This document shows, piece by piece, positions 1-64,000 of a stretch of 64,000 nt of DNA. The notes beneath the pieces are model-generated. The model saw only the letters and a list, made by a program, of their open reading frames with translations. It was not told the DNA's origin and made no database searches. Every line of letters starts with the position of its first letter. Position 1 is the stretch's first letter. Origin of the DNA: Planctomycetota bacterium (GTDB lineage: Bacteria > Planctomycetota > MHYJ01 > WSZJ01). The stretch lies in assembly GCA_038060895.1 (NCBI GenBank), contig JBBTCT010000017.1:1-64000 (forward strand), written 5' to 3'. A program made the position numbers and the translations under genes.

Positions 1-236
1 GCCCCGCGAATTCCCTTCCCACTCTGAGCTTTCGCCCGCCGCGCGACAGACGGACCGATGCCCCTAAGGGACAAGACTCCCAGCGACCACTTTGCTTTGG
101 CATTGCAACCCCTTCTGGCACAACAACTTGAGATTTGTTCAATGGACTCCCCTTTCGCCTTACCACAGACCCTCTTGATTTCCATAAACTTACGAAACGC
201 GCGCCGCTTCTCCCCTGTAGTACTCCCAGGAGACCG

Positions 237-812
237 ATGCAGGACCCAGGCGTCCCCAATTCCGTTATCCGCGCTGCACAGGGCGGAGACCGAAACGCGT
301 TTCGACGCATCGTCGAAGCGTGGACCGGGGCGGTGTTTGGGCTGGCCTGGCGATTCTGCTTCGACCGGACGGACGCGGAGGACCTGTCCCAGGAGATTTT
401 CCTCCGGCTGCACACGAAGCTCGGGCTGTTCGATCCTTCCCTGCCGTTCGCGCCGTGGATGTACCGGATGTCGGCCAACGTCTGCCTGAACTGGAAAAAG
501 CGCCGAAACCCCCGCGCGGCTTCAATCGACGCGATGGGGGCCGAAGGCGAGGCGTACGACGTGGAGGACCCGCGCGACCCCGCGGCGGAACGACGGAGGG
601 CCGAGGAAGCTCGTGAGGCGCTGGGACGGGCGATGAGCGGGTTGCCCGACGAGGCGCGGACGGCGATCGCGCTTCGGTACGAGCAAGGGATGGAAGTCAC
701 CGAGGTGGCGAAGGCGATGGAAGTGCCGGTCGGAACCGTGAAGACGTGGTTGTTCCGCGCGCGGGAACGCCTGCGCGCGATGCTGGCCCCCGAGTGGGAG
801 GTGGAAAAGTGA
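237..812 (+). CDS. ECF-type RNA polymerase sigma factor
   Basis: Region 2 (DAEDLSQEIFLRL, FAPWMYRMSANVC) and region 4 (EVAKAMEVPVGTVKTWLFRARERLR); ATG 237 follows GGAG. Confidence 0.92.
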   Translation: MQDPGVPNSVIRAAQGGDRNAFRRIVEAWTGAVFGLAWRFCFDRTDAEDLSQEIFLRLHTKLGLFDPSLPFAPWMYRMSANVCLNWKKRRNPRAASIDAMGAEGEAYDVEDPRDPAAERRRAEEAREALGRAMSGLPDEARTAIALRYEQGMEVTEVAKAMEVPVGTVKTWLFRARERLRAMLAPEWEVEK

Positions 813-1291
813 GCTGTCGCGACATCCGGCTGAAGTTCAGCGAGGCGCTCGACGCGCCCCGCGACGCGGAGGATCGCCTGCAGATCGAGTCGCACTGCGC
901 GGCCTGCGCGATCTGCGGCCCTGAGTGGCGGACGCTTCTGCGCCTGGAAGAACTCATGATGGCGCCGCCGGCGCCGCCCGCGGGTTTCGCGGACCGCGTG
1001 ATGGCCGCTATTCCCACTCCGGCTCCCGCGCGCCGCGAGATCATGCCGTTCGCTGCGGCCGGCCTCATCGCCGCCGCCGCCCTCGTCGCACTTCAGCTTG
1101 CAACCGTCGCTTCTGCGACGGCGCCGTGGCTCGCGCCCGTTCGTGACTTGACCACAGGCCTCACGGAAATCGTCCGGGCCCGCGTCGCTTCCTCACCTTG
1201 GGAAATTACCGGCTGGGTTCTCGCCGGGGCGGCCACCGTCGGCGCCTTGTCCGGAGCTGTGATGGGTCGTGTGCGCCAGGTGGTGGGTTAA
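809..1291 (+). CDS. Zinc-binding (zf-HC2) transmembrane anti-sigma factor
   Basis: HCAACAIC = HxxxCxxC, two hydrophobic segments; GTG start overlaps the sigma stop (GTGA). Confidence 0.85.
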   Translation: MSCRDIRLKFSEALDAPRDAEDRLQIESHCAACAICGPEWRTLLRLEELMMAPPAPPAGFADRVMAAIPTPAPARREIMPFAAAGLIAAAALVALQLATVASATAPWLAPVRDLTTGLTEIVRARVASSPWEITGWVLAGAATVGALSGAVMGRVRQVVG

Positions 1292-1301
1292 AGGAGACAA
1301 C

Positions 1302-2015
1302 ATGAAGCGCTTCCTGGTGGCGGTGGCGGTTGCAATGAGCTCGGTCGCGGCGTGGGCCGAAGACGAGGCCGGGCGCCGCGCCGCTGAACCGGTTGGGGAG
1401 AACGCCGCGAGTGAATCGGCGGAGCCCGCTCCCGCCGATCCGGCTCCCCCCGCCTACGACGCGAATGCCCCGATCACCAACGCCGACTGGCGCAACCTGA
1501 TGAACTCGGCCCGCCAGGTCCGCGAAGCCTCGATGACGATCATGGTTCTTGCGGTGACGCTCTTCTCGATACTCGTCCTCGGCGGCCTCGTGCTGTTCAC
1601 CGCCGGCCTCGCCCCGAATGCCGTGGCCCGGTCCTCGGTCGCGACGCGCGACCATCCGGTGCGTTGCTTCGCCATCGGGGCCGTCGTCCTGGTCCTCGGC
1701 GGCCTCGCGACGGCGCTGACCAAAGGACTCCTCGGCATCGTCGTCGCCCCCGTCCTGACGGCGGCCCTTCTCATCGGTCTCGCCGGCGTCAGCGAACATC
1801 TCGGACGCAACCTGTGGCACCTAGCCGGCAAGGAAGGCAACCGCGTCGGACACATCGCCGCGGGCTGGGGTTCGTTCGCCCTCGTGGCCGTCGTGCCGCT
1901 CGTCGGCTGGTTCGGATTCCTGCCTTACTACGCCTCCGTCGGCGTCGGTTCTTTCTTCTCCGGGCTGATCTGGGGCGGCGAAAAGCGCGCGGAAGAGCCG
2001 TTTGGTCGAGCGTAG
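1302..2015 (+). CDS. Membrane protein with signal peptide, third gene of the ECF operon
   Basis: AAGGAG RBS, signal peptide MKRFLVAVAVAMSSVAAWA, several C-terminal TM helices. Confidence 0.75.
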   Translation: MKRFLVAVAVAMSSVAAWAEDEAGRRAAEPVGENAASESAEPAPADPAPPAYDANAPITNADWRNLMNSARQVREASMTIMVLAVTLFSILVLGGLVLFTAGLAPNAVARSSVATRDHPVRCFAIGAVVLVLGGLATALTKGLLGIVVAPVLTAALLIGLAGVSEHLGRNLWHLAGKEGNRVGHIAAGWGSFALVAVVPLVGWFGFLPYYASVGVGSFFSGLIWGGEKRAEEPFGRA

Positions 2016-2022
2016 GGCCCGC

Positions 2023-3312
2023 TTACTTGATCTCGGGCGTCGAGCTGCCGAAATTGTCCTTGTGCTTCGCTGTTCCCGCCTTGAGGCCGCCGTCAATCTC
2101 GAGCTTTGGCAGCCAGACGTTTCCGCCGACCTCGATCTTTCCACCGTCCTGCGGCAAGCCCAGCATCTTGCGCATCGAGTTCGCCCAGTTGTCGAGCGGC
2201 TCCACGGCCGCCTCCGCTGCCGCGCGGTCCACGAGGACGCGCGAGGCGTAAGCCTTCGTCCAGGCTTCGGGAAGAGAGAGCGCGATCTCCTCCTTCACGT
2301 TTCCCGTGCAGTCCGTCAGGCACTGCGCTTCCTCCTCCATCAGCGCGAACTTGTGCTTCGTCGAGAATTCCAGATAGGGCGCCGTGAGGTAAGCGCAGAA
2401 GAGGTTTCCCGTGAGCGCGACCGGGCATTTCCCCGGATTCGCCACAGCGATGGTGTCGGAGAAACCGAAGACGTTCCCCTTTGCGATCACCTTCACCCCG
2501 GATTCGATCTGGACCGCCATGCCCCCCTCCGTGGACAGCGCGTCGAACTTCCACGTGAAGAGGATCGTGTTGTTCTCGATCGTGTGCTCCGTGGCCTCTT
2601 CCTTGCTCCCCTGGTGCCACGTCGTGCAGCAGACTCCGCTTCCTGTGTTGTTGATCACGAGGTTGTTGCGCGCCGTGACCTTTGAGTTCTTTCCCCCGGT
2701 AAGACGGAGAGCACCGGTCTTGTGAGTCGGGGCGCAGTTCATCACGACGCAGTTCTGGACGGTCGCGGTTCCGTTGGAGGATGCCTCGACCGTGATTCCC
2801 GGAGAGTCCGGCGCGGCGTTCGATTTCGACTTGGGAGCGAACATGCGCCGGATCTCGAGCTGGTCCTCCCGCGTGTATCCGTTGCGGGCGCCGTTATCCA
2901 CGATGATCCCGTCCACCAGGATCTCCGTGCCGTCGGCCTTGTGCTTCCGGCTGCCGACCGACAGCCGTGAGTTCCGGTCGAAATTGTCGCTCGTGTTGTT
3001 CCCGGCGAGCACCGTCTTGTGCACACCCCACGGGTCGCGCTTCGAGAAGTCATCGCTGTACCCGCCGATGATCCGGACGGGGACCTCGATCACATCGCTC
3101 CCGTTCTCCGAGCGCCCGAGGTACACGCCCTCGGCCAGGTGCACGGTGTCGCCGGCCTTCAGGACCGGAATCAGGATCCCCAGGTCCCTCGCGGGTGCGT
3201 CTTTCGATCCCGTCTTCCCTTTTCCGCGCGCTGCGGAGACGTAGTACTCCTCGGCGGAAGCGGAAGCGGCGGCAAGGGCGACGACGAAGGCGGCGGCGAG
3301 GGTGCAACGCAT
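2023..3312 (-). CDS. Secreted right-handed beta-helix (pectin lyase-fold) protein
   Basis: Signal peptide, YYVSAARG...GDTVHLAEGVY start, repeated xxNNxxxxN turns. Confidence 0.75.
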   Translation of the reverse strand: MRCTLAAAFVVALAAASASAEEYYVSAARGKGKTGSKDAPARDLGILIPVLKAGDTVHLAEGVYLGRSENGSDVIEVPVRIIGGYSDDFSKRDPWGVHKTVLAGNNTSDNFDRNSRLSVGSRKHKADGTEILVDGIIVDNGARNGYTREDQLEIRRMFAPKSKSNAAPDSPGITVEASSNGTATVQNCVVMNCAPTHKTGALRLTGGKNSKVTARNNLVINNTGSGVCCTTWHQGSKEEATEHTIENNTILFTWKFDALSTEGGMAVQIESGVKVIAKGNVFGFSDTIAVANPGKCPVALTGNLFCAYLTAPYLEFSTKHKFALMEEEAQCLTDCTGNVKEEIALSLPEAWTKAYASRVLVDRAAAEAAVEPLDNWANSMRKMLGLPQDGGKIEVGGNVWLPKLEIDGGLKAGTAKHKDNFGSSTPEIK

Positions 3313-3389
3313 CGGGGATTCCTTTGTGATTCGGCGTGTTCGAAAAGACTCTCAGGAAGCGGTCGCACCGGCAACCCATTCCTGCGGCT

Positions 3390-4190
3390 TCACAGTCGCC
3401 CGTCCCGGCCGGCCGCAAAGAGGATCTGCTGGGCCAGGGCCGTGTGAGGGCCGAAACGGTTTCGCAGTCGCGTCGCCAGGGCGCGGTCGGTCGATTTCCG
3501 GCCACCGAAGTAGAGGCGCCGGCCGATGCGGCGGATCCAGACATCGACCGGGCAGGCTTCGCCGAACCCGAGTGAGAATGCCATGACGCACTCGGCGACT
3601 TTCACGCCGACCCCGGGGAGCTCGACGAGTGCGGCACGGGCATCGTCGAAACCCTTCAGCGCAAGTCCGCCGAGCCACTCCTCGTTCACCGTCGCGAAGA
3701 GCGTCTCGATGTACTTCTCCCTCCATCCGAGACGGATCGGCTTGAGCGCACCTCGCGGCAGTTTCCGGGGCCCGGGAAACGCGCCTGCCTCCCCGAACGC
3801 GGCCGCGATCCCCTCGACGTTCGCCTGGATCCGCTTCACGTTCGACATCGCCGAGCAGACGAACGAAACGAGGCACTGCCACGGATCCTGCTGCATGACG
3901 CGCATGCCGCCGTAGTCGGCGAGGAGACGCGCGAGGCGAGGATCGGCGGCGAAAGCCGCAAGCGCCGCGCCGTGGTCCCGGTCGATGCCGAAGAGCCGGC
4001 GGACGTGAGCTTCATCGGTTCCCTCGAATTCCAGGGTCCGCCCTTCCTGCCGGCATCGGAAGCTCCTCGCGCCGTCCGCAACGAGGAATCCGCCTTCCGC
4101 GTGCCGGCAGCGGAAGAATTGTCCGCTGCGAAGCGTCAGTGCGAGGTCGAAGGACGCGTCCGGCCGGAGGATCAAACGTCCCTGGCGCAT
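3390..4190 (-). CDS. 8-oxoguanine DNA glycosylase (OGG1-like, HhH-GPD)
   Basis: FDLALTLRSGQFFR, QDPWQCLVSFVCS, HhH LPGVGVKVAEC with catalytic Lys, PVDVW. Confidence 0.88.
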   Translation of the reverse strand: MRQGRLILRPDASFDLALTLRSGQFFRCRHAEGGFLVADGARSFRCRQEGRTLEFEGTDEAHVRRLFGIDRDHGAALAAFAADPRLARLLADYGGMRVMQQDPWQCLVSFVCSAMSNVKRIQANVEGIAAAFGEAGAFPGPRKLPRGALKPIRLGWREKYIETLFATVNEEWLGGLALKGFDDARAALVELPGVGVKVAECVMAFSLGFGEACPVDVWIRRIGRRLYFGGRKSTDRALATRLRNRFGPHTALAQQILFAAGRDGRL

Positions 4191-4933
4191 CGGAAGCCGA
4201 AGTTATCCGAGGCTCGCGAGGGGTCCATGGCGTACTTGATGGCGCCGCGGCAATAGAACACGGGCGACTTCCATGACCCGCCGCGAAGGACGCGAAGCGG
4301 CTCGGGGTGTGATTCCTCCGTCGACTCGACCTTGTCGAGGCACCACTGCCAGATGTTCCCGACGGTGTCATAGACGCCGTAGTAGCTCTTGCCCGCCTTG
4401 AACTGGTCCACGGGTGTCGTGTCACCATAGCCGCTCTCGCCGCTGTTCGACTTCTCGGGGTCCCAGACATTTCCCCAGGGCCAGACGTTGCCCGCCGGGC
4501 CGCGCGCCGCTTTCTCCCATTCCATCGCCGTCGGAAGGCGCTTGTTCTTCCACTTTGCGAACGCGGCCGCGTCGTCCCAGGAGACGTGGACGACCGGGTG
4601 CATGGCCTTTTCGCGGGGGAATACGAGGCGGCCGTCCTCGTCGATCCAGTGGGCTGGGAACTCGTGGTTCGTTTCCTGGCAGAAGGTGCGGTAGTCCTGG
4701 TTCGTGACGGGATACTTGTCGAGCCAGTAGCCGGAGAGGTGTTCGCCGCGCGACTGCTCGAGTTCCGAAGAGAACCAGTCGTCTTCCCAGTCGTGCCAGG
4801 CGCGGGTGAGGAGCTTGACCTGTTCCTTCGAAGTGCCCATGAGGAAGCCGCCCGGGGGAATGTAGACCATCCCTTCGGGGGCCATCAGGCGGATCGTGGA
4901 CGGTCCGGACATCTGGTGAGGTTGAACCTGCAA
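4172..4933 (-). CDS. Formylglycine-generating enzyme (SUMF1/FGE-sulfatase) family protein
   Basis: IPPGGFLMG, PVTN, HPVVHVSWDDA, RLPTAMEWEKAARG, GNIWQW, RGGSW, GFRCA. Confidence 0.9.
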   Translation of the reverse strand: MQVQPHQMSGPSTIRLMAPEGMVYIPPGGFLMGTSKEQVKLLTRAWHDWEDDWFSSELEQSRGEHLSGYWLDKYPVTNQDYRTFCQETNHEFPAHWIDEDGRLVFPREKAMHPVVHVSWDDAAAFAKWKNKRLPTAMEWEKAARGPAGNVWPWGNVWDPEKSNSGESGYGDTTPVDQFKAGKSYYGVYDTVGNIWQWCLDKVESTEESHPEPLRVLRGGSWKSPVFYCRGAIKYAMDPSRASDNFGFRCARDV

Positions 4934-4960
4934 GGGAGGAACGGAAACGGCCGAATGATG

Positions 4961-5057
4961 AATATCGAATATCTAACATCCAATATCGAATGTGAAACGA
5001 CCGCCACCCCGCGCGATGCCTCTCACATTAGATATTTGATATTAGATATTTGATATT
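4961..5057. repeat. AT-rich palindrome of tandem heptamers (AATATCN)
   Basis: 35-nt arms 4961-4995 and 5023-5057 are reverse complements with 4 mismatches. Confidence 0.85.
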
Positions 5058-5071
5058 AATAATTAGCCCTT

Positions 5072-5809
5072 CTATCCCACCGCCCTCGCCACCACCACCG
5101 ACACATTGTCCGCTCCTCCCCTCCCGTTCGCCTCGGTTATCAGCGCCGCCGCTCCCTTCGACAGATCTTCGCCCATCTCTCCCAGCAACCTGTTGAGGTC
5201 CTCATCCGTCGCTTCTTCCGTCATCCCGTCGCTGCAGACCAGGAACAGGTCCCCGCGCAGGACCTTTTCCACCAGGAACTCCGGCTCGATCCGCGCCTGA
5301 ATCCCCAGCGCCCTCGTCACGAACTTCTTCGCGCGCTTCATCTCTCCGTCCGGCACGGCGTCCGGCGATTCGGCCGCCCACGAGTGATCCACCGAAAGCT
5401 GCGCGATCTTTCCTTCCCGCCGCCGGTAAACGCGCGAGTCGCCGAGGTTCCCGACGACGACGTGCTCGGCGCACTCGACGAAAAACGCGATGGTCGAGCC
5501 CATCTTGTGCCGCCGCTCGCGCGACTTCGCGGCCAGGTACAACTCCGCATTCACGCTCGACAGCCACTCGCGGCACGACACCGTCAGCCTCCCCAGCTGC
5601 TCCATCGGGCGGCCCTTCGAACCGCGCCTCTCTCCGTGCGAGCGGATGAAGTGCCCCGCCATCGCCTGCACCACCATCTGGCTCGCTACCTCGCCCGCCT
5701 CCAACCCGCCCATCCCGTCCGCCACGATCCCAAATCCCTCTTCCTCGCTGAAATAAAGCGAGTCTTCGTTGTTCTTTCGCTTCTTCCCCACGTCGGTGCG
5801 GCCGGCCAT
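5072..5809 (-). CDS. PP2C-family Ser/Thr protein phosphatase
   Basis: TDVGKKRKNNEDS, VADGMGG, GDSRVY, CSDG, DNVSVVV. Confidence 0.93.
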   Translation of the reverse strand: MAGRTDVGKKRKNNEDSLYFSEEEGFGIVADGMGGLEAGEVASQMVVQAMAGHFIRSHGERRGSKGRPMEQLGRLTVSCREWLSSVNAELYLAAKSRERRHKMGSTIAFFVECAEHVVVGNLGDSRVYRRREGKIAQLSVDHSWAAESPDAVPDGEMKRAKKFVTRALGIQARIEPEFLVEKVLRGDLFLVCSDGMTEEATDEDLNRLLGEMGEDLSKGAAALITEANGRGGADNVSVVVARAVG

Positions 5810-7884
5810 CAGGAAGCGGATGATTCGCCTCCTGAAAACACGTCATCGCGCTCTTCCTCGTCCACGCCGCGGGCCCGGGCAAACGCCCAGATCGCGGCGG
5901 GAAACAGGATGGCTGCGGCGATGATGAGCCCGGTCGCCGGCAGATCCGCGTCGGCAGACGCCAGCCAGGAAGGCAGTCGGTCCTTGAAGATCTCGACCGA
6001 GATGAGCAGCGCGTTCCAGCAGGTGTGAGTGAGGATGGTCACGAGCAGCGATCCGGAACGAAGGGCCATCCAGGACAGGAGGACGCCGAAGGTCCCGACG
6101 GAAATCACGGCGACCGGCACCTGATGGGCCACGCCGAACAGGGCGCCGCAGGCCAGGACGCCCGCCCAGCGCCCGAGGTCGCGGCGAAGGCCGGAGAGCA
6201 CAACTCCCCGGAAAAGGAACTCTTCGCAGAGCGCAGGCAGCAGGGCCATGTAAACGAGGATCACCGGGAAACTCCCCAGGGCGCGCATCGTCTCGGCGAG
6301 CGCCTTGCCGTGCTCGAGCCCCGAAGTTCTGAAAAACGGAAACTTCATGAGCAGCGCATTGAGGCACGAAACGAGCACGAGCCCGCTGAACGCGATGACC
6401 GGGGCGAGCGCGAGGTGCACGGGATTCGCGGCGCGCAGGCGGAACGTGGAGCGGAAATTCAACGAGGCCAGGAGCGCGATGGCAGCGGCGGGAAGGGCGA
6501 TCAGGAGAATCTGGTGCGCCAGCATGAGCTTCTCCGTCGCCATCCCCTGGAGCGCCGGGCCCACGGCGAGCTGAAGCGCCATCATGGCAATGACTGCGAC
6601 GAGCGCCGTCCCGAGGCCCGGACGCGCGCTCCCCCACGTCTTCAGCCAGCGCTTCCAGTCGAATTCCGCGCCGCCGCGGAGCAGGACGTCCTCGCGCTGG
6701 AAAATGGACCAGGTCCAGCGAAGCGCCACGAGTGCATACACGGAACTCGAGGCGAAGGTTGCGAAGACATGCCCCCATTTCCAGTCACCCGACAGCAGGG
6801 TCACCGTCAGCATCGCGCAGTTCTGGATCGGTATGAGCGCAAGCACGTAGTTGAACTCGATCCCTGGAACGAGCGCGCTGAACGAAGTCACGTTCGCGAC
6901 GATCATCACGGGCGTCAGGTAGACCATCGCTTCCTTGTAGGACCGCGCGAACGCCGAGAGGCCGAGGCAGAGGGCGCTGAAGAGCATGTTGAGCGGGATG
7001 AGGGGGAGAAGGACGAGGAGGGCGCTGGAGGGACGGATCGAGAAGGTCAGGCCCGAGCCCTTGGCGGCGCCGAGCATGCTTTTGAAGAAGTACGAGAAGG
7101 TGACGCCCATCGAAGTGAGGTGCAGAACCGCGGTAAACATGGCGATAGTCGCGACGGCGAGATACTTGCCGAAGACGATTTCGCTTCGAAGCGCCGGGGA
7201 GACGAGCAGCGTCTCCATCGTGCCGCGTTCCTTTTCGCCGCTGGCCATGTCGATTGCGGGATAGAACGCGCTCACGGCGGACATCAGCACGAGCATCATC
7301 GCGAGCAGCCGCCCGAGGTGAAATCCCGACGAGCGTTCCGGCGGTGCGACATCCGTCTCGGTCGCAACCACGGGCAACTCGAACCCGTCCGGCTTTCCCT
7401 GCAGCCGGACCTTCAGGACCTGCGAGCTGTAGTCCTCGACGGCCTCGCGGGCCCGGTGAAGCGCGAAGTTGGACTCGTCCTTGGCCTTGTTGAAGCGAAG
7501 CTCGACCTTCGCGGACTTCTCGGCCTGCAGCGTTTCGAGAAAGTCCGGCGGGACCACGAGGACGATGTGGGCGCCGCCTTCAAGCAGCGGAGTATCCGAA
7601 GACGTGGCCCCGGCCCCCGGCACGGCTTCCTTGATCTCCCAGGAATCGTCGGTTTTCAGGAGTTCGACCAGCCCGGGCGCGTTCGGCGCACCGACGACGA
7701 CGAGCGAGTACTTGCGCGTCATCAGCCGTTCCGTCTGCGAGGCCAGGACCTGGCTGAACATGATGAGAAGAAGCGGGTAGATCAGGATCGGGACCACGAC
7801 CATCCCGAAAATCGTGCGCCGGTCGCGCAGCAGGTCGATCATTTCCTTGCGGAAGATGGTGAGGACGTTCGGAAGGTTCATCAT
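5809..7884 (-). CDS. natB: Na+ ABC exporter permease NatB fused to a CPBP (CAAX) intramembrane protease
   Basis: KEMIDLLRDRRT, GEKERGTMETLL, C-terminal EEFLFRG, FGVAH, HTCWN. Confidence 0.85.
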   Translation of the reverse strand: MMNLPNVLTIFRKEMIDLLRDRRTIFGMVVVPILIYPLLLIMFSQVLASQTERLMTRKYSLVVVGAPNAPGLVELLKTDDSWEIKEAVPGAGATSSDTPLLEGGAHIVLVVPPDFLETLQAEKSAKVELRFNKAKDESNFALHRAREAVEDYSSQVLKVRLQGKPDGFELPVVATETDVAPPERSSGFHLGRLLAMMLVLMSAVSAFYPAIDMASGEKERGTMETLLVSPALRSEIVFGKYLAVATIAMFTAVLHLTSMGVTFSYFFKSMLGAAKGSGLTFSIRPSSALLVLLPLIPLNMLFSALCLGLSAFARSYKEAMVYLTPVMIVANVTSFSALVPGIEFNYVLALIPIQNCAMLTVTLLSGDWKWGHVFATFASSSVYALVALRWTWSIFQREDVLLRGGAEFDWKRWLKTWGSARPGLGTALVAVIAMMALQLAVGPALQGMATEKLMLAHQILLIALPAAAIALLASLNFRSTFRLRAANPVHLALAPVIAFSGLVLVSCLNALLMKFPFFRTSGLEHGKALAETMRALGSFPVILVYMALLPALCEEFLFRGVVLSGLRRDLGRWAGVLACGALFGVAHQVPVAVISVGTFGVLLSWMALRSGSLLVTILTHTCWNALLISVEIFKDRLPSWLASADADLPATGLIIAAAILFPAAIWAFARARGVDEEERDDVFSGGESSAS

Positions 7885-8642
7885 GCCGGCTCGGCCTTCC
7901 CGGCGCCCGGCCGCGCGTCAAAGAGCCGGAAGAATGCGTCCTCGAGATCGGGAGAGCCGGTCTGCGCCCTCAGCTCCGCCACCGTTCCTTCCGCAAGCTT
8001 CTTCCCGTCCGCGATAATCGCCACGCGGTCGCACAGCTTCTCCGCCTCCGCCATCACGTGCGTGGAGTAGATGACGCACTTCCCCGCTTCCTTCGCGCGC
8101 TTGACGTAATCGACCAGCACGCGCGAGATCAGGATGTCCAGCCCGCTCGTCGGCTCATCAAGGATGATGACTTTCGGGTCGTGCACGAGCGCGCGGGCGA
8201 TAGAAACCTTCTTCTTCATCCCGGTGGACAGCTTCCCGCACGTCGTGTCGGCGTAGCTCTCCATTTCGAATTCGCGGACGAGCGAGTCCTTTCGCTCCCT
8301 GAGGAGCGCGGGGGACAGCCCGTAGAGCCGCCCGAAGTACTCGATCATTTCGCGCGGAGTCAGGCGCTCATACACGCCCGTGTCGCCGGAGAGAAACCCG
8401 ATTGACTTCCGCACGAGGTGCGGTTCGCGCACCACGTCGTGCCCCATCACCGTGACGCGCCCGCTCGTCGGCTTGAAGATCGTCGACAGGATCCTCAGCG
8501 TCGTCGTCTTCCCCGCCCCGTTCGGCCCCAGCAACCCGAAAACCGTCCCCGCGGGCGCCTCAAAAGAAAGCCCGTCCACCGCCGCGACCTCGCCCCTTTT
8601 GCGGTCGTGAAACACCTTTCGCAGCTCGTGGACCTGAATCAA
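7881..8642 (-). CDS. natA: ABC transporter ATP-binding subunit (NatA-like)
   Basis: [14 protein letters not shown] signature, ILDEPT, STH; coupled to natB. Confidence 0.88.
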
Positions 8643-8683
8643 GGCGCGCCTTTGTACCAGCGGGCGAAGTGAGCGTGAGAGAA

Positions 8684-8826
8684 ATTCCTGTGGTTCCGCC
8701 AGCGTCGGCCCGGAGATGATTGTTTGAGGGGATTCTCCGTGATGGGCCGGCTCCGCCCGTCCAGCCGTATTTTCTTCACGCTGAGCGGATTACATCATCG
8801 TTGCCGGACGGCGCGACCCGTGGAAT
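8684..8826. ncRNA. Candidate structured ncRNA or leader (rod with central bubble)
   Basis: ATTCC/GGAAT, GGTT/GACC, CGCC/GGCG, GATGAT/ATCATC closing stems; inner GATGGGC/GCCCGTC stem; identity unproven. Confidence 0.3.
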
Positions 8827-8880
8827 CCAGTGTGTCTAACCAGTAGACTGCGGAAGGTTCGATTGCCGGAGGGTCCCGAC

Positions 8881-9234
8881 ATGTCGTTGACCGACTCGCT
8901 CTGGCTCGACGCGATTCACGCCAAAGCGCGCGTCACGCTCCTCCCCGCCGAGAAAAGCGGCCGCAGGGAACCGATCTCCTCCGGACTCCGCATCCACGCT
9001 TCTTTCGGCCGGAAGGACCAGCACCTCTGCCAGATCCGCATCGAAGGCGCCGACTCCGCCGCGCCGGGGACCGAGTGCGAGCTGACCCTCGCTTTCGCGG
9101 CGCCCAAGGGCCTCGGCAATCGCCTGGCGGTCGGCACTGACTTCGTGCTCCTGTTCGACCAGCGCCCGATCGGGAACGGGAAGATCACGGAAGATCTGCG
9201 GAAGATTTCATTCCTGAAGCGGCTCGGGCTGTAG
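8881..9234 (+). CDS. Small protein resembling a stand-alone EF-Tu domain III beta-barrel
   Basis: ARVTLLPAEKSGRREPISSG...PGTECELTLAF...VGTDFVL...IGNGKIT pattern parallels the EF-Tu C-terminus. Confidence 0.6.
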   Translation: MSLTDSLWLDAIHAKARVTLLPAEKSGRREPISSGLRIHASFGRKDQHLCQIRIEGADSAAPGTECELTLAFAAPKGLGNRLAVGTDFVLLFDQRPIGNGKITEDLRKISFLKRLGL

Positions 9235-9260
9235 TCTCGAAGTCAAGGCTCCCGGCCGGC

Positions 9261-10331
9261 TCAATGGCTCTTCGCCTCTTCTTCCGCTTCCTTCACGGCC
9301 TTTCTTTCAGCCGGATCGATCGCCAGCAACAAGCCCCCCGGCAACGTCCATAGCGCCTGCGACAGCCGCACGAGAAGGCTGAGGCCGACGGCGGTGGCGT
9401 CAGGCATGCCGACCTTGCGGAAGAAGCCGACGAAGGCCGCTTCCCCGACGCCCCACGTCCCGATGCTGATAGGCACCGAGGCAATCATCATGACGACCGG
9501 GAAGTAGATGAGGACGTCGACGAGGGAGACGGTTGAGCCGAGCGACCGTGCGAGGATGAACGCGCCGCCGATCGATGCGGCGTGTCCGAAAACGCTGAGG
9601 GCGAAGGCGCCGGAGAGAACGCCCCACTGGCCCCGGTAGGCGCGCCCGGCGTCGTCGAGCTCGATGAGGATTTCCCTGCCCGGGAGCCGGCGGCGAAGGC
9701 GGCGGACCCACTGGGCGGAGCGGAGGCGGCGGTTGAAGTAGACGAGGCAGAAGAGAGCGAACGAGGCGAGAAAACCCCAGACGATGGCGGCGGCGACGAG
9801 GAAGTCGCGGTTTCCGAGGCGGGCGAAGCAGGCGAGGCCGGCGATGAGGGCGAGGGTGACGAGGCCGACGAGCCGGTCCACAAACACGGTGAGAACCGCT
9901 GCGGCGCGCCGATCGGTGCCTCGGGCGATCAGGATCGCCTTCATGAGGTCGCCGCCGGTGAGGCCGATCAGGAAGTTGTTGAAGAAGAGCCCGAGGTAAT
10001 TGAAATGAAGCGTGCGCAGGAACCCGAGGCGGATCTCGACGGGGCGCAGGAGGAGTTGCCAGCGGAAGGTCGTGATGAAGATCGGCAGCAGTTCCGTGAC
10101 GAGGCCGAGGATCAGCAGGCCTCGGTCGGTCCGCCTGGCCAGGTCGCGGATTTCCTCGACCTTGATGAATTTATGGAAGACCCACCAGAGCAAGCCGACG
10201 CCCACGGCGAGGCGCACGAGCAGAAAAAGCCGCTTGCGCCACGAACTACGTTTCGGAGGCGCCGAATCTTTTTTTTCGGCCGGCGCGGCGTTCGCGCTTC
10301 CTGCGCCGGATGGCGCGTCTGCAGCGGTCAT
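9261..10331 (-). CDS. Lysylphosphatidylglycerol synthase TM / flippase-like (UPF0104) membrane protein
   Basis: FRWQLLL, GLFFNNFL..TGGDLMK, VDRLVGL, PISIGTWGVGEAAF; start moved to ATG 10331. Confidence 0.85.
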   Translation of the reverse strand: MTAADAPSGAGSANAAPAEKKDSAPPKRSSWRKRLFLLVRLAVGVGLLWWVFHKFIKVEEIRDLARRTDRGLLILGLVTELLPIFITTFRWQLLLRPVEIRLGFLRTLHFNYLGLFFNNFLIGLTGGDLMKAILIARGTDRRAAAVLTVFVDRLVGLVTLALIAGLACFARLGNRDFLVAAAIVWGFLASFALFCLVYFNRRLRSAQWVRRLRRRLPGREILIELDDAGRAYRGQWGVLSGAFALSVFGHAASIGGAFILARSLGSTVSLVDVLIYFPVVMMIASVPISIGTWGVGEAAFVGFFRKVGMPDATAVGLSLLVRLSQALWTLPGGLLLAIDPAERKAVKEAEEEAKSH

Positions 10332-10939
10332 TTCGGACGCGTCGAGGCCCAGGTCCTCCACGCTTCGGCGTCTCTTCCGAATTTCTGGCCGGTCAGCGCG
10401 CGCAGGGACTCCGCCGCGAGCTCCTGGACACCGAGGTCGCGGTCGTCGAAAGCGGCGAGAAGCGGGTCTACGGCGGAAGCATCGCTGAGTTTGCCCAGGG
10501 CGCGGGCTGCGGCGCGGCGGACGGAGGCCTCGGGGTCGGACTTCAGGTGGACGGCGATCGGCGACGAAGCGCCCGGGATCGCCAGATTGCCGCAAGCCGT
10601 GATGGCATTCACCCGGACGATCGGGCTGTCGTCCTCGACCGCCGCGATCAGGGCGTCGCCGTACGCAGCCCCGGCGGGCATTTCGCCCAGCTCCGCCGCC
10701 GCCAGCGCGCGCACCAATTCGTCTTCCTTTCGGTCCACGAGGATGGTCGCGAGCTGGGGCGCTTTGTCCGCTTCGCCCGCAAAGCCCTCGACTTCCCAGC
10801 GCCTCAGATCGGCGGCAGAAGGGTCGTTCTTCGCACATCCGGCGACGAGCAGGACCAGCGCCGCGAGCCCGTTACTTCCGGCTCTGCTGAAGCACCGCGT
10901 CCGCCACCGCCGCCGCCAGTCGCTTCCGGTATCCGCCAT
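10328..10939 (-). CDS. HEAT-repeat lipoprotein
   Basis: Lipobox LVAGC; repeated VRxxAAxALG; start uncertain. Confidence 0.7.
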   Translation of the reverse strand: MADTGSDWRRRWRTRCFSRAGSNGLAALVLLVAGCAKNDPSAADLRRWEVEGFAGEADKAPQLATILVDRKEDELVRALAAAELGEMPAGAAYGDALIAAVEDDSPIVRVNAITACGNLAIPGASSPIAVHLKSDPEASVRRAAARALGKLSDASAVDPLLAAFDDRDLGVQELAAESLRALTGQKFGRDAEAWRTWASTRPK

Positions 10940-11861
10940 CGCGAAGATTGCGCTCCCCTGTCGGATTCGAGACGAATTCCAGTTCCACCAGAACCGCGGG
11001 GCACGGTGCGTTCTTGATCACCATGAATCCCGCTTCTTTCACGCCGCGATCGGGGGTGTCGAAGCGGTCCGCGAAGGTCTTGCGGATCTGCTCCGCCAGC
11101 TTGCGTCCCGTCTCGCGTTCCGTCGCGCTTCCTTCGCAACCGGCGCGAGGATAGAACACTTCGAATCCCTGCGCACCTTTGTTTTCCGCCCAATTGGAGT
11201 GGATCGAAAGAAAAAGGTCGGGATCGTGCTTCTCGGTGAAGTCCACGCGCGCCTTCAGGTCGTCGCGGACCTCTGGCGCCAGGTGGCGGTCGGTCTCGCG
11301 TGTCATCGTCACCTTGATCCCCGCTTCCCGCAGGATGTCCCGGATTTCCATCGCCACGTCGAGCACGATGTCCTTTTCCATGGTCCCCTTGGCGCCCTTG
11401 CCGCCCGTGTGCACGCCGCCGTGGCCGGGGTCGATGACGACCTCGCGGAACTTGCCGGGCTTCTTCGCGACGGCGGCCGGCGCCTGCTTCACGATCGGCG
11501 CCTTTTTGACCGCGGGCGACGGGGCTGGCGGGGGGTCCGGCTCGTACCGCGGCGCCGGGCGGGGTTCTTCGCTTTCGCGCATGCAGCCGGCGAGTTTCGA
11601 AGCGTCTTCCTGGCTCATGACGGTGCGTCCGTTTTCGACGCGGACTTCTTCGGAGAGCGCGATCACGCGGCCGTCCACCACGGCGATCGACATTCCTGGA
11701 GCGAGGACGACGGTCGAGGCGCCTTTGAGCAGGTCGCGTCCCGAAGCGGCGTCGCGCGAGGCGATGAGGCCGTGCCGGCGCGCGAAATCGGCGACGGTGA
11801 CGGGCTCGGCGAAGGCGGGCGAGGCGAGGACGAGGGCGATGGCGATGGCGAGAATGCGCAT
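10872..11861 (-). CDS. N-acetylmuramoyl-L-alanine amidase (Amidase_3)
   Basis: Signal peptide; VIDPGHGG, EKDIVL, FLSIHSN, PAVLVELEFVSN. Confidence 0.93.
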   Translation of the reverse strand: MRILAIAIALVLASPAFAEPVTVADFARRHGLIASRDAASGRDLLKGASTVVLAPGMSIAVVDGRVIALSEEVRVENGRTVMSQEDASKLAGCMRESEEPRPAPRYEPDPPPAPSPAVKKAPIVKQAPAAVAKKPGKFREVVIDPGHGGVHTGGKGAKGTMEKDIVLDVAMEIRDILREAGIKVTMTRETDRHLAPEVRDDLKARVDFTEKHDPDLFLSIHSNWAENKGAQGFEVFYPRAGCEGSATERETGRKLAEQIRKTFADRFDTPDRGVKEAGFMVIKNAPCPAVLVELEFVSNPTGERNLRDGGYRKRLAAAVADAVLQQSRK

Positions 11862-11953
11862 GGAAACCCCTCTGCGGAGTGGGAGAACGCTTCCGTCAAT
11901 ATCGGCTGAAATGGGAGGAAGCTGTAGCAGGCCTGGGTTTGACAAAAAGGCGT

Positions 11954-12047
11954 GGACGCTGAAACGCGCTGAAAATGCAGGAAAGGCGCTGAAAAACGGC
12001 GCTGTTTGACAGCGCCTTTCCTGCACTTTCAGCGCGTTTCAGCGTCC
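11954..12047. repeat. Long intergenic inverted repeat
   Basis: 38-nt arms 11954-11991 and 12010-12047, 37/38 complementary; internal CGCTGAAA repeats. Confidence 0.9.
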
Positions 12048-12088
12048 GGCCTTTGTACTTTTTTCCCCATCCGCATTAGCCTCTCTTC

Positions 12089-12958
12089 ATGCCCGACCGC
12101 GAATTCGACCTGATTGCCTGGATCCGCCGCTCCGCCCGGCGCGGCCGCGGCGTCCTGAACGGCATCGGCGACGATTGCGCGGTGCTTGACGCCAGGGGCG
12201 GGAAGCTCCTCGCGACGACGGACGTCATCGTTTCCGGCGTCGATTTCGTCCCGAGCGAAAACCCGGCGCTCATCGGTCGCAAGGCCGCCAACGTCAATTT
12301 CTCCGACATTGCCGCGATGGGCGGGCGCCCCGCTTTCCTTCTCTCAACGCTGATGCTTCCTCCGGGCCTTCCGCCTGGCTGGGCGAAAAAGGTCACGCGC
12401 GGCATCCTCGACGCGTGCCGGGCCGCTGGCGTTTCGCTCGTCGGAGGCGATCTCTCCGCCACGGGCGGCTCCGCGTCGGTCGGCGGCACCGCGCTCGGCG
12501 TCGCGAAAAAGCCGGTCCTCCGGTCCGGCGCGCGCCCCGGCAACGCGATCGGACTCACCGGCGCTTGCGGCGGCTCCATCCTCGGCCGCCATCTCCGCTT
12601 CAGCCCGCGCATCGCCGAAGGACTCCGACTCGCACCCATCGCCACCGCCATGGTCGACGTCAGCGACGGCCTCACCGCCGACCTCGACCACATCCTCGAC
12701 CAGAGCGGCGTCGGCGCCGATCTCGTGGCGGAAGCGATCCCGATCCACCGCGACGCATTCCGGCTCGCACAAAAAAGCGGACGCACGCCGCTCGACCACG
12801 CCCTGTCCGACGGGGAAGATTTCGAACTCCTCTTCACCTGCCCCGAACAGCGCTTCCCGAAATGGGCTCACCGGATCGGCACGATTTCGCGGAAGCGCGG
12901 GCTACGCCTCGACGGGCGCGCGATCAAGCCGCGCGGCTACGAGCACGTGCTCGGATGA
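12089..12958 (+). CDS. thiL: Thiamine-monophosphate kinase
   Basis: EFDLI, GIGDDCAV, NFSDIAAMGG, GGD, DVSDGL, GEDFELLFT, GYEH. Confidence 0.93.
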   Translation: MPDREFDLIAWIRRSARRGRGVLNGIGDDCAVLDARGGKLLATTDVIVSGVDFVPSENPALIGRKAANVNFSDIAAMGGRPAFLLSTLMLPPGLPPGWAKKVTRGILDACRAAGVSLVGGDLSATGGSASVGGTALGVAKKPVLRSGARPGNAIGLTGACGGSILGRHLRFSPRIAEGLRLAPIATAMVDVSDGLTADLDHILDQSGVGADLVAEAIPIHRDAFRLAQKSGRTPLDHALSDGEDFELLFTCPEQRFPKWAHRIGTISRKRGLRLDGRAIKPRGYEHVLG

Positions 12959-13368
12959 AGCGGTTGACAAAAAGCGCGGACGAAACGCGCGCGTTCGCGG
13001 CGGAGCTGGCGCGCACGCTCGAGCCGGGAACGATCCTGCTGCTCGTCGGTGATTTCGGAAGTGGCAAGACGACGTTCGTGCAGGGGCTGGCGGAGGGACT
13101 GAATTTGCCAGACTTGCGCGTCGTGTGCTCGCCGACGTTTGTGATGATGAACGTGTATGTGGGCGGGCGGCTGCCGCTCTATCACATGGACGCGACACGA
13201 TTCGCAGATCCGCGCGAAGTGTTTGAGCTGGGGTGGGAGGCGGAGGCGGAGAAGGGAGTCACTGCGATCGAGTGGGGAGAGAAGATCGCCGGGGTGCTGC
13301 CCCGGAAGGTGAAATGGATCGAGCTGGGAGTGAAGTCCGAGGACGAGCGGGAGATCCGAGTGCCTTGA
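12955..13368 (+). CDS. tsaE: tRNA threonylcarbamoyladenosine biosynthesis ATPase
   Basis: GDFGSGKTTFVQG, SPTF, HMD, IEW; ATG overlaps the thiL stop. Confidence 0.92.
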   Translation: MKRLTKSADETRAFAAELARTLEPGTILLLVGDFGSGKTTFVQGLAEGLNLPDLRVVCSPTFVMMNVYVGGRLPLYHMDATRFADPREVFELGWEAEAEKGVTAIEWGEKIAGVLPRKVKWIELGVKSEDEREIRVP

Positions 13369-13384
13369 CGTGGCGAGAGTCGCG

Positions 13385-13720
13385 CTACGATTCCTCGCGG
13401 TTCCGAGTGAATGTGAAGAATGAAAATCCGAAACCGACCATGACGATGGCGCAGCCGGCGAGGATTTCCACCGGGGGCGTCGAAGCAGGAGCGCTGAGTA
13501 TCGCGACAGCCAGAATCAATCCGCCGGCAATTCGGGCGGTCGGAACCGCGGAGCTGAACGCTCGCGGCTTTCGCCGGCGGCAGGCCTCGCGGATGATTCG
13601 GGTGACCTCCTGAGCCGGGATGCCACTTCGACGAAGGTCATTCTCAAGAGCGAGTGGTGTTTCCGACTTGCTCAGCTCTTCCAAGGCCCATTTGAGAAGC
13701 GAGTTGTAGTCACGTGGCAT
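13385..13720 (-). CDS. Hypothetical membrane protein in a lower-GC patch
   Basis: Two C-terminal hydrophobic segments; start uncertain (13720 or 13843). Confidence 0.5.
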   Translation of the reverse strand: MPRDYNSLLKWALEELSKSETPLALENDLRRSGIPAQEVTRIIREACRRRKPRAFSSAVPTARIAGGLILAVAILSAPASTPPVEILAGCAIVMVGFGFSFFTFTRNREES

Positions 13721-14128
13721 GCTATTGGGGATCACGGACTGGAGCTTATCAAACACGGATTTGAGGTGAGTTCCCCCGAATTGAGGTTGAGGCGAAGCGG
13801 GACAGGGTCGATCGAGAGCTTGGAATTCGATTTGTTGACGCAACCACTACGCATTCAATAGCTTATGGCAATACTAAGACCTCTCACCCCCGGGCCCGCC
13901 CCTTGCTAACCACTCCCATGCCACTCACCACTTCCCCCTCAAAGGGCTCCGGCACCCACCCCCATGGGGCATATCGCCACAGTCCGCCCCACTTTTTTCC
14001 GAAATCGGCCGAACCAGGCCGCGGCCTCCCCGTTTCCATGTCCGCCGGGGTCCCGTACCCCGGTCGCTCTTCCAACTTTGGGTATCGCGGTCGGGCTTGC
14101 CCGGCTGGCTGGACGGAGAGGCGTCGCG

Positions 14129-14716
14129 ATGAGTGAACCGGGCGACGCGGATCTGATGCTCAGCGTGAAGGGCGGGGACGTCCGCTCTTTTGAAATCCTG
14201 GTAGGAAGGCATCAGCGCCCCCTGATCAACTATTTCTTCCGCATGACGTGGGACCGGCAGGCCGCGGAGGACATGGCGCAGGAGGTGTTCATGAGGATCT
14301 ACAACCACGCGAAGGACTACGAGCCGCAGGCGAAGTTCACGACGTACATGTACCGGGTCGCGCGCAACTTATGGATCGATCGGATCCGGCACGAAGGGCA
14401 CAAGCCGAGAACGGTGAGCCTGGACGCGCCGGTGGATTCGGAGGGAGACACGTTTCACGACGTCGTGAGCAACGACTCCCCCGCGCCGGACGCACGGATG
14501 GACAAGGAAGAACGGGCCGTGATCGTCAGGAGAGCGATCGAAGAATTGCCCGAGGAACAGCAGCAGGTTCTGCTCCTCGCGGAATCGAAGGGAATGAAGT
14601 ACCAGGAGGTGGCGGAAGTGCTGGGAATTCCGCTCGGGACCGTGAAAAGCCGGATGCACGCGGCGATGCAGAAACTGAAAGACCTGTTGTCCGGAAAACT
14701 GGAGAACCTGCAATGA
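14129..14716 (+). CDS. ECF-type RNA polymerase sigma factor
   Basis: AAEDMAQEVF, FTTYMYRVARN, YQEVAEVLGIPLGTVKSRMH. Confidence 0.93.
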   Translation: MSEPGDADLMLSVKGGDVRSFEILVGRHQRPLINYFFRMTWDRQAAEDMAQEVFMRIYNHAKDYEPQAKFTTYMYRVARNLWIDRIRHEGHKPRTVSLDAPVDSEGDTFHDVVSNDSPAPDARMDKEERAVIVRRAIEELPEEQQQVLLLAESKGMKYQEVAEVLGIPLGTVKSRMHAAMQKLKDLLSGKLENLQ

Positions 14717-16137
14717 CGCACGTCGACGACCTGGTCGCTTTCGTTCGCGGAGAACTCGGCGATGCCGAGCTCGCGAGCGCGCGCGAGCACGTCGCCGCGT
14801 GCAAAGAGTGCGCGGACGAAGTCAAGACGCTGGGAGCGGTTTTCGGCCTCGTTCGGGCGACGGAGATCGAAGCGCCGACCAATTTCGCGCACGTGACGGC
14901 GAGGCTGGCCGCGCGCACGGTTGCACCGGTGAAGCGCAAGGGCTGGGACAGCGTCGCCTGGATCGTCACGCGTCCGATCTTCGGCTATCCCGCCTGGGCC
15001 GTTTCCGCCGCGGTGCACCTGTTCGCCCTCGGCACTCTGACGCTGGTTGCGGTCGAACGGTCCAAGAAGAGTCCCGACAGCGGCGAGAAGCTGACCGTGA
15101 TCGATCGTCAACCGAACCAGTTTGCGCAGCCGATCGGTCCTTCCAGGACGCCGGAAATCAAGGCGCCCACGGGCGAGTTCGCGTTGTTCCTCGGAAAGCG
15201 CGGCGACGCCGCAACGCGAGCCGAATTGCTCAAGAAGAATGGCGGCGCCGGGACAGCCGCCGCCGTCGAGAACGCTCTGGGATGGCTCGCCTCGCAGCAG
15301 GAGAAAGACGGCTCGTGGGCCTCAGAGGGCGGACAGCCCGCCTACCGGACCGCGGCGACCGGGCTTGCGGCGCTCGCGTTCCTCGGGTACGGCGATTCGC
15401 ACCTGAACGGCGAGCACGCAAAGAACGTCGGCGCGGCCCTCGCATGGCTGCGCACCCAGCAGGGCATGACAGGCCGCATCGGCCCCGACCAGGGCGCCGT
15501 GCTCCCGCAGCATTCGATCGCGACGGCCGCGCTCGCCGAAGCCTTCCTCATGACGGGTGACGCGTCGCTTCACGAACCGCTTTCCAGCGCGGTGAGCTAC
15601 CTCGCCGGATCGAAGTCGCCGCGAGGCGGCTGGGGCACTTCGCTGGGCTCGGAACCCGACTCCGTGACGACGTCCTGGGCCATGACAGCGCTCCGCCTCG
15701 CCGACGCTGCCGGAATCGAAGCGGCGCGCGCGCCGCTGGCTTCCGCGGCCGCCTACCTCGAGACTCTCACCTCGACCGATGGCGTCACCGCCCTCCGCGA
15801 CCCGGGCGTCTATCCGAACGGTTCCGCGACACCGACGGCCGCCGCGCTCTTCGCGCGACGCCTTACCGGGCTCGACTCCGCCGAAGTCGCGCGCCGGTCC
15901 GCAGCGGTCGCTGCCCCGGATGGTTCCGACTACACCGCCGCCCAGTTCGCAGCGCTCGCTTCGCTCGGCACACCCGCCTGGGATGCCTCAAACGCCGCCC
16001 TCAAGGCCACACTCCTCCCCCGCCAGAACGCCGACGGCTCATTCAAGGCCGACAAGTGGTCCGGCTACGGCGGCTCGGTCGCCGCCACGGCCATGGCGAC
16101 CCTGGCGCTCGAGACCTACTACCGCTACCCGGCGTAG
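14713..16137 (+). CDS. zf-HC2 anti-sigma factor with C-terminal prenyltransferase/terpene-cyclase-like barrel
   Basis: HVAACKEC, TM segment, QW-like motifs QQEKDGSW and RQNADGSF; ATG overlaps the sigma stop. Confidence 0.8.
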   Translation: MTHVDDLVAFVRGELGDAELASAREHVAACKECADEVKTLGAVFGLVRATEIEAPTNFAHVTARLAARTVAPVKRKGWDSVAWIVTRPIFGYPAWAVSAAVHLFALGTLTLVAVERSKKSPDSGEKLTVIDRQPNQFAQPIGPSRTPEIKAPTGEFALFLGKRGDAATRAELLKKNGGAGTAAAVENALGWLASQQEKDGSWASEGGQPAYRTAATGLAALAFLGYGDSHLNGEHAKNVGAALAWLRTQQGMTGRIGPDQGAVLPQHSIATAALAEAFLMTGDASLHEPLSSAVSYLAGSKSPRGGWGTSLGSEPDSVTTSWAMTALRLADAAGIEAARAPLASAAAYLETLTSTDGVTALRDPGVYPNGSATPTAAALFARRLTGLDSAEVARRSAAVAAPDGSDYTAAQFAALASLGTPAWDASNAALKATLLPRQNADGSFKADKWSGYGGSVAATAMATLALETYYRYPA

Positions 16138-16276
16138 AGGTTCTAAGCCTCCGCCAGCCTCCGCAGCCTCCCCAGGGCGCATTCTCAAAGTTTTCCTTCT
16201 CTCATCCCTCCGCAACTCCCAAAATGCCCCCCCGATTCCCCTCCCCCGCTGAAACCTCTTCGCAGGATTCGCTCTC

Positions 16277-17398
16277 ATGACCGCCCCCTCCAAAGGCCTT
16301 GAAGGCATCGTCGCCGGCTCTTCACAGATCTGTTACATCGACGGCGACGCGGGCGTTCTGCGCTACTACGGATACCCCATCCAGGAACTGGCGGAGCATT
16401 CGAACTTCGAGGAAACGGTCTACCTGCTCTGGCACGGAAAGCTGCCGAAGAAGAACGAGCTGGAGGGATTCCGCGGGGAAGTCGCGAACGCGGGCGGCAT
16501 TCCGGAGCCGATCGTGCGGCTGATCCTGTCGTTCCCGAAGGACGCCAACACGATGTCGTGCCTGCGGACGGCGGTTTCGGCGCTGTCGCTGTACGACCGG
16601 CAGAGCGAAGACATGTCGGACGCCGCGAACCGGCGCAAGGCGGTGCGGATCCAGCACCAGATCAACGCGATCGTTCCTGCGATCGACCGGGCGCGCAAAG
16701 GGCTGCCGATCCTGCAGCCGCGGACGGACCTGTCCCTGGCAGAGAATTTCCTCTACATGCTGCGCGGCGAGACGCCGAAAGCGGACGAAGCGCGCGCCAT
16801 GGACATGTGCTTCATCCTCCACGCCGATCACGAGCTCAACGCCTCGACCTTTGCCTGCCGCGTCATCGGCGCAACGCTGTCCGACATGCACGGCGCGGTG
16901 ACGGGCGCCATCGCAGCGCTCAAGGGACCGCTTCACGGCGGCGCAAACACCGACGTCATGAAGATGCTGCTCAGCGTGGGCGACGTGTCGAACGCTGAAG
17001 CCTGGATCAAGGACGCTCTCGCGAAGAAACAACGCATCATGGGATTCGGCCACCGCGTGTACAAGACGCTCGACCCGCGGGCGGGCGTGCTGAAAAAGAT
17101 GAGCGAGAAGCTGTGCAAGTCGACGGGAGTGACGAAGTGGTTCGACATCTCGAGCAGGATCCAGGAGTTCGTGAAGAAAGAGAAGGAGCTGAACGCGAAC
17201 GTGGACTTCTACAGCGCGAGCGTCTACTACTCCCTCGGGATCCCGCTCGACGTCAACACCCCGATTTTCGCGATCAGCCGCACCTCGGGCTGGCTGGCCC
17301 ACCTGCTGGAACAATACGCCGACAACCGGCTGATCAGGCCCCGCGCCGAGTACGTCGGGCCTCCTGAGCGGCACTGGGAACCCTTTGAGAAACGGTAG
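16277..17398 (+). CDS. Citrate synthase (or 2-methylcitrate synthase)
   Basis: HADHELNAST, GPLHGGAN, GFGHRVYK, NVDFYS. Confidence 0.93.
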   Translation: MTAPSKGLEGIVAGSSQICYIDGDAGVLRYYGYPIQELAEHSNFEETVYLLWHGKLPKKNELEGFRGEVANAGGIPEPIVRLILSFPKDANTMSCLRTAVSALSLYDRQSEDMSDAANRRKAVRIQHQINAIVPAIDRARKGLPILQPRTDLSLAENFLYMLRGETPKADEARAMDMCFILHADHELNASTFACRVIGATLSDMHGAVTGAIAALKGPLHGGANTDVMKMLLSVGDVSNAEAWIKDALAKKQRIMGFGHRVYKTLDPRAGVLKKMSEKLCKSTGVTKWFDISSRIQEFVKKEKELNANVDFYSASVYYSLGIPLDVNTPIFAISRTSGWLAHLLEQYADNRLIRPRAEYVGPPERHWEPFEKR

Positions 17399-17511
17399 CA
17401 TTCAACCTCGGCCCGGCGAATGATCCGCCGTGCGCCGGTTTCGATCGTTAAAGGACCAGGGGCGCGGGGGGTGGTCGTACCGCGCGATCTGCGCAGGAAG
17501 GTCTTGGAGAA

Positions 17512-17907
17512 GTGACAAACACCATGACGGGACCGGGAGCGGAACGAATCGTCCATTCCGGCCCGCACCGGGTTCGCCGGACCTGGAGACAGCTGGTCGC
17601 GTTCGTCGCCGCGGCACTCCTGGCGTTTCCGCTGTCTTCCGCGGCCGAAATGGTTCAGACACCCAATTCGGACCCCAGACAGCTTGAAAGTGCCCTGCGG
17701 GAAGCGCTTCCGGGCCAGGCAGCCCGGGCAGCGCTGGTGGTCGGGCCGGACGGGCCCCACGCGGCGGCGATCAACTCGTTGCTCCTGCAGGCAATCATTT
17801 ACGGAAGCATCGTCGCCATCGTGATGCTGGTCGGGATCATCTCGATCATCGGGTACGGCATTTCCAAGAAAAAGAAGGAAGAAAAACCGCTGTCGCTGAC
17901 CCGGTAG
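17512..17907 (+). CDS. Small membrane protein
   Basis: Signal-like N-terminal segment, C-terminal TM helix and Lys-rich tail. Confidence 0.55.
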   Translation: MTNTMTGPGAERIVHSGPHRVRRTWRQLVAFVAAALLAFPLSSAAEMVQTPNSDPRQLESALREALPGQAARAALVVGPDGPHAAAINSLLLQAIIYGSIVAIVMLVGIISIIGYGISKKKKEEKPLSLTR

Positions 17908-17962
17908 TCGCGCGAATCTCGAGCAGGACCGGAGCACCTGGACTTATAATCAACCGAACCGC

Positions 17963-18958
17963 ATGCGACTCCGACACTGTGCCTCTCTGCTCCTGCTCGC
18001 AGCGCTCCTCGCGCCCCATGCCTCCGCGGATACCGTCGTCATGAAGGACGGCCGGCGGCTGGAAGGGACCATCGTTGAAGAAGACGCCGACACGTATTCG
18101 TTCAAGATCCGGTCCGGCGTCGTGAAACTGAAGAAGGAAGAAGTCGAGAGCGTTATCCGCGGCGGGCCGGTTGAAACACCGAAGGAGGAGTCGGACGCCT
18201 CGCTGCGCAGGGACCGGGTCGCCGCGATCGGAAACTCGAAGATCGATCCGCTTCGAGCGGAGGCCGGCAAGGCCCTCGACGGCGTGACGGAAAAACGAAA
18301 AGCGCTGGCGGCCGCGGCCAGGAAGATCGACTCCCAGACGCGAGCGTACGAATCGCAGTTGCGCAAGGTGCAGGCCTCAGAGACGGAGCTGCGCAAAGCG
18401 AAGGAACGCCTGACGGACGCGGAGGCGAAACTGAAGTCGGCCGAAGACCGGCTGAAGACGGCGAAGGACCAGACGGGGCGCGAGCCCGGGCCCCTCAAGC
18501 AGGAAGTGCAGGACGCCGCGGCGAAGGTCGAGTCGATCAAGGCGACCTCCGCGATCGCACTGCGCGCCATGGAAGGCGAAAAGAAAAAACTCGACGACGA
18601 AACCGACCGCTTCCAGATGGCCTCCGAAACGCTTCGACCCGCGGTCGCAGCGCTGTCTGCGGCGTACGAATCGCTCGACGCCGCGTGGGCGGCGCTGGCA
18701 GGCGAGGAGAAGCGGCAGGCCGCCGAAGCCCCGTGGTGGCCGGCGCCGGCAGAGGCCGTGCGAGTGAGGCTCGAAGGGCGCGTTGTTTCGTGTGAAAAGG
18801 GTTCCCTGGTGATGAAGGTCGGCGCCGATTCCGATCCGGGCCAGTGGAGCGAAGAGGTGACGGTTTCCGCGCCAGGATTTGACGCGCCGAAAGGAAAGAC
18901 TCTTCTGATCACCGCACGCCGCGACACGGCGGGCTGGATCCTCGAGGAGGCCCGCTGA
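17963..18958 (+). CDS. Secreted coiled-coil protein
   Basis: Signal peptide, DTVVMKDGRRLEGTIVEE beta-domain, long heptad-rich region. Confidence 0.7.
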   Translation: MRLRHCASLLLLAALLAPHASADTVVMKDGRRLEGTIVEEDADTYSFKIRSGVVKLKKEEVESVIRGGPVETPKEESDASLRRDRVAAIGNSKIDPLRAEAGKALDGVTEKRKALAAAARKIDSQTRAYESQLRKVQASETELRKAKERLTDAEAKLKSAEDRLKTAKDQTGREPGPLKQEVQDAAAKVESIKATSAIALRAMEGEKKKLDDETDRFQMASETLRPAVAALSAAYESLDAAWAALAGEEKRQAAEAPWWPAPAEAVRVRLEGRVVSCEKGSLVMKVGADSDPGQWSEEVTVSAPGFDAPKGKTLLITARRDTAGWILEEAR

Positions 18959-21447
18959 TGGGCAAGCAACCGCCTCCGAAAAAGGGTGGATCTCCCCAGC
19001 CGCCGCCGAAAGGCAGCGGCTGGCGCCAGGTTCCGCCGCCGAAACCACCGCCCAAGCCGCCGCCCCCGCCGCAGAAACGCGCTCCGGCGAAACCGCCCGC
19101 GCCGCTTCAGCTCGCCGCTCCCAAGGGGTCGAAAGAAATTCACTTTCCCTGCCCCGCCTGCGGTAAGCCCTTCTCGATGCCGGGACGCGCCGTGGGACGG
19201 AAGGCGCGGTGTTCCTGCGGGTGCCGGATGGTCATTCCGACGCCGGGCGGCGTGCCGCGCGCGCTGTGGATGCCCTCGGAGGAGCAGATCAAGAAGTCTG
19301 CGCAGCAGTGGAAGACGATCGAGCCCGGGGAAGATGGACAGAATGCCAGCGAAATCGCGCTCGAAACGAGCCCGACGAAGATCGCGATGTACATCGGCGT
19401 CGTGCTCGCGTGCGTGATCGGCTACTTCGTCTTCCAGAGCCAGCAGGACAAAAAGAAGGGACCGACGGGGCCCAGCACTCCGATGGATCTGACGACGATC
19501 GAGGCACCGAAGGACCTGGCGCCGGGCGAACTCGCGGGGATGTGCCAGCAGGCCGTTTTCACGGTCGAAGCCGTGGATGGGAAGGGCGCCGTGATCTCGA
19601 AGGGGCCGGGGTTCCTGGCCGTCAAGAGCGTCGTCGCGACGTCGCTGACGGGCATTCTCGGCGCCACGACGATTCGCTTCCGCTCCTGGGACGGCGCCGT
19701 CTGGCAGGCGCTGAACGTCGTCAGCATGGACGATGCGACGGACGTCGTTCTGCTCGAGCTTCCCGGGCTGGACAGGCCGCCGATTCCTCTCGATGAAACG
19801 GGAGTTACGGAACCGGGGAGCGCGGCGTGGATCGGCTGGCCCGTCAAGAGCCCGGCGTCCGCGGCGTTCGCGAAGTCGCCAGGCGCAGGCGCACTTCGGC
19901 TGTCGAAGAGTTTCATTTCCGGTGCGCCCGTCATGGGGCCGACGGGAAAGCTGCTGGGTATGACCGTCGCGTCGGCGAAGGGCGAGCACGAAGTCGTGCC
20001 CGCAAAGACGATCCTGGCGCTCGCCGCGAAAAAGCAGGGGCTGGGCATCGTCGAGGCGCTCTCGGTAGAGGCCGGGGGAATGCATCGCGGCGACCCGCTG
20101 ACGGTCGGCCGCCTGCTCGCGAAGGGCCGGACCGCGATCGCGATCAAGTTGCTGGAGAGCGAGATCGCACGGGGCGGAAGCGGCGAGGCGGTCGTGTGGC
20201 TCGGCGAAGCGCTCCTGGCGGAGCACCGGCCGCGCGCGGCGGCGCTTCGGTTTGCGACGGTGAAAGACTCCTGGAAAGCTCGCCGCGGCGAAGGGCGGGC
20301 TCTGCTTGAATCCTGGGAAACGCCGGGCGCGCTCGCGGCCTACCGTGCGGCGGCCGCGTCGGGAGGATCTGCGGATGCCGGGGTGCTCGCGGGCCTGGCG
20401 GTCGCGCTCGCCCGTGCTGGAAATCCCGCGAAGGCCGTCGTGACGGCCGAGGCCGCACTGAATGCAGCGGACCTCGACACGCGGGCGCTCTCGATGGCCG
20501 CGATCGCCGGCGCGACCGCCAGGAACGATGCCGTCGAGAAGAAAGCGCTCGAGGCGCTCGAAAAGCTGAAGCCCTCCGACTCCGATCTGTATCTCGTCCG
20601 CGGTGAGTGCGCCCTCGCGCGCGGCGATTCGGCCGGGGCCGAAAAGGCGTTCGCCTCCGCAAAGGACGCAGGCGGCGGCTCACGCGCCCTTGCTTCGCGC
20701 GGTCGGGCGCTCGAAGCGCTGGGACAGAAGGACGCGGCTCGCGAACTTTACGTCGAGGCCGCGGACGCGAACCCGCTCGACGAAGATGCCTGCATCCGCG
20801 CGGCGGATGCCCTGACTGCGGCACAAAAGCGCGAACGCGCGCTCTCCGTATTGTCCGCCCTGCTTTCCGCCGATCCCGCCCACGCGGCGGCCAATGCCGC
20901 GGCCGGCCGTGCCCTTCTCGCAACCGATCCCGCGAAAGCGCTTCCTCACCTCGAGCAGGCCGCCAAGGCCGATCCGGATAATGCGGCCTTCGCGCGACTG
21001 CTCGCGCAGGGGCATACCGCGACCGGGGACAGGCCGTCGGCCGAGAATGCGCTCGCGGCTTTCCTCACGCGCCACGCGCACGACGAAGCCAGGATTGACC
21101 TGGCGCTGCTTCAGGCCTCAAGCGCACCGCAGAAATCCGGACCGACGCTCGACGCGGTCCGCGCGAGCACAGGTCCCGTCGCCGCCCGCGCCTCCCACGC
21201 CCGCGCCACCGCGCTTCTGGCCCTCAACAAGGACGCCGAAGCCCGCCAGGCCTGGGATCTCGCGGTTTCCCTCGACCCGTTGAACGGCTTGTATCGCTTC
21301 CAGCGCGCCGTCGCCGCCGAATCCGGCGACCTTCACGAATCACGCGCTCTCTGGGAGGGCTATGTGGTGTGGGCAAAGAAGAGCGCGGAAGACGCGGCGA
21401 GGCTCCAGGCGGCCGAGAGGCGCCTGCTTGAGAGATTTGGGCGCTAG
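18958..21447 (+). CDS. Pro-rich / Zn-ribbon / TM / degenerate trypsin-like / TPR protein
   Basis: CPACG..CSCG, TM segment, HtrA-like GPGF...DVVLL...ISGAPV, Ala-rich TPRs. Confidence 0.7.
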   Translation: MGKQPPPKKGGSPQPPPKGSGWRQVPPPKPPPKPPPPPQKRAPAKPPAPLQLAAPKGSKEIHFPCPACGKPFSMPGRAVGRKARCSCGCRMVIPTPGGVPRALWMPSEEQIKKSAQQWKTIEPGEDGQNASEIALETSPTKIAMYIGVVLACVIGYFVFQSQQDKKKGPTGPSTPMDLTTIEAPKDLAPGELAGMCQQAVFTVEAVDGKGAVISKGPGFLAVKSVVATSLTGILGATTIRFRSWDGAVWQALNVVSMDDATDVVLLELPGLDRPPIPLDETGVTEPGSAAWIGWPVKSPASAAFAKSPGAGALRLSKSFISGAPVMGPTGKLLGMTVASAKGEHEVVPAKTILALAAKKQGLGIVEALSVEAGGMHRGDPLTVGRLLAKGRTAIAIKLLESEIARGGSGEAVVWLGEALLAEHRPRAAALRFATVKDSWKARRGEGRALLESWETPGALAAYRAAAASGGSADAGVLAGLAVALARAGNPAKAVVTAEAALNAADLDTRALSMAAIAGATARNDAVEKKALEALEKLKPSDSDLYLVRGECALARGDSAGAEKAFASAKDAGGGSRALASRGRALEALGQKDAARELYVEAADANPLDEDACIRAADALTAAQKRERALSVLSALLSADPAHAAANAAAGRALLATDPAKALPHLEQAAKADPDNAAFARLLAQGHTATGDRPSAENALAAFLTRHAHDEARIDLALLQASSAPQKSGPTLDAVRASTGPVAARASHARATALLALNKDAEARQAWDLAVSLDPLNGLYRFQRAVAAESGDLHESRALWEGYVVWAKKSAEDAARLQAAERRLLERFGR

Positions 21448-24191
21448 AACGAGAAGCCCACGGTCAGCCGCACGGTGAAGGGCTGACGGCTGTCGGTCGG
21501 CTGGGCGAACTCGAGACCGATGGGAATTGGAAAGTTCTCGAGAAGCCAGAGTTCCGCGTACACGCCGCCGCCGACGGAATGACGCCAGTCCGGGTGGTAC
21601 CAGCGACGAAGGACCCGGTTCGGGTGGTCGTCGGTGAGGAAGCCGGCGTCGGCGAAGACGTAACCGCGGATGTCCTTCAGCAGGAAGACCTGCCCCGGCA
21701 TCGACCAGTTGATGTCGCGGACGATCGGAAAGCGCACTTCGAGGAATCCGCTGGCGACTTTCTCCCCCCAGATAGAGCCGCGCCGGTAGCCGCGGATCAC
21801 GTCTGCGGCGTCGGTCGCGTCTGCGTCGCGGCCGAAGGAGAGGTTTCCCCTGGATCCGAAAGCGACGACGATGTCCTCGAAGACTTCGATGTACTGGCGG
21901 TGGGACCAGAAGTAATTGGTGCGCCGCTCCTGGCTGCCGAGACCGCGGGCGAACCATGAAGCGCCAAGGGTCAGGTGCCATCCGCCTATGGGATTCAGGC
22001 CGCGGCTCCGGACGCTGTGGTGCGTCGCCGCGACGAGGAGGGCGCCATTTCGGGGGGTCTTGTTGTCCAGATCGCGGTCTTCGTACCTGATGCGGTTTTC
22101 GTACAGCGTGTAGCCCAGGGTGATCCGGCGGTACGGATCGATCGGCAGGATCGTCCCGGCGAGGAATCCGAACTGGTGCTCCCGCCGGAAATCGTCCCTC
22201 TCTTCGAACTCCGAATTGCGATTGAAAACGTCGACGACGAACCCGACCGGCAGCATCAGATTCACGTACGCGAGGTTGGCATCCACGCGGACCCCGTCCA
22301 TCGTCCCCACGATATTCGCGTTGGCGGCTACGAACTGCCGCCCGGTCAGGGTGCTGACGGACGCGATGTTGACGAGCCCGAGGGGGAGCAGGAAATCGAA
22401 GTGCCACCGGTCCGACAGCGGACCGATTTCGAACTTCTCGGCAGGCTTCACGAACAGGCCTTCGTAGTCTCCGCCCGGGGCCCCGCTCGGGACCGGCCGC
22501 CATTCTGACGCTTCGAGCGCGAGCCTCGTCTTCCAGATGTGGAACTCGCCGTGCCGGTAGACGGAGAAGGCCAGTTCGCCGTCCGCTCCCCAGGTCGGGC
22601 TGACGGCGCCGCACGGGACATTCGTCACGCGCTGCGCATTTCCGCCGTCCAGCTCCATGACCCACACGTTGAAGGTCCCGCCGTCGTCGCTCGCGTACGC
22701 CAGGTACTTTCCGTCCGGTGAGAATTGAGGCGTCATCTCGTTTGCGGCGGTCTTCGCGAGCGGAACGGTTTCCCCCGTGGCGACGTCAACGGCGTACAGG
22801 TCGCCCTGGCTCTCGTGCTCGCTGGTGTACGCAATCGTTTTCCCGTCCGGGCTCCAGCACGGGTGGTCGTCGTGCCACCGGTCCTTCGTGAGCTGCGTCA
22901 GCACCCCTGTCTCGATGTCGCCGATCCAGAGGTCGGTCCGGCCGCCCTTGATAGCGCTGAACGCGACCCGCTTCCCGTCCGGGCAGAAGGCGGGGCTGGA
23001 AATCTCCTCAAATCGGAAACCAAGGTGCTTGATCGGAGTCAGCGCGCCCGTCCCGCACGTGTACACGTCCTTCCGCTGCCCCCACTCCCCCACGAACGCG
23101 ATCCGCGAGCCGTCCGGCGACCAGGAAACCCCGCTGGGCGACGGGTCGGCGAACTCCACGATTTCGCCGGCCTGGAACAGAAGAGGCGAAGTGCGGCCCT
23201 TCCCGTCCGCGCCGACGACGTGGACGGACCAGACTCCCGACCGGTCACTGAGGTACGCCAGCTTCTTCCCGTCCGGGGAATACCGCGGAGAGAGGTTCCA
23301 GCGGCGGTAATGAGAATCGTTCTTCGTGAGCGGCGAAGCATAGGCGCCCGGCTCGCTGGTGCCGGCCGCCTCCTCCGTAAACCTCCGCTTCAAGGAATCG
23401 CGGAACTCCGCGTCGAAATCCGAGTAGCTCTTCTTCGTGATCGGTTTCAGCTTCGCCGACGCCGGCCACGGAAACCCGTCGAACGCCTTGAACAGCTTCT
23501 TCACGCTCCCGTCGCCATACGTCGTCTCAAGGTGCCTCAACGCGAAACACCCGGTGATGTACGCCTCGCGAATCTCGTGGGGGTTCAGGTGCGCGAAACC
23601 GTGCAGGTTGTAGAGGTGGTGCAACCGGCCGTCGAGCACCGCGTCGCGGAGCATCATCACGTCCCAGGTGTCCACGTCATGGCTTTCGTACTCGGCCAGG
23701 CCCTCCACGTACCACTGCGGGAGAAGGGCCTCCTTCGCCAGCGGGTACGACGGGATCTTCCACGAGTAGTACTCGTTGAACATGAGCTGGTGCGTGAACT
23801 CGTGCTGCACGAGACGTTGCATCAGCTTGTCGCTTCCGATGCAGGGCACCACGATCCGGTCCTGGAACCACTCGGTCACGCCGCCGACACCTTCGGGCAG
23901 CCCGTCCTCGAACACCGTCGTCGCCTGGAAGTCGTTCACGCTCCGGTAGACGAAACAATGCGCCGGCCGGCGGAGCTTCGCGCCCAGAGCCGGCCCTTGC
24001 TTCATGTACGCGTCCTCGAGCCACGCTCCGACCTCAAGCGCCCGATCGCGAATCTCCTCGTCCCCGTAGTGGACGAGAAAATTGTCCGTCGTGATCGTCC
24101 TCCATTCGCGCTTCGGCCTGGTCCGCAATTCCTGCTGGGCGGCGGCGGGAAGAGCGCACAGCGCGATGGCCAGGATCGCGGCGATTCTCAT
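21444..24191 (-). CDS. Omp85-family outer membrane protein with N-terminal gluzincin and TolB-like (PD40) propeller
   Basis: HEFTH...WYVEGLAEY, repeated WSPDGK, beta-barrel ending VGFSF; start ATG 24191 with signal peptide. Confidence 0.85.
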   Translation of the reverse strand: MRIAAILAIALCALPAAAQQELRTRPKREWRTITTDNFLVHYGDEEIRDRALEVGAWLEDAYMKQGPALGAKLRRPAHCFVYRSVNDFQATTVFEDGLPEGVGGVTEWFQDRIVVPCIGSDKLMQRLVQHEFTHQLMFNEYYSWKIPSYPLAKEALLPQWYVEGLAEYESHDVDTWDVMMLRDAVLDGRLHHLYNLHGFAHLNPHEIREAYITGCFALRHLETTYGDGSVKKLFKAFDGFPWPASAKLKPITKKSYSDFDAEFRDSLKRRFTEEAAGTSEPGAYASPLTKNDSHYRRWNLSPRYSPDGKKLAYLSDRSGVWSVHVVGADGKGRTSPLLFQAGEIVEFADPSPSGVSWSPDGSRIAFVGEWGQRKDVYTCGTGALTPIKHLGFRFEEISSPAFCPDGKRVAFSAIKGGRTDLWIGDIETGVLTQLTKDRWHDDHPCWSPDGKTIAYTSEHESQGDLYAVDVATGETVPLAKTAANEMTPQFSPDGKYLAYASDDGGTFNVWVMELDGGNAQRVTNVPCGAVSPTWGADGELAFSVYRHGEFHIWKTRLALEASEWRPVPSGAPGGDYEGLFVKPAEKFEIGPLSDRWHFDFLLPLGLVNIASVSTLTGRQFVAANANIVGTMDGVRVDANLAYVNLMLPVGFVVDVFNRNSEFEERDDFRREHQFGFLAGTILPIDPYRRITLGYTLYENRIRYEDRDLDNKTPRNGALLVAATHHSVRSRGLNPIGGWHLTLGASWFARGLGSQERRTNYFWSHRQYIEVFEDIVVAFGSRGNLSFGRDADATDAADVIRGYRRGSIWGEKVASGFLEVRFPIVRDINWSMPGQVFLLKDIRGYVFADAGFLTDDHPNRVLRRWYHPDWRHSVGGGVYAELWLLENFPIPIGLEFAQPTDSRQPFTVRLTVGFSF

Positions 24192-24199
24192 GACGCGTG

Positions 24200-25342
24200 C
24201 TAGCGCCGAAGCGCTGCCTCCACGGCCGCGCCCGTTTCCAGGCCGATGATGTCGAAGGCGGCGCGGGGCCTCGAGAAGCGGCGTGCGGCCTCCGCCATCC
24301 GGCGCCGCATGTTTTCGTCCGCGAGAAGCTGACGGATCTTGAATTCGAGCGTTGCGGGGTCCTTTGCCTTCACGGCAGCGCCGCACTCCATGAGGTAATC
24401 GCAGTTGCGCTCCTCCTGCCCCGGGATCGGCGCGTACGCGACGATAGGGCAGCCCCGCGCGATCGCCTCCGACACCGACAGGCCTCCGGGCTTGGTCACG
24501 ACGAAGTCCGCGGACGTCAGGTAGTTCTCCATGTCCGTCACGAATCCGCGAACCTCCAGCCGCTTCCCCGAGGGCGCCTGGATCGCCGACAGTTGCTTCC
24601 TCAGGTCCTCATTCCTGCCGCAGACCACGGCCACCTGGAAGTTTCCGGGCGCCTTCAGCACCTGCGCGACCGTGTCCCCGACGGCCCCGACCCCGAACCC
24701 TCCGGAAAGCACCAGCACTGTCGGCATTCCCGCGTCCAGCCCCGCCGCCTGCGCCGCGGCGGCGCGCGAGCGCTCCTTCGAAAACACCGGGTGAATCGGA
24801 ATCCCCGCCACGATGATCCGCTCCAGCGGAATCCCCTTCCGGTGCACCTGCCACCTCACTTCCTCGCTTCCCACGTACCAGCGGCTGACCTGCTCGTGAA
24901 TCCAGAAGAAGTGCACGTCGTAGTCCGTGATGCAGACGCTGATCGGGGGAAGAGAAGCGCGTTCCTTGCGCTTCGAAGAGAGGAGAACGTTGGACGGCAG
25001 GAAGTGAGTCGTGAGGATCCGGTCGGGCTTGAATTCCTCGACGAGCTTGTAGAGGCCGCCGGCGTTGAAGCGGTCGAGGACGCGCATGACTTTCGCAGTC
25101 TTTGAACTCGCGGACTTCTTGTCGTAGTACTCGTAGAAATATCCCCACACCTTGGGGATGTGGTTCACGGCCTCGAGGTAGGACTGCGCGTACCACTTCT
25201 TGAAGAGCTTCGGCGTGAAGTCCAGCGCGTCGTGATTGCGGACTTCGAGGTCGGGGCGCATTTCCCGGGCGGCGGCTTCGAGGGCCTGGGCGGCGCGCAG
25301 GTGGCCTGCGCCTGCGGAAGCGGCGAGGATGAGGAGTTTCAT
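24200..25342 (-). CDS. Diacylglycerol glycosyltransferase (MGDG synthase/UgtP, GT28)
   Basis: SAGAGH, ITDY..H..W, GIPI, TKPGG, PIPGQEERN. Confidence 0.9.
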   Translation of the reverse strand: MKLLILAASAGAGHLRAAQALEAAAREMRPDLEVRNHDALDFTPKLFKKWYAQSYLEAVNHIPKVWGYFYEYYDKKSASSKTAKVMRVLDRFNAGGLYKLVEEFKPDRILTTHFLPSNVLLSSKRKERASLPPISVCITDYDVHFFWIHEQVSRWYVGSEEVRWQVHRKGIPLERIIVAGIPIHPVFSKERSRAAAAQAAGLDAGMPTVLVLSGGFGVGAVGDTVAQVLKAPGNFQVAVVCGRNEDLRKQLSAIQAPSGKRLEVRGFVTDMENYLTSADFVVTKPGGLSVSEAIARGCPIVAYAPIPGQEERNCDYLMECGAAVKAKDPATLEFKIRQLLADENMRRRMAEAARRFSRPRAAFDIIGLETGAAVEAALRR

Positions 25343-25391
25343 GGGAGAAGGTTATTCAGTCCGCCGCCCGGTGGCCAGCAATGCCCTTGCT

Positions 25392-26024
25392 TCAACGCAG
25401 ACTTTTCGGAATCCCGATGTCGGCAACTACGACCTCGCCGGTAAACGCGCGGCCGTTTTCAAATCCGGATTTCGTGGCGTGCATCGTCACCGTCTTCGTC
25501 GCGCGAACCGCCGTCCCGAGCGGTTGCCCGGTGTCGCCATCCAGGCCGCTCGGGATGTCGACGGCGAGGACCGGCGCGCCGCACGCGTTGACGGCGTCGA
25601 TCACGGCCGGCCAGGGCTCGCGCAGCGGTCCCGACAACCCGGTGCCGAACAGCGCGTCGACGACGAGGACCGCGCCGGAGAGCGCGGAACGGAACTCCTC
25701 GATCCACGCCGCCCCGATCGAGCGGACCTCGGCGCCGGAGAAACGAAGCGCCCGGTAATTGGCGAGGGCGTCTCCCTCAAGACGCGCTGGCTCGAGAGCC
25801 ACGACGCGCACCGGTGCGCCGCCGCTGTCCAGTAGCCGCGCCGCCACGAAACCATCGCCACCATTGTTCCCACGGCCGCAGACAACCACGATCAGGCCGG
25901 AGGCAGCCATGCGAAGCGCCTCTTCTGCCACCGCGCGGCCGGCATTTTCCATCAGCACCGCCGCGGGAATTCCGGTTTCTTCGATCGCGCGTTTTTCGAG
26001 GGCGCGCATTTCGGCGCAGGTCAT
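25392..26024 (-). CDS. nnrE: NAD(P)H-hydrate epimerase (YjeF N-terminal, stand-alone)
   Basis: LMENAG, GRGNNGGDG, VDALFGTG, DIPSG. Confidence 0.9.
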   Translation of the reverse strand: MTCAEMRALEKRAIEETGIPAAVLMENAGRAVAEEALRMAASGLIVVVCGRGNNGGDGFVAARLLDSGGAPVRVVALEPARLEGDALANYRALRFSGAEVRSIGAAWIEEFRSALSGAVLVVDALFGTGLSGPLREPWPAVIDAVNACGAPVLAVDIPSGLDGDTGQPLGTAVRATKTVTMHATKSGFENGRAFTGEVVVADIGIPKSLR

Positions 26025-29000
26025 CGCCCTCCCCCTTTCGACTCCCGCAGGCGCGCGAGCGCCAGCTTCGGTTCCTCGGCGCGGCGAGGGAGATTGGCGG
26101 CCTCGGCAATCCGGATGGCCTCCTCGAGCAGCGATTCCGCCACGGCCCTGTTTCCCGCGGCGGTCTCGAGTTCCGCGGCGCCCATGAGCGCGGAAATCCC
26201 GTTCAGCTTGTGGGTCGCCCGGCGTACAAGCGCGAGGCCCTCCTCCAGCGCCGCACGGGCCCCCGCCTCGTCCCCCAGCTGCTTCCTCGCCCTCGCGAGC
26301 CGGACAAGCGCGACGCCCTCTTCGCCGCGAAGCCCCAGCTCGTCCGAAATTCCAAGCGCCTCCTCAAGCCGCGACCGTGCCGACGCCGCGTCGCCGGCGT
26401 GAAGGTCCAGCTCCGCGATCTGGACGAGCAGGCCCAGGATGAGCCGCTTGCCTCCAAGGCTCCGCTGGATTTCCAGCGCTTCCTCCGCCATTCGCCGCGA
26501 CGCGGCGCGGTCTCCTTCTTCCGCGGCGACGGAAGCGAGGTTCGACAGAAGAGTCGCTCCTGTGCCCCTGTCCCCGGTCAACCGGGTGATCTCGAGTCCT
26601 TCCGTCCAGCACCGCTTCGCCCCCGCGGCGTCCCCTGCCTCTGAGTAGACGTTGCCCTCGGCGGTCAGCGCGCTGGCGAGGATCGGCCTCAGCCCCAGCT
26701 CGCGCGCGAGCGCAACCGCCTCCTGCACCGAGGCGAGCGCTTCTTCGCGCCGGCCGAGCTGGCGCAGGATCGTGCAGCGCTGCGACAGGGTGCTCGCGAG
26801 ATTGATCCGGTCTCCCGATTCGCGAAGGATCGAAGTGGACTCCTCGACGGAGCGAATCGCTTCCTCGAATCGCCCGCGATTGCGGAGCAGGAGGCCGCGC
26901 CCGCGCAAGGCGATGGCAAGAAGACCCTGCGAGCCGGCCGCGCGCATGGCGGCGATGGCCTCGTCGTAGTCGCGCTCCGCGCTGTCGTACTGTCCGCGAC
27001 GCTGGCGGATCAGGCCTCGCTGCACCAGCGTTCTTGCGCGATACAACGTCGCTGCCGGATCGCTCTCTCCGTCGTGGACGAGGCTGTCCGCGGCCGACGC
27101 GGCTTCGTCGAGCCGGCTGGAGGCGGCGAGAGCGCACACATGGAAATACCTGGCTTCTATCCTTGAGGCGGCGTCCACGCCCTCCAGGGCCCGCTCCGCG
27201 GCGGCGATGAACTCGGTGGGCCCGAGGGTTCGCTGCATGACGCACGCAACGTCGATGAGCGCGCGCGACCGCCGCGCCGGCGTCATCCCCGGCGAAGCTT
27301 CTACGATGGCGAGAAGCGCCGTGACGTCTGCTGGAATACCTGCGACCGCCGCGGCGCGGATCTCGACGCAGGCCGCGGCTCCTCCCGCTCCCAGCCGCCG
27401 AGCCTCACCCGCCGCGGCGGCCGCTTCGTCCCACACCTTCTCCGCCGCCGCTTCGTTCGCGAATTCAAGCCAGAGCCTTGCCGCGTCATCCGCCCGCCCT
27501 TCGAGCTCTCTCTGCTGCGCCGCAAGCCCTTTCGCACGCCGCCCGGCGCCGCCTGCCCGCGCCTCGAGCGCGACGGCCGCCGCGCCGTGAAGCCTCGCAC
27601 GGTCCCGCTTCGTCAGAAGCGAGTACGCCGCCTCCTGGATGAGGGATTGCCGGAACGAGTACTCCGAATCACCTGCAAGCGCAGAGGCGGCGCGCTCTTC
27701 GACGACTTCTTCGCGTGAAGCGGTGACCAGGTCGGGCCCGGTGTCGCGGCCGGCGACCTCGGCGAGCACTCCGCGCCAGAACGACTTGCCGAAGACGGAC
27801 GCGGTTTTCATGGCGTCACGTGCATCGCCGTTGAGGGCATCGAGGCGGGCGACCAGGAGTCCCTGGAGTCCTTCGGGCAGCCGCTCCGGCCGTCGCCCGA
27901 GGGTCGCAGGCATGCCTTCGAGCAGTCCTTCGTCGTCGAGCCAGCGGGCGAGCTGCGCGACGTAGAACGGCGAGCCGCCGGTGCGTTCGAGGAGGAATTG
28001 CGCCAGCCCCGGCTGGACCGGGCGCCCGATCGCGTCGGCGGCGAGTTCCACGACGGCTTCGGTGCGAAGTGGCCCGAGTTCGAGGCGTCGAAATCCTGCC
28101 GGGGTCGCGAAGCCGTGGCGGGCGGTCAGCACGATAGTCACGCGCGCGCGGTTGAGAAGCGGGGCCAGTGCCGAGAGAAGCGCGAGGAGTGCCGGATCGG
28201 CATTTTCCATGTCGTCGAGCACGAGGGCCAGCGGGGCGCGGCCGCGGAGCCAGCCCGCCCAGGCGGCGCGCGTCAAGTCGGCGAGATGCGCGGGGTCCAG
28301 CTGGTCGAGCCGGGCGCCGCCGGGATCAAGCCCCACGGAACGTGCGATGAGGTGAGCGCCGGTCGAGCGTCCGGCTTCGCTCGTGCCGGCGGAGTACCCC
28401 GCAGCGAGCCAGTCGATCGCCGGCACGCCGCCGGCCGCCCCGCGAATGAGGTCGGCGAGCGCTCCCAGGGGGACTTTCCCGCCCTCCGGCGCCCTCCCGG
28501 AGGCCGTCCACGGCGAGGGCGATGCCATCCGCAGCCGCGCCAGGAATTCCGCGGCCAGCCGCGATTTGCCGATGCCCGCTTCGCCCTCGATCACTACCAG
28601 CGCCCCGCCCGCGCGGTTCATCTCGAGCAGGCGCGCCAGCTCCTCTTCACGGCCGAAAAACCCGGCAGTTCGCGATTCCACGACGCCCGCTTTCTCGCCG
28701 ACCGCCTCGAACGACGCCAGGCTCTCCGTCCGCCCCTTCACGTGGACCGCTTCCATCGCCCGGTACTCGATCCGCCGAAACGTCGATCGCTCAACGCCGC
28801 GCGTCACGAGCACGCTTCCGGGTCGCGCCAGAGCCTCCATCCGCTGGGCCACGTTGACCGCGTCTCCCATGGCCGTCGCCCGGTCCCCCGCGACACTTCC
28901 CCACAGCGCTTCCCCCGTGTTGATGCCGATCCGAAGCGCGAGGTCCAGCTTCCGTTCGCGGTTGAATTCCGCGACTTCGCGCTGCATCTCGAGCCCGGAC

Positions 29001-29245
29001 TTCACGGCTCGAAGCGGGTCGTCCTCGTGCGCTGTCGGCGCGCCGAAGACCGCCATCACGGCGTCGCCGATGAACTTGTCCACGGTCCCGCCGTGTTTTT
29101 CGATCGCCGTGCGCAATCGACGGAAGAGCCCGTCGATGATGTCCGTCACGTCCTCCGGGTCCATATGCTCGGAGAGGCTCGTGAACCCCGAAAGGTCGGA
29201 GAAGACGACGGTCAGAATGCGGCGCTCAGTGGCGGGAGCGGACAT
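26021..29245 (-). CDS. Class III nucleotide cyclase + STAND/AAA ATPase + TPR protein
   Basis: FSDLSGFT, KFIGDAVMA, GDAVNVAQR; Walker A GEAGIGKS; Walker B LVLDD; C-terminal TPRs. Confidence 0.9.
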   Translation of the reverse strand: MSAPATERRILTVVFSDLSGFTSLSEHMDPEDVTDIIDGLFRRLRTAIEKHGGTVDKFIGDAVMAVFGAPTAHEDDPLRAVKSGLEMQREVAEFNRERKLDLALRIGINTGEALWGSVAGDRATAMGDAVNVAQRMEALARPGSVLVTRGVERSTFRRIEYRAMEAVHVKGRTESLASFEAVGEKAGVVESRTAGFFGREEELARLLEMNRAGGALVVIEGEAGIGKSRLAAEFLARLRMASPSPWTASGRAPEGGKVPLGALADLIRGAAGGVPAIDWLAAGYSAGTSEAGRSTGAHLIARSVGLDPGGARLDQLDPAHLADLTRAAWAGWLRGRAPLALVLDDMENADPALLALLSALAPLLNRARVTIVLTARHGFATPAGFRRLELGPLRTEAVVELAADAIGRPVQPGLAQFLLERTGGSPFYVAQLARWLDDEGLLEGMPATLGRRPERLPEGLQGLLVARLDALNGDARDAMKTASVFGKSFWRGVLAEVAGRDTGPDLVTASREEVVEERAASALAGDSEYSFRQSLIQEAAYSLLTKRDRARLHGAAAVALEARAGGAGRRAKGLAAQQRELEGRADDAARLWLEFANEAAAEKVWDEAAAAAGEARRLGAGGAAACVEIRAAAVAGIPADVTALLAIVEASPGMTPARRSRALIDVACVMQRTLGPTEFIAAAERALEGVDAASRIEARYFHVCALAASSRLDEAASAADSLVHDGESDPAATLYRARTLVQRGLIRQRRGQYDSAERDYDEAIAAMRAAGSQGLLAIALRGRGLLLRNRGRFEEAIRSVEESTSILRESGDRINLASTLSQRCTILRQLGRREEALASVQEAVALARELGLRPILASALTAEGNVYSEAGDAAGAKRCWTEGLEITRLTGDRGTGATLLSNLASVAAEEGDRAASRRMAEEALEIQRSLGGKRLILGLLVQIAELDLHAGDAASARSRLEEALGISDELGLRGEEGVALVRLARARKQLGDEAGARAALEEGLALVRRATHKLNGISALMGAAELETAAGNRAVAESLLEEAIRIAEAANLPRRAEEPKLALARLRESKGGGR

Positions 29246-29300
29246 GGGACGGGGATTCTATGCCGGGCCGACGAAAACTACTCGCATACCCGGACCCGGC

Positions 29301-32300
29301 TCACTCCCCCCGCGCCGCCGCCTTCTCTTTCCACATTCTTCTTGGATCCGGTCCGCCGTCGAGGTCCCGGCGCTTCCAGACAAGCCCGCCCGGCCCGGCG
29401 ATTTCCTCCAGGCGCGCGACGACTTCCGGCTGCGGCGCGAAGCGAAACTGCGATCCGGTGGAAAGCGTGACGCGGGACCCGTCCTCGGCGTGAATCTGGA
29501 AATAAAGCTCGCAGGACCCGGGGTAGGTGGTGACCGTCGTCCGCAGTCTCTCCAGCATGGCCTCGCTCGAATCCTTGAGCAGGATCAGCACTCTCTGCGA
29601 ACACACCTCGCGGACCTTGTCCACCGGGATGACCTCGCCGACCCGCAGGCTCGGCTCTTCCCGGTAGCGATCGACGCGTCCGCGAAGGAAGACGATCTTG
29701 TCCTCGGCGAGAAGTTCGCTGAAGCGCTCGAGTTCCTTCGGAAAGACGGTGGCCTCGATCGACCCGCTGAAGTCGCGCAGTTTGAGGCGCGCGATTTTCT
29801 TCCCGGCGTTCTGTCCGGCCTTGACGATCATCGAGGCGCACGACGTCAGGATTCCGCCGATCTGGACCTCGGCGCCCTCATCGAGCCCGCCGGCCGCGGA
29901 CGCCGTGCAGGTCGAGTAGGCCTTCAGGATGCTCGACCAGCGCGTGATCGGGTCGCTCGATACGTAGAACCCGAGGGTCTCCTTTTCGCCCTTCAGCAGG
30001 TCGTCCTCGTTCCACTCCGGAATCTCCGCCAGTTTCGGTTCCTGCGTCGGGCCGGCGCCGCCGAAGAGACCTCCCTGCCCTAGCTTCTTGTCGGACTGGT
30101 GCTGCTGGCCGACCCTGAGGGCGCGTTCGGCCACCTCGGAAAGCTGCGACCGCTTCGCGCCGAGCGACCGGAAAGCGCCGGCCTTGATGAGCGTCTCGAG
30201 CGAACCGCGGTCGAGGGTTTTCGGGTCCACGTTCTCGCAGAACTGGAAGATCCCCTTGAAGCGGCCGCCGACTTTCAGGCGAGCTGCGAGGGCCGAGTCC
30301 ACGAGTTTGTCCCCGATCCCCTTGATGGCGCCGAGGCCGAAGTGGATGCGGCCGCCGTGGACGGAGAACTCGAGTTCGCCTTCATTGACGTCGGGCGGAT
30401 CGACGGGGATGCCGAGGGCCTGGCACTCGTCGCGGAACTCGACAATCTTGTCGGTGTTTCCACGGTCGCAGGTCATCAGCGCAGCCATCATCTCGACCGG
30501 ATAATTCGCCTTGAGCCAGGCGGTCTGGTAGCTGACGAGGGCGTAAGCGGCGGAGTGCGACTTGTTGAAGCCGTATCCCGCGAAGAACACGATCTGTTCC
30601 CAGATGGCCTTGGCGACGTCTTCCTTGATTCCGTTCTTGCGGCAGCCGCTGATGAATCCTTCTTCGAACTTCTCCATCAGCTCTTTCTTCTTCTTGCCCA
30701 TCGCCTTTCGCAGCGAGTCGGCGTCAGGCAGCGAGAACCCTGCGACGCGGTTCGCGATCCGCATGACCTGCTCCTGGTACAGGATGACGCCGTACGTGTC
30801 GCGGAGAATCGGCTCGAGCGACGCGTGCAGGTAGGTCGGCTTCTCGCCGTGCTTGCACTTCACGTACTGCTGGTCCATGCCGCTCTGAAGCGGGCCGGGG
30901 CGGAAAAGCGCGAGGAGGGCGACGATGTCGTCGAAATTGTCGGGGCGGAGGCGGATGACGAGCTCGGTCATCCCGCTGGATTCGAGCTGGAAAATACCGC
31001 GGGTCTGGCCCTTCTGGAGGAGGTCGTACGTTTTCGGGTCCGCGAGCGGGATCGTCGCGAGGTCGACCTTTGTGCCGCAGGACTTCTCGACGAGCTTCAC
31101 GCACTTGTCGATGACGGTCAGCGTCTGCAGCCCGAGGAAGTCCATCTTGAGCAGGCCGAGCTCGCCCACGGCGTCCATCGAGAACATCGTCGACTCGATG
31201 TCTCCCATGCGGAACACCGGCACGCGCTCCGTGATCGGCTTGTCGCTGATGACGACCCCGGCCGCGTGAGTCGAGGCGTGGCGCGTCGCGCCCTCGAGCT
31301 TCATCGCAATGTCCACCAGCTCCTTCACGCGCGGGTCGGACTCGTACTCCTTCTTGAACTCCGGTTCCATCTCCAGCGCACGGGAGAGCTTCACGTGCAC
31401 GGGATTCGGCGCCTGCGGGTCGCGCGTCGGGATCCGCTTCGCTATCCGGTCTACTTCCACCAGCGGCATCGCGAGCGCACGCCCGACGTCGCGAAGCGCA
31501 GCCTTTGCCTGGAGCGTTCCGAACGTGATGATCTGGCACACGTGGTCCGCCCCGTACTTTCCGCGAACGTACTCCAGGACCTTCTCGCGCCCTTCCTGGC
31601 AGATGTCCACGTCGATATCCGGCAGCTCGTTGCGGCCCGGATTGAGAAAGCGCTCGAAGAGCAGGTCGTACTTCAGCGGGTCCAGTTCCGTGATCCCGAG
31701 CGAGTACGCCACGAGCGAACCGGCCGCGGAACCGCGACCCGGGCCGACGGGAATCCCGTGCGTCTTCGCGTAGTGGATGAAATCCCAGACGATCAGGAAG
31801 TAGCCGGCAAAACCCATCTTGTCGATCGTCTCGATCTCGAAATCCAGCCGCTGCCGGATCGTTTCGGTGACGACCTGGAAACGGCGCTTCAACCCCTCCT
31901 CGCACAGGCGCCGCATGTACTGGGTCGGCGTCGAGCCGTCCGGGATCGGGAACTTCGGCAGGTGCCGCGCCTTGAAGTCGAGCTCGATCCCGCAGCGCGA
32001 AGCGATGTCGGCCGTGACGTCCACCGCGCCGGGGAACTCCCTGAAAATCTCCCGCATCTCCGCTTCGGTCCGGAGGTAGAGCTGGTCCGTGGACATTTTC
32101 ATACGCCCGGGGTCGTTCACGGTCCGGTTCGTCCCGATGCAGATCAGCACGTCCTGCGCCTGCGCGTCCTCGCGCTTCACGTAGTGCACGTCGTTCGTCG
32201 CCACCAGCGGAACGCCGAGCTGGCCTGAGAATTTCGCGACCGACGAAGTGATCTGCCGCTCGAAATCCATCCCGTGGTCCTGGATCTCGAGGAAGAAACT

Positions 32301-32804
32301 GTCCTTCCCGAAGATGTCCCGGTATTCGCCGCAGGTCTTCAGCGCCATGTCTTCCTGGCCAGCCCGGATCTGGACGCTCGACTCCGAATTCGGGCAACCG
32401 CTGAACCCGATCAGCCCCTCGGAATGCGCGGCAAGCGTTTCCTTGTCGATCCGCGGCTTGTAATAGAAACCTTTCTGGTACGCGAGGCTCGCCAGCTTGA
32501 TCAGGTTGTGCCACCCCTTCTGGTTCCGACACAGGATCGTCAGGTGGTACGACGCCTTCCCGTTCCGCTGCTCGCGCTCCGTCATTTTCCCGGGCGCTAT
32601 GTACGCTTCGTACCCCAGGATCGGCCTGACCCCGTGCGCCGCCGCCTTCTTGTAGAACTCGACGGCCCCGAAGAGGTTTCCGTGGTCCGTCAAAGCGAGC
32701 GAGGTCTGCCCCGCCTTCTTCGCCGCCAGCAGCATGTCGTCGATCCGGGCGAGGCCGTCGAGAAGCGAGTACGACGAATGGCAGTGGAGGTGGGCGAAGG
32801 CCAT
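29301..32804 (-). CDS. dnaE: DNA polymerase III alpha subunit
   Basis: PHP HLHCHSSYSLLDG, GPGRGSAAGS, PDIDVD, LKMDFLGL, YGFNKSH; no intein. Confidence 0.97.
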   Translation of the reverse strand: MAFAHLHCHSSYSLLDGLARIDDMLLAAKKAGQTSLALTDHGNLFGAVEFYKKAAAHGVRPILGYEAYIAPGKMTEREQRNGKASYHLTILCRNQKGWHNLIKLASLAYQKGFYYKPRIDKETLAAHSEGLIGFSGCPNSESSVQIRAGQEDMALKTCGEYRDIFGKDSFFLEIQDHGMDFERQITSSVAKFSGQLGVPLVATNDVHYVKREDAQAQDVLICIGTNRTVNDPGRMKMSTDQLYLRTEAEMREIFREFPGAVDVTADIASRCGIELDFKARHLPKFPIPDGSTPTQYMRRLCEEGLKRRFQVVTETIRQRLDFEIETIDKMGFAGYFLIVWDFIHYAKTHGIPVGPGRGSAAGSLVAYSLGITELDPLKYDLLFERFLNPGRNELPDIDVDICQEGREKVLEYVRGKYGADHVCQIITFGTLQAKAALRDVGRALAMPLVEVDRIAKRIPTRDPQAPNPVHVKLSRALEMEPEFKKEYESDPRVKELVDIAMKLEGATRHASTHAAGVVISDKPITERVPVFRMGDIESTMFSMDAVGELGLLKMDFLGLQTLTVIDKCVKLVEKSCGTKVDLATIPLADPKTYDLLQKGQTRGIFQLESSGMTELVIRLRPDNFDDIVALLALFRPGPLQSGMDQQYVKCKHGEKPTYLHASLEPILRDTYGVILYQEQVMRIANRVAGFSLPDADSLRKAMGKKKKELMEKFEEGFISGCRKNGIKEDVAKAIWEQIVFFAGYGFNKSHSAAYALVSYQTAWLKANYPVEMMAALMTCDRGNTDKIVEFRDECQALGIPVDPPDVNEGELEFSVHGGRIHFGLGAIKGIGDKLVDSALAARLKVGGRFKGIFQFCENVDPKTLDRGSLETLIKAGAFRSLGAKRSQLSEVAERALRVGQQHQSDKKLGQGGLFGGAGPTQEPKLAEIPEWNEDDLLKGEKETLGFYVSSDPITRWSSILKAYSTCTASAAGGLDEGAEVQIGGILTSCASMIVKAGQNAGKKIARLKLRDFSGSIEATVFPKELERFSELLAEDKIVFLRGRVDRYREEPSLRVGEVIPVDKVREVCSQRVLILLKDSSEAMLERLRTTVTTYPGSCELYFQIHAEDGSRVTLSTGSQFRFAPQPEVVARLEEIAGPGGLVWKRRDLDGGPDPRRMWKEKAAARGE

Positions 32805-32875
32805 GGGGGGACTCGTTTTAGGCGTGTTTTAGGGCGAAGTCAGGCGAATGTTCGTGCGCGCGAGGAAGTCCCGGC

Positions 32876-32903
32876 ATTCTAGCGGTCGCGGGGTGGGGGT
32901 CAA
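32876..32903 (-). promoter_or_regulatory. Putative sigma70 promoter of dnaE
   Basis: TTGACC (32903-32898), 16 nt, TAGAAT (32881-32876) in the RT-dnaE gap. Confidence 0.6.
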
Positions 32904-32940
32904 AGAAGCGGGAGAATTGTCGCGATGCGTCAATACGCCG

Positions 32941-33999
32941 CTACCAGGCCACGCGGCGAAAATCAGCGAGCAGCTTTTCCCCCTTCGCCTTGTCGATCGC
33001 CCTCACTGCTTCAATGCGCCCCCTCACGCGCGAAGAGAATCCTTTTTCCTGGTTCCGGTTCGCCACCTGCGCTCCCTTCGTCCGCGCCTCGTGCAGCAGG
33101 GCGCGCAACGCCCTGGCTTCCTCGCGCGAGGGCGACAGTTTCGCGTTCACGGTGATTCCCGTCACGGTCTGCCGGCTCATGCGGCGCAGGAACCGGGTTT
33201 TCTCGCGAGCGATGGAGAATCCTTCGTCCCGGAGAATCCTCCGGATGACGCGGAGCGGGTCCTGCACGCCGAGGTTGGCCGCCTCGAATGAAAAGGTCAG
33301 GTCGTCGGCGTACCGCGAATAGCGCGCGCTGTACTTCCCCGCCAGGCCCGTGAGCCGCGCGTCCAGCCGCCGGCAGACGATGTTCGTCAGCGCCGGGGAG
33401 GTCGGCGCCCCCTGCGGCAGGCGCCCCTTGTGGCAGCAGAGCCTCCAGAGAAGCCGGGCGACTTCCTCCGGGTATCCCAGCGCCCGGAATTGCCCCGCCA
33501 CCCGGTTTCGCTTCACCTGCCAGAAGAAGTCCCGCAGGTCGAGTTTCACGACCAGCTTTCGAGCCACGTGCGGCATCGCGTTCGTACGTGGCGATCGTCC
33601 CTTGCAGAATCCGTGGGCCGCCGCTGAAGGCGCGACCTTCGAGAGAATCTCCCGGTGGATCACGCGCTGCACGGCACGCAGCTGTTTTTTGGGCGCTTCA
33701 ATCGTCCGATGTCCCCGCGCCTTGGGAATTTTCCACGTCGCGTAATGTCTCCCGCGTTCGCGGGCGAGCCAGGCGAGTTTTTCGGGGGCAAGCCTGAGCA
33801 AGTCAGCCAGCGCCGCAGCGGTTGAAATCGGCGGCAGCCCGGGCGCAAGCGGGCGAGGCGCGGCCTTCGGCGAGAACTTTCGCCGCGGCGCCGGCGATCC
33901 CGCGGGGAGCCCATGAGGAACCGCCGCCGGGCGGGCAGCACCCGCGGGCTGCCCTTTCACCGGATTGAACAGGTCCCTCAAGAAATCAAAGATTCCCAC
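32941..33999 (-). CDS. Retron-type reverse transcriptase
   Basis: AHGF, retron region X NAMPH (NAxxH), KLDLRDFF, LPQGAPTSP, YADD, region Y VTG; GTG start after AAGGGGG. Confidence 0.93.
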   Translation of the reverse strand: MGIFDFLRDLFNPVKGQPAGAARPAAVPHGLPAGSPAPRRKFSPKAAPRPLAPGLPPISTAAALADLLRLAPEKLAWLARERGRHYATWKIPKARGHRTIEAPKKQLRAVQRVIHREILSKVAPSAAAHGFCKGRSPRTNAMPHVARKLVVKLDLRDFFWQVKRNRVAGQFRALGYPEEVARLLWRLCCHKGRLPQGAPTSPALTNIVCRRLDARLTGLAGKYSARYSRYADDLTFSFEAANLGVQDPLRVIRRILRDEGFSIAREKTRFLRRMSRQTVTGITVNAKLSPSREEARALRALLHEARTKGAQVANRNQEKGFSSRVRGRIEAVRAIDKAKGEKLLADFRRVAW

Positions 34000-34029
34000 C
34001 GCACCCCCTTCCCCTGCGTTGCCCTTTTC

Positions 34030-34150
34030 CTTCCTTTTCGCGTCGTGACCTCGATTTCGTGCGGTTGGAGGGGACGGGGCGGAGGCGCGAAGCGCCGGCG
34101 GTCCGTCCCCGTAAACCGCACGAAATCGAGGTCACGATGCGAAAAGGAAG
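34030..34150. repeat. 121-nt hairpin between the retron ncRNA and the RT start
   Basis: 37-nt arms 34030-34066 and 34114-34150 (36/37), inner GGGGACGG/CCGTCCCC, apex GGCGC-GAA-GCGCC. Confidence 0.92.
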
Positions 34151-34348
34151 CGGCGGCGGCTTTACTGTCTCCCGGCGAAAAATGCGGCTCCGGCTTGCCG
34201 GAGCCCATTTATCGCGAACGCAGCCAACTCGGGGGACGAGCGCAGCGACCCCCCGTGTTGGCGTCCGTGATGCTGCCAGAATGCGCACGCGGCGGAACGC
34301 CGCGCCCTTCCTTGCGGAAGTTCGCTAAAGCTTGCGCCGCCGCTTCCC
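34146..34348 (-). ncRNA. Retron msr-msd ncRNA
   Basis: a2 34347-34326 pairs with a1 34164-34146 (13 bp + 6 bp, 3-nt bulge); branch G at 34325 in CUUUAGCGA; msr hairpins CUUCC-GCAA-GGAAG and GCGGCG-UUC-CGCCGC; msd hairpins 34175-34215 and 34223-34262. Confidence 0.8.
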
Positions 34349-34354
34349 GGAAGG

Positions 34355-34384
34355 ACGCTACCTTCAGCGGCGCGCGGCGGGCAA
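34355..34384 (-). promoter_or_regulatory. Putative sigma70 promoter of the retron
   Basis: TTGCCC (34384-34379), 18 nt, TAGCGT (34360-34355); predicted TSS about 34348, matching the 5' end of a2. Confidence 0.5.
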
Positions 34385-34493
34385 ACAAAACGAGGCGGCG
34401 GACCTGATCCGCGAGAATCGAGGGGACCCCGGCGGCGGAACTTACACTGGTCCCCGGGCGTCAGAGACCGGTCCTCCCAGGAGACCCGCACCA

Positions 34494-35873
34494 ATGCTCG
34501 CCGTCGTCCCCGCTTTCTTCGCCCCGCTGCAGTCGCTTCTCTCGTTCCTGCCGCAGATCGCCATCGCGCTTGCGGCGGCCGCGACGGCGATCTTCCGCCC
34601 CCAGGTGTACCGCTGGGCGTGGCACCAGGCGCAGGCACACCGGCTTGCGACGGCACTCGTCGCCGTGGCGGCAATCGGCGGTTCGACCGCAGCCGTGGCC
34701 TGGGGACGGTATCGCAACCCGCCGCCGCCTCCACCGACCGAAGAGCAGAAGCGTGAGGGCTGGTGGACTTTCCGCGGCAATGAGGCGCGCACCGGCGGTG
34801 ACGGCTCCGCGGTCCCGGGACCGGTCACGTCGATCTGGAAATACCGGGAATGGTCGGTTGACCGCAAACCCTTCGCCTCTTCGCCCGCCGTCTGGGCAGG
34901 GCGTGTCTACGTCGGGTGTGACAACAGCGTTCTCTATTGCTTCGACGCGGAGAAGGGCGGCGAATATCCGCTCTGGGTCTTCGCTGCGCGCTACAGCGTC
35001 TTCTCCTCTCCGTCGATTGCGAACGGGAAGGTGTACTTCGGCGAGGGGCTTCATCACAACACCGATGCCCGGGTCTACTGCGCGGACGCCGTGACCGGCC
35101 GGAAGATCTGGGACTTCAAGACCTCGAGCCACGTCGAGGACGCCCCCACGATTGCCGACGGCCGCTGCTGGTTCGGCGCCGGCGACGACGGGCTCTGGTG
35201 CCTCGACGCGGAGACGGGCGCGCCGATCTGGCAGGCGAAGGGGATGCACCTCGATTGCTCGCCGCTCCTTGTCAACGGCCTGCTCGTGGTCGGCGCCGGG
35301 TACGGAGAAACCGGGGTCGCCGCATTCGACGCGAAGGTCGGGACGCGGAAGTGGTTCACGAAACTCCCGGCGTCCTGCTGGGGACCGCCCGCGCTCGGGC
35401 CGCGGGGCGCCATTGTCGGGATCGGCAACGGAAACTTTCGAGACATCATCCCGGACGCGAAGGCTGAAATCCTCTGCCTCTCGCTCGACGGCGGCGGCAT
35501 CGCATGGCGCCTTCCCTTGAAGGGCGCCGTGCTCGCCGCCGCGCTCGTCTCGGGAGGCCGTGTCTACCTGGGCGACCAGAGCGGCGCCTTCTCGTGCGTG
35601 GACGCGAATACGGGCAAGCTCATCTGGGAACAGACTTGCGGCTACAGCGTGCACTCCAGTGCGGCCGTCGCCGGCGACTGCGTCGTCTACGGATGCGTCG
35701 GCGGCCATGTCCACGCCCGTCGCGCGTCCGACGGCGTTGAAACGTGGACCTACGACGCCCAGAACGACGGCTTCAACTACGACTGCTCCATCTCGTCGAG
35801 CCCCGCGGTCGTGAACGGACGCGTCTACATCGGATGCGATAATTTCTTCTTCTACTGCCTCGGGAAGAAATAG
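34494..35873 (+). CDS. Membrane-anchored PQQ-repeat beta-propeller (BamB-like) protein
   Basis: WWTFRGNEARTG, repeated SSP...GRVYVG...LYCFDA..G..W; hydrophobic N-terminus. Confidence 0.87.
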   Translation: MLAVVPAFFAPLQSLLSFLPQIAIALAAAATAIFRPQVYRWAWHQAQAHRLATALVAVAAIGGSTAAVAWGRYRNPPPPPPTEEQKREGWWTFRGNEARTGGDGSAVPGPVTSIWKYREWSVDRKPFASSPAVWAGRVYVGCDNSVLYCFDAEKGGEYPLWVFAARYSVFSSPSIANGKVYFGEGLHHNTDARVYCADAVTGRKIWDFKTSSHVEDAPTIADGRCWFGAGDDGLWCLDAETGAPIWQAKGMHLDCSPLLVNGLLVVGAGYGETGVAAFDAKVGTRKWFTKLPASCWGPPALGPRGAIVGIGNGNFRDIIPDAKAEILCLSLDGGGIAWRLPLKGAVLAAALVSGGRVYLGDQSGAFSCVDANTGKLIWEQTCGYSVHSSAAVAGDCVVYGCVGGHVHARRASDGVETWTYDAQNDGFNYDCSISSSPAVVNGRVYIGCDNFFFYCLGKK

Positions 35874-35892
35874 CGTTCCCGGCCCTCAACTC

Positions 35893-37878
35893 GTGCGCGC
35901 GATCCCCCTGGGCCTGCTGACTCCCGACGACGCCCGCTTCGCCGGCGGCAAAGCGCGCGGCCTGGACGCGCTCCTTAAGGCCGGCCTGTCCGTTCCTCGC
36001 GGTTGGGCCGTTCTCGAACCCGAATCCGACCCCGCACCCCTGCTCGAAGCCTGGCGCGCGGCCGGCTCGCCGCCGGTCGCCGTGCGCTCTTCCGCCGCCA
36101 TGGAGGACGGCGCCGCGGCGAGCTACGCCGGACAATTCCTGAGCCTGTTGGATGTGCGCAGCGAGCAGGTCCTGCGCGAAGCGCTCACCCGTGTCGCCGC
36201 TTCCCAGAAACAGCCCACCGCCTACGGCGGAAGCGCGGGGGTGGCGGCGGTGGTGGTGCAGGAGATGATCGAACCGGAGATGGCGGGAGTCGCGTTCGGC
36301 CGCGACCCCGCGACCGGCGAGGGCGTGGTAATCGAAGCGGTGCTCGGCCGCGGGGACGCGCTGGTCTCGGGGGCGGCGACGCCCGACCGGTTGCGCGTCG
36401 CCGGTGAAAAGCGCGAAGGCTCGACGCCGCTAGTCCGCGAGATGGAGCGCGAACTGCTGGGCCGGCTCGCCGGGCTGGAGAAGCTGTTCGGCGTCCCGCA
36501 GGACGTCGAGTGGGCGGTCCTGAAAGGCCGCCTCTGGCTGCTTCAGTCGCGTCCCGTGACGCCGACCGCGGCGATCCTGCTGTCCGACCTGCGGCGTTCT
36601 TCTCGCGAAGACACCTGCTGGTCGGCGGCGTATTCGCTGGCGGAGACCTGCCCGGCACCGACGCCGATGACCTGGGAATTCCTGAAGCGGATGATGTCGT
36701 GGGAGGGCGGCCTCGGGCGGGCGTACCGGCGGTTCGGTTTCTTCTTCCGGGAGGACGTGAAGCGGGACGGGTTCCTGCGCCTCTGCGGCGGGCGGCTCTA
36801 CGCGGATCTCGGGCTCGAAGCGGCCTCGTACTTCGGCGAATGGCCGCTGGCACACGATCTTGACGCGTTGCGTCAAAACCCCGCCCTGGCGGCGCGTCCG
36901 GAGCTGAAGCCGGACTGGAAACGCGCCTCCGCGGCCTTCTGGCTCAAGCTCCCCTGGTACTTCTGGAAACTCTCCTCCGCGCAGCGCCGCCTCACCGCGG
37001 CCCGGGCTTCCTTTCCCGCTGAATTCGCCGATTGGGAGCGGGCCGTCCGAACCCGCACCTCCCTCCGCGCCTCATCGCCCGCGCAGTTCCGCGAACGCTT
37101 TCGCAGGTGCACTGAGGACTCCGCCGAAATGGCGATCACCGCCTCCATACTCGCCTCGGCAGAGTGGGAGAGGACACCGGCGCCGAAGCGCGGCGACCTG
37201 CGAGCGTGGATGCCGTCGGATCTCGCCCACCGCGGTCCTGCGGAGATGGAGCTGGCCGAGCCGCGATGGCGCGAACGGCCGGAGGAACTGGAGCGCTTCC
37301 GGCGGGAAGCGCCCGCAGGACGCGACGCCGGCGGAATCTACGCGCTTCGCGAGCGCGGCAAAGACGCCCTGCTGCTCGAGACGGAAACGCTGCGGCTCGA
37401 CCTGCTGGAATTCGGCCGGGCCTCGGGCCTGGGAACCGATGTGTTTTTTCTTACGCCCGAGGAACTCGACCGCCCCGACCCCGCCCTTGCGGCCCGCCGC
37501 CGCCGCGAACGGGAATCCCTTCTCCGGATCCCGCTTCCCACGCTCGTGTTCTCCCGCGGCGCGACCGCGGCCCCGACTTCCGGCGCCGGGCTCTCCCCGG
37601 GAACGGCCGAGGGCGTTGCGTGGCTTCCAGCATCTCCGGCCGAGACGCCCCCCGCGGAGGCGGTCCTGGTCGTCGCTTCCCTCGATCCCTCCTGGACGCT
37701 GCTCTTCTCCCGCGTCCGGGCCGTCGTCAGCGGGCGCGGCGGCCTTCTCTCCCACGGCGCAATCGTCGCCCGGGAGCTGGGCGTGCCCTGCGTCCTGTGG
37801 CCCGAAGCGCTGGAACGCCTGGCCGCGGGAACGAGAGTGAAAGTCGATGGTGACCGCGGGACGGTGCATGTCACTTGA
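35893..37878 (+). CDS. PEP-synthase-like phosphotransferase (ATP-grasp + central domain + phospho-His swivel; RPH/PigC-like order)
   Basis: GGKARGL, VAVRSSA..ED...SYAGQF, VVVQEMI, PQDVEWA, LLQSRPVT, SHGAIVARE. Confidence 0.85.
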   Translation: MRAIPLGLLTPDDARFAGGKARGLDALLKAGLSVPRGWAVLEPESDPAPLLEAWRAAGSPPVAVRSSAAMEDGAAASYAGQFLSLLDVRSEQVLREALTRVAASQKQPTAYGGSAGVAAVVVQEMIEPEMAGVAFGRDPATGEGVVIEAVLGRGDALVSGAATPDRLRVAGEKREGSTPLVREMERELLGRLAGLEKLFGVPQDVEWAVLKGRLWLLQSRPVTPTAAILLSDLRRSSREDTCWSAAYSLAETCPAPTPMTWEFLKRMMSWEGGLGRAYRRFGFFFREDVKRDGFLRLCGGRLYADLGLEAASYFGEWPLAHDLDALRQNPALAARPELKPDWKRASAAFWLKLPWYFWKLSSAQRRLTAARASFPAEFADWERAVRTRTSLRASSPAQFRERFRRCTEDSAEMAITASILASAEWERTPAPKRGDLRAWMPSDLAHRGPAEMELAEPRWRERPEELERFRREAPAGRDAGGIYALRERGKDALLLETETLRLDLLEFGRASGLGTDVFFLTPEELDRPDPALAARRRRERESLLRIPLPTLVFSRGATAAPTSGAGLSPGTAEGVAWLPASPAETPPAEAVLVVASLDPSWTLLFSRVRAVVSGRGGLLSHGAIVARELGVPCVLWPEALERLAAGTRVKVDGDRGTVHVT

Positions 37879-37967
37879 GAACCATTTCCCTCCTGCCGCG
37901 CTTGACCGTATAGAATCCCGCCTCCCGGGCCGGGGGCGGACCGGTTCACCACTTCCAGGAACTCCTC

Positions 37968-39140
37968 ATGCGCATGGCCTTCACCGCTCTTCTCGTCGCA
38001 ACCCTGCCCTGGCTCGCCGCCGGGTGTTCCAACGGCGGGGAAAACCCTGAAGACAAGCCCGGGGGCGGGACCATCACCTCGGAGAAAATCTTCCGCGAGG
38101 AACAGAAACGCGTCCTGCTGCTGCTGGAGACGTTTGAAAAGCACGACATGGTAGCCATGGATGAAGCCGTGGCCGAGCTGGAGGAAATGGCAAGCGCCGA
38201 GAAGCATCTCATCAGCCCGGAAATTCAGGAGCAGCTCAAGAAGTACCGGGACCCCCGCCAGACGAACAACGCCGTGGATCGGCTTCGCTGGATTTCGAAA
38301 TTCGCGCGGTCCATGCTCCTGCTCGAGGGATGGAACAAAGAGAAGTGGCAGCACTGCCACGACATGATGGTCCGGCTCGGCCCGGAAGCGCTCGTGCGCT
38401 TCACCGGCGTCCTGATCGTGAAATTCAACGAGAACCAGGAGTGGTGCGGTCTGATGCTGATGGACCTCTGCGTCAGCCACAAGGGGATCATTCACGACGC
38501 GATCCTGGAGGCGCTGGCTCTTAAGGGGAGCGACCAGCCGGGCCCGTTCCAGATGCGCGTCCTTGACGACGTCTCCCGTCGCGGTCTCGTGGCGGTGCTT
38601 CTCGGCTCCCCGGACCCCCCGGTCTCGAAAATCCGCGAATCCGCGACGAATATTCTGGTGCCGAAAACGACGCGCCGGGCCTGGGCCGCGAAGCTGCCGG
38701 AATTGAAGGAAGGCGGAGTCTGCCCCCCCTGGGTATCCGAACTCCTCTCGGTACAGGTACAGGCCGACCCGGAGTGGGAGGTCCGCGCCACGGCGGCCGA
38801 CAGCCTGGGACGGACCGGCGACGCCGAGCACGCCGTCCCCGTCCTCACGAAAGCACTCAAGGACAAGGACACCTGGGTCCGAAGAAATACATGTATTTCC
38901 CTGGGTCTGTACACGTCCCGGGCGAAGCCGGCCATCGGCCCCATGCTGGAGATGCTCAAGGCCCTGGAGACGGAGAAAATGGAGTTTAAAAAGGACGACG
39001 GCTCCACCGAGCTCCGCCCCCTGGGCAATCCGCGTCGCGAAATCGAGAACGTCGCACTCATGTCATTGCAGTTGATCAGCGGGAAGCGCTTCAACGAACT
39101 TCATTCGTTTTACGCATGGTGGGACGAAAGAGACAAATGA
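37968..39140 (+). CDS. HEAT-repeat lipoprotein
   Basis: Lipobox LAAGC; DPEWEVRATAADSLG, DKDTWVRRNTCISLG. Confidence 0.75.
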   Translation: MRMAFTALLVATLPWLAAGCSNGGENPEDKPGGGTITSEKIFREEQKRVLLLLETFEKHDMVAMDEAVAELEEMASAEKHLISPEIQEQLKKYRDPRQTNNAVDRLRWISKFARSMLLLEGWNKEKWQHCHDMMVRLGPEALVRFTGVLIVKFNENQEWCGLMLMDLCVSHKGIIHDAILEALALKGSDQPGPFQMRVLDDVSRRGLVAVLLGSPDPPVSKIRESATNILVPKTTRRAWAAKLPELKEGGVCPPWVSELLSVQVQADPEWEVRATAADSLGRTGDAEHAVPVLTKALKDKDTWVRRNTCISLGLYTSRAKPAIGPMLEMLKALETEKMEFKKDDGSTELRPLGNPRREIENVALMSLQLISGKRFNELHSFYAWWDERDK

Positions 39141-39754
39141 GCCTCGTGGCGGAATACAAGATCACCCGGACGACAGGCACCTGCGGCCAAGGCACCGATC
39201 AGGCGGCTGCAGGCGGCGGGTCAAACGTTGGGCTCTGCCCTGAGCGAGCTGCCGAAGGCAGCGAGTCGAACGTTGGGCTCCGCCCTGAGCGAGCGGCCGA
39301 AGGCCGCGAGTCGAAGGGTTGCGGCCGCACCTTTGCGGAGGGCGAGGAATTCACGACGGCTCTCTTCGACGGCGGCGAAACCTTCGAACGCCGCGATTTC
39401 TGCGCGGCATGCTGGAAGGAGCCCCAGGACGCCTACTCGTACTGGCGGTCACGAGCCCCGAAAAAAGGCGAGAAGAAGCGAGAAAACCCGATGGCAGTGT
39501 GGTCCTTTTTTGAGTCGCTCGCCGGCGACGCCGACCCCCAGCGCAAGAAGCTCGCCTTCCTGCTCAGCCTCACGCTTCAGCGGAAACGCATCCTGAAGAT
39601 GGCGGGGACGCGGCGCGAGGGCGCGCGGGAGTTTCTGGAGCTGGAGAAGCGGCCTGACGGGACGCGCTATTCCGTGGAAGTTCCGGACATCAAGGACGAG
39701 GAAATGGCGGCGCTGAGGGAAGAACTGGTGCGCCTGCTGGACAGCGCCGTTTAG
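39137..39754 (+). CDS. Hypothetical protein carrying an in-frame repeat insertion
   Basis: ATG overlaps the upstream stop; RRDFC..CW..YSYWR and L.RKRILK motifs; duplicated SNVGLxPERAAEGxE. Confidence 0.75.
   Translation: MSLVAEYKITRTTGTCGQGTDQAAAGGGSNVGLCPERAAEGSESNVGLRPERAAEGRESKGCGRTFAEGEEFTTALFDGGETFERRDFCAACWKEPQDAYSYWRSRAPKKGEKKRENPMAVWSFFESLAGDADPQRKKLAFLLSLTLQRKRILKMAGTRREGAREFLELEKRPDGTRYSVEVPDIKDEEMAALREELVRLLDSAV
39221..39318. repeat. Tandem 45-bp REP-like palindromic element (2 units) inside a CDS
   Basis: Units 39221-39265 and 39266-39310 differ at 4 positions; core CCCTGAGCGA-stem-GAA-stem-GAGTCGAA(GGG). Confidence 0.88.
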
Positions 39755-40167
39755 CCTTTCCCCTTCTTTCCCTTCTCCAGCAGTCTCCGGTACCGCGGAT
39801 CTTTCCTGACGCGCGCCAGATCCGGGTCCTTCTGCATGTAACTGACGTCGTCGTACCCCAGCTCCAGCGCGAGCTCGAGCTCGCGCAGGGCGTCTTCGAC
39901 CTTCCCCAGGTTCGACAGGCTGCAGGCGAGGTTGTAACGGATGTAGGCATTGTCCGGCTCCAGGTTCACCAGCTCCCGATCGACCGCAAGTGCATCGTCG
40001 TGTTTCCCCTGGCGCGTCAGCGCGTGTCCCAGCATTTCCAGCGCTTCCCTGTGCCCCGGCTCCGCCCGGAGAAACGCCGCTGCAATGGCGGTTTCGAAGG
40101 ACAGGGCGAGGGCGCGGGAAGCGGGTTCCGAGAGCGGAAGGGGCTGGGGAACGGGGTCTTCGGCCAT
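39751..40167 (-). CDS. TPR protein
   Basis: LGHALTRQG, RYNLACSLS, DPDLARVR C-terminal cap. Confidence 0.8.
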   Translation of the reverse strand: MAEDPVPQPLPLSEPASRALALSFETAIAAAFLRAEPGHREALEMLGHALTRQGKHDDALAVDRELVNLEPDNAYIRYNLACSLSNLGKVEDALRELELALELGYDDVSYMQKDPDLARVRKDPRYRRLLEKGKKGKG

Positions 40168-40260
40168 GGGGCGCATTATCGCAGATTCTTCTAGCTTGTT
40201 TCGCTTTCACCCCCGGAGATAGAATTCACTCTGCTCCGGCCATCTTGAGGATCCTCCGAG

Positions 40261-41760
40261 ATGCCCATCTCTACTTCGTGCTCCTGCGGACGCAAGCTCA
40301 ACCTGAAGGACGAGCTTGCGGGGAAGACGGTGAAGTGTCCGCAGTGCGGGAATGGTGTCCGTGTTCCCGACGGGAAATCGACCGCGACCGCGGTGGCGAC
40401 ACCGCCGCCACGTTCGGCGCCGGCCGATTCGCGCATCATGGAAAAGCCGGGCGGCAAGAAGAAGGACGACGCCGGCCCGAAGGTCATGATGGCGAACTTC
40501 AAGTCGCTCGAAGACTTCGACGACGCCGGAAACGTCAAAAAGAAGAAGAAGGAATTCACAAAGGAAGAGGAACAGGTCTCCGAGGCCGCCGGTGGCACGA
40601 CGGGCGGCGAGATGGCGAAGATAGCCGCGGAGGCGCTGAGCGCCGAGAAGGAAAAGCCGAAACACCGGTGCCCCGGTTGCGGACGCGGCGTGAAGCCCGA
40701 CGACGTGATCTGCACGAAGTGCGGCACGAACATCAAGACGGGGCGGCGGATCGGCGAGTCGGCGTTCACGGTTACGCCCCGCAAGGTAATGATCTTCTTC
40801 GGCGTCGCGGGGATTTGCGCGATCGGGGCGTTTTTCACGTTCACGCACGAACCCGAGCAGACAAAAATCGACAAAAACAAGAAGAAGGACGAGGAGCAGA
40901 GGGGCGAGATCGCGGACACCATCGCGAAGATGACGGAGATTGTGAACGACGCGGATCCCGACCACGCGCGCGCCCTTCCACACGTCGCCAACGTCGGCGC
41001 CGATGCGCTGCCTGGCCTGATTAACAGCCTGAAGTCCGGCGGCCCGGCCACTCGCCGTAAAGCGGTCAAGCTGATGGAAATCCTCGCGTTCAACGGATAC
41101 CGGAGCGAAGAATCGTGCTACGCGCTCGGCGCACTGGCCCGCGAATCGGACTCGACGCTGCGCGATTGGGCAGCCGAGGCGCTTCAGTGGAGCGGCTACG
41201 ACCTGGCGCAGGGGCAGGCGTACTGGGCGGCGGGCGAAAAGGACCCCGCCAAGATGACGGACGTCGCCAAGGCGTACGCACTCCCCTTCAACATGTGCCG
41301 GCAGATCCTGTCCGACGCCGGCGTAGCGGTGCAGAAGAACGAGAAGCTGGGGAAGATCGACCACTCGGACAGTCATCCGGCGCGAACGCCCGTCCTTCCG
41401 ATCGCTGCGTACAAACTGAAGAAGTTCTACGATGCGGAAACGGGGCAGTCGCTGAAAGTGACCCGTCTGATCCAGGCGGTTCGTGCGGGACGGAAGGAGC
41501 TGATCGTCAACCTCATCTACTACCTTGAGCCGGAACCGTGCACGAAACTCGGATTTCCGCCGGCCCAGGTGGACCGGGACCGCGCTTACCGTTGCTTGCG
41601 GGATGTGACAGGGACGCCGCAGCGTCGCTTCGAAGATCGGTGGAAGTGGTGGAAGAGCGCCGGGGAAAAGATGTACCCCGCGCCGAAGGATCCGCCGGAG
41701 TGGGCGAGCGACACGCCGCCGGAGAAAGCGGCAGCTCCCGCCGTAGAGACCCCGAAGTAG
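40261..41760 (+). CDS. Zn-ribbon / TM / HEAT-like protein
   Basis: CSCG..CPQC, CPGC..CTKCG, one TM helix. Confidence 0.72.
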   Translation: MPISTSCSCGRKLNLKDELAGKTVKCPQCGNGVRVPDGKSTATAVATPPPRSAPADSRIMEKPGGKKKDDAGPKVMMANFKSLEDFDDAGNVKKKKKEFTKEEEQVSEAAGGTTGGEMAKIAAEALSAEKEKPKHRCPGCGRGVKPDDVICTKCGTNIKTGRRIGESAFTVTPRKVMIFFGVAGICAIGAFFTFTHEPEQTKIDKNKKKDEEQRGEIADTIAKMTEIVNDADPDHARALPHVANVGADALPGLINSLKSGGPATRRKAVKLMEILAFNGYRSEESCYALGALARESDSTLRDWAAEALQWSGYDLAQGQAYWAAGEKDPAKMTDVAKAYALPFNMCRQILSDAGVAVQKNEKLGKIDHSDSHPARTPVLPIAAYKLKKFYDAETGQSLKVTRLIQAVRAGRKELIVNLIYYLEPEPCTKLGFPPAQVDRDRAYRCLRDVTGTPQRRFEDRWKWWKSAGEKMYPAPKDPPEWASDTPPEKAAAPAVETPK

Positions 41761-41781
41761 CAAAGGAGCCTGAAAAGCGCG

Positions 41782-42297
41782 ATGAGAACCTGTGTTCGTG
41801 TCATCGCGTGCCTCGCTCCCCTGCTGGCCTCCGCTGGCTGCGCCTCGAGCGAGAACGACTCCGAGTCGTTTTCTCGCCAGTGGCAGACCGCTACTGAGGA
41901 GTCGGAGGCGGTCAAGCCGCTTCCCCCGGGCCGCGACTTGCGCGAAGTTGTGACGGATGCGCGGCGGTGGAGCGATCTGTGGGGCGGATTGCCGCCGGAA
42001 GTGGACTTCAAGGAGGAGATGGTCCTTGTCGCCACGGTGCGGGTTGTAGAGCACCCGAAGGATATGCCGCGGATCTGGAGGCTTCGGCGGGAGGACGGAA
42101 AGCCGGACGTTTCGGTGTTGGTGCGCGTGCGGCAGGTCGGGGGAGAATTCGAGAACAAGATCGCCGGGAAGGGCGGGTACCACTTTGTCGTGTTGCCGAA
42201 GGAAGAGGGGCCGTTTCATTGGAAGGATGTGAGGGTCGTTTACGACGCGGGGGGAGAGGTGGATACGCTGGAGCTGGTGAAGAGTTACGACAAGTAA
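41782..42297 (+). CDS. Lipoprotein (PrcB C-terminal-like)
   Basis: Lipobox SAGC; LW...PPEVDFKEEMVLV...YHFVVLPK. Confidence 0.6.
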   Translation: MRTCVRVIACLAPLLASAGCASSENDSESFSRQWQTATEESEAVKPLPPGRDLREVVTDARRWSDLWGGLPPEVDFKEEMVLVATVRVVEHPKDMPRIWRLRREDGKPDVSVLVRVRQVGGEFENKIAGKGGYHFVVLPKEEGPFHWKDVRVVYDAGGEVDTLELVKSYDK

Positions 42298-42477
42298 CTA
42301 GGGGGTGGGAAAGGCCATGCTGGGGAATTCGTGAAGGCCCCTGCGCATTCGCGCAACCTGTTTCAGATCAACAACTTACGATTTGTCACAATGTGGTATT
42401 GGCCGCAACTTTCACGCGTGGCAGGGGTTTCATTCTCGATCCAACCGACTCTCCCCCACTTCATCGGAGACCTTTCC

Positions 42478-43656
42478 ATGCGCTGGCTCACCACTCCTGC
42501 CCTGACCCTTGCGCTCGCCCTCGCGGCTTACGCCGGCGACGGACCGAGCCCGGTCGATGACTTCTTCACACGCTGGGATGCCAACAAAGACGGCCTGGTG
42601 ACCAAGGACGAATGCGAGTCGTCGCGACTCTTCTCAAAGAACGACAAGGACGCCGACGGCTCGATCACGCGTACGGAAGTCGAAGCGGTGTGGAAAGAAG
42701 AAGAAGGGTCGGAAGCTCTGACCGAGCCGAAGAATCCTGGAACGGATCCGCGCCTGGGCTCCGGCGGCAAGGGCAAGGGCGGCGGGCTTCCCGGCGTGAA
42801 AATGGACGGCAAGCAGCGGCCCGGCTCGACCGGGATGGATGACGAGATGAACAAGATGCGCGTGCGGCGCATCTTCAACAAGTTCGACAAGAACGGGGAC
42901 GAGTCGCTTTCGTCGGACGAGGCGGCGGCGTACTACTTCGAAGTGCTGGACACGGACCGCGACGGATCGCTGATGGAGTACGAGCTGTCGGCGAACCCGA
43001 AAGTGGGCGGCGAGAAAGCCGCGATGGCAATGCAGTACTACGACAAAGATGGCGACGGAATGATCGCGGCGACCGAGTGGTCCATGCCCGAGGACGGAAC
43101 TTTTACCAAGGTGGACACCAACGGCGACGGGAAGATCGCGTTCGACGAAGCGCTGATCGGGTTCACGCTTCCGGGGCGCGGCGGCGACACGACGGCGCAG
43201 AAAGAAGGCGCTCGCGGGCAGCTGGACGTCGAGACCTTCATGAAGGACAACGACGCGGACGGCGACGGCAAGATCTCCGCGGGTGAATTCAAGGGCCCGA
43301 AGCAGCTTTTCGGCAAGGCCGACGCGAACGCGGACGGATTCGTGGATCGCGCCGAGCTGGACGCCGCTTCGAAGAAACTCCAGAAGATGGCCGGTGGCGG
43401 CGGCGGCGGAAAGCCGGCCGTCGGAAACGTGGCGGAAATGGTGAAGCGCGCCGACAAGGATGGCGACGGCAAGGTGACGCGCGAGGAGTGGCCGGGTCGC
43501 CCGCAGATGTTCGACCGGATGGACAAGAACGGCGACGGCGTTCTGGATGACGCGGACTTTGGAGGCGCGCCGGCGAAGCAGCCGGAAGCCGGGACGATGG
43601 AAGGTGAAGGAAGTTCGCCTGAGGCCGCCGCTCCGAGTCCCGCCGAGGGAACGTGA
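42478..43656 (+). CDS. Secreted multi-EF-hand calcium-binding protein
   Basis: About ten DxxxDGxxxxxE loops; signal peptide; GGAG RBS. Confidence 0.9.
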   Translation: MRWLTTPALTLALALAAYAGDGPSPVDDFFTRWDANKDGLVTKDECESSRLFSKNDKDADGSITRTEVEAVWKEEEGSEALTEPKNPGTDPRLGSGGKGKGGGLPGVKMDGKQRPGSTGMDDEMNKMRVRRIFNKFDKNGDESLSSDEAAAYYFEVLDTDRDGSLMEYELSANPKVGGEKAAMAMQYYDKDGDGMIAATEWSMPEDGTFTKVDTNGDGKIAFDEALIGFTLPGRGGDTTAQKEGARGQLDVETFMKDNDADGDGKISAGEFKGPKQLFGKADANADGFVDRAELDAASKKLQKMAGGGGGGKPAVGNVAEMVKRADKDGDGKVTREEWPGRPQMFDRMDKNGDGVLDDADFGGAPAKQPEAGTMEGEGSSPEAAAPSPAEGT

Positions 43657-43765
43657 GGGAAGTCCAAGGGGGCGCAGGATGCGCCCGCTGCAGGAACGAG
43701 TGGAGGTACGGACAGCCCCGGGTCATCCACCGGCGGAACGTGAAAGAAAGAGAAGAAGTAACTTC

Positions 43766-43796
43766 AACCCCGCCGGTTCGGCGGGGTTTTTATTTT
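43766..43796 (+). terminator. Rho-independent terminator
   Basis: AACCCCGCCG-GTT-CGGCGGGGTT followed by TTTATTTT. Confidence 0.88.
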
Positions 43797-43820
43797 GGTT
43801 GGCTCACGGGAGTGGTGAGT

Positions 43821-43907
43821 AGGGGGTAGTGGGTAGTAGGTAGAACACAGCATCTGGAACGGCGGGCCACGCCGTTCCTACCTCCTACCTCCTACCCACT
43901 ACCCCCT
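43821..43907. repeat. Heptamer-periodic palindrome (GGTAG/CTACC units) with an inner hairpin
   Basis: Arms 43821-43843 and 43885-43907 match at 22/23; inner GGAACGGCG/CGCCGTTCC. Confidence 0.82.
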
Positions 43908-43932
43908 TCTCTTCGCGGTTACACTTCGCGCC

Positions 43933-45186
43933 GTGCCTGCCGACAACACTACCGTCTTCGCCGACGACACTTTTCAGCGCTCGTTGGACTCTGAGCGAGG
44001 CTGGCTTGAGGCGCGTCTGCAGGCCATCCGGCTGATCGGTCTGGTGTGCTGGCTCGGGTTGACCGTCGGCCTGGGATACGGGATGGGAAACGCCGGGTGG
44101 CGGGGCCAGACGCCGGTTGTCGCCGGCTGGGCGACCGCCGCGCTTGCGCTCATCGCCCTCTGCCGGGTCCGCCCGGCCGCCATCCGCTTCTCCTGGCTCG
44201 CCCACCCGCTCCTGGATGCCCCGATGATCGCGTGGGCGATGACGCTGGCGGGCCATGGCGGAGAGGAGTCGCCGCAGTCCAATGCCGCGTACACCATGGG
44301 CATTTACGGCCTGCTGATCGTCATCTCGACGCTGACGTTGAGGCGCGATGCGATTCTCACTACGGCGGCCGTGACGATTCCTCTCGAGCTGACGCTTCTC
44401 TGGCGCTCGGGCATCAAGGCGCCGGGTTGGTACATCACGACGCCGGTAACGCTGGGCCTCACGGCCGCCGCGTGCATGGTCGCAGTCAACCGCCTCACCG
44501 GCCTCGTCCAGTCGGTCGCGCGCGAACAGGCCGTCCGTTCGCGACTCCGCCGGTACCTGCCCGCCGCCGCGCTCGAACGCGTGGCCGCAGAAGGAGCGGC
44601 ACGGTCGGAAGGCGAAACGCGCGAACTCACGCTTCTGATGGCCGACATCCGCGACTTCACGGCCCTCTCGGAAAAACTCACCGGCCACCAGGTCGTCGCC
44701 CTCCTGAACGAATACTTCGGCGCCATGACCGATGTCCTCTTCAAGAATGGCGCCACCCTCGACAAGTTCATCGGCGACGGCATCCTCGCCTACTGGAACG
44801 CGCCTCTCCCGCGCCCCGACCACGCCGCCAGCGCCGTCGCCGCCGGCCTCGGCATGCTCCAGGCCCTCGAACGCCTCAACGCCGCCCGCGTCTCCCGGGG
44901 CGAACCCGCCCTCCGCATCGGCGTCGGCATTCATACGGGAACGGTCGTGTTCGGAGACATTGGGAGCGACCACCGGCGCGAGTACGCGGTCATTGGCGAC
45001 CCGGTGAACCTGGTGTCGCGGATCGAGTCACTCACGAAGGAGAAAGGAGTGCCGATTCTCGTCTCGCAGGAAACGCGAAGGCAGGCGGGAGAGGCGTTCA
45101 GCTGGCGTGAAGTAGCGCCGGTCGCCGTGAAGGGAAAGGCGGAGCTGGTGCAGACGTTTGTGCCGACGGCGCACAAGGGCAAGTGA
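43933..45186 (+). CDS. Membrane-bound class III adenylate cyclase
   Basis: About 6 TM helices; [26 protein letters not shown]. Confidence 0.9.
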
Positions 45187-45204
45187 GTGGACCGCGAAGA
45201 GCTT

Positions 45205-47229
45205 CTACTCCAGCGCCTGCTTCAGATCGTCGAGAATGTCCTGCGGGTCCTCGATCCCGACGCTGAGACGCACGACGCCCGGGTGAATTCCCGACTTCTC
45301 GAGTTCACGTTCCGGGATCTGCCAGTGGCTGGACAGGACGGGGATCGAGACGAGCGTCTCGACTCCGCCGAGCGAGACCGCGCGGTGGCAAAGTTGAAGG
45401 CCGTTGCAGAATTTTTTGGCGCCATCCAGCCCGCCCTCGACCTCGAACGTCACAATCCCGCCACCGGCCTTCAGGATTTCTTTCGCGAGCGCGCGGTCCG
45501 GATGACTGTCGAGCCCGGGGTACCAGACCTTCTTGATCTTCGGGTGACCCTCGAGCCCTTGCGCCACGAAGAGACCGTTTTCGTTGTGAGCGCGCATCCG
45601 GAGCGGGAACGTCTTGAGCCCGCGAATCAACAGCCACGCGTCGAACGCGCTCAGCGTCGGGCCGAGCAGCTTCAGGCGCTCGCGGATCCGCTGGATGTGG
45701 TCTTTCTTCCCGCAGATCACGCCGGCCGTGACGTCGCTGTGCCCGCCGAGATACTTCGTCGCGCTGTGGAACACCAGGTCGATTCCGTGCTCGATCGGAC
45801 GAAGGTTCATGCACGTCGCAAAGGTGTTGTCCACCATCGTCAGGATCCCGAAGCGCTTCGCGTCCTTCGCCGGCGGCCTCGGATCCCACAGGCGCAGCAT
45901 CGGGTTGGTCACCGGCTCGAAATAGATCAGCTTCGTCGTGCCGGCCAGGTGCTCGCGGATGAGAAGCCAGTCCTTTGCAGGGACTTTGCGAAGCGTGATG
46001 TTGAACTCGGAGAGCACGTCGTTGAAGAGGTGCCAGGTGCCTCCGTACAGCCCGTCCGTCGTCGCGATCGTGTCGCCGGGACGCAGCAGCGTGAGGATCG
46101 TCGCCGTCAGCGCTGCCATCCCGCTCGAGGCGAGAACGGCATCTTCAGCGCCCTCCAGCGCGGCAATTTTTTCCTCGGCTGCCTGCACTGTTGGATTTCC
46201 GTGCCTCGAATACCAGAAGCCTCCCTTCCCGTGCAGGAACGACTCCAGCGCTTCCATCGACTCGAAGTCGTACGTCACGGACGGCACGATCGGCTCGATC
46301 GTCGGTTCGCAGGCCGCGGTATGGCCTGCGTGGACCGCGAGCGTGTGGATCTGGCCCTGCGCGATGCGTCCGCCCTTCTCAGCAAACCCGGCGGGCCCCT
46401 CGGGGCGAGGCGCCAGCGGGACGGACGGCTTGTCGGACTTCGGAGGCGGAACGAAGGGCCGTCCCAGGGGGCCAGGCGCCGCAGGCGCCTTCACCGCAGG
46501 GACGCCGGAGTCGCCGGCGTGGCTGGATTTGCGCATCTGCGAAAGCCGGTCTGCAGCCGAAATGAAGCGCGTCTCGCGCTCCTGGGGGCGCATCGGTTCT
46601 GCCGGCTTCGCAGGTTCGCCTGCCCGGGAGGACGGGGCGGGCGTTTCCACGGGGACCGTGGGGTGGGTCCCGCTCGGCCGGACAGGCTCCGGCTTCCCTG
46701 GCAGGACTGGCGGCTTCACGGTGCGCTCCGTGTCACCTTTCTTCTCAACCGCTTTCCCGCCTCCCGGCGCCTCGATCGGCGGCGGCACTTCCTTCTCCTG
46801 CCTCGTGTACGGGGAAACCTGCTGGATCAGCGACTGCAGGATGTCCACCAGCGACCCTTTGACATACTCCCGGTTGAGCAGCAGTTCCTTCACTCTGGGA
46901 ATCGGCCCCGGGTTCCGCGTCGCGTTCTTCTGCACCATCAGCACTTCGTCCGCCTGCGTCTGCGTGATGATCTTCCGCTTCACCGCCAACTCGCACAGCA
47001 GCTTGTCTTCCTCGCGCGACCGAAGCACGGTTGCGGCGTGCTCCAGTTTTTCGGCCTGCTGGATCGAGATGTACCCGAGCCCGTAAAGAACCTGCGCGAG
47101 CGTCTGCTCGCTGTTCATCGAGCACATCATCCGCGCTTCCGCAAGCTGGCCTTCTTCGATCAGCTTCTGCTGAAGCGCCATGTTCCCGATGATGACGTCC
47201 ACGGGGTCGAGCGGACCTGATCCGGCCAT
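45205..47229 (-). CDS. PLP-dependent Cys/Met metabolism enzyme (transsulfuration family) with a long N-terminal extension
   Basis: YSRHGNPT, SSGMAA, VDNTF, SATKYLGGHSD, SLGGVETL, RLSVGIE. Confidence 0.9.
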   Translation of the reverse strand: MAGSGPLDPVDVIIGNMALQQKLIEEGQLAEARMMCSMNSEQTLAQVLYGLGYISIQQAEKLEHAATVLRSREEDKLLCELAVKRKIITQTQADEVLMVQKNATRNPGPIPRVKELLLNREYVKGSLVDILQSLIQQVSPYTRQEKEVPPPIEAPGGGKAVEKKGDTERTVKPPVLPGKPEPVRPSGTHPTVPVETPAPSSRAGEPAKPAEPMRPQERETRFISAADRLSQMRKSSHAGDSGVPAVKAPAAPGPLGRPFVPPPKSDKPSVPLAPRPEGPAGFAEKGGRIAQGQIHTLAVHAGHTAACEPTIEPIVPSVTYDFESMEALESFLHGKGGFWYSRHGNPTVQAAEEKIAALEGAEDAVLASSGMAALTATILTLLRPGDTIATTDGLYGGTWHLFNDVLSEFNITLRKVPAKDWLLIREHLAGTTKLIYFEPVTNPMLRLWDPRPPAKDAKRFGILTMVDNTFATCMNLRPIEHGIDLVFHSATKYLGGHSDVTAGVICGKKDHIQRIRERLKLLGPTLSAFDAWLLIRGLKTFPLRMRAHNENGLFVAQGLEGHPKIKKVWYPGLDSHPDRALAKEILKAGGGIVTFEVEGGLDGAKKFCNGLQLCHRAVSLGGVETLVSIPVLSSHWQIPERELEKSGIHPGVVRLSVGIEDPQDILDDLKQALE

Positions 47230-47384
47230 TTCCGTGCCTCCCTCATCTGCCGGCAGGTCCCGGAACAGCGCGGCGGGGCGCGCGGGACCGGGAATCGGCG
47301 GGTTCCCTGAAGCGTGGGATTCTAGCGAAGGGCGGGGCGATTGTCGCTCGCTCTCTCAGTCGCGGATTCGTAATCTGGCGGCCG

Positions 47385-48425
47385 ATGAACGAAGAGCGCC
47401 CGAAATCCGGTTCTCCGTCCGCGCGCCCGAGCGATCCGCCCGCGGCGACGCTTCGAGTCGGCATTGCGCTCGGGACCTGGCGCACGGCGGTTGTGGCCTC
47501 GAACGGGGCGCGGGAGCATTTCGGGAGCCTGGTCGGCTGGCCGAGGAGCGCCGGGGCGCGAAAGCTCCTGGGCACGGACGTCCTGATAGGCGCGGAGGCG
47601 TTTCGCTTCAGGCTTGCGGTCGACCTGGCGCGCCCGTTCGAGGGCGGGGTGGTGCCGGGGACGGAGGCCTTCGGGTCGGCCGCGGAGAGAGAAGTGCATT
47701 TACGTGCGGTGGCGGACCTGATCCGGCGTGCGGTCAGGCTGGCTCGAGTGGCGCCGGGAGAGCGGGTTGCGGGGGTTTTGGGGGTGCCCGCGCAAGCGGC
47801 GCGCTTGAGCCGGGACCTGCTGATCCAGGCCGGGTCGGAATCGATGACGGTGACGGAAGTAGTTCCGGAGGCATGGCTGGCGGGACGTGCGGCTGGAGCG
47901 CCCGCGGGAGCGATCGTGGTGGACATCGGGGCGGGCGCTACCGTGGTCTGCAAGCTGACGCCCGAACCACCGGGGGAAGGCGACCTCGTCGTGATTCCGG
48001 GAGGCGGCGACGCGATCGACCTCGACCTGCTCAAGCGGCTGCGCGAGAAGCTCCCGAACGGCGAGTTCACAGTCTCCGGGATTCGCGACCTGAAAGAGCG
48101 CTACGGCTGCCTGATCGACACGGATTCGGCGCTCGTCGGTCTTCCGGTCGCAGGGCGGACGGCCCCGGTGGACGTCGCGGAGAGCGTATCCGCGGCAAGC
48201 CGCGCGCCTCTGGCCGGCATCGTGGCGGCGGTAAAAACGCTCTGGCCGGGAGGAACAACGGCAGAATCGACGATCGTTCTGGCCGGCTGCGGTGGGCAAT
48301 TGAAGGGACTGGATTTGATGCTGGCCGAGGGTCTGAAGGCGCTGGGAGGCGGACGAGTGTTGCGAGTAGCCGATCCGGTCTTCGCGGGAGCGGAAGGGGC
48401 CCTTGCGCGGACGACGGCAAAGTGA
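47385..48425 (+). CDS. MamK-like / MreB-family actin homolog
   Basis: VGIALGT, LVGWPRS..ARKLLG..VLIGAEA...PFEGGV, VDIGAGAT, GGDAID, LKERYG, LAGCG, DPVFAGAEGAL. Confidence 0.78.
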   Translation: MNEERPKSGSPSARPSDPPAATLRVGIALGTWRTAVVASNGAREHFGSLVGWPRSAGARKLLGTDVLIGAEAFRFRLAVDLARPFEGGVVPGTEAFGSAAEREVHLRAVADLIRRAVRLARVAPGERVAGVLGVPAQAARLSRDLLIQAGSESMTVTEVVPEAWLAGRAAGAPAGAIVVDIGAGATVVCKLTPEPPGEGDLVVIPGGGDAIDLDLLKRLREKLPNGEFTVSGIRDLKERYGCLIDTDSALVGLPVAGRTAPVDVAESVSAASRAPLAGIVAAVKTLWPGGTTAESTIVLAGCGGQLKGLDLMLAEGLKALGGGRVLRVADPVFAGAEGALARTTAK

Positions 48426-48551
48426 TGCCCCTGGTCCGCATGTCCGTTCATAGCTGAACAATTCGCCAAGCCAATTGACAATGTCGCGTCCAAACCCCTT
48501 CCAGATCGCGATTCGGCGGGTCTCCTGTTTGCGCTACCATGAGACCCGCCC

Positions 48552-50321
48552 ATGCGCGCCTCCAGGCTCCTCACACCGGTCGCCCTCGTCGTCATCGCCG
48601 CCTCCCCGCTTCTCGCGGACTGGGCGACCGAGCGGAAAGCGTACCTCGAGGCCTTCCAGAGCCGGGACGCCGCCAATCGCGTGTCCGCCGTCGAAGGCCT
48701 GAAGGATGCGGATCACGCCGAAGGAGCACGCCTGCTCCTCGGACACTTCTCTGCCGAAAAGGACGACCGGGTCGTCGCCGCCCTCGGCAGGAAAATCTGC
48801 GACCTGGGGTCGCCGGAAGCGCGCGAGACCGTGAAGAAGTCCGTCCTGGGCGAATCTGACGGGCGCCGGCGCGCAAAACTGGCGCGGATGTTCGCCGAAG
48901 GCCGCGGACTGGACCGCGTCGAAATCCTGCAGAAGCTGCTCGCCGACCGCGACCCCGCCGTCCGCGAAGCCGCCGCCACCACGCTCGGAACCCCCGACGG
49001 GCTCCTCACCCGCTTCGTCGCCGCACTCGCCACCGATCCGGTTCCGGAAGTACGCAAGGCCGCCATCGGCGCCCTCGGGCGGATCGCAACGCTCGAAGCC
49101 GTGGAACCGCTGATCGTCGTCGTCGAGAACGAAACGGTTCAGGAAATCAAGGAAGCCGCCCTCGTGTCGCTTCGCCGCATCACCGACCGCAACTATGGCA
49201 TGAACCCGGAGGCGTGGCGCGTGTGGTGGAGAAAGCATCGCGCCGGTGATTTGACGGAAGTGGACCGTGCGATCTACCTGGGGGCAGAGTACCTGCGAGC
49301 GCGGCTGAAGGAAGCCATGACGCCGGCTCCGGTCCGCGACCCGAAGCGGCCGCCGATGCTTGTCGGCGATCTGCGCGCTGTGCCGGTGATGATGTATGCG
49401 CTGACTCACGCGGGGGTGGATCCTTCGGATCCCGGTTACAAGGCGGGCGTTGAGTACCTCATCAAGAAGCCGCCGGACGGGACGTACAACCTGGCGCTGA
49501 CGGCGCTGGCGCTGGCGGACCTGGACGCGGACAAGTACTGCATGCGGCTGGCCGAGCTGGCGCAGATCCTGAGCGACCAGCAGAGTTCGAACGGCCAGTG
49601 GAGCTATGGATTTCCCGGCCAGGTGACGATTTCGCCCCCGGGGAAGAAGGAGCCTCCCGCCGATGAAGAAAGCGGACCTGGCGGCGGAAAGAAAAAGGGG
49701 CCCAGGCGGAAGATCCCGATCTCGTGGCATGCGGGCCCGCGAGGGGAAGGCGGAGACAATTCGAACACTCAGTTCGCAATCCTGGGGCTGCGCGCGACGA
49801 TGGAGGCGGGGTGCGAAGTCCCGAGGCAGGTCTGGGAGCGATCGCTCGACTGGTTCTACAAAGCCCAGGAGAAGCCCTACGGCGGATGGGGGTACGTCAT
49901 CGGCGGCACGACGATGTCAATGACCTGTGGCGGCACCTGTTCGATCACCATCTGCCTTCATGCGCTCGGCAAGAACGAGGCGATTCTCGCCGGGAAGCCG
50001 CTCGAGGTTGTCCAGATCAAGAACGGTGTGGACTGGCTCGACAAGAACTGGATGGACCTGAACCCGAAGACGGCGGCGTTCGGCCACGGCGGCGGATGGG
50101 GCTTCTACTACCAGCTCTACTCTCTCGAACGCGTGGGAATGATCGTGGGCCTCGAGAAAATCGGCGAGCATGACTGGTACGCGGAGGGCCGTGACGGCCT
50201 GCTCGCCGCGCAGGGCGACAACGGCGCGTGGGGCGAGAACCCCATCGACACGGCCTTCGCGATCCTGTTCCTGAAGCGGGCGACACGCGGGTTCGAGATC
50301 AGTCCGCAGGATGAAAAGTAG
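48552..50321 (+). CDS. Secreted HEAT-repeat + prenyltransferase-fold protein
   Basis: HEAT repeats; QQSSNGQWSY, DNSNTQFAILGL, YSLERVG, HDWY, DTAFAILFL. Confidence 0.8.
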   Translation: MRASRLLTPVALVVIAASPLLADWATERKAYLEAFQSRDAANRVSAVEGLKDADHAEGARLLLGHFSAEKDDRVVAALGRKICDLGSPEARETVKKSVLGESDGRRRAKLARMFAEGRGLDRVEILQKLLADRDPAVREAAATTLGTPDGLLTRFVAALATDPVPEVRKAAIGALGRIATLEAVEPLIVVVENETVQEIKEAALVSLRRITDRNYGMNPEAWRVWWRKHRAGDLTEVDRAIYLGAEYLRARLKEAMTPAPVRDPKRPPMLVGDLRAVPVMMYALTHAGVDPSDPGYKAGVEYLIKKPPDGTYNLALTALALADLDADKYCMRLAELAQILSDQQSSNGQWSYGFPGQVTISPPGKKEPPADEESGPGGGKKKGPRRKIPISWHAGPRGEGGDNSNTQFAILGLRATMEAGCEVPRQVWERSLDWFYKAQEKPYGGWGYVIGGTTMSMTCGGTCSITICLHALGKNEAILAGKPLEVVQIKNGVDWLDKNWMDLNPKTAAFGHGGGWGFYYQLYSLERVGMIVGLEKIGEHDWYAEGRDGLLAAQGDNGAWGENPIDTAFAILFLKRATRGFEISPQDEK

Positions 50322-50327
50322 AGCGCG

Positions 50328-50567
50328 CTACTTTTTCCAGGCGTCGGGATCACCGCTTCCCTTGAACTTCGGCTTCAGCAGCCCCCAGAGCAGGATCACG
50401 CCGGCGCCCGCCATGAAGCTCCCGATGATCACGAACGCCTTCCGCATCCGGATGTTCGCAATGATGATGTTCACGTCCACCGCTTCCAGGTTGAAGCAGA
50501 TGAACAGGAGCACGAGCAGTACGATCACCGACAGCGCCGCGTAACGCAGCTTGTCCCTCATCGTCAT
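50328..50567 (-). CDS. Small LapA-like membrane protein
   Basis: Two TM helices with FICFNLEAVDVN. Confidence 0.65.
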   Translation of the reverse strand: MTMRDKLRYAALSVIVLLVLLFICFNLEAVDVNIIIANIRMRKAFVIIGSFMAGAGVILLWGLLKPKFKGSGDPDAWKK

Positions 50568-52102
50568 CAGGCTTCCTCCCCCTCAGGCTGCGGTTCTTTC
50601 TCGAGTTTCACCACGATCGTTCCCGCCACCAGGTCTCCGAGCCGCTGCGATCTCTTCGTCGAGACGACCACGACGGCGGGCAGGAGCGTCACCAGCAGCA
50701 TCAGCTCAACCCCGCGGATGAGATTGCGCACCAGGATTTTCCGAAGCCCGGCCGGCGACCCGTCGGTCCGGGTGACCACGATCCCCGCCAGCTTCTTCCC
50801 CAGCGTCTGACCCCACACCGCTTCGGCCACCGTATGGTAAGCGCAGCAGAGCACGATCGACGCGATCCACGCAAAGGTGGCCGGCGCGCCCGCTTCCACG
50901 GCCAGCAAAGCGAATCCCCACAGGAATGGGCCGGTGTCTATGGACGCCGCAAAAGCGCGCGAAGAGAGCGGCGCGATGTGGGCGAGCATGCGGACCTGCT
51001 CGACCAGCGCGTCTTTCGACACGCGGCGCTTTTCGAACAGAAGTGACACGCCGATCCCGACCATCGACAGCGCCGCGAACATCATCGACATGAACAGCGG
51101 CACGGCGCCGGGGCGGAAGCGGAAGAGAGTGGAGGCGAGGTCTTCGAACGACTGGTCCTTGTCGAGGAACGCGAGACCTGCGGCGAGCCCGGACGCGTAG
51201 GCGATCCCGGGAGGGTCGCCGTCCGCCACGGAGATGGAGTCGATCGCGGCGGTGATCGGAGGGTCCTTCTTCACCCGGACTTCGCGACGGGCTCCTGCGA
51301 CGGAAATCTCGAGAACTGAGACCGGGTTCTTCTTGAGGCGCGAAGCGGCGTACAGCGCCGGCCCTTGCTTGTTCGAGGCCGCTGACAGGTGTGCGTCCTG
51401 TGGGACCTCAACGACGGTCGTTTCGCCCCACACAAGAGTGGGAGGAACTTCCGGGAGATTCTCTCCGTTCCCGGCTGCTTTCTCGCTGAAGGGAGCTCTC
51501 ATGACGACGCCATTTTCGCGCCACCACAACCACGCACGTCGATGCTCCGCCGCGACGGTCAGGTCCGCGACGGGCACGGAGCGCTTCAATTCCGGACCCT
51601 GGATCCATTTCCCCGCAACCAGGGCGGCGCTGGCGATGGTACGTCCATCGAGCGCACCGAAGGCCCAGGCCTCGACCATGGGGGGAGCAAGCTCCTGTTC
51701 CGTGATCACGGCTCGGGTCGCCGCGAGCACGCTCCATCCCGGTGAATACGTATCCCATCGCTCATTGAAGGGCGCACCGCCGTCTTTTCCCGTCGCGTAG
51801 GTCGTGTAGGCGAGGCCGTGGAAGACGACGAGCTTCTCGCCTCCCATGGTCGCCGTTACGCGACCATTGAACGGTTCCGTCTCCTCCCAGCGGCCATCCT
51901 TGCGCCTCCAGGAAATCCGGTAGACGTCTTCCGGCTCTACGAGCACAAGCGCGACCGCGTCGCCCACCTTCTCCGCGTACACCGGACCCGCCGGCTGCCA
52001 CCCCTGCGTCACGATCAACGCGACCACCATCAACGCGCCCACGAGCAGCATCAGCGTCACCAGGCGCCGGCGTTTGATCTGGTAGACGAGCGAAAGAGTC
52101 AC
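50567..52102 (-). CDS. RDD-family membrane protein with a large extracytoplasmic domain
   Basis: RAFAASID, GQTLGK, QRLGDLVAGTIVV; GTG 52102 overlaps the upstream stop. Confidence 0.8.
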   Translation of the reverse strand: MTLSLVYQIKRRRLVTLMLLVGALMVVALIVTQGWQPAGPVYAEKVGDAVALVLVEPEDVYRISWRRKDGRWEETEPFNGRVTATMGGEKLVVFHGLAYTTYATGKDGGAPFNERWDTYSPGWSVLAATRAVITEQELAPPMVEAWAFGALDGRTIASAALVAGKWIQGPELKRSVPVADLTVAAEHRRAWLWWRENGVVMRAPFSEKAAGNGENLPEVPPTLVWGETTVVEVPQDAHLSAASNKQGPALYAASRLKKNPVSVLEISVAGARREVRVKKDPPITAAIDSISVADGDPPGIAYASGLAAGLAFLDKDQSFEDLASTLFRFRPGAVPLFMSMMFAALSMVGIGVSLLFEKRRVSKDALVEQVRMLAHIAPLSSRAFAASIDTGPFLWGFALLAVEAGAPATFAWIASIVLCCAYHTVAEAVWGQTLGKKLAGIVVTRTDGSPAGLRKILVRNLIRGVELMLLVTLLPAVVVVSTKRSQRLGDLVAGTIVVKLEKEPQPEGEEA

Positions 52103-52935
52103 TTCAGTTCCCCCTCGACCTTGCGCCGGAAGACCTGCCGCAGGAGCCCCGCCATGGCTCCAGGGCGCCCGCCGCCGAGCCGGCGCTTCCCCACCGCCAC
52201 GACGGGCAGAACTTCCACGATGGTCGAAGCGAGGAAGGCTTCCTGGGCGTCGTCCAGGACTTCGGGCCCCCAGGCGCCCTGTTCGACCGGTATTTTGCGG
52301 ACGCGGAGGATCTCGAGAAGCGCCGTGCGAGTCACGCCGGCGAGAATCCCGGTGGTGAGGGCGGGGGTGAAGACTTTGCCGCCCGTGACCCAGAAGAGGT
52401 TGGCCCGGGTCCCCTCGGCAATTTCGCCGCGCTCGTTGAGAAAGATGGCTTCGAAGTGCCCGCCGCGCTGGGCTTCGGAGCGCGCCCAGTAATTCTCGAG
52501 GTAGTTCATCGTCTTGTGCCCGGAGAGCGCGGCCTGCGTGCAGCGCCGCCACGGGGCGAGCCAGACGGAAACGCCGCGCGCGTACGCCCGGTCCGGCGGC
52601 GGGTCGAGCGGCAGCACCTGGATCGCGGCGAGGGGCGGCGGCCCGGCGGTGACCGTAAGGCGGACGCGGGCGTCGGGGCGGCCGTGAAGCGCCAGCAACT
52701 GGTCGGCTGCGCGCCGGAACCCGCGCGCGTCGAGCGGCAGTTTCACGCGAAACTGCTTCGCGCTTCGCGCCAGGCGCGCGAAATGTTCGTCCGGGCGGAA
52801 CACGCGCCCGCGGTAGGCGCGCAGGGTCTCGAAAAACCCGAAACCGTGCTGCGCGGCGAGGTCGGCGACCGGGATCCAGGGAGCCGAGGCGTTCGACCAG
52901 CCGCGCGTTGTCCAGACGAGGGGGGAAGAAGTCAT
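52099..52935 (-). CDS. pabC: Class IV aminotransferase / 4-amino-4-deoxychorismate lyase
   Basis: GFGFFETLR, HKTMNY, EGTRANLF, ILAGVTR; follows pabB. Confidence 0.75.
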   Translation of the reverse strand: MTSSPLVWTTRGWSNASAPWIPVADLAAQHGFGFFETLRAYRGRVFRPDEHFARLARSAKQFRVKLPLDARGFRRAADQLLALHGRPDARVRLTVTAGPPPLAAIQVLPLDPPPDRAYARGVSVWLAPWRRCTQAALSGHKTMNYLENYWARSEAQRGGHFEAIFLNERGEIAEGTRANLFWVTGGKVFTPALTTGILAGVTRTALLEILRVRKIPVEQGAWGPEVLDDAQEAFLASTIVEVLPVVAVGKRRLGGGRPGAMAGLLRQVFRRKVEGELK

Positions 52936-54197
52936 CTGCGACTGATCCTACCCGGACGGCGAACGGCGGACGACAGTCCCATCGCCTTCTCGATCCCCGC
53001 CGCCTTCGCACGCGTCTCGAGCTCCTCAGCTTCCGCGTCGCTTTCGGCGGTAATGCCGCTTCCCACCTGCCAGGTCGCGACCCCTCCATCGACAAGCACG
53101 GTGCGGATGGCGATCGAAAGCTCCATCGCGTCGCGCGCCAGCCACCCGATCGCGCCGGTGTAGACGCTTCGTCTCGTCGGTTCCAGTTCCTCGATGATCT
53201 CCATCGCCCGCACTTTCGGCGCGCCCGAAATCGATCCGCCGGGAAACGTCGCGCGGAGGAGATCGACATGGTCCACGCCGCGGCGCAGCTCCCCCGTCAC
53301 CGTCGCGACCCCGTGAAACACCTGCGGGTACGCTTCGATCGCCCTCGCCTCCGCCACGCGAATGCTGCCGGCCCGGCAGACGCGTCCCAGGTCGTTGCGC
53401 TCCATATCCACGATCATCGCCAGCTCCGCCTTCTCCTTTTCGCTTCGCTCCAGCTCCCGCCTGAGCCGTGCGTCCTCCGCCGCGGTCTTCCCCCTCGGCC
53501 GCGTCCCCTTGATCGGCTGCGTCTCAACCCTCCGTCCGTCCACCTTGAGAAAGCGTTCCGGCGAAGTGGAGATGACGTGGCGGCCGCCGCCCAGGTCGAG
53601 CCACGCGCCGAACGGGGCGGGCGAGGCCTCGCGGAGGCGGAAGCGGAGCTCGGGAATGTCCCCCGCGATCCGGGCGGAGAAGCGCCGGGCGAGATTGACC
53701 TGGAAGATGTCCCCCGCGTGGATGTAGCGGATGGCGCGGCGGACGGCGCGGACGTAGGAGGCCCGGGTCATGTTCGGGGGCATCGGGGTGGCGCTGAAGG
53801 GCCCGCGGGCGAGCGGGCAGGCGGGCGACTGGCGGATGCGATCGTAGACGGCGACGTGGCACTCGGGGAAGCCAAGGTCGTCCGAGGCGCGCGAAGAGAT
53901 CCGCTCGACGTGCCTTCCGAGATCGTAGGAGAGGCAGGCGATGGCCGCGGGAGTGCGGGAGTGGCGCCCTCCCGGGAGATGCTCGTCGAGGAATTGACGC
54001 AGCGCGTCAAATGGATTGCCCTTCACCGGATGCGCCCTGCCCCGGATCTCGATGCGCGCGTTCCTCCCCTCCGAAGTGAAGACCGCCCACGGATTGGCGC
54101 CGGACATGTTCCAGCGGGCGCCGCGAAATCCAGGGCCGGACTCCAGCTCGAACGGAAGCCGCCATTCCATTCCATGGCGCTTGACGGCCGGCGTCAC
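52932..54197 (-). CDS. pabB: Aminodeoxychorismate synthase component I
   Basis: GDIFQVNL, SPERF, PIKGTRPR, MIVDMERNDLG, FPGGSISGAPK; GTG start overlaps the dedA stop. Confidence 0.85.
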   Translation of the reverse strand: MTPAVKRHGMEWRLPFELESGPGFRGARWNMSGANPWAVFTSEGRNARIEIRGRAHPVKGNPFDALRQFLDEHLPGGRHSRTPAAIACLSYDLGRHVERISSRASDDLGFPECHVAVYDRIRQSPACPLARGPFSATPMPPNMTRASYVRAVRRAIRYIHAGDIFQVNLARRFSARIAGDIPELRFRLREASPAPFGAWLDLGGGRHVISTSPERFLKVDGRRVETQPIKGTRPRGKTAAEDARLRRELERSEKEKAELAMIVDMERNDLGRVCRAGSIRVAEARAIEAYPQVFHGVATVTGELRRGVDHVDLLRATFPGGSISGAPKVRAMEIIEELEPTRRSVYTGAIGWLARDAMELSIAIRTVLVDGGVATWQVGSGITAESDAEAEELETRAKAAGIEKAMGLSSAVRRPGRISRR

Positions 54198-54871
54198 GGC
54201 AGCGTCTCCCCGGGCGGCTCTTTCCCCGCCGCGGCCGCTTCCGCCGCAGCTTCCTTTCGCGCCCGCTGCACCTCGATCGCCACCGGAATGAACGACACGA
54301 TGATGATCGCCAGCGCCAGCCAGTGGATTTCGTTCACGATCCAGGGCCACTTCAGCCCCAGCAGGTACCCGGTCATCGTCATCGAGCTGACCCACCCGAT
54401 TCCGCCGAGCACGTTGTACGTCACGAACGTCCGGTACTTCATTTCCGCGGCGCCGGCGACGATGGGCGCAAATGTGCGGATGATGGGAACGAAGCGCGCC
54501 AGCACGATCGTCTTGGGACCGTGGCGCTCGTAAAATCTCTTCGCGCGGAGCAGGTGCTTCTTTTTGAAGAACCGGGAGTCTTCGCGCCTGTAGAGCATCT
54601 GGCCGGCCTTTGCGCCCGTCCAGAACCCGACGGCGTCGCCGATGATCGCCGCGGCCATGAGCGAAAGGTTGAGCCAGACGATGTCCAGGTTGCCTCGGGC
54701 GGCGAAGAGCCCCGCGGTGACGAGGAGCGAATCGCCGGGGAGAAAGAAGCCGACCATGAGTCCGGTTTCCGCGAAGACGATCACGATGAGCGCCGTGAGG
54801 CCGCCCCACTCGATGATGCGGCCCAGCCCCTCCGGTTTCAGGTACTCGAGCCAGTGGCGAAGATTGTCCAG
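54194..54871 (-). CDS. dedA: DedA-family membrane protein
   Basis: FAETGL..GFFLPGDSLL, ARFVPIIRTFAP; start extended to CTG 54871 (inferred). Confidence 0.85.
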   Translation of the reverse strand: MDNLRHWLEYLKPEGLGRIIEWGGLTALIVIVFAETGLMVGFFLPGDSLLVTAGLFAARGNLDIVWLNLSLMAAAIIGDAVGFWTGAKAGQMLYRREDSRFFKKKHLLRAKRFYERHGPKTIVLARFVPIIRTFAPIVAGAAEMKYRTFVTYNVLGGIGWVSSMTMTGYLLGLKWPWIVNEIHWLALAIIIVSFIPVAIEVQRARKEAAAEAAAAGKEPPGETLP

Positions 54872-54873
54872 GG

Positions 54874-55266
54874 CTACGAGACCATGCTGCGGATTTCCTC
54901 GGGGAGTTCCGCGGGTTTTCCATTCACGAGGCAGGCCAGCACCGTGAACCCGTCGCAGAGCAGCTTGTCCCCGCGCCAGATTTCGTAGTCGAACCGCAGC
55001 CGGACGCGACCCGCCGGGGCCGGTTTCGTCACGATCCGCAGCTCGTCGTCATACTTTGCGGCGGCGCGGAAATTTGCAGCACACTCGACGACGGCCAGCG
55101 CGAAGCCGCGATCCTCGAGGTCCCGGTACGTCGCGCCCAGCGACCGCATCGCTTCGGTGCGCCCGATCTCAAAGTACTGGAAGTAGTTCCCGTGGTAGAC
55201 GATCCCCATCCTGTCCGTCTCGGCATAGCGCACCCGGACGCTCGTCTCGTGCCGCGCGACCGTCAC
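54874..55266 (-). CDS. Acyl-CoA thioesterase (YbgC/4HBT hot-dog fold)
   Basis: RVRYAETDRMGIVYHGNYFQYFEIGR. Confidence 0.9.
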   Translation of the reverse strand: MTVARHETSVRVRYAETDRMGIVYHGNYFQYFEIGRTEAMRSLGATYRDLEDRGFALAVVECAANFRAAAKYDDELRIVTKPAPAGRVRLRFDYEIWRGDKLLCDGFTVLACLVNGKPAELPEEIRSMVS

Positions 55267-57170
55267 TTGCCCCCGCCCATCGCCTTCTCGATCCCGGTAA
55301 TCTTCTTCCGCGCCGCCGTCGTGTTCTCGAAAAACCACTTTTCTCCCAGCTTCCCCACGGCGTCCTCGAGAAGCGACTTCGCCTCCTTGAATTTGCCGTC
55401 CTTCGCGAGCGAGTCGGCCTGGGCCTCCTGCCCGAGATACCAGTTGTTCGCGGCCGTCTTCACGTCGCGGATCTTCTCGTCGGCGGGCCCCGCGTCCGGT
55501 CCCGTCGGGTCCTTCTTGATCCAGGCGTCGAGCAGCCCCACCGCCTCGCCAAAGCTCGAACTTCCCGTAAGCGCGTCTACGAGCCGCTTCAGCTCGCCAA
55601 AATTCTTCGGATCCCCGCCAGGAATCGGCGGCTTCACCCCATCCGGCGGATCCTGCGTGCCGACCTCCAGCCCGAGGCCGCGCAGTTCCTGCTGCGCTTC
55701 CGCCGCCTCCGGATACCTGTTGTAGCGAACGATGAAATTCCGGAGCTCCCCCTTCAGCCGGTCCACCTCATCTTGCGGAAGCTCCCCCTTCTTGTTCATC
55801 TCCACGCGCTGCGCGAGGCGCGCCCACGCCGCTTCCGATTCCTTCGACAGGTCCTCTTCCACCGGCGGCCCCACACGGATGTCCTCGGGCTTCCCGCCCA
55901 TTCGGACATAAGCCTCTGCTGCCTTCGATGCTTCGGGGTAGCTGGAGTAGGTGGATGCGAAGCGCTTGAGCTCCTCCCGAAGAGGCTCCTCCTCGGTACG
56001 CAACAGTTCGCCATCGTCGAATTTGCGGATGCGCGGTTTCAGCGCTTCCCAGGCCGCCGTTGCGGCCTGCGCCACCGCGGCCCCTGCGCCGTCGCGTTTT
56101 TTCTGCGCGATCGCCGCGAGCACTTTCTGCGCTTCGCTGTATTCGCGCGCACTGCTCGGGATTTTTCGGAGTTCTTCGGCGGACTGTTCCCACTTCTCTT
56201 CCCAGAAGTGCTTCTTTCCCGCCTCGAGTGTGGCCTTCCAGGAGGTGGGGCTGTCCTTGCTGCCTCCGGGGTTGTTCCCGGCCAGGATGGCGCCGCCGAC
56301 GACGAGGCCGACGATGACGATGGCGGCGCCGATCATGACGCCGGGATTTCCGCCGGAGGGGGCGGCTGCGGGAGCGGGGCGATGGGACTTCCGGTCTGCG
56401 GGGGGATGAGTCGGATGGGGAGCGCCGTGCGGGGCAACCGGAGGAGGAGGCGCTGCGGCGGGTGGATAGCCGGGGTAGGGGGAGCCCGGTTGCTGCTGTG
56501 GGTACGGAGGCTGCGGATAACCGGCGGGAGGAGGCCAGCCGCCTGGCTGTCCGAAAGGAGTCGTCGGCGGGTCAAGGTGGGGCGGCTGGAAACCCGGCTG
56601 CGCGGGGGGAGGAGCGCCGTAGGGCGGGTACGGGTACGGCGGAGGGTACGCGGGCGCCCCTGCGGTGGGAGGATAGGCAGGCGCGCCTCCCGCGGGCGGC
56701 CAAGGCGCCGGACCTCCGGGATAGCCCGCCGCAGGCGGGTAGGCCGCCGCAGCCACGTCCCCGGCATGAACGGCCGGCGGTGTCGGGGATCCGGTCGTCG
56801 GCACGCGCGGCGAGGGCCCGCCCGGCACGACCGGCGCGGGCTGCATCGCGCGCGGCAAGCCGGGAATGCGCTGGTCCGTCTCGTCGGGGGCGTCAACGAA
56901 CGTCACGACCGCGTCGCCGATTTCGATCCGGTCCCCGCTCTTGAGCACATGCTGGTTCACCGAAACGCCGTTCACGCGCGTCCCGTTCCGGCTGGCAAGG
57001 TCCACTACCTTCCAGCCGCCTGCGAACTTCTCAACCTGGCAGTGATTGCGGGACGCCTGCCGGTCGTCCACGTAGACGGCATTCTCGGTAGAACGGCCGA
57101 GTATGGTGATGTTCTGGGCGAGGGGAACGGATTCCTCGCGGCCGTGGACGCGGAGCTTGAGAACAGGCAT
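55263..57170 (-). CDS. FHA domain / Pro-rich / TM / extracytoplasmic helical protein
   Basis: LGRS, ASRNHC, DLASRNGTRVNG. Confidence 0.87.
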   Translation of the reverse strand: MPVLKLRVHGREESVPLAQNITILGRSTENAVYVDDRQASRNHCQVEKFAGGWKVVDLASRNGTRVNGVSVNQHVLKSGDRIEIGDAVVTFVDAPDETDQRIPGLPRAMQPAPVVPGGPSPRVPTTGSPTPPAVHAGDVAAAAYPPAAGYPGGPAPWPPAGGAPAYPPTAGAPAYPPPYPYPPYGAPPPAQPGFQPPHLDPPTTPFGQPGGWPPPAGYPQPPYPQQQPGSPYPGYPPAAAPPPPVAPHGAPHPTHPPADRKSHRPAPAAAPSGGNPGVMIGAAIVIVGLVVGGAILAGNNPGGSKDSPTSWKATLEAGKKHFWEEKWEQSAEELRKIPSSAREYSEAQKVLAAIAQKKRDGAGAAVAQAATAAWEALKPRIRKFDDGELLRTEEEPLREELKRFASTYSSYPEASKAAEAYVRMGGKPEDIRVGPPVEEDLSKESEAAWARLAQRVEMNKKGELPQDEVDRLKGELRNFIVRYNRYPEAAEAQQELRGLGLEVGTQDPPDGVKPPIPGGDPKNFGELKRLVDALTGSSSFGEAVGLLDAWIKKDPTGPDAGPADEKIRDVKTAANNWYLGQEAQADSLAKDGKFKEAKSLLEDAVGKLGEKWFFENTTAARKKITGIEKAMGGGK

Positions 57171-57236
57171 GGCCGGATTTTAGTCGGAGAGTGGAGAACG
57201 GGCAAGAAGCGCGGAAAATGAGCTTGACCGCCACGC

Positions 57237-57803
57237 TCACCGACTTCGAAGCGATTCCCAATCGGCCGGCGTGTCACAGTCCCACAAGCCACGTTCGCCG
57301 CCGGGCAGCGAAGCGGCATCGACCCTCGCGACTTCGCATTCGCCCCACCACCCCGTCATCCGCCCCTTCCCCTGAAGAGCACGGCCTGCGGCGGGCAGGA
57401 TCCGCCTCGTGTACCAGGCGTGAAGCGGTTCCGGTCCCCGGCGGGTCAGCGGAACCGCCGCATCGAAGCCCTGAAGCCGCCTCCAGAGCGCCAGAACTGC
57501 TGCTGGTTCCACCAGCGGCATGTCGCAGGCCACGGCGAAAATTGCAGGACTCTTCGATTCCAGGAGTGTCGCGTAAAGCCCCGCGAGCGGACCGGAACCG
57601 GCCAGGTCGGGGATGCAGGGGAGGCCAAGCTGCCGGTAGATTCTCGGGTCGCCGGAGACGACGACTCGCTCGAAGACCGGAGCGACCCGCGACGCGACGA
57701 CGGCCGCAAGGGGCCGGCCCTTCCATTCAAGCAGGGCCTTGTCTTGCCCCATCCGCGTCGAGCGTCCGCCGCAGAAAATCACCGCGGTCGCGGGGAGTTT
57801 CAC
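57237..57803 (-). CDS. mobA: Molybdenum cofactor guanylyltransferase
   Basis: GGRSTRMGQDKALL, GPLAG, ACDMP, EPLHAWY. Confidence 0.87.
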   Translation of the reverse strand: MKLPATAVIFCGGRSTRMGQDKALLEWKGRPLAAVVASRVAPVFERVVVSGDPRIYRQLGLPCIPDLAGSGPLAGLYATLLESKSPAIFAVACDMPLVEPAAVLALWRRLQGFDAAVPLTRRGPEPLHAWYTRRILPAAGRALQGKGRMTGWWGECEVARVDAASLPGGERGLWDCDTPADWESLRSR

Positions 57804-58552
57804 TTCGTCTCTCCCTCCGATTCCAGCGCGGCGCCGAGCCGGTCGGCCGCGCGGAACATCGCGGTGCGCAGGGCAATCATGCGAGGGTCAGCGTGGCCCG
57901 GAACCCCCGGAGCCGGTTCCGTCCACTCCTGCGCCTCCGTGACGATGTCCGTCCACACCAGCTGGGCGTCCTTCCCGAACACCGACGCCTCGAGCCGCAC
58001 AACGATGGCCGGGCGGGCACGGACCTCCAGGCTGAAGGTGGCAATGACGCGCAGAAAGTGTTCCGTGCCGTGCATGGCACGGAGCGCAATGCACGTCGCC
58101 GGGTCGTGCAGGTCGAGCACGCGCGTCCCCGGCGGAACCGGAATCAGCCCCGGGCGGTCTTCGGCTTTCAACGGCTCCCATGCCGATGCCGGGGCGACGG
58201 CACAGCCAAAGGACTTCCCTTTCAACCGCTTCAGCCGCTCTTCGAGGATCGACCTCAATTCCGCGCCCGCGCTTCCCGCGTCCGGCGGCACGTGTGGAGA
58301 TCCCGGGAGGGACTCGCTGCGCGCCCCGAAGGATGCCAGTGCGAGCGCAGGAATCTTGCGCACCCGCTGGTCCGCTTCCCCGCGGCCGCGATGAGCCAGC
58401 CAGACGACCGCGCCCGCGTAGGCGGCCGCGGCGGTCAGCAGGACTCCCGCGCAACCCGCGAGTCGCATGCCCCGTGGCCCGTCCGCCTTCGGCGGCGCCG
58501 GCCGGTAAATGACCGTGCTCCGGCCTTGCTTCGATTCTTCGCCGTCTGCCAT
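57800..58552 (-). CDS. Hypothetical single-TM protein
   Basis: Fills the kbl-mobA gap with a 4-nt overlap to mobA; N-terminal TM helix. Confidence 0.6.
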   Translation of the reverse strand: MADGEESKQGRSTVIYRPAPPKADGPRGMRLAGCAGVLLTAAAAYAGAVVWLAHRGRGEADQRVRKIPALALASFGARSESLPGSPHVPPDAGSAGAELRSILEERLKRLKGKSFGCAVAPASAWEPLKAEDRPGLIPVPPGTRVLDLHDPATCIALRAMHGTEHFLRVIATFSLEVRARPAIVVRLEASVFGKDAQLVWTDIVTEAQEWTEPAPGVPGHADPRMIALRTAMFRAADRLGAALESEGETK

Positions 58553-58582
58553 GCGGCCTCGAGAGGGTTACGTCCTTCCGGA

Positions 58583-59770
58583 TTACTTGACGACGCCGTG
58601 CTTCTTTCCCACTTTCGCGAACGCTTCCAGCGCGCGGTCCAGTTGAGGCCGCGTATGCCCGGCGCTGATCTGGACGCGAATGCGCGCCTGCCCCTTCGGA
58701 ACGACCGGATAGGAGAAACCAATGACGTAAATCCCTTCCGCCAGCAGATCCTTCGCCATGCCCCCCGCCAGCTTCGCGTCGCCCAGCAGGATCGGGACGA
58801 TGGGCGTGAAGCCCGGCCGGATCTGGAATCCCGCCGCCGTGATTTTTTCGCGGAAGTGCTTCGTGTTCGCTTCCAGCCGGTCCCGCAGCTCCGTCGTTTT
58901 CGACAGCAGGTCGAACGCAGTGATGGAGGCTTCCACGACCGAGGGAGGAAGTGAGTTCGAAAAAAGGTACGGGCGCGAACGCTGGCGAAGGTAGTCCACG
59001 ACTTCTTTGCGGGCGGATGTGAAGCCGCCGAGGGCGCCGCCCAGGGCTTTGCCGAGAGTCGAAGTGGTGATGTCCACGCGGCCGATGACGCCGTGATGTT
59101 CGGGCGTGCCGCGGCCTGTCTTGCCGATGAACCCGGTGGCGTGCGAATCGTCGACCATGACGGCCGCGCCGTGCTTCTCCGCGAGATCGCAGATGTCCCG
59201 GAGAGGAGCGACATCCCCGTCCATGGAGAAGACTCCGTCGGTCGCGACCAGCCGGTTGCGTGCGCCTGCCGCCGCCTTGAGCTGCGCCTCGAGATCGTTC
59301 ATGTCGGCGTGCTTGTAGCGTAAGCGCTGGGCCTTGCAGAGGCGGACGCCGTCGATGATGGAAGCATGGTTCAGTTCGTCGCTGATGACGGCGTCTTCCT
59401 CGCCGAGGATGGTCTCGAACAGACCGCCATTGGCGTCGAAACAGGACGAGTAGAGGATGGCGTCATCCATCGAGAAGAACTTCGCGATTCGCTCCTCGAG
59501 CACGCGGTGGCGGTCTTGCGTGCCGCATATGAAGCGGACGCTGGACATGCCATATCCGCGCTGGTCGAGCCCGCGGTGGGCGGCGGCGATCAACTCGGGG
59601 TGCGAGGAAAGGCCGAGGTAGTTGTTCGCGCAGAAATTCAGGACTTCTTTGCCGCCAACGCCGATCGAGGCGCCCTGCGGCGTGGCGATGATGCGCTCTT
59701 CCTTGTATGTCCCGGCTTCACGGATGGCGGCCAGGTCGGTGGCAAGTCGGTCGCGGAGAGGCTTGTCCAT
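58583..59770 (-). CDS. kbl: 2-amino-3-ketobutyrate CoA ligase (glycine C-acetyltransferase)
   Basis: [49 protein letters not shown]. Confidence 0.95.
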
Positions 59771-59916
59771 CGGGGTGAAGCTCCAGGGAGAAGTTGAAAC
59801 CCAGTTTATGTGAATCGAATGGGAGCGTCGAGAAGCGGGGCCGGAGCGGGGCTTGCCCTCAAATTCAGAAGTAGTGGAGCGTCAGGTTTGATTGTGGAAG
59901 TTCGCTATTCCGGGAA

Positions 59917-59961
59917 GTGCCTCGTGCCTGGTGCCTGGCGTGAAAAGTCGCACCAGGCACG
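59917..59961. repeat. GTGCCTN heptamer x3 with an inverted copy
   Basis: GTGCCTC GTGCCTG GTGCCTG; 59923-59934 is complementary to 59950-59961. Confidence 0.65.
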
Positions 59962-59996
59962 CCTTCATGACCCCCTGAAACAAGCTTGACGTTCCA

Positions 59997-61427
59997 CTAG
60001 TAGTTCTTCAAAACCCATTCCTTCCACTTCTGGTCGATCTCCTTGTATCCATCCCCTCCAAACGCCTGCTTCAACGCCTCCTCCTGCTTCATCTCCCCGG
60101 CCTGCAACTGCAGGAACTCCATGAACTCCTTCTTCCTGGCCGTCAGCATGTAGTCCACCAGGCTCCACGCCTTGCACCCCTTCTTCGCGTTCAGTGAGTT
60201 GATGTGCCCTTCCATCACTTCGACAATGTCCGGGTTTGCGTTCGTCGCGAGCATCTCCTTGATCAGCTCCTTCCAGTCCAGCACGTTGTCCCAGCTCTTC
60301 CCCGCCGCCCCTCCCCCGGACAACGCGAACTGGATGCAGTGCGTGTCCGCCGACTTCAGGAGCCGGTCCGTGAACCAGTACGACAGCCCCTCGCGCAACC
60401 ATGCCTCAGCGCCGCCGCCGATCCAGAACACGAACATGTGATGAATCGTGTCGTGCGCGCAGACGTCCTTCACGTAGCGCCAGGTCCCACCTCCCTGCGA
60501 ACACTCGGTCGTGTGCGCCGGGTGGTACTGGGTGATGCCGCCCATCCCCTTATGGTTCCCCTTGTCCTTGATCTCCTCGTTCGTGTCGATGTACTTGTCG
60601 TGCTGCTCGGCGGTCTTGACGAAGAGCATGTCCACCGACTGGTCGAAGTCCTCGTCCTTCAACTCGAACGTCTCGAGAAATGACGCCCGGGCGCCCTCGG
60701 CGCAGTGCACGAGTTCCTTGATTTCGGCGTCGGTGTAGAAGCCCTCGACAAAGAAGTGCTTCGAGCGGCGTTTCGTCAGTTTCCACCCTGTCCGGCTCTC
60801 CACGGTGCTGGTTTCCGTGGCGGGTTCACCGTCGTCCGCGCCGGCGATTTTTTTGCCTCCTGCCTTGCGCTTTTCGACGTCCTCGGGCGGCACCCAACGA
60901 CCGTCCTGTTTCTCGTACCCGAGTCCTTTGCGCGCCTTCTCGTGATTCTCGTCGTATTCGATGACGAGCTTCCAGGACTGCTTTTCTTCGTCCGCCAGCT
61001 TGTTCTTCACGGCAAAGTCGCCGGTTCCTTCCAGTTCCTTCACGACCTTCGCGTAGGCGGTCTTGCGCTTCTCGCCCAGCGCCGTCATCGCCGATTCAAT
61101 TTCGCTTTCCTTCCCCTCATTCTTTTTCTTCACGGTCGCTTTCGGGTCGTCGATCCAGACGCCGCCCTCGTTCATCTTCCCGAGTCCCTTCTGCGCATCC
61201 GCGTTGTTCGGGTCGAGCGTCGCGGCCTTTCCGTTGTCCTCCAGCGCCACCGCGTAGAGCTTGCGGCTCCAGGCGATCTTTGCGAGCCCCGCGTGCTCCT
61301 TCGCCGCGTTCTTAACGGCCGTGTCCCACTTCTTCTGCCACTCCGCCTTCGGGTCGGGCGCGTCCCCGGCGAGCGCAAGGACGGAGAACAAGAGCGCGAC
61401 GGCGGCTGGCAGCGTGCGGATTCTCAT
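59997..61427 (-). CDS. Secreted gluzincin-like (DUF1570-like) protein, paralog 1
   Basis: Signal peptide; DPNNADAQKGLG; HDTIH...WLREG. Confidence 0.75.
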   Translation of the reverse strand: MRIRTLPAAVALLFSVLALAGDAPDPKAEWQKKWDTAVKNAAKEHAGLAKIAWSRKLYAVALEDNGKAATLDPNNADAQKGLGKMNEGGVWIDDPKATVKKKNEGKESEIESAMTALGEKRKTAYAKVVKELEGTGDFAVKNKLADEEKQSWKLVIEYDENHEKARKGLGYEKQDGRWVPPEDVEKRKAGGKKIAGADDGEPATETSTVESRTGWKLTKRRSKHFFVEGFYTDAEIKELVHCAEGARASFLETFELKDEDFDQSVDMLFVKTAEQHDKYIDTNEEIKDKGNHKGMGGITQYHPAHTTECSQGGGTWRYVKDVCAHDTIHHMFVFWIGGGAEAWLREGLSYWFTDRLLKSADTHCIQFALSGGGAAGKSWDNVLDWKELIKEMLATNANPDIVEVMEGHINSLNAKKGCKAWSLVDYMLTARKKEFMEFLQLQAGEMKQEEALKQAFGGDGYKEIDQKWKEWVLKNY

Positions 61428-61470
61428 GGTCCTGCTCCTGATGGTTCGCGACGGGATTGGGCCGGCGCGC

Positions 61471-62898
61471 TCAATACTTCTCCCGGACGTATCGTTCCCA
61501 TAGAACATCCAGCTCGCCCAGTGTATTCACGCCGAGCGACGTTTTCACCGCGTCCTCCGGTTTACTTCCGCTTCGCAACTCGCCGATCAGCGCGTGGAAC
61601 TCCTTCTTCCTCTCCTCCACGAGCCACTCGACCACGCTCCATGCCTTCATCGAACGCCGCATGTTCATCCCGCTCAGGTCGCCCGACAGCAACTCCCGCA
61701 TGTCCGGGTCCTGCCCCAGCCGCTCCATCTTTTTCACTTCGGCTTTCCATCCCCGCATGTCCTCGTGGCTGCGCCCGCCTCCGGCCGACGTCGAAAACCC
61801 GGAGCAGTACACCTTCGCCGTCTTCAACATCCGGTCCGTCACCCAGTATGAAATCCCCTCGTACAGCCAGGCGGGGTACGGGAAGCGGGCGAAATGCTGG
61901 CAGAAGAGAATATGCACGGACATGTGAGCGACCAGGTCCCGGACGTAATCCCAGTCCTTGCCTCCTTGCCAGCCTGCGAAGCCCAGCGGACCGAGAACCG
62001 GATACCCCGCCGCGGCCGAGTACGCTTTCTTGTCCTGCTCCCGGATCGCAGGGTCCACCTTCACGTAGCGCCCGTAGGTCTCTTGTTCCTTGAACACCCT
62101 GGCGTGAATGATCGAAGGAAAATCCTCCGCTCCGCCATCGATCATTTCGAGGAAGAGCGAGCGCGCCGCCTCCGCGACCTGCACGAGCTCCGCGATCTGC
62201 GCGTCGGTGTAAGGGCCCTCGATTAAAAAGTGAGTGCTGCGGCGCTTCGAATGCGACACGCCCAGCGCGGTTTCGACCTCCGACTTCTCCGTCACGGCCT
62301 CGCCTTTCGGCGCGTCTTTCAGTTTCTTCGCTCCCGCCTCGCGCTTCGCGATGTCCTCCGGCGGAACCCACATGTCGCCTTCCTTCACATGGGCCAGCCC
62401 GAGGTGCGCCTTTTCGCTCTCGGAGTCGTAGCGATCTACGATCTGCTGCCAGAGTCCCGCGGCTTCCTGCTTCAGCCCGTTCTTCTGCGCCCACTCCGCC
62501 AGCGTCGTGAAGTCTTTCGCGAGCTTCTTCGCCGCCTCCGCGCGCTTCTTCTCAATCTCCTCCAGCAGTCCCGGCACATCCGCCCCGGGCGCCTCGGAGC
62601 CCTTCTTCGGCGGCGACTTCGGGTCGCTCACCCACGCGCCGTCCTCCAGCTTTTTCCCGAGCCCCTTCTGCGCGTCAGCGTTGTTCGGGTCCAACTCGGC
62701 GGCACGGGCGTACTCGGGAAAGGCCTCGTTGTGCAGTTTTTTGGAAGTCGCCCATTTCCCGATCGCGGCGTGCTCCTTCGCCGCCTTCTGGCCGAGAATC
62801 TCGAGCTTCTTCGGCCACTCGGTTTTCGGGTCCGCGGGCGTCTCCGCGAGCGCTCTCGTCGCGAACATGGCCAGCAGCACCACGCTACGAATTGTCAC
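61471..62898 (-). CDS. Secreted gluzincin-like protein, paralog 2
   Basis: Collinear with paralog 1 (DPNNADAQKGLG, KRRS.HF, KAWS.V); HMSVH...WLYEG. Confidence 0.75.
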   Translation of the reverse strand: MTIRSVVLLAMFATRALAETPADPKTEWPKKLEILGQKAAKEHAAIGKWATSKKLHNEAFPEYARAAELDPNNADAQKGLGKKLEDGAWVSDPKSPPKKGSEAPGADVPGLLEEIEKKRAEAAKKLAKDFTTLAEWAQKNGLKQEAAGLWQQIVDRYDSESEKAHLGLAHVKEGDMWVPPEDIAKREAGAKKLKDAPKGEAVTEKSEVETALGVSHSKRRSTHFLIEGPYTDAQIAELVQVAEAARSLFLEMIDGGAEDFPSIIHARVFKEQETYGRYVKVDPAIREQDKKAYSAAAGYPVLGPLGFAGWQGGKDWDYVRDLVAHMSVHILFCQHFARFPYPAWLYEGISYWVTDRMLKTAKVYCSGFSTSAGGGRSHEDMRGWKAEVKKMERLGQDPDMRELLSGDLSGMNMRRSMKAWSVVEWLVEERKKEFHALIGELRSGSKPEDAVKTSLGVNTLGELDVLWERYVREKY

Positions 62899-64000
62899 GG
62901 ACCCACGCCTCCCATTTGGCCTGGATCGCATCATAGTCTTTGGCGCCGAGCGTTTCGAAAAGCGCGTCGGTTTCGTCTTCTTTCCCGGCCACCCGCTTCA
63001 CGAATTGCCGGAAGAGCTCCGGCTGCGACGCCAGGAACGAAACAAAGCTCCAGGAGACGATGTTCTTGTCCAGGTCGAGGTCGTCGGCGTGCGCGCGGAA
63101 GACGGACCGAAGCGACGGCGCCGAAGCTTCGCGCAGCCGCGCGCGCAGCCGGGCCCGCCAGCCCGCCGTCGAGGGCGATCGGTCGTCTCCGATCGTGTTC
63201 CCCATGAGATCGGTGCAACGCGCGAGCGCCGATCCGGTCAGCCGGTCCGTGAACCAGAGCGCGAATCCTTCGCTCAGCCACGGCGCGGGCTTGGCAATTC
63301 CCCAGGTCCCCTGGAAGAGCATGTGCGCCGCGATGTGGATCGAGGCCTCCCGGTGATACTCGGGAAACTCCCCCTTCGTCCAGAGCTCGAACACGATCGA
63401 GGGAGTGAAAGTCGTCCAACCGCCCAGCGACTTGTATGTCTCCCGCTCATCCTCGGACATCGGAGTGCACTTCTCCAGAAACCTGGCGTGCTCCGCGTTG
63501 CTCGTCAGAAAAACACCGGTCATCCCCGCAGGCCGCAGCTGTTCGTCAGGCGCCAGCAGCTCAAACATCAGCGTCCGCGTCGCTTCCGCGCCGCGAAGCC
63601 ACTTTGCCAGTTGCTCCTGCGTGGCACGGCCTTCAAACGTGAAGTGCGCCGACCGGCGGCGCTCGAACTTCGCCTCCATGGGAGCCGTCACCTCGGACGC
63701 CTCTTTCACCGCCTTGCCGCCGTCCCCGCTTTCCAGCAGATCGAGCGCAGCCTTCCTGGAAGCAGCCTCCGCCTCGGGATACCAGCGCCCTCCGGCCTCC
63801 TTCCAGCCGATTGCCTCACACGCGTCGGCATTGCCGGGATCGAAGAGGCGTACCAGCGTCCAGAGCCGCTTCGCGCGCTCCTTGAACCCTTTCTCGGTCG
63901 TCCAGAGCGCCAGCGGGACGAGATCCCGCTCGGCCGCCGAAACGATCCCCAGGCGCTTCTTCCTGTAAGTGTCGAGAGCTTCACCGATCTCCTTCGTATC
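62885..64000 (-). CDS. Gluzincin-like protein, paralog 3 (5' end outside the window)
   Basis: Frame stays open to 64000; DPGNADACEAIG, RRSAHF, HIAAH...WLSEG. Confidence 0.72.
   Translation of the reverse strand, partial: DTKEIGEALDTYRKKRLGIVSAAERDLVPLALWTTEKGFKERAKRLWTLVRLFDPGNADACEAIGWKEAGGRWYPEAEAASRKAALDLLESGDGGKAVKEASEVTAPMEAKFERRRSAHFTFEGRATQEQLAKWLRGAEATRTLMFELLAPDEQLRPAGMTGVFLTSNAEHARFLEKCTPMSEDERETYKSLGGWTTFTPSIVFELWTKGEFPEYHREASIHIAAHMLFQGTWGIAKPAPWLSEGFALWFTDRLTGSALARCTDLMGNTIGDDRSPSTAGWRARLRARLREASAPSLRSVFRAHADDLDLDKNIVSWSFVSFLASQPELFRQFVKRVAGKEDETDALFETLGAKDYDAIQAKWEAWVRDNS

Follow-up and report, generated by a model that had tools for sequence, protein, structure and literature searches.

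The locus holds a gene for a retron reverse transcriptase (RT) and, directly upstream of it on the same strand, a structured non-coding RNA (ncRNA) laid out as a retron msr-msd (Table 1). It lies in a 64,000-nucleotide stretch of contig JBBTCT010000017.1, the whole of which is called the window here, from a Planctomycetota genome (G000) of 86.5% completeness. The RT stop codon is 137 nt from the start of dnaE on the same strand, a sigma-70-like site (TTGACC-16-TAGAAT, 32903-32876, minus strand) lies ahead of dnaE, and the gene upstream of the retron is a divergent PQQ/BamB-type beta-propeller gene. This arrangement bears out the sequence-only reading of the same DNA, which had seen no room for an effector gene between the two neighbours.

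Table 1. Features of the retron locus, with positions counted along the window
Feature	Position	Strand	Description or basis
Weak sigma-70-like promoter candidate	34355-34384	-	-35 TTGCCC (34384-34379), 18-nt spacer, -10 TAGCGT (34360-34355)
a2, 5' arm of closing stem	34326-34347	-	Inverted repeats and consensus structure
Candidate priming (branching) G	34325	-	In AGC triplet directly 3' of a2
msr hairpins	H1 34320-34307, H2 34305-34287	-	Helices 4 and 5: 100% paired, one compensatory pair each
Conserved msr-msd linker GCAUUCUGGCAGCAUCACG	34263-34286	-	Sequence kept in 5/5 orthologs
msd template	H3 34262-34223, H4 34215-34175	-	Varying sequence, pairing kept
a1, 3' arm of closing stem	34146-34164	-	Inverted repeats and consensus structure
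Near-perfect palindrome	34030-34150	-	59-nt arms, 3-nt centre, 86% complementary
Retron reverse transcriptase	32941-33999	-	352 aa, GTG start
RT architecture: N-terminal amphipathic helix; disordered Pro-rich linker; RT core	residues 3-11; 12-44; ~50-352		

The protein carries the motifs by which retron RTs are defined (PMC6868368): NAxxH of region X (as TNAMPH), VTG of region Y and the YxDD catalytic box (as YADD). These had already been picked out as NAMPH, VTG and YADD, and the residues concerned (N140, A141, H144, Y230-A231-D232-D233 and V279-T280-G281) are invariant across 24 aligned relatives. Pfam reports RVT_1 (6.8e-24). The RT matches 63 PADLOC families, the best 25 of the 63 all being retron RT models; RT_other leads (8.6e-102, 339.8 bits), followed by RT_XIII (4.5e-99, 330.6 bits) and RT_outgroup (3.7e-98), while RT_Ec107-like scores 220.6 bits only. 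NCBIfam gives group II RT (50.7 bits) and Drt2 (31 bits). The RT of Retron-Eco1 (Ec86, type II-A) is the top PDB match in a profile search (1.4e-61) and the nearest solved structure by profile and fold (E 1.4e-22, TM 0.63-0.70), at about 31% identity. A structural search with an AlphaFold model (pLDDT 86.6) returned retron RTs throughout its best 17 listed matches. PADLOC and the PDB searches by sequence and by fold alike rank retron RTs first, which places the protein within that family. It is the only RT of retron type found in G000.

Comparison within the genus drew on eight genomes (G000-G007), five of which (G000, G001, G002, G003 and G006) supplied the ortholog set for RNA and RT; all five belong to one genus of the Planctomycetia. 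A metagenome scan for further close relatives returned RTs of no more than 45% identity, so the covariation test rests on five sequences from a single genus. Purifying selection acts on the RT: every one of the 10 pairwise comparisons among the five orthologs gives a dN/dS of 0.11-0.42, with synonymous sites near saturation.

The RNA is structured and its structure is maintained. Folding of 33990-34360 on the minus strand gives z = -8.55, and 0/100 shuffles are as stable. The consensus structure of the five orthologs contains 69 pairs with 93.4% of cells paired, and 22 of the 69 are compensated on both sides; none of 500 shuffles reaches 22 compensated pairs, and slid controls reach at most nine. 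The inverted repeats a1 and a2, proposed beforehand, were recovered by a repeat search and fit the consensus structure exactly. Their stem (helices 1 and 2) comprises 19 pairs, 95-100% paired in the five sequences, and five have changed on both sides, so the covariation check that had been suggested for this stem gave a positive result. The two short msr hairpins noted earlier after a2 are present, and the H2 motif GGCGUUNCGCC reappears in covariance-model matches from other lineages. In the msd, both sides have changed in 9/13 pairs of helix 7 and 6/18 pairs of helix 8; G003 has a single msd hairpin. A U-rich tract (34145-34142) directly follows a1, and a T-rich tract occupies this place in 5/5 orthologs. 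Rfam, searched in E-value mode over 32000-36000, returned chance-level palindrome matches (MIR1151, Termite-flg) and one sub-threshold match.

The candidate priming G sits in CUUUAGCGA, with G34165 facing it. The surrounding CTTTAGCG (UUUAGCG) is unchanged in 5/5 orthologs, and the rule that the priming G lies within a conserved AGC (PMC6868368) fits this position. Both G positions given earlier hold, but the description of G34325 as unpaired is not supported, as RNAalifold places G34325-C-G opposite 34285-34283 in an invariant 3-bp helix. The claim that a -35/-10 pair sets the transcription start at a2 also stands only in part. The promoter candidate, read by eye, matches the consensus at 7/12 positions, and its TA...T and TTG/TTC boxes keep the same position in the five-ortholog alignment, but a promoter scan returned no consensus promoter before a2. 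Transcription might start near G34348/34347. Contigs from RNA libraries (X10/X16) lie over 33222-33404, 34315-34651 and 32674-33002 at depth 2-3, covering parts of the RT gene, of the stretch from a2 to the PQQ gene and of the start of dnaE; they are strandless, DNA carry-over is possible, and they are not proof of transcription.

No retron accessory family was matched by PADLOC among the 10 neighbours in the window, and Pfam scans of these neighbours were negative as well. The genome-wide accessory search covered the type XIII families, SWIM_XIII (PDLC02972) and HEAT-ARM_XIII (PDLC02922). Neither was found in G000, G002, G003 or G006, and both occur in only one of the eight genus genomes, G001, at a separate type XIII locus. 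The lack of any neighbouring accessory match, together with the absence of the type XIII genes from G000, supports the earlier description of the retron as effector-less; at 86.5% completeness, the assembly may be missing a known accessory gene located elsewhere in the genome. A comparison of neighbourhoods, also proposed before, gives the same picture: the flanks of the five ortholog loci differ, RNA and RT alone are common to them, and no linked effector is shared. Several flanking genes were considered as partners and rejected. Two HEAT-repeat genes 4-8 kb upstream (37968-39140 and 40261-41760), read as type XIII-like partners, have no PADLOC match, and their distribution does not follow that of the retron, the genes being present in the retron-less G004, G005 and G007 and not found in the retron-bearing G006. 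In G003 and G006, alpha-2-macroglobulin genes lie upstream of the RT; like other flanking ORFs, they are unrelated or of no family, and none occurs in all five loci.

The locus is probably a functional minimal retron, made up of an msr-msd ncRNA gene and an RT with nothing else encoded in cis. A retron-family RT under purifying selection stands beside an RNA with covarying structure, and no linked gene is conserved. In the proposed mechanism, one minus-strand transcript would start near 34348 and its a2 segment would pair with a1. The RT would bind both conserved msr hairpins, prime on the 2'-OH of G34325 and, beginning at about 34166, copy the msd hairpins in the direction of the linker near 34265. 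This linker is probably the region where reverse transcription stops, as judged from its sequence. Host RNase H would then strip the template, leaving an RT-bound branched msDNA with a predicted length of about 95-100 nt. The best guess for its role is sensing or defence through an unlinked partner, and the conserved N-terminal amphipathic helix of the RT may be the docking or targeting element.

In characterised retrons, which are anti-phage systems of three parts, the msDNA keeps a toxic effector in check. The order found here (a2, AGC with the priming G, msr hairpins, msd, a1) is that of Retron-Eco1, as had been proposed; unlike the present retron, which has no linked effector, Ec86 works with one (title of PDB entry 7v9x). 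Clade 11, as well as one branch of RT clade 2, includes (msr-msd)-RT cassettes that stand alone, and for such orphan retrons an effector acting in trans has been weighed against some other function (Mestre et al. 2020, PMC7736814). The earlier suggestion of an undescribed type is therefore not supported: minimal stand-alone retrons as such are already known, and the retron category is unchanged. What is new here is the separate RT lineage, the type XIII-like RNA, a 120-nt palindrome in two genomes and a conserved N-terminal amphipathic motif; the stand-alone state is thereby linked to the type XIII RNA family. The locus offers a clean test object for what effector-less cassettes do, a question standing since Mestre et al. 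(2020). Its assets are the small size of the cassette (about 1.45 kb), covariation in support of the RNA structure, purifying selection on the RT, and five natural variants; of these, two carry an additional palindrome and one has an msd with a single hairpin.

Two groups of known retrons are close to this one, each in a different respect. Orphan retrons (the RT clade 2 branch, e.g. Retron-Eco5/Ec107, and clade 11; PADLOC models RT_other, RT_outgroup and RT_Ec107-like) share the ncRNA directly upstream of the RT, the lack of a recurrent accessory gene and RT_other as the best PADLOC model. They differ in that the RT_other, RT_XIII and RT_outgroup scores of the present RT are nearly equal and lie below those of true members (e.g. 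L060 with 444 bits on RT_other, L089 with 539 bits on RT_XIII). Among 27 clade-11-like loci, no neighbour cluster extends beyond 3-6 loci, these being scattered or close kin. Type XIII retrons (Mx162/Mx65/Ne144/Sa163; RT clade 10, with SWIM-DEDE and HEAT/ARM-WGR proteins) have a similar ncRNA family and share an N-terminal MGxF..L..LF motif on some of their RTs and a largely vertical descent, which is reported for type XIII (PMC7736814) and looks likely here. They differ in their adjoining SWIM_XIII and HEAT-ARM_XIII genes, their longer RTs (460-630 aa vs 352 aa) and their longer msd. A covariance model made from the present ncRNA (R1) matches ncRNAs that immediately precede type XIII RTs (L054, L081, L066, L055, L101 and L047 among them), and it matches 0/27 of the clade-11-like loci at E <= 0.05. 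The ncRNA thus resembles type XIII ncRNAs, at a locus without the type XIII SWIM and HEAT-ARM genes. Further lineages have a similar RNA and likewise no SWIM or HEAT genes (L193, L194, L195, L172, L136 and L186). In G024, an RT and an RNA of this kind lie between murB-like and LOG-like genes, and SWIM_XIII was not found in that genome.

The RT is a separate, Planctomycetia-restricted lineage that probably falls between the type XIII RTs and the clade-11-like ones, as judged from sequence trees with an unresolved backbone. Its clade contains seven rows with support 99, apart from the clade-11-like group. One RT tree groups it weakly (SH-aLRT 80) with accessory-free, clade-11-like lineages, and a 193-row tree does not resolve this grouping. 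The latter left out loci with a tblastn match of fewer than 200 query residues or an internal stop codon, and the short duplicate loci L008, L018, L021 and L022 were replaced by L193-L196. The trees were built without sequences from other types of retron as an outgroup, and clade labels were taken from taxa and PADLOC names.

A more far-reaching account takes this to be an old, mostly vertical retron lineage without a dedicated effector. The RT-msDNA particle would itself be the functional unit, its N-terminal helix would place it at the membrane or at an unlinked host protein, and the stand-alone state would be ancestral, type XIII having recruited SWIM and HEAT later. The account as a whole is unlikely; if true, the retron would be a tractable model for msDNA action without an abortive-infection toxin.

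The N-terminus of the RT also bears on the quite improbable idea that an effector is encoded in cis and went unrecognised, the candidates being this helix, through an effect on the membrane, and the divergent PQQ beta-propeller. Eleven clade members share the stretch MGxFDFLxDLFxPVK with little or no variation, and the AlphaFold model predicts a helix at residues 3-11 with a disordered linker after it. The Ec86 alignment starts at profile position 45, so the Ec86 RT lacks both the helix and the Pro-rich linker. Similar motifs open 20 of 174 related RT loci, but 10 RTs with the motif have SWIM or HEAT neighbours, which argues that the motif is no substitute for an effector. As to the beta-propeller, G000, G001, G002 and G003 have a PQQ-type gene no more than about 2 kb from the RT, but the PQQ gene has no PADLOC match, its side and strand vary, and no such gene was seen next to the G006 RT. 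The distribution of the upstream HEAT-repeat genes given above likewise counts against a cis effector.

Instead of a functional minimal retron, the locus might be a decaying relic, a former type XIII retron that lost SWIM and HEAT-ARM and kept a non-functional RNA and RT. The R1 matches upstream of type XIII RTs, an RT_XIII score near that of the best model (330.6 vs 339.8 bits) and the absence of the retron from three of the eight genus genomes would suit such a history. Against it stand the low dN/dS over five species (with synonymous sites near saturation), the intact catalytic and retron motifs, the helices kept paired by 22 compensated pairs and the six lineages that have a similar RNA, also without SWIM or HEAT. 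Decay is accordingly very doubtful.

The position beside dnaE is not fixed. The retron is present in 5/8 genus genomes and directly beside dnaE in three (G000, G002 and G006), the RT-then-dnaE order of G000 being kept in the other two. In G003 it lies 4.4 kb from dnaE with a PQQ paralogue between, and in G001 it is on another contig than dnaE. It was not found in G005 or G007; in both, as in G001, the sequence upstream of dnaE is without an RT. In G004, where dnaE is at a contig edge, the only RT found belongs to another lineage and is 41% identical. The notion of a core genomic position therefore holds for three genomes but not for the genus, and its absence from three of eight marks the retron as dispensable. 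That RT-msDNA acts with DNA polymerase III as a domesticated replication housekeeping element, which would explain the position beside dnaE and could draw on the same-strand order and on an RT divergence that roughly tracks that of dnaE and suggests vertical descent, is scarcely credible: dnaE has its own promoter-like site, the 100 nt upstream of dnaE are conserved in two genomes that lack an RT at this place (G001 and G005), a PQQ paralogue intervenes in G003, the related stand-alone retron of G024 has other neighbours, and three genomes lack the retron. A beta-clamp-binding reading of the N-terminal motif was also dropped, the motif not fitting the QLxLF clamp-binding pattern.

Between a1 and the RT start, the minimal retron of G000 contains a palindrome that the sequence-only reading overlooked. 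In the minimum-free-energy fold it appears as a single long hairpin, and DNA contigs of run X2 break within it, at 34046/34112. Reading it as a dispersed repeat was rejected: the ncRNA region and the palindrome match only themselves in G000. Lying between the ncRNA and the RT mRNA, the palindrome may act as a hairpin in processing or attenuation. It occurs in G000 and G002 only, being absent from G001, G003 and G006, and the G002 copy carries a different 13-nt block that is mirrored in both arms.

The locus is a real retron, under selection and without a linked effector, and this reading is well supported. Its RT ORF (32941-33999, minus strand) has a GTG start, encodes 352 aa and carries the motifs TNAMPH, VTG and YADD. 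The protein matches RVT_1 in Pfam (6.8e-24) and 63 families in PADLOC; the best 25 of the 63 are retron RT models, headed by RT_other (8.6e-102, 339.8 bits), RT_XIII (4.5e-99, 330.6 bits) and RT_outgroup (3.7e-98, 327.4 bits). NCBIfam retron models score 208-227 bits, every one under its cut-off, and the non-retron models for group II intron RT and Drt2 score 50.7 and 31 bits. With a profile of 11 clade members, the closest solved relative is the Ec86 RT (1.4e-61), followed by Ec67, Kva2, Ec78, Ec83 and Eco8. The AlphaFold model (mean pLDDT 86.6) has a short N-terminal helix (residues 3-11), disorder (12-44) and a confident RT core; retron RTs are all of the best 17 PDB matches listed by Foldseek. 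Motifs, PADLOC models and the nearness to Ec86 bear out the retron RT identity proposed in the sequence-only reading.

The 371 nt upstream of the RT, on the same strand, fold with z = -8.55 (0 of 100 shuffles as good) and contain a detectable a2/a1 inverted-repeat pair (I5, I7), the arms of the closing stem. RT orthologs were drawn from genomes of the same genus (identity 80% in G002, 70% in G001, 60% in G003 and 58% in G006), the five upstream regions were aligned, and RNAalifold gave a consensus structure of 69 pairs. Standard pairs occupy 93.4% of cells, and in 22 pairs both partners change; none of 500 column shuffles attains any of five measures, and at most 9 such pairs remain when the 3′ partners are shifted by 1-3 columns. 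Covariation thus supports the RNA, and a1, a2, both msr hairpins, G34325 and G34165 lie where they had been placed by eye. Simon et al. (2019, PMC6868368) define retrons by a conserved AGC that contains the priming G, by self-complementary ends and by NAXXH and VTG motifs; the locus is alike in all of these. Rfam holds no family matching the ncRNA region. We infer msDNA synthesis, the transcription start and a biological role for the retron.

Features of the retron and its flanks mapped to the window
Feature	Position	Strand	Basis or remark
a2	34347-34326	-	Inverted repeat and consensus structure
Candidate priming G	34325	-	Within invariant AGC
msr hairpins	34320-34307; 34305-34287	-	Consensus structure
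Conserved linker		-	Between msr and msd hairpins; consensus structure
msd hairpins	34262-34223; 34215-34175	-	Sequence varies, pairing kept; single hairpin instead in G003
G34165	34165	-	Between msd hairpins and a1
a1	34164-34146	-	Inverted repeat and consensus structure; followed by U-rich tract
Palindrome	34030-34150		Between a1 and RT start; 59-nt arms, 86% complementary; missed in the sequence-only reading
Sigma-70-like site TTGACC-16-TAGAAT	32903-32876	-	Ahead of dnaE; single site from consensus scan

The promoter proposed earlier, with its start at the first base of a2, survives in part. A consensus scan finds no site ahead of a2, but a weak promoter-like pair (TTGCCC 34384-34379, 18-nt spacer, TAGCGT 34360-34355) keeps its position in the ortholog alignment and would start the RNA near 34348. 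The longest PQQ-propeller ORF on the opposite strand (window 34332-34500, plus, TTG at 34332) overlaps a2, and its orthologs align only from about residue 45. Its start is probably the ATG opening MLAVVPAFF, near 34494, which would leave about 150 nt for two divergent promoters.

The gene orders below take the RT as lying on the plus strand. The window's genome (G000) and G002 share the order PEP-utilising enzyme (-), PQQ propeller (-), ncRNA-RT, dnaE, cyclase-AAA-TPR. The order is PQQ (-), RT, PQQ paralogue (-) in G001; PQQ (-), alpha-2-macroglobulin gene, RT, about 1.8 kb, PQQ paralogue (-), dnaE in G003; and alpha-2-macroglobulin gene, unassigned ORF (-), RT, dnaE in G006. Only the ncRNA and RT are common to all five loci. 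The additional flanking ORFs at the other four are unrelated or lack a family assignment, and no retron accessory family appears among ten window neighbours in Pfam or PADLOC, so the claim that no effector is linked stands. dnaE occurs in 8/8 genus genomes (81-94% complete); the retron occurs in 5/8, directly adjoining dnaE in three, and the dnaE-upstream sequence of G001, G005 and G007 contains no RT. The suggested core position is only partly supported. dnaE does have a promoter-like site of its own: besides the sigma-70-like site in the window, a promoter-like box is kept upstream of dnaE in the RT-free sequence of G001 and G005.

An effector could also act from elsewhere in the genome. Where they discuss orphan retrons, Mestre et al. 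(2020, PMC7736814) report known accessory homologs missing from most of the genomes and consider trans effectors or another function possible. They describe type XIII (Mx162, Mx65, Ne144, Sa163) as carrying SWIM/DEDE and HEAT/ARM proteins, with signs of vertical inheritance. A comparison of 80 species-genome loci with related RTs shows two recurrent clusters of neighbours on the upstream side (37/80 and 27/80). They were identified in locus L089 as SWIM_XIII (1.3e-179) and HEAT-ARM_XIII (4.3e-215), and loci with these clusters are therefore type XIII retrons. Within the eight genus genomes, both families occur in G001 only, on contig C305 beside a second RT, of type XIII kind; neither was found in G000, G002, G003 or G006, and G000 holds a single retron-type RT. 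Two genes with HEAT repeats lie 4-8 kb upstream of the retron and are present in 7/8 genomes; they were rejected as partners, since they occur in all three retron-free genomes and not in retron-bearing G006. The second retron of G001 (C305:12105-17374; L109, L110) is canonical (HEAT-ARM_XIII, SWIM_XIII, RT). Its RT matches as two pieces meeting at 16904-16906, suggesting either a frameshift or an error in assembly.

The ncRNA points towards the type XIII RNA family. The five orthologous RNAs were used to build a covariance model, R1, whose E-values are rough because of short calibration; on 93 species-genome loci it gives 18 matches at E <= 0.05. Eleven immediately precede RTs that have SWIM or HEAT genes nearby (L081, L066, L055, L101, L045, L035, L047, L011, L048, L049, L108/L104), and two more, L054 and L033, are likewise placed in the type XIII part of the tree. 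A further three belong to accessory-free RTs of the same class (L022/L194, L008/L193, L021/L195). Of the other-lineage genomes G012, G053 and G024, only the first two contain SWIM_XIII, on contigs separate from those of L195 and L194; none was detected in G024, whose locus lies between murB-like and LOG-like genes. On 80 metagenome loci, R1 gives 9 matches at E <= 0.05. Aligned matches share UUUAG after a2, a GGCGUUNCGCC hairpin and GUAAA ahead of a1. The window retron differs from type XIII retrons, whose ncRNAs R1 matches, in lacking the SWIM/HEAT genes, whereas the clade-11-like loci are accessory-free as it is but unmatched by R1 (0/27 at E <= 0.05). This link between a stand-alone state and the type XIII RNA family merits follow-up.

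In a 99-row tree the window RT groups with those of G002, G001, G003 and G006 and the metagenomic proteins P0012 and P0013 (clade of 7, SH-aLRT 99), but this clade joins a 6-row metagenomic and a 30-row RT clade with weak support (80), and a 193-row FastTree has no resolved backbone. The 30-row clade spans Planctomycetaceae, Actinomycetota, Acidobacteriota and Pseudomonadota, with SWIM/HEAT neighbours in none; the remaining half of the 99-row tree consists of type XIII loci. The accessory-free clade scores highest on RT_other and RT_outgroup (L060: 444 and 416 bits) and a true type XIII RT reaches 539 bits on RT_XIII; at 340/331/327 bits on RT_other/RT_XIII/RT_outgroup, the window RT is therefore intermediate. 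We take the accessory-free clade to be clade 11 of Mestre et al., judging from taxa and model names rather than the reference tree. Immediately downstream of some related Planctomycetota RTs lies a gene on the same strand, in two small groups: the genes L060:5330-6199, L073:9004-9729 and L106:6881-7555 (224-289 aa, no PADLOC match), and the genes L038:6555-7511, L042:9017-9931 and L085:3364-4299 (304-318 aa). Both groups could be unrecognised accessory genes there.

The suggestion of an undescribed type does not hold: Mestre et al. (2020, PMC7736814) already place stand-alone (msr-msd)-RT cassettes in clade 11 and in one branch of clade 2. A 2026 survey (PMC13712802) includes clade11-A/B and Ec107-like groups, for which it gives no recurrent accessory module, and reports many low-confidence retron RTs in Planctomycetota. 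The window retron is a new lineage of a described kind, not a new type. A limited literature search (since 2021 for type XIII/SWIM/Mx162) found no functional study of such effector-less or orphan cassettes.

Selection on the RT is visible in dN/dS values of 0.11-0.42 across 10/10 pairs of the five orthologs, which are rough, with synonymous sites near saturation. The start codon is GTG or TTG in 5/5 orthologs, never ATG (window 33955-33999, minus). Residues 1-15 (MGxFDFLxDLFxPVK) show little or no variation across 11 clade members, and a Pro-rich linker of variable length follows in the five orthologs. On a helical wheel, one face would, in our reading, take the hydrophobic residues. A similar motif occurs in 20/174 related RT loci, 10/58 with SWIM or HEAT neighbours and 10/116 without; the motif therefore belongs to the RT itself, and its role as an effector substitute was rejected. 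This conserved helix also deserves further study.

The palindrome, likewise worth pursuing, is lineage-specific: in the five-ortholog alignment it is present in the window and G002 and absent from G001, G003 and G006. A 13-nt stem block differs in G002, and the other arm mirrors the difference; no second copy was found in G000. Because it lies outside the a2/a1-enclosed template, it is not msd under the canonical scheme. Simon et al. (PMC6868368) mention cleavage of the RT transcript from msr-msd, and on that basis a processing or attenuation hairpin is a reasonable guess, no more. In an independent groundwater run (X2), the DNA contigs stop at 34046 and restart at 34112, the palindrome centre, and at this spot the assembly of G002 shows an N and a duplicated segment; evidently assembly is upset by the palindrome.

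Sixteen public runs hold part of the window, two of them RNA libraries. Within 32500-34800, contigs of the RNA libraries cover 33222-33404, 34315-34651 and 32674-33002 at depth 2-3; they carry no strand or ends, and the libraries possibly contain DNA.

Two neighbours deserve mention in their own right. Downstream of dnaE, 26021-29245 (minus) encodes a protein of 1074 aa that combines an AAA_16 ATPase and TPR repeats with an adenylate/guanylate cyclase domain, the latter matching the PADLOC Pycsar cyclase model PycC (6.8e-25); the gene also lies beside dnaE in G002 and G003, not in G006. In G003 and G006, the alpha-2-macroglobulin gene that immediately precedes the retron has an in-frame TGA at the usual thioester cysteine position (LGMPHG-TGA-FEQTSS; L025:8255-8320 in G003 and the matching place of L026 in G006), its halves matching MG2/A2M_BRD/A2M and TED_complement/A2M_recep in Pfam. 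tRNA-Sec is present in G000, G003 and G006 (72-75 bits), and the thioester position may hold selenocysteine.
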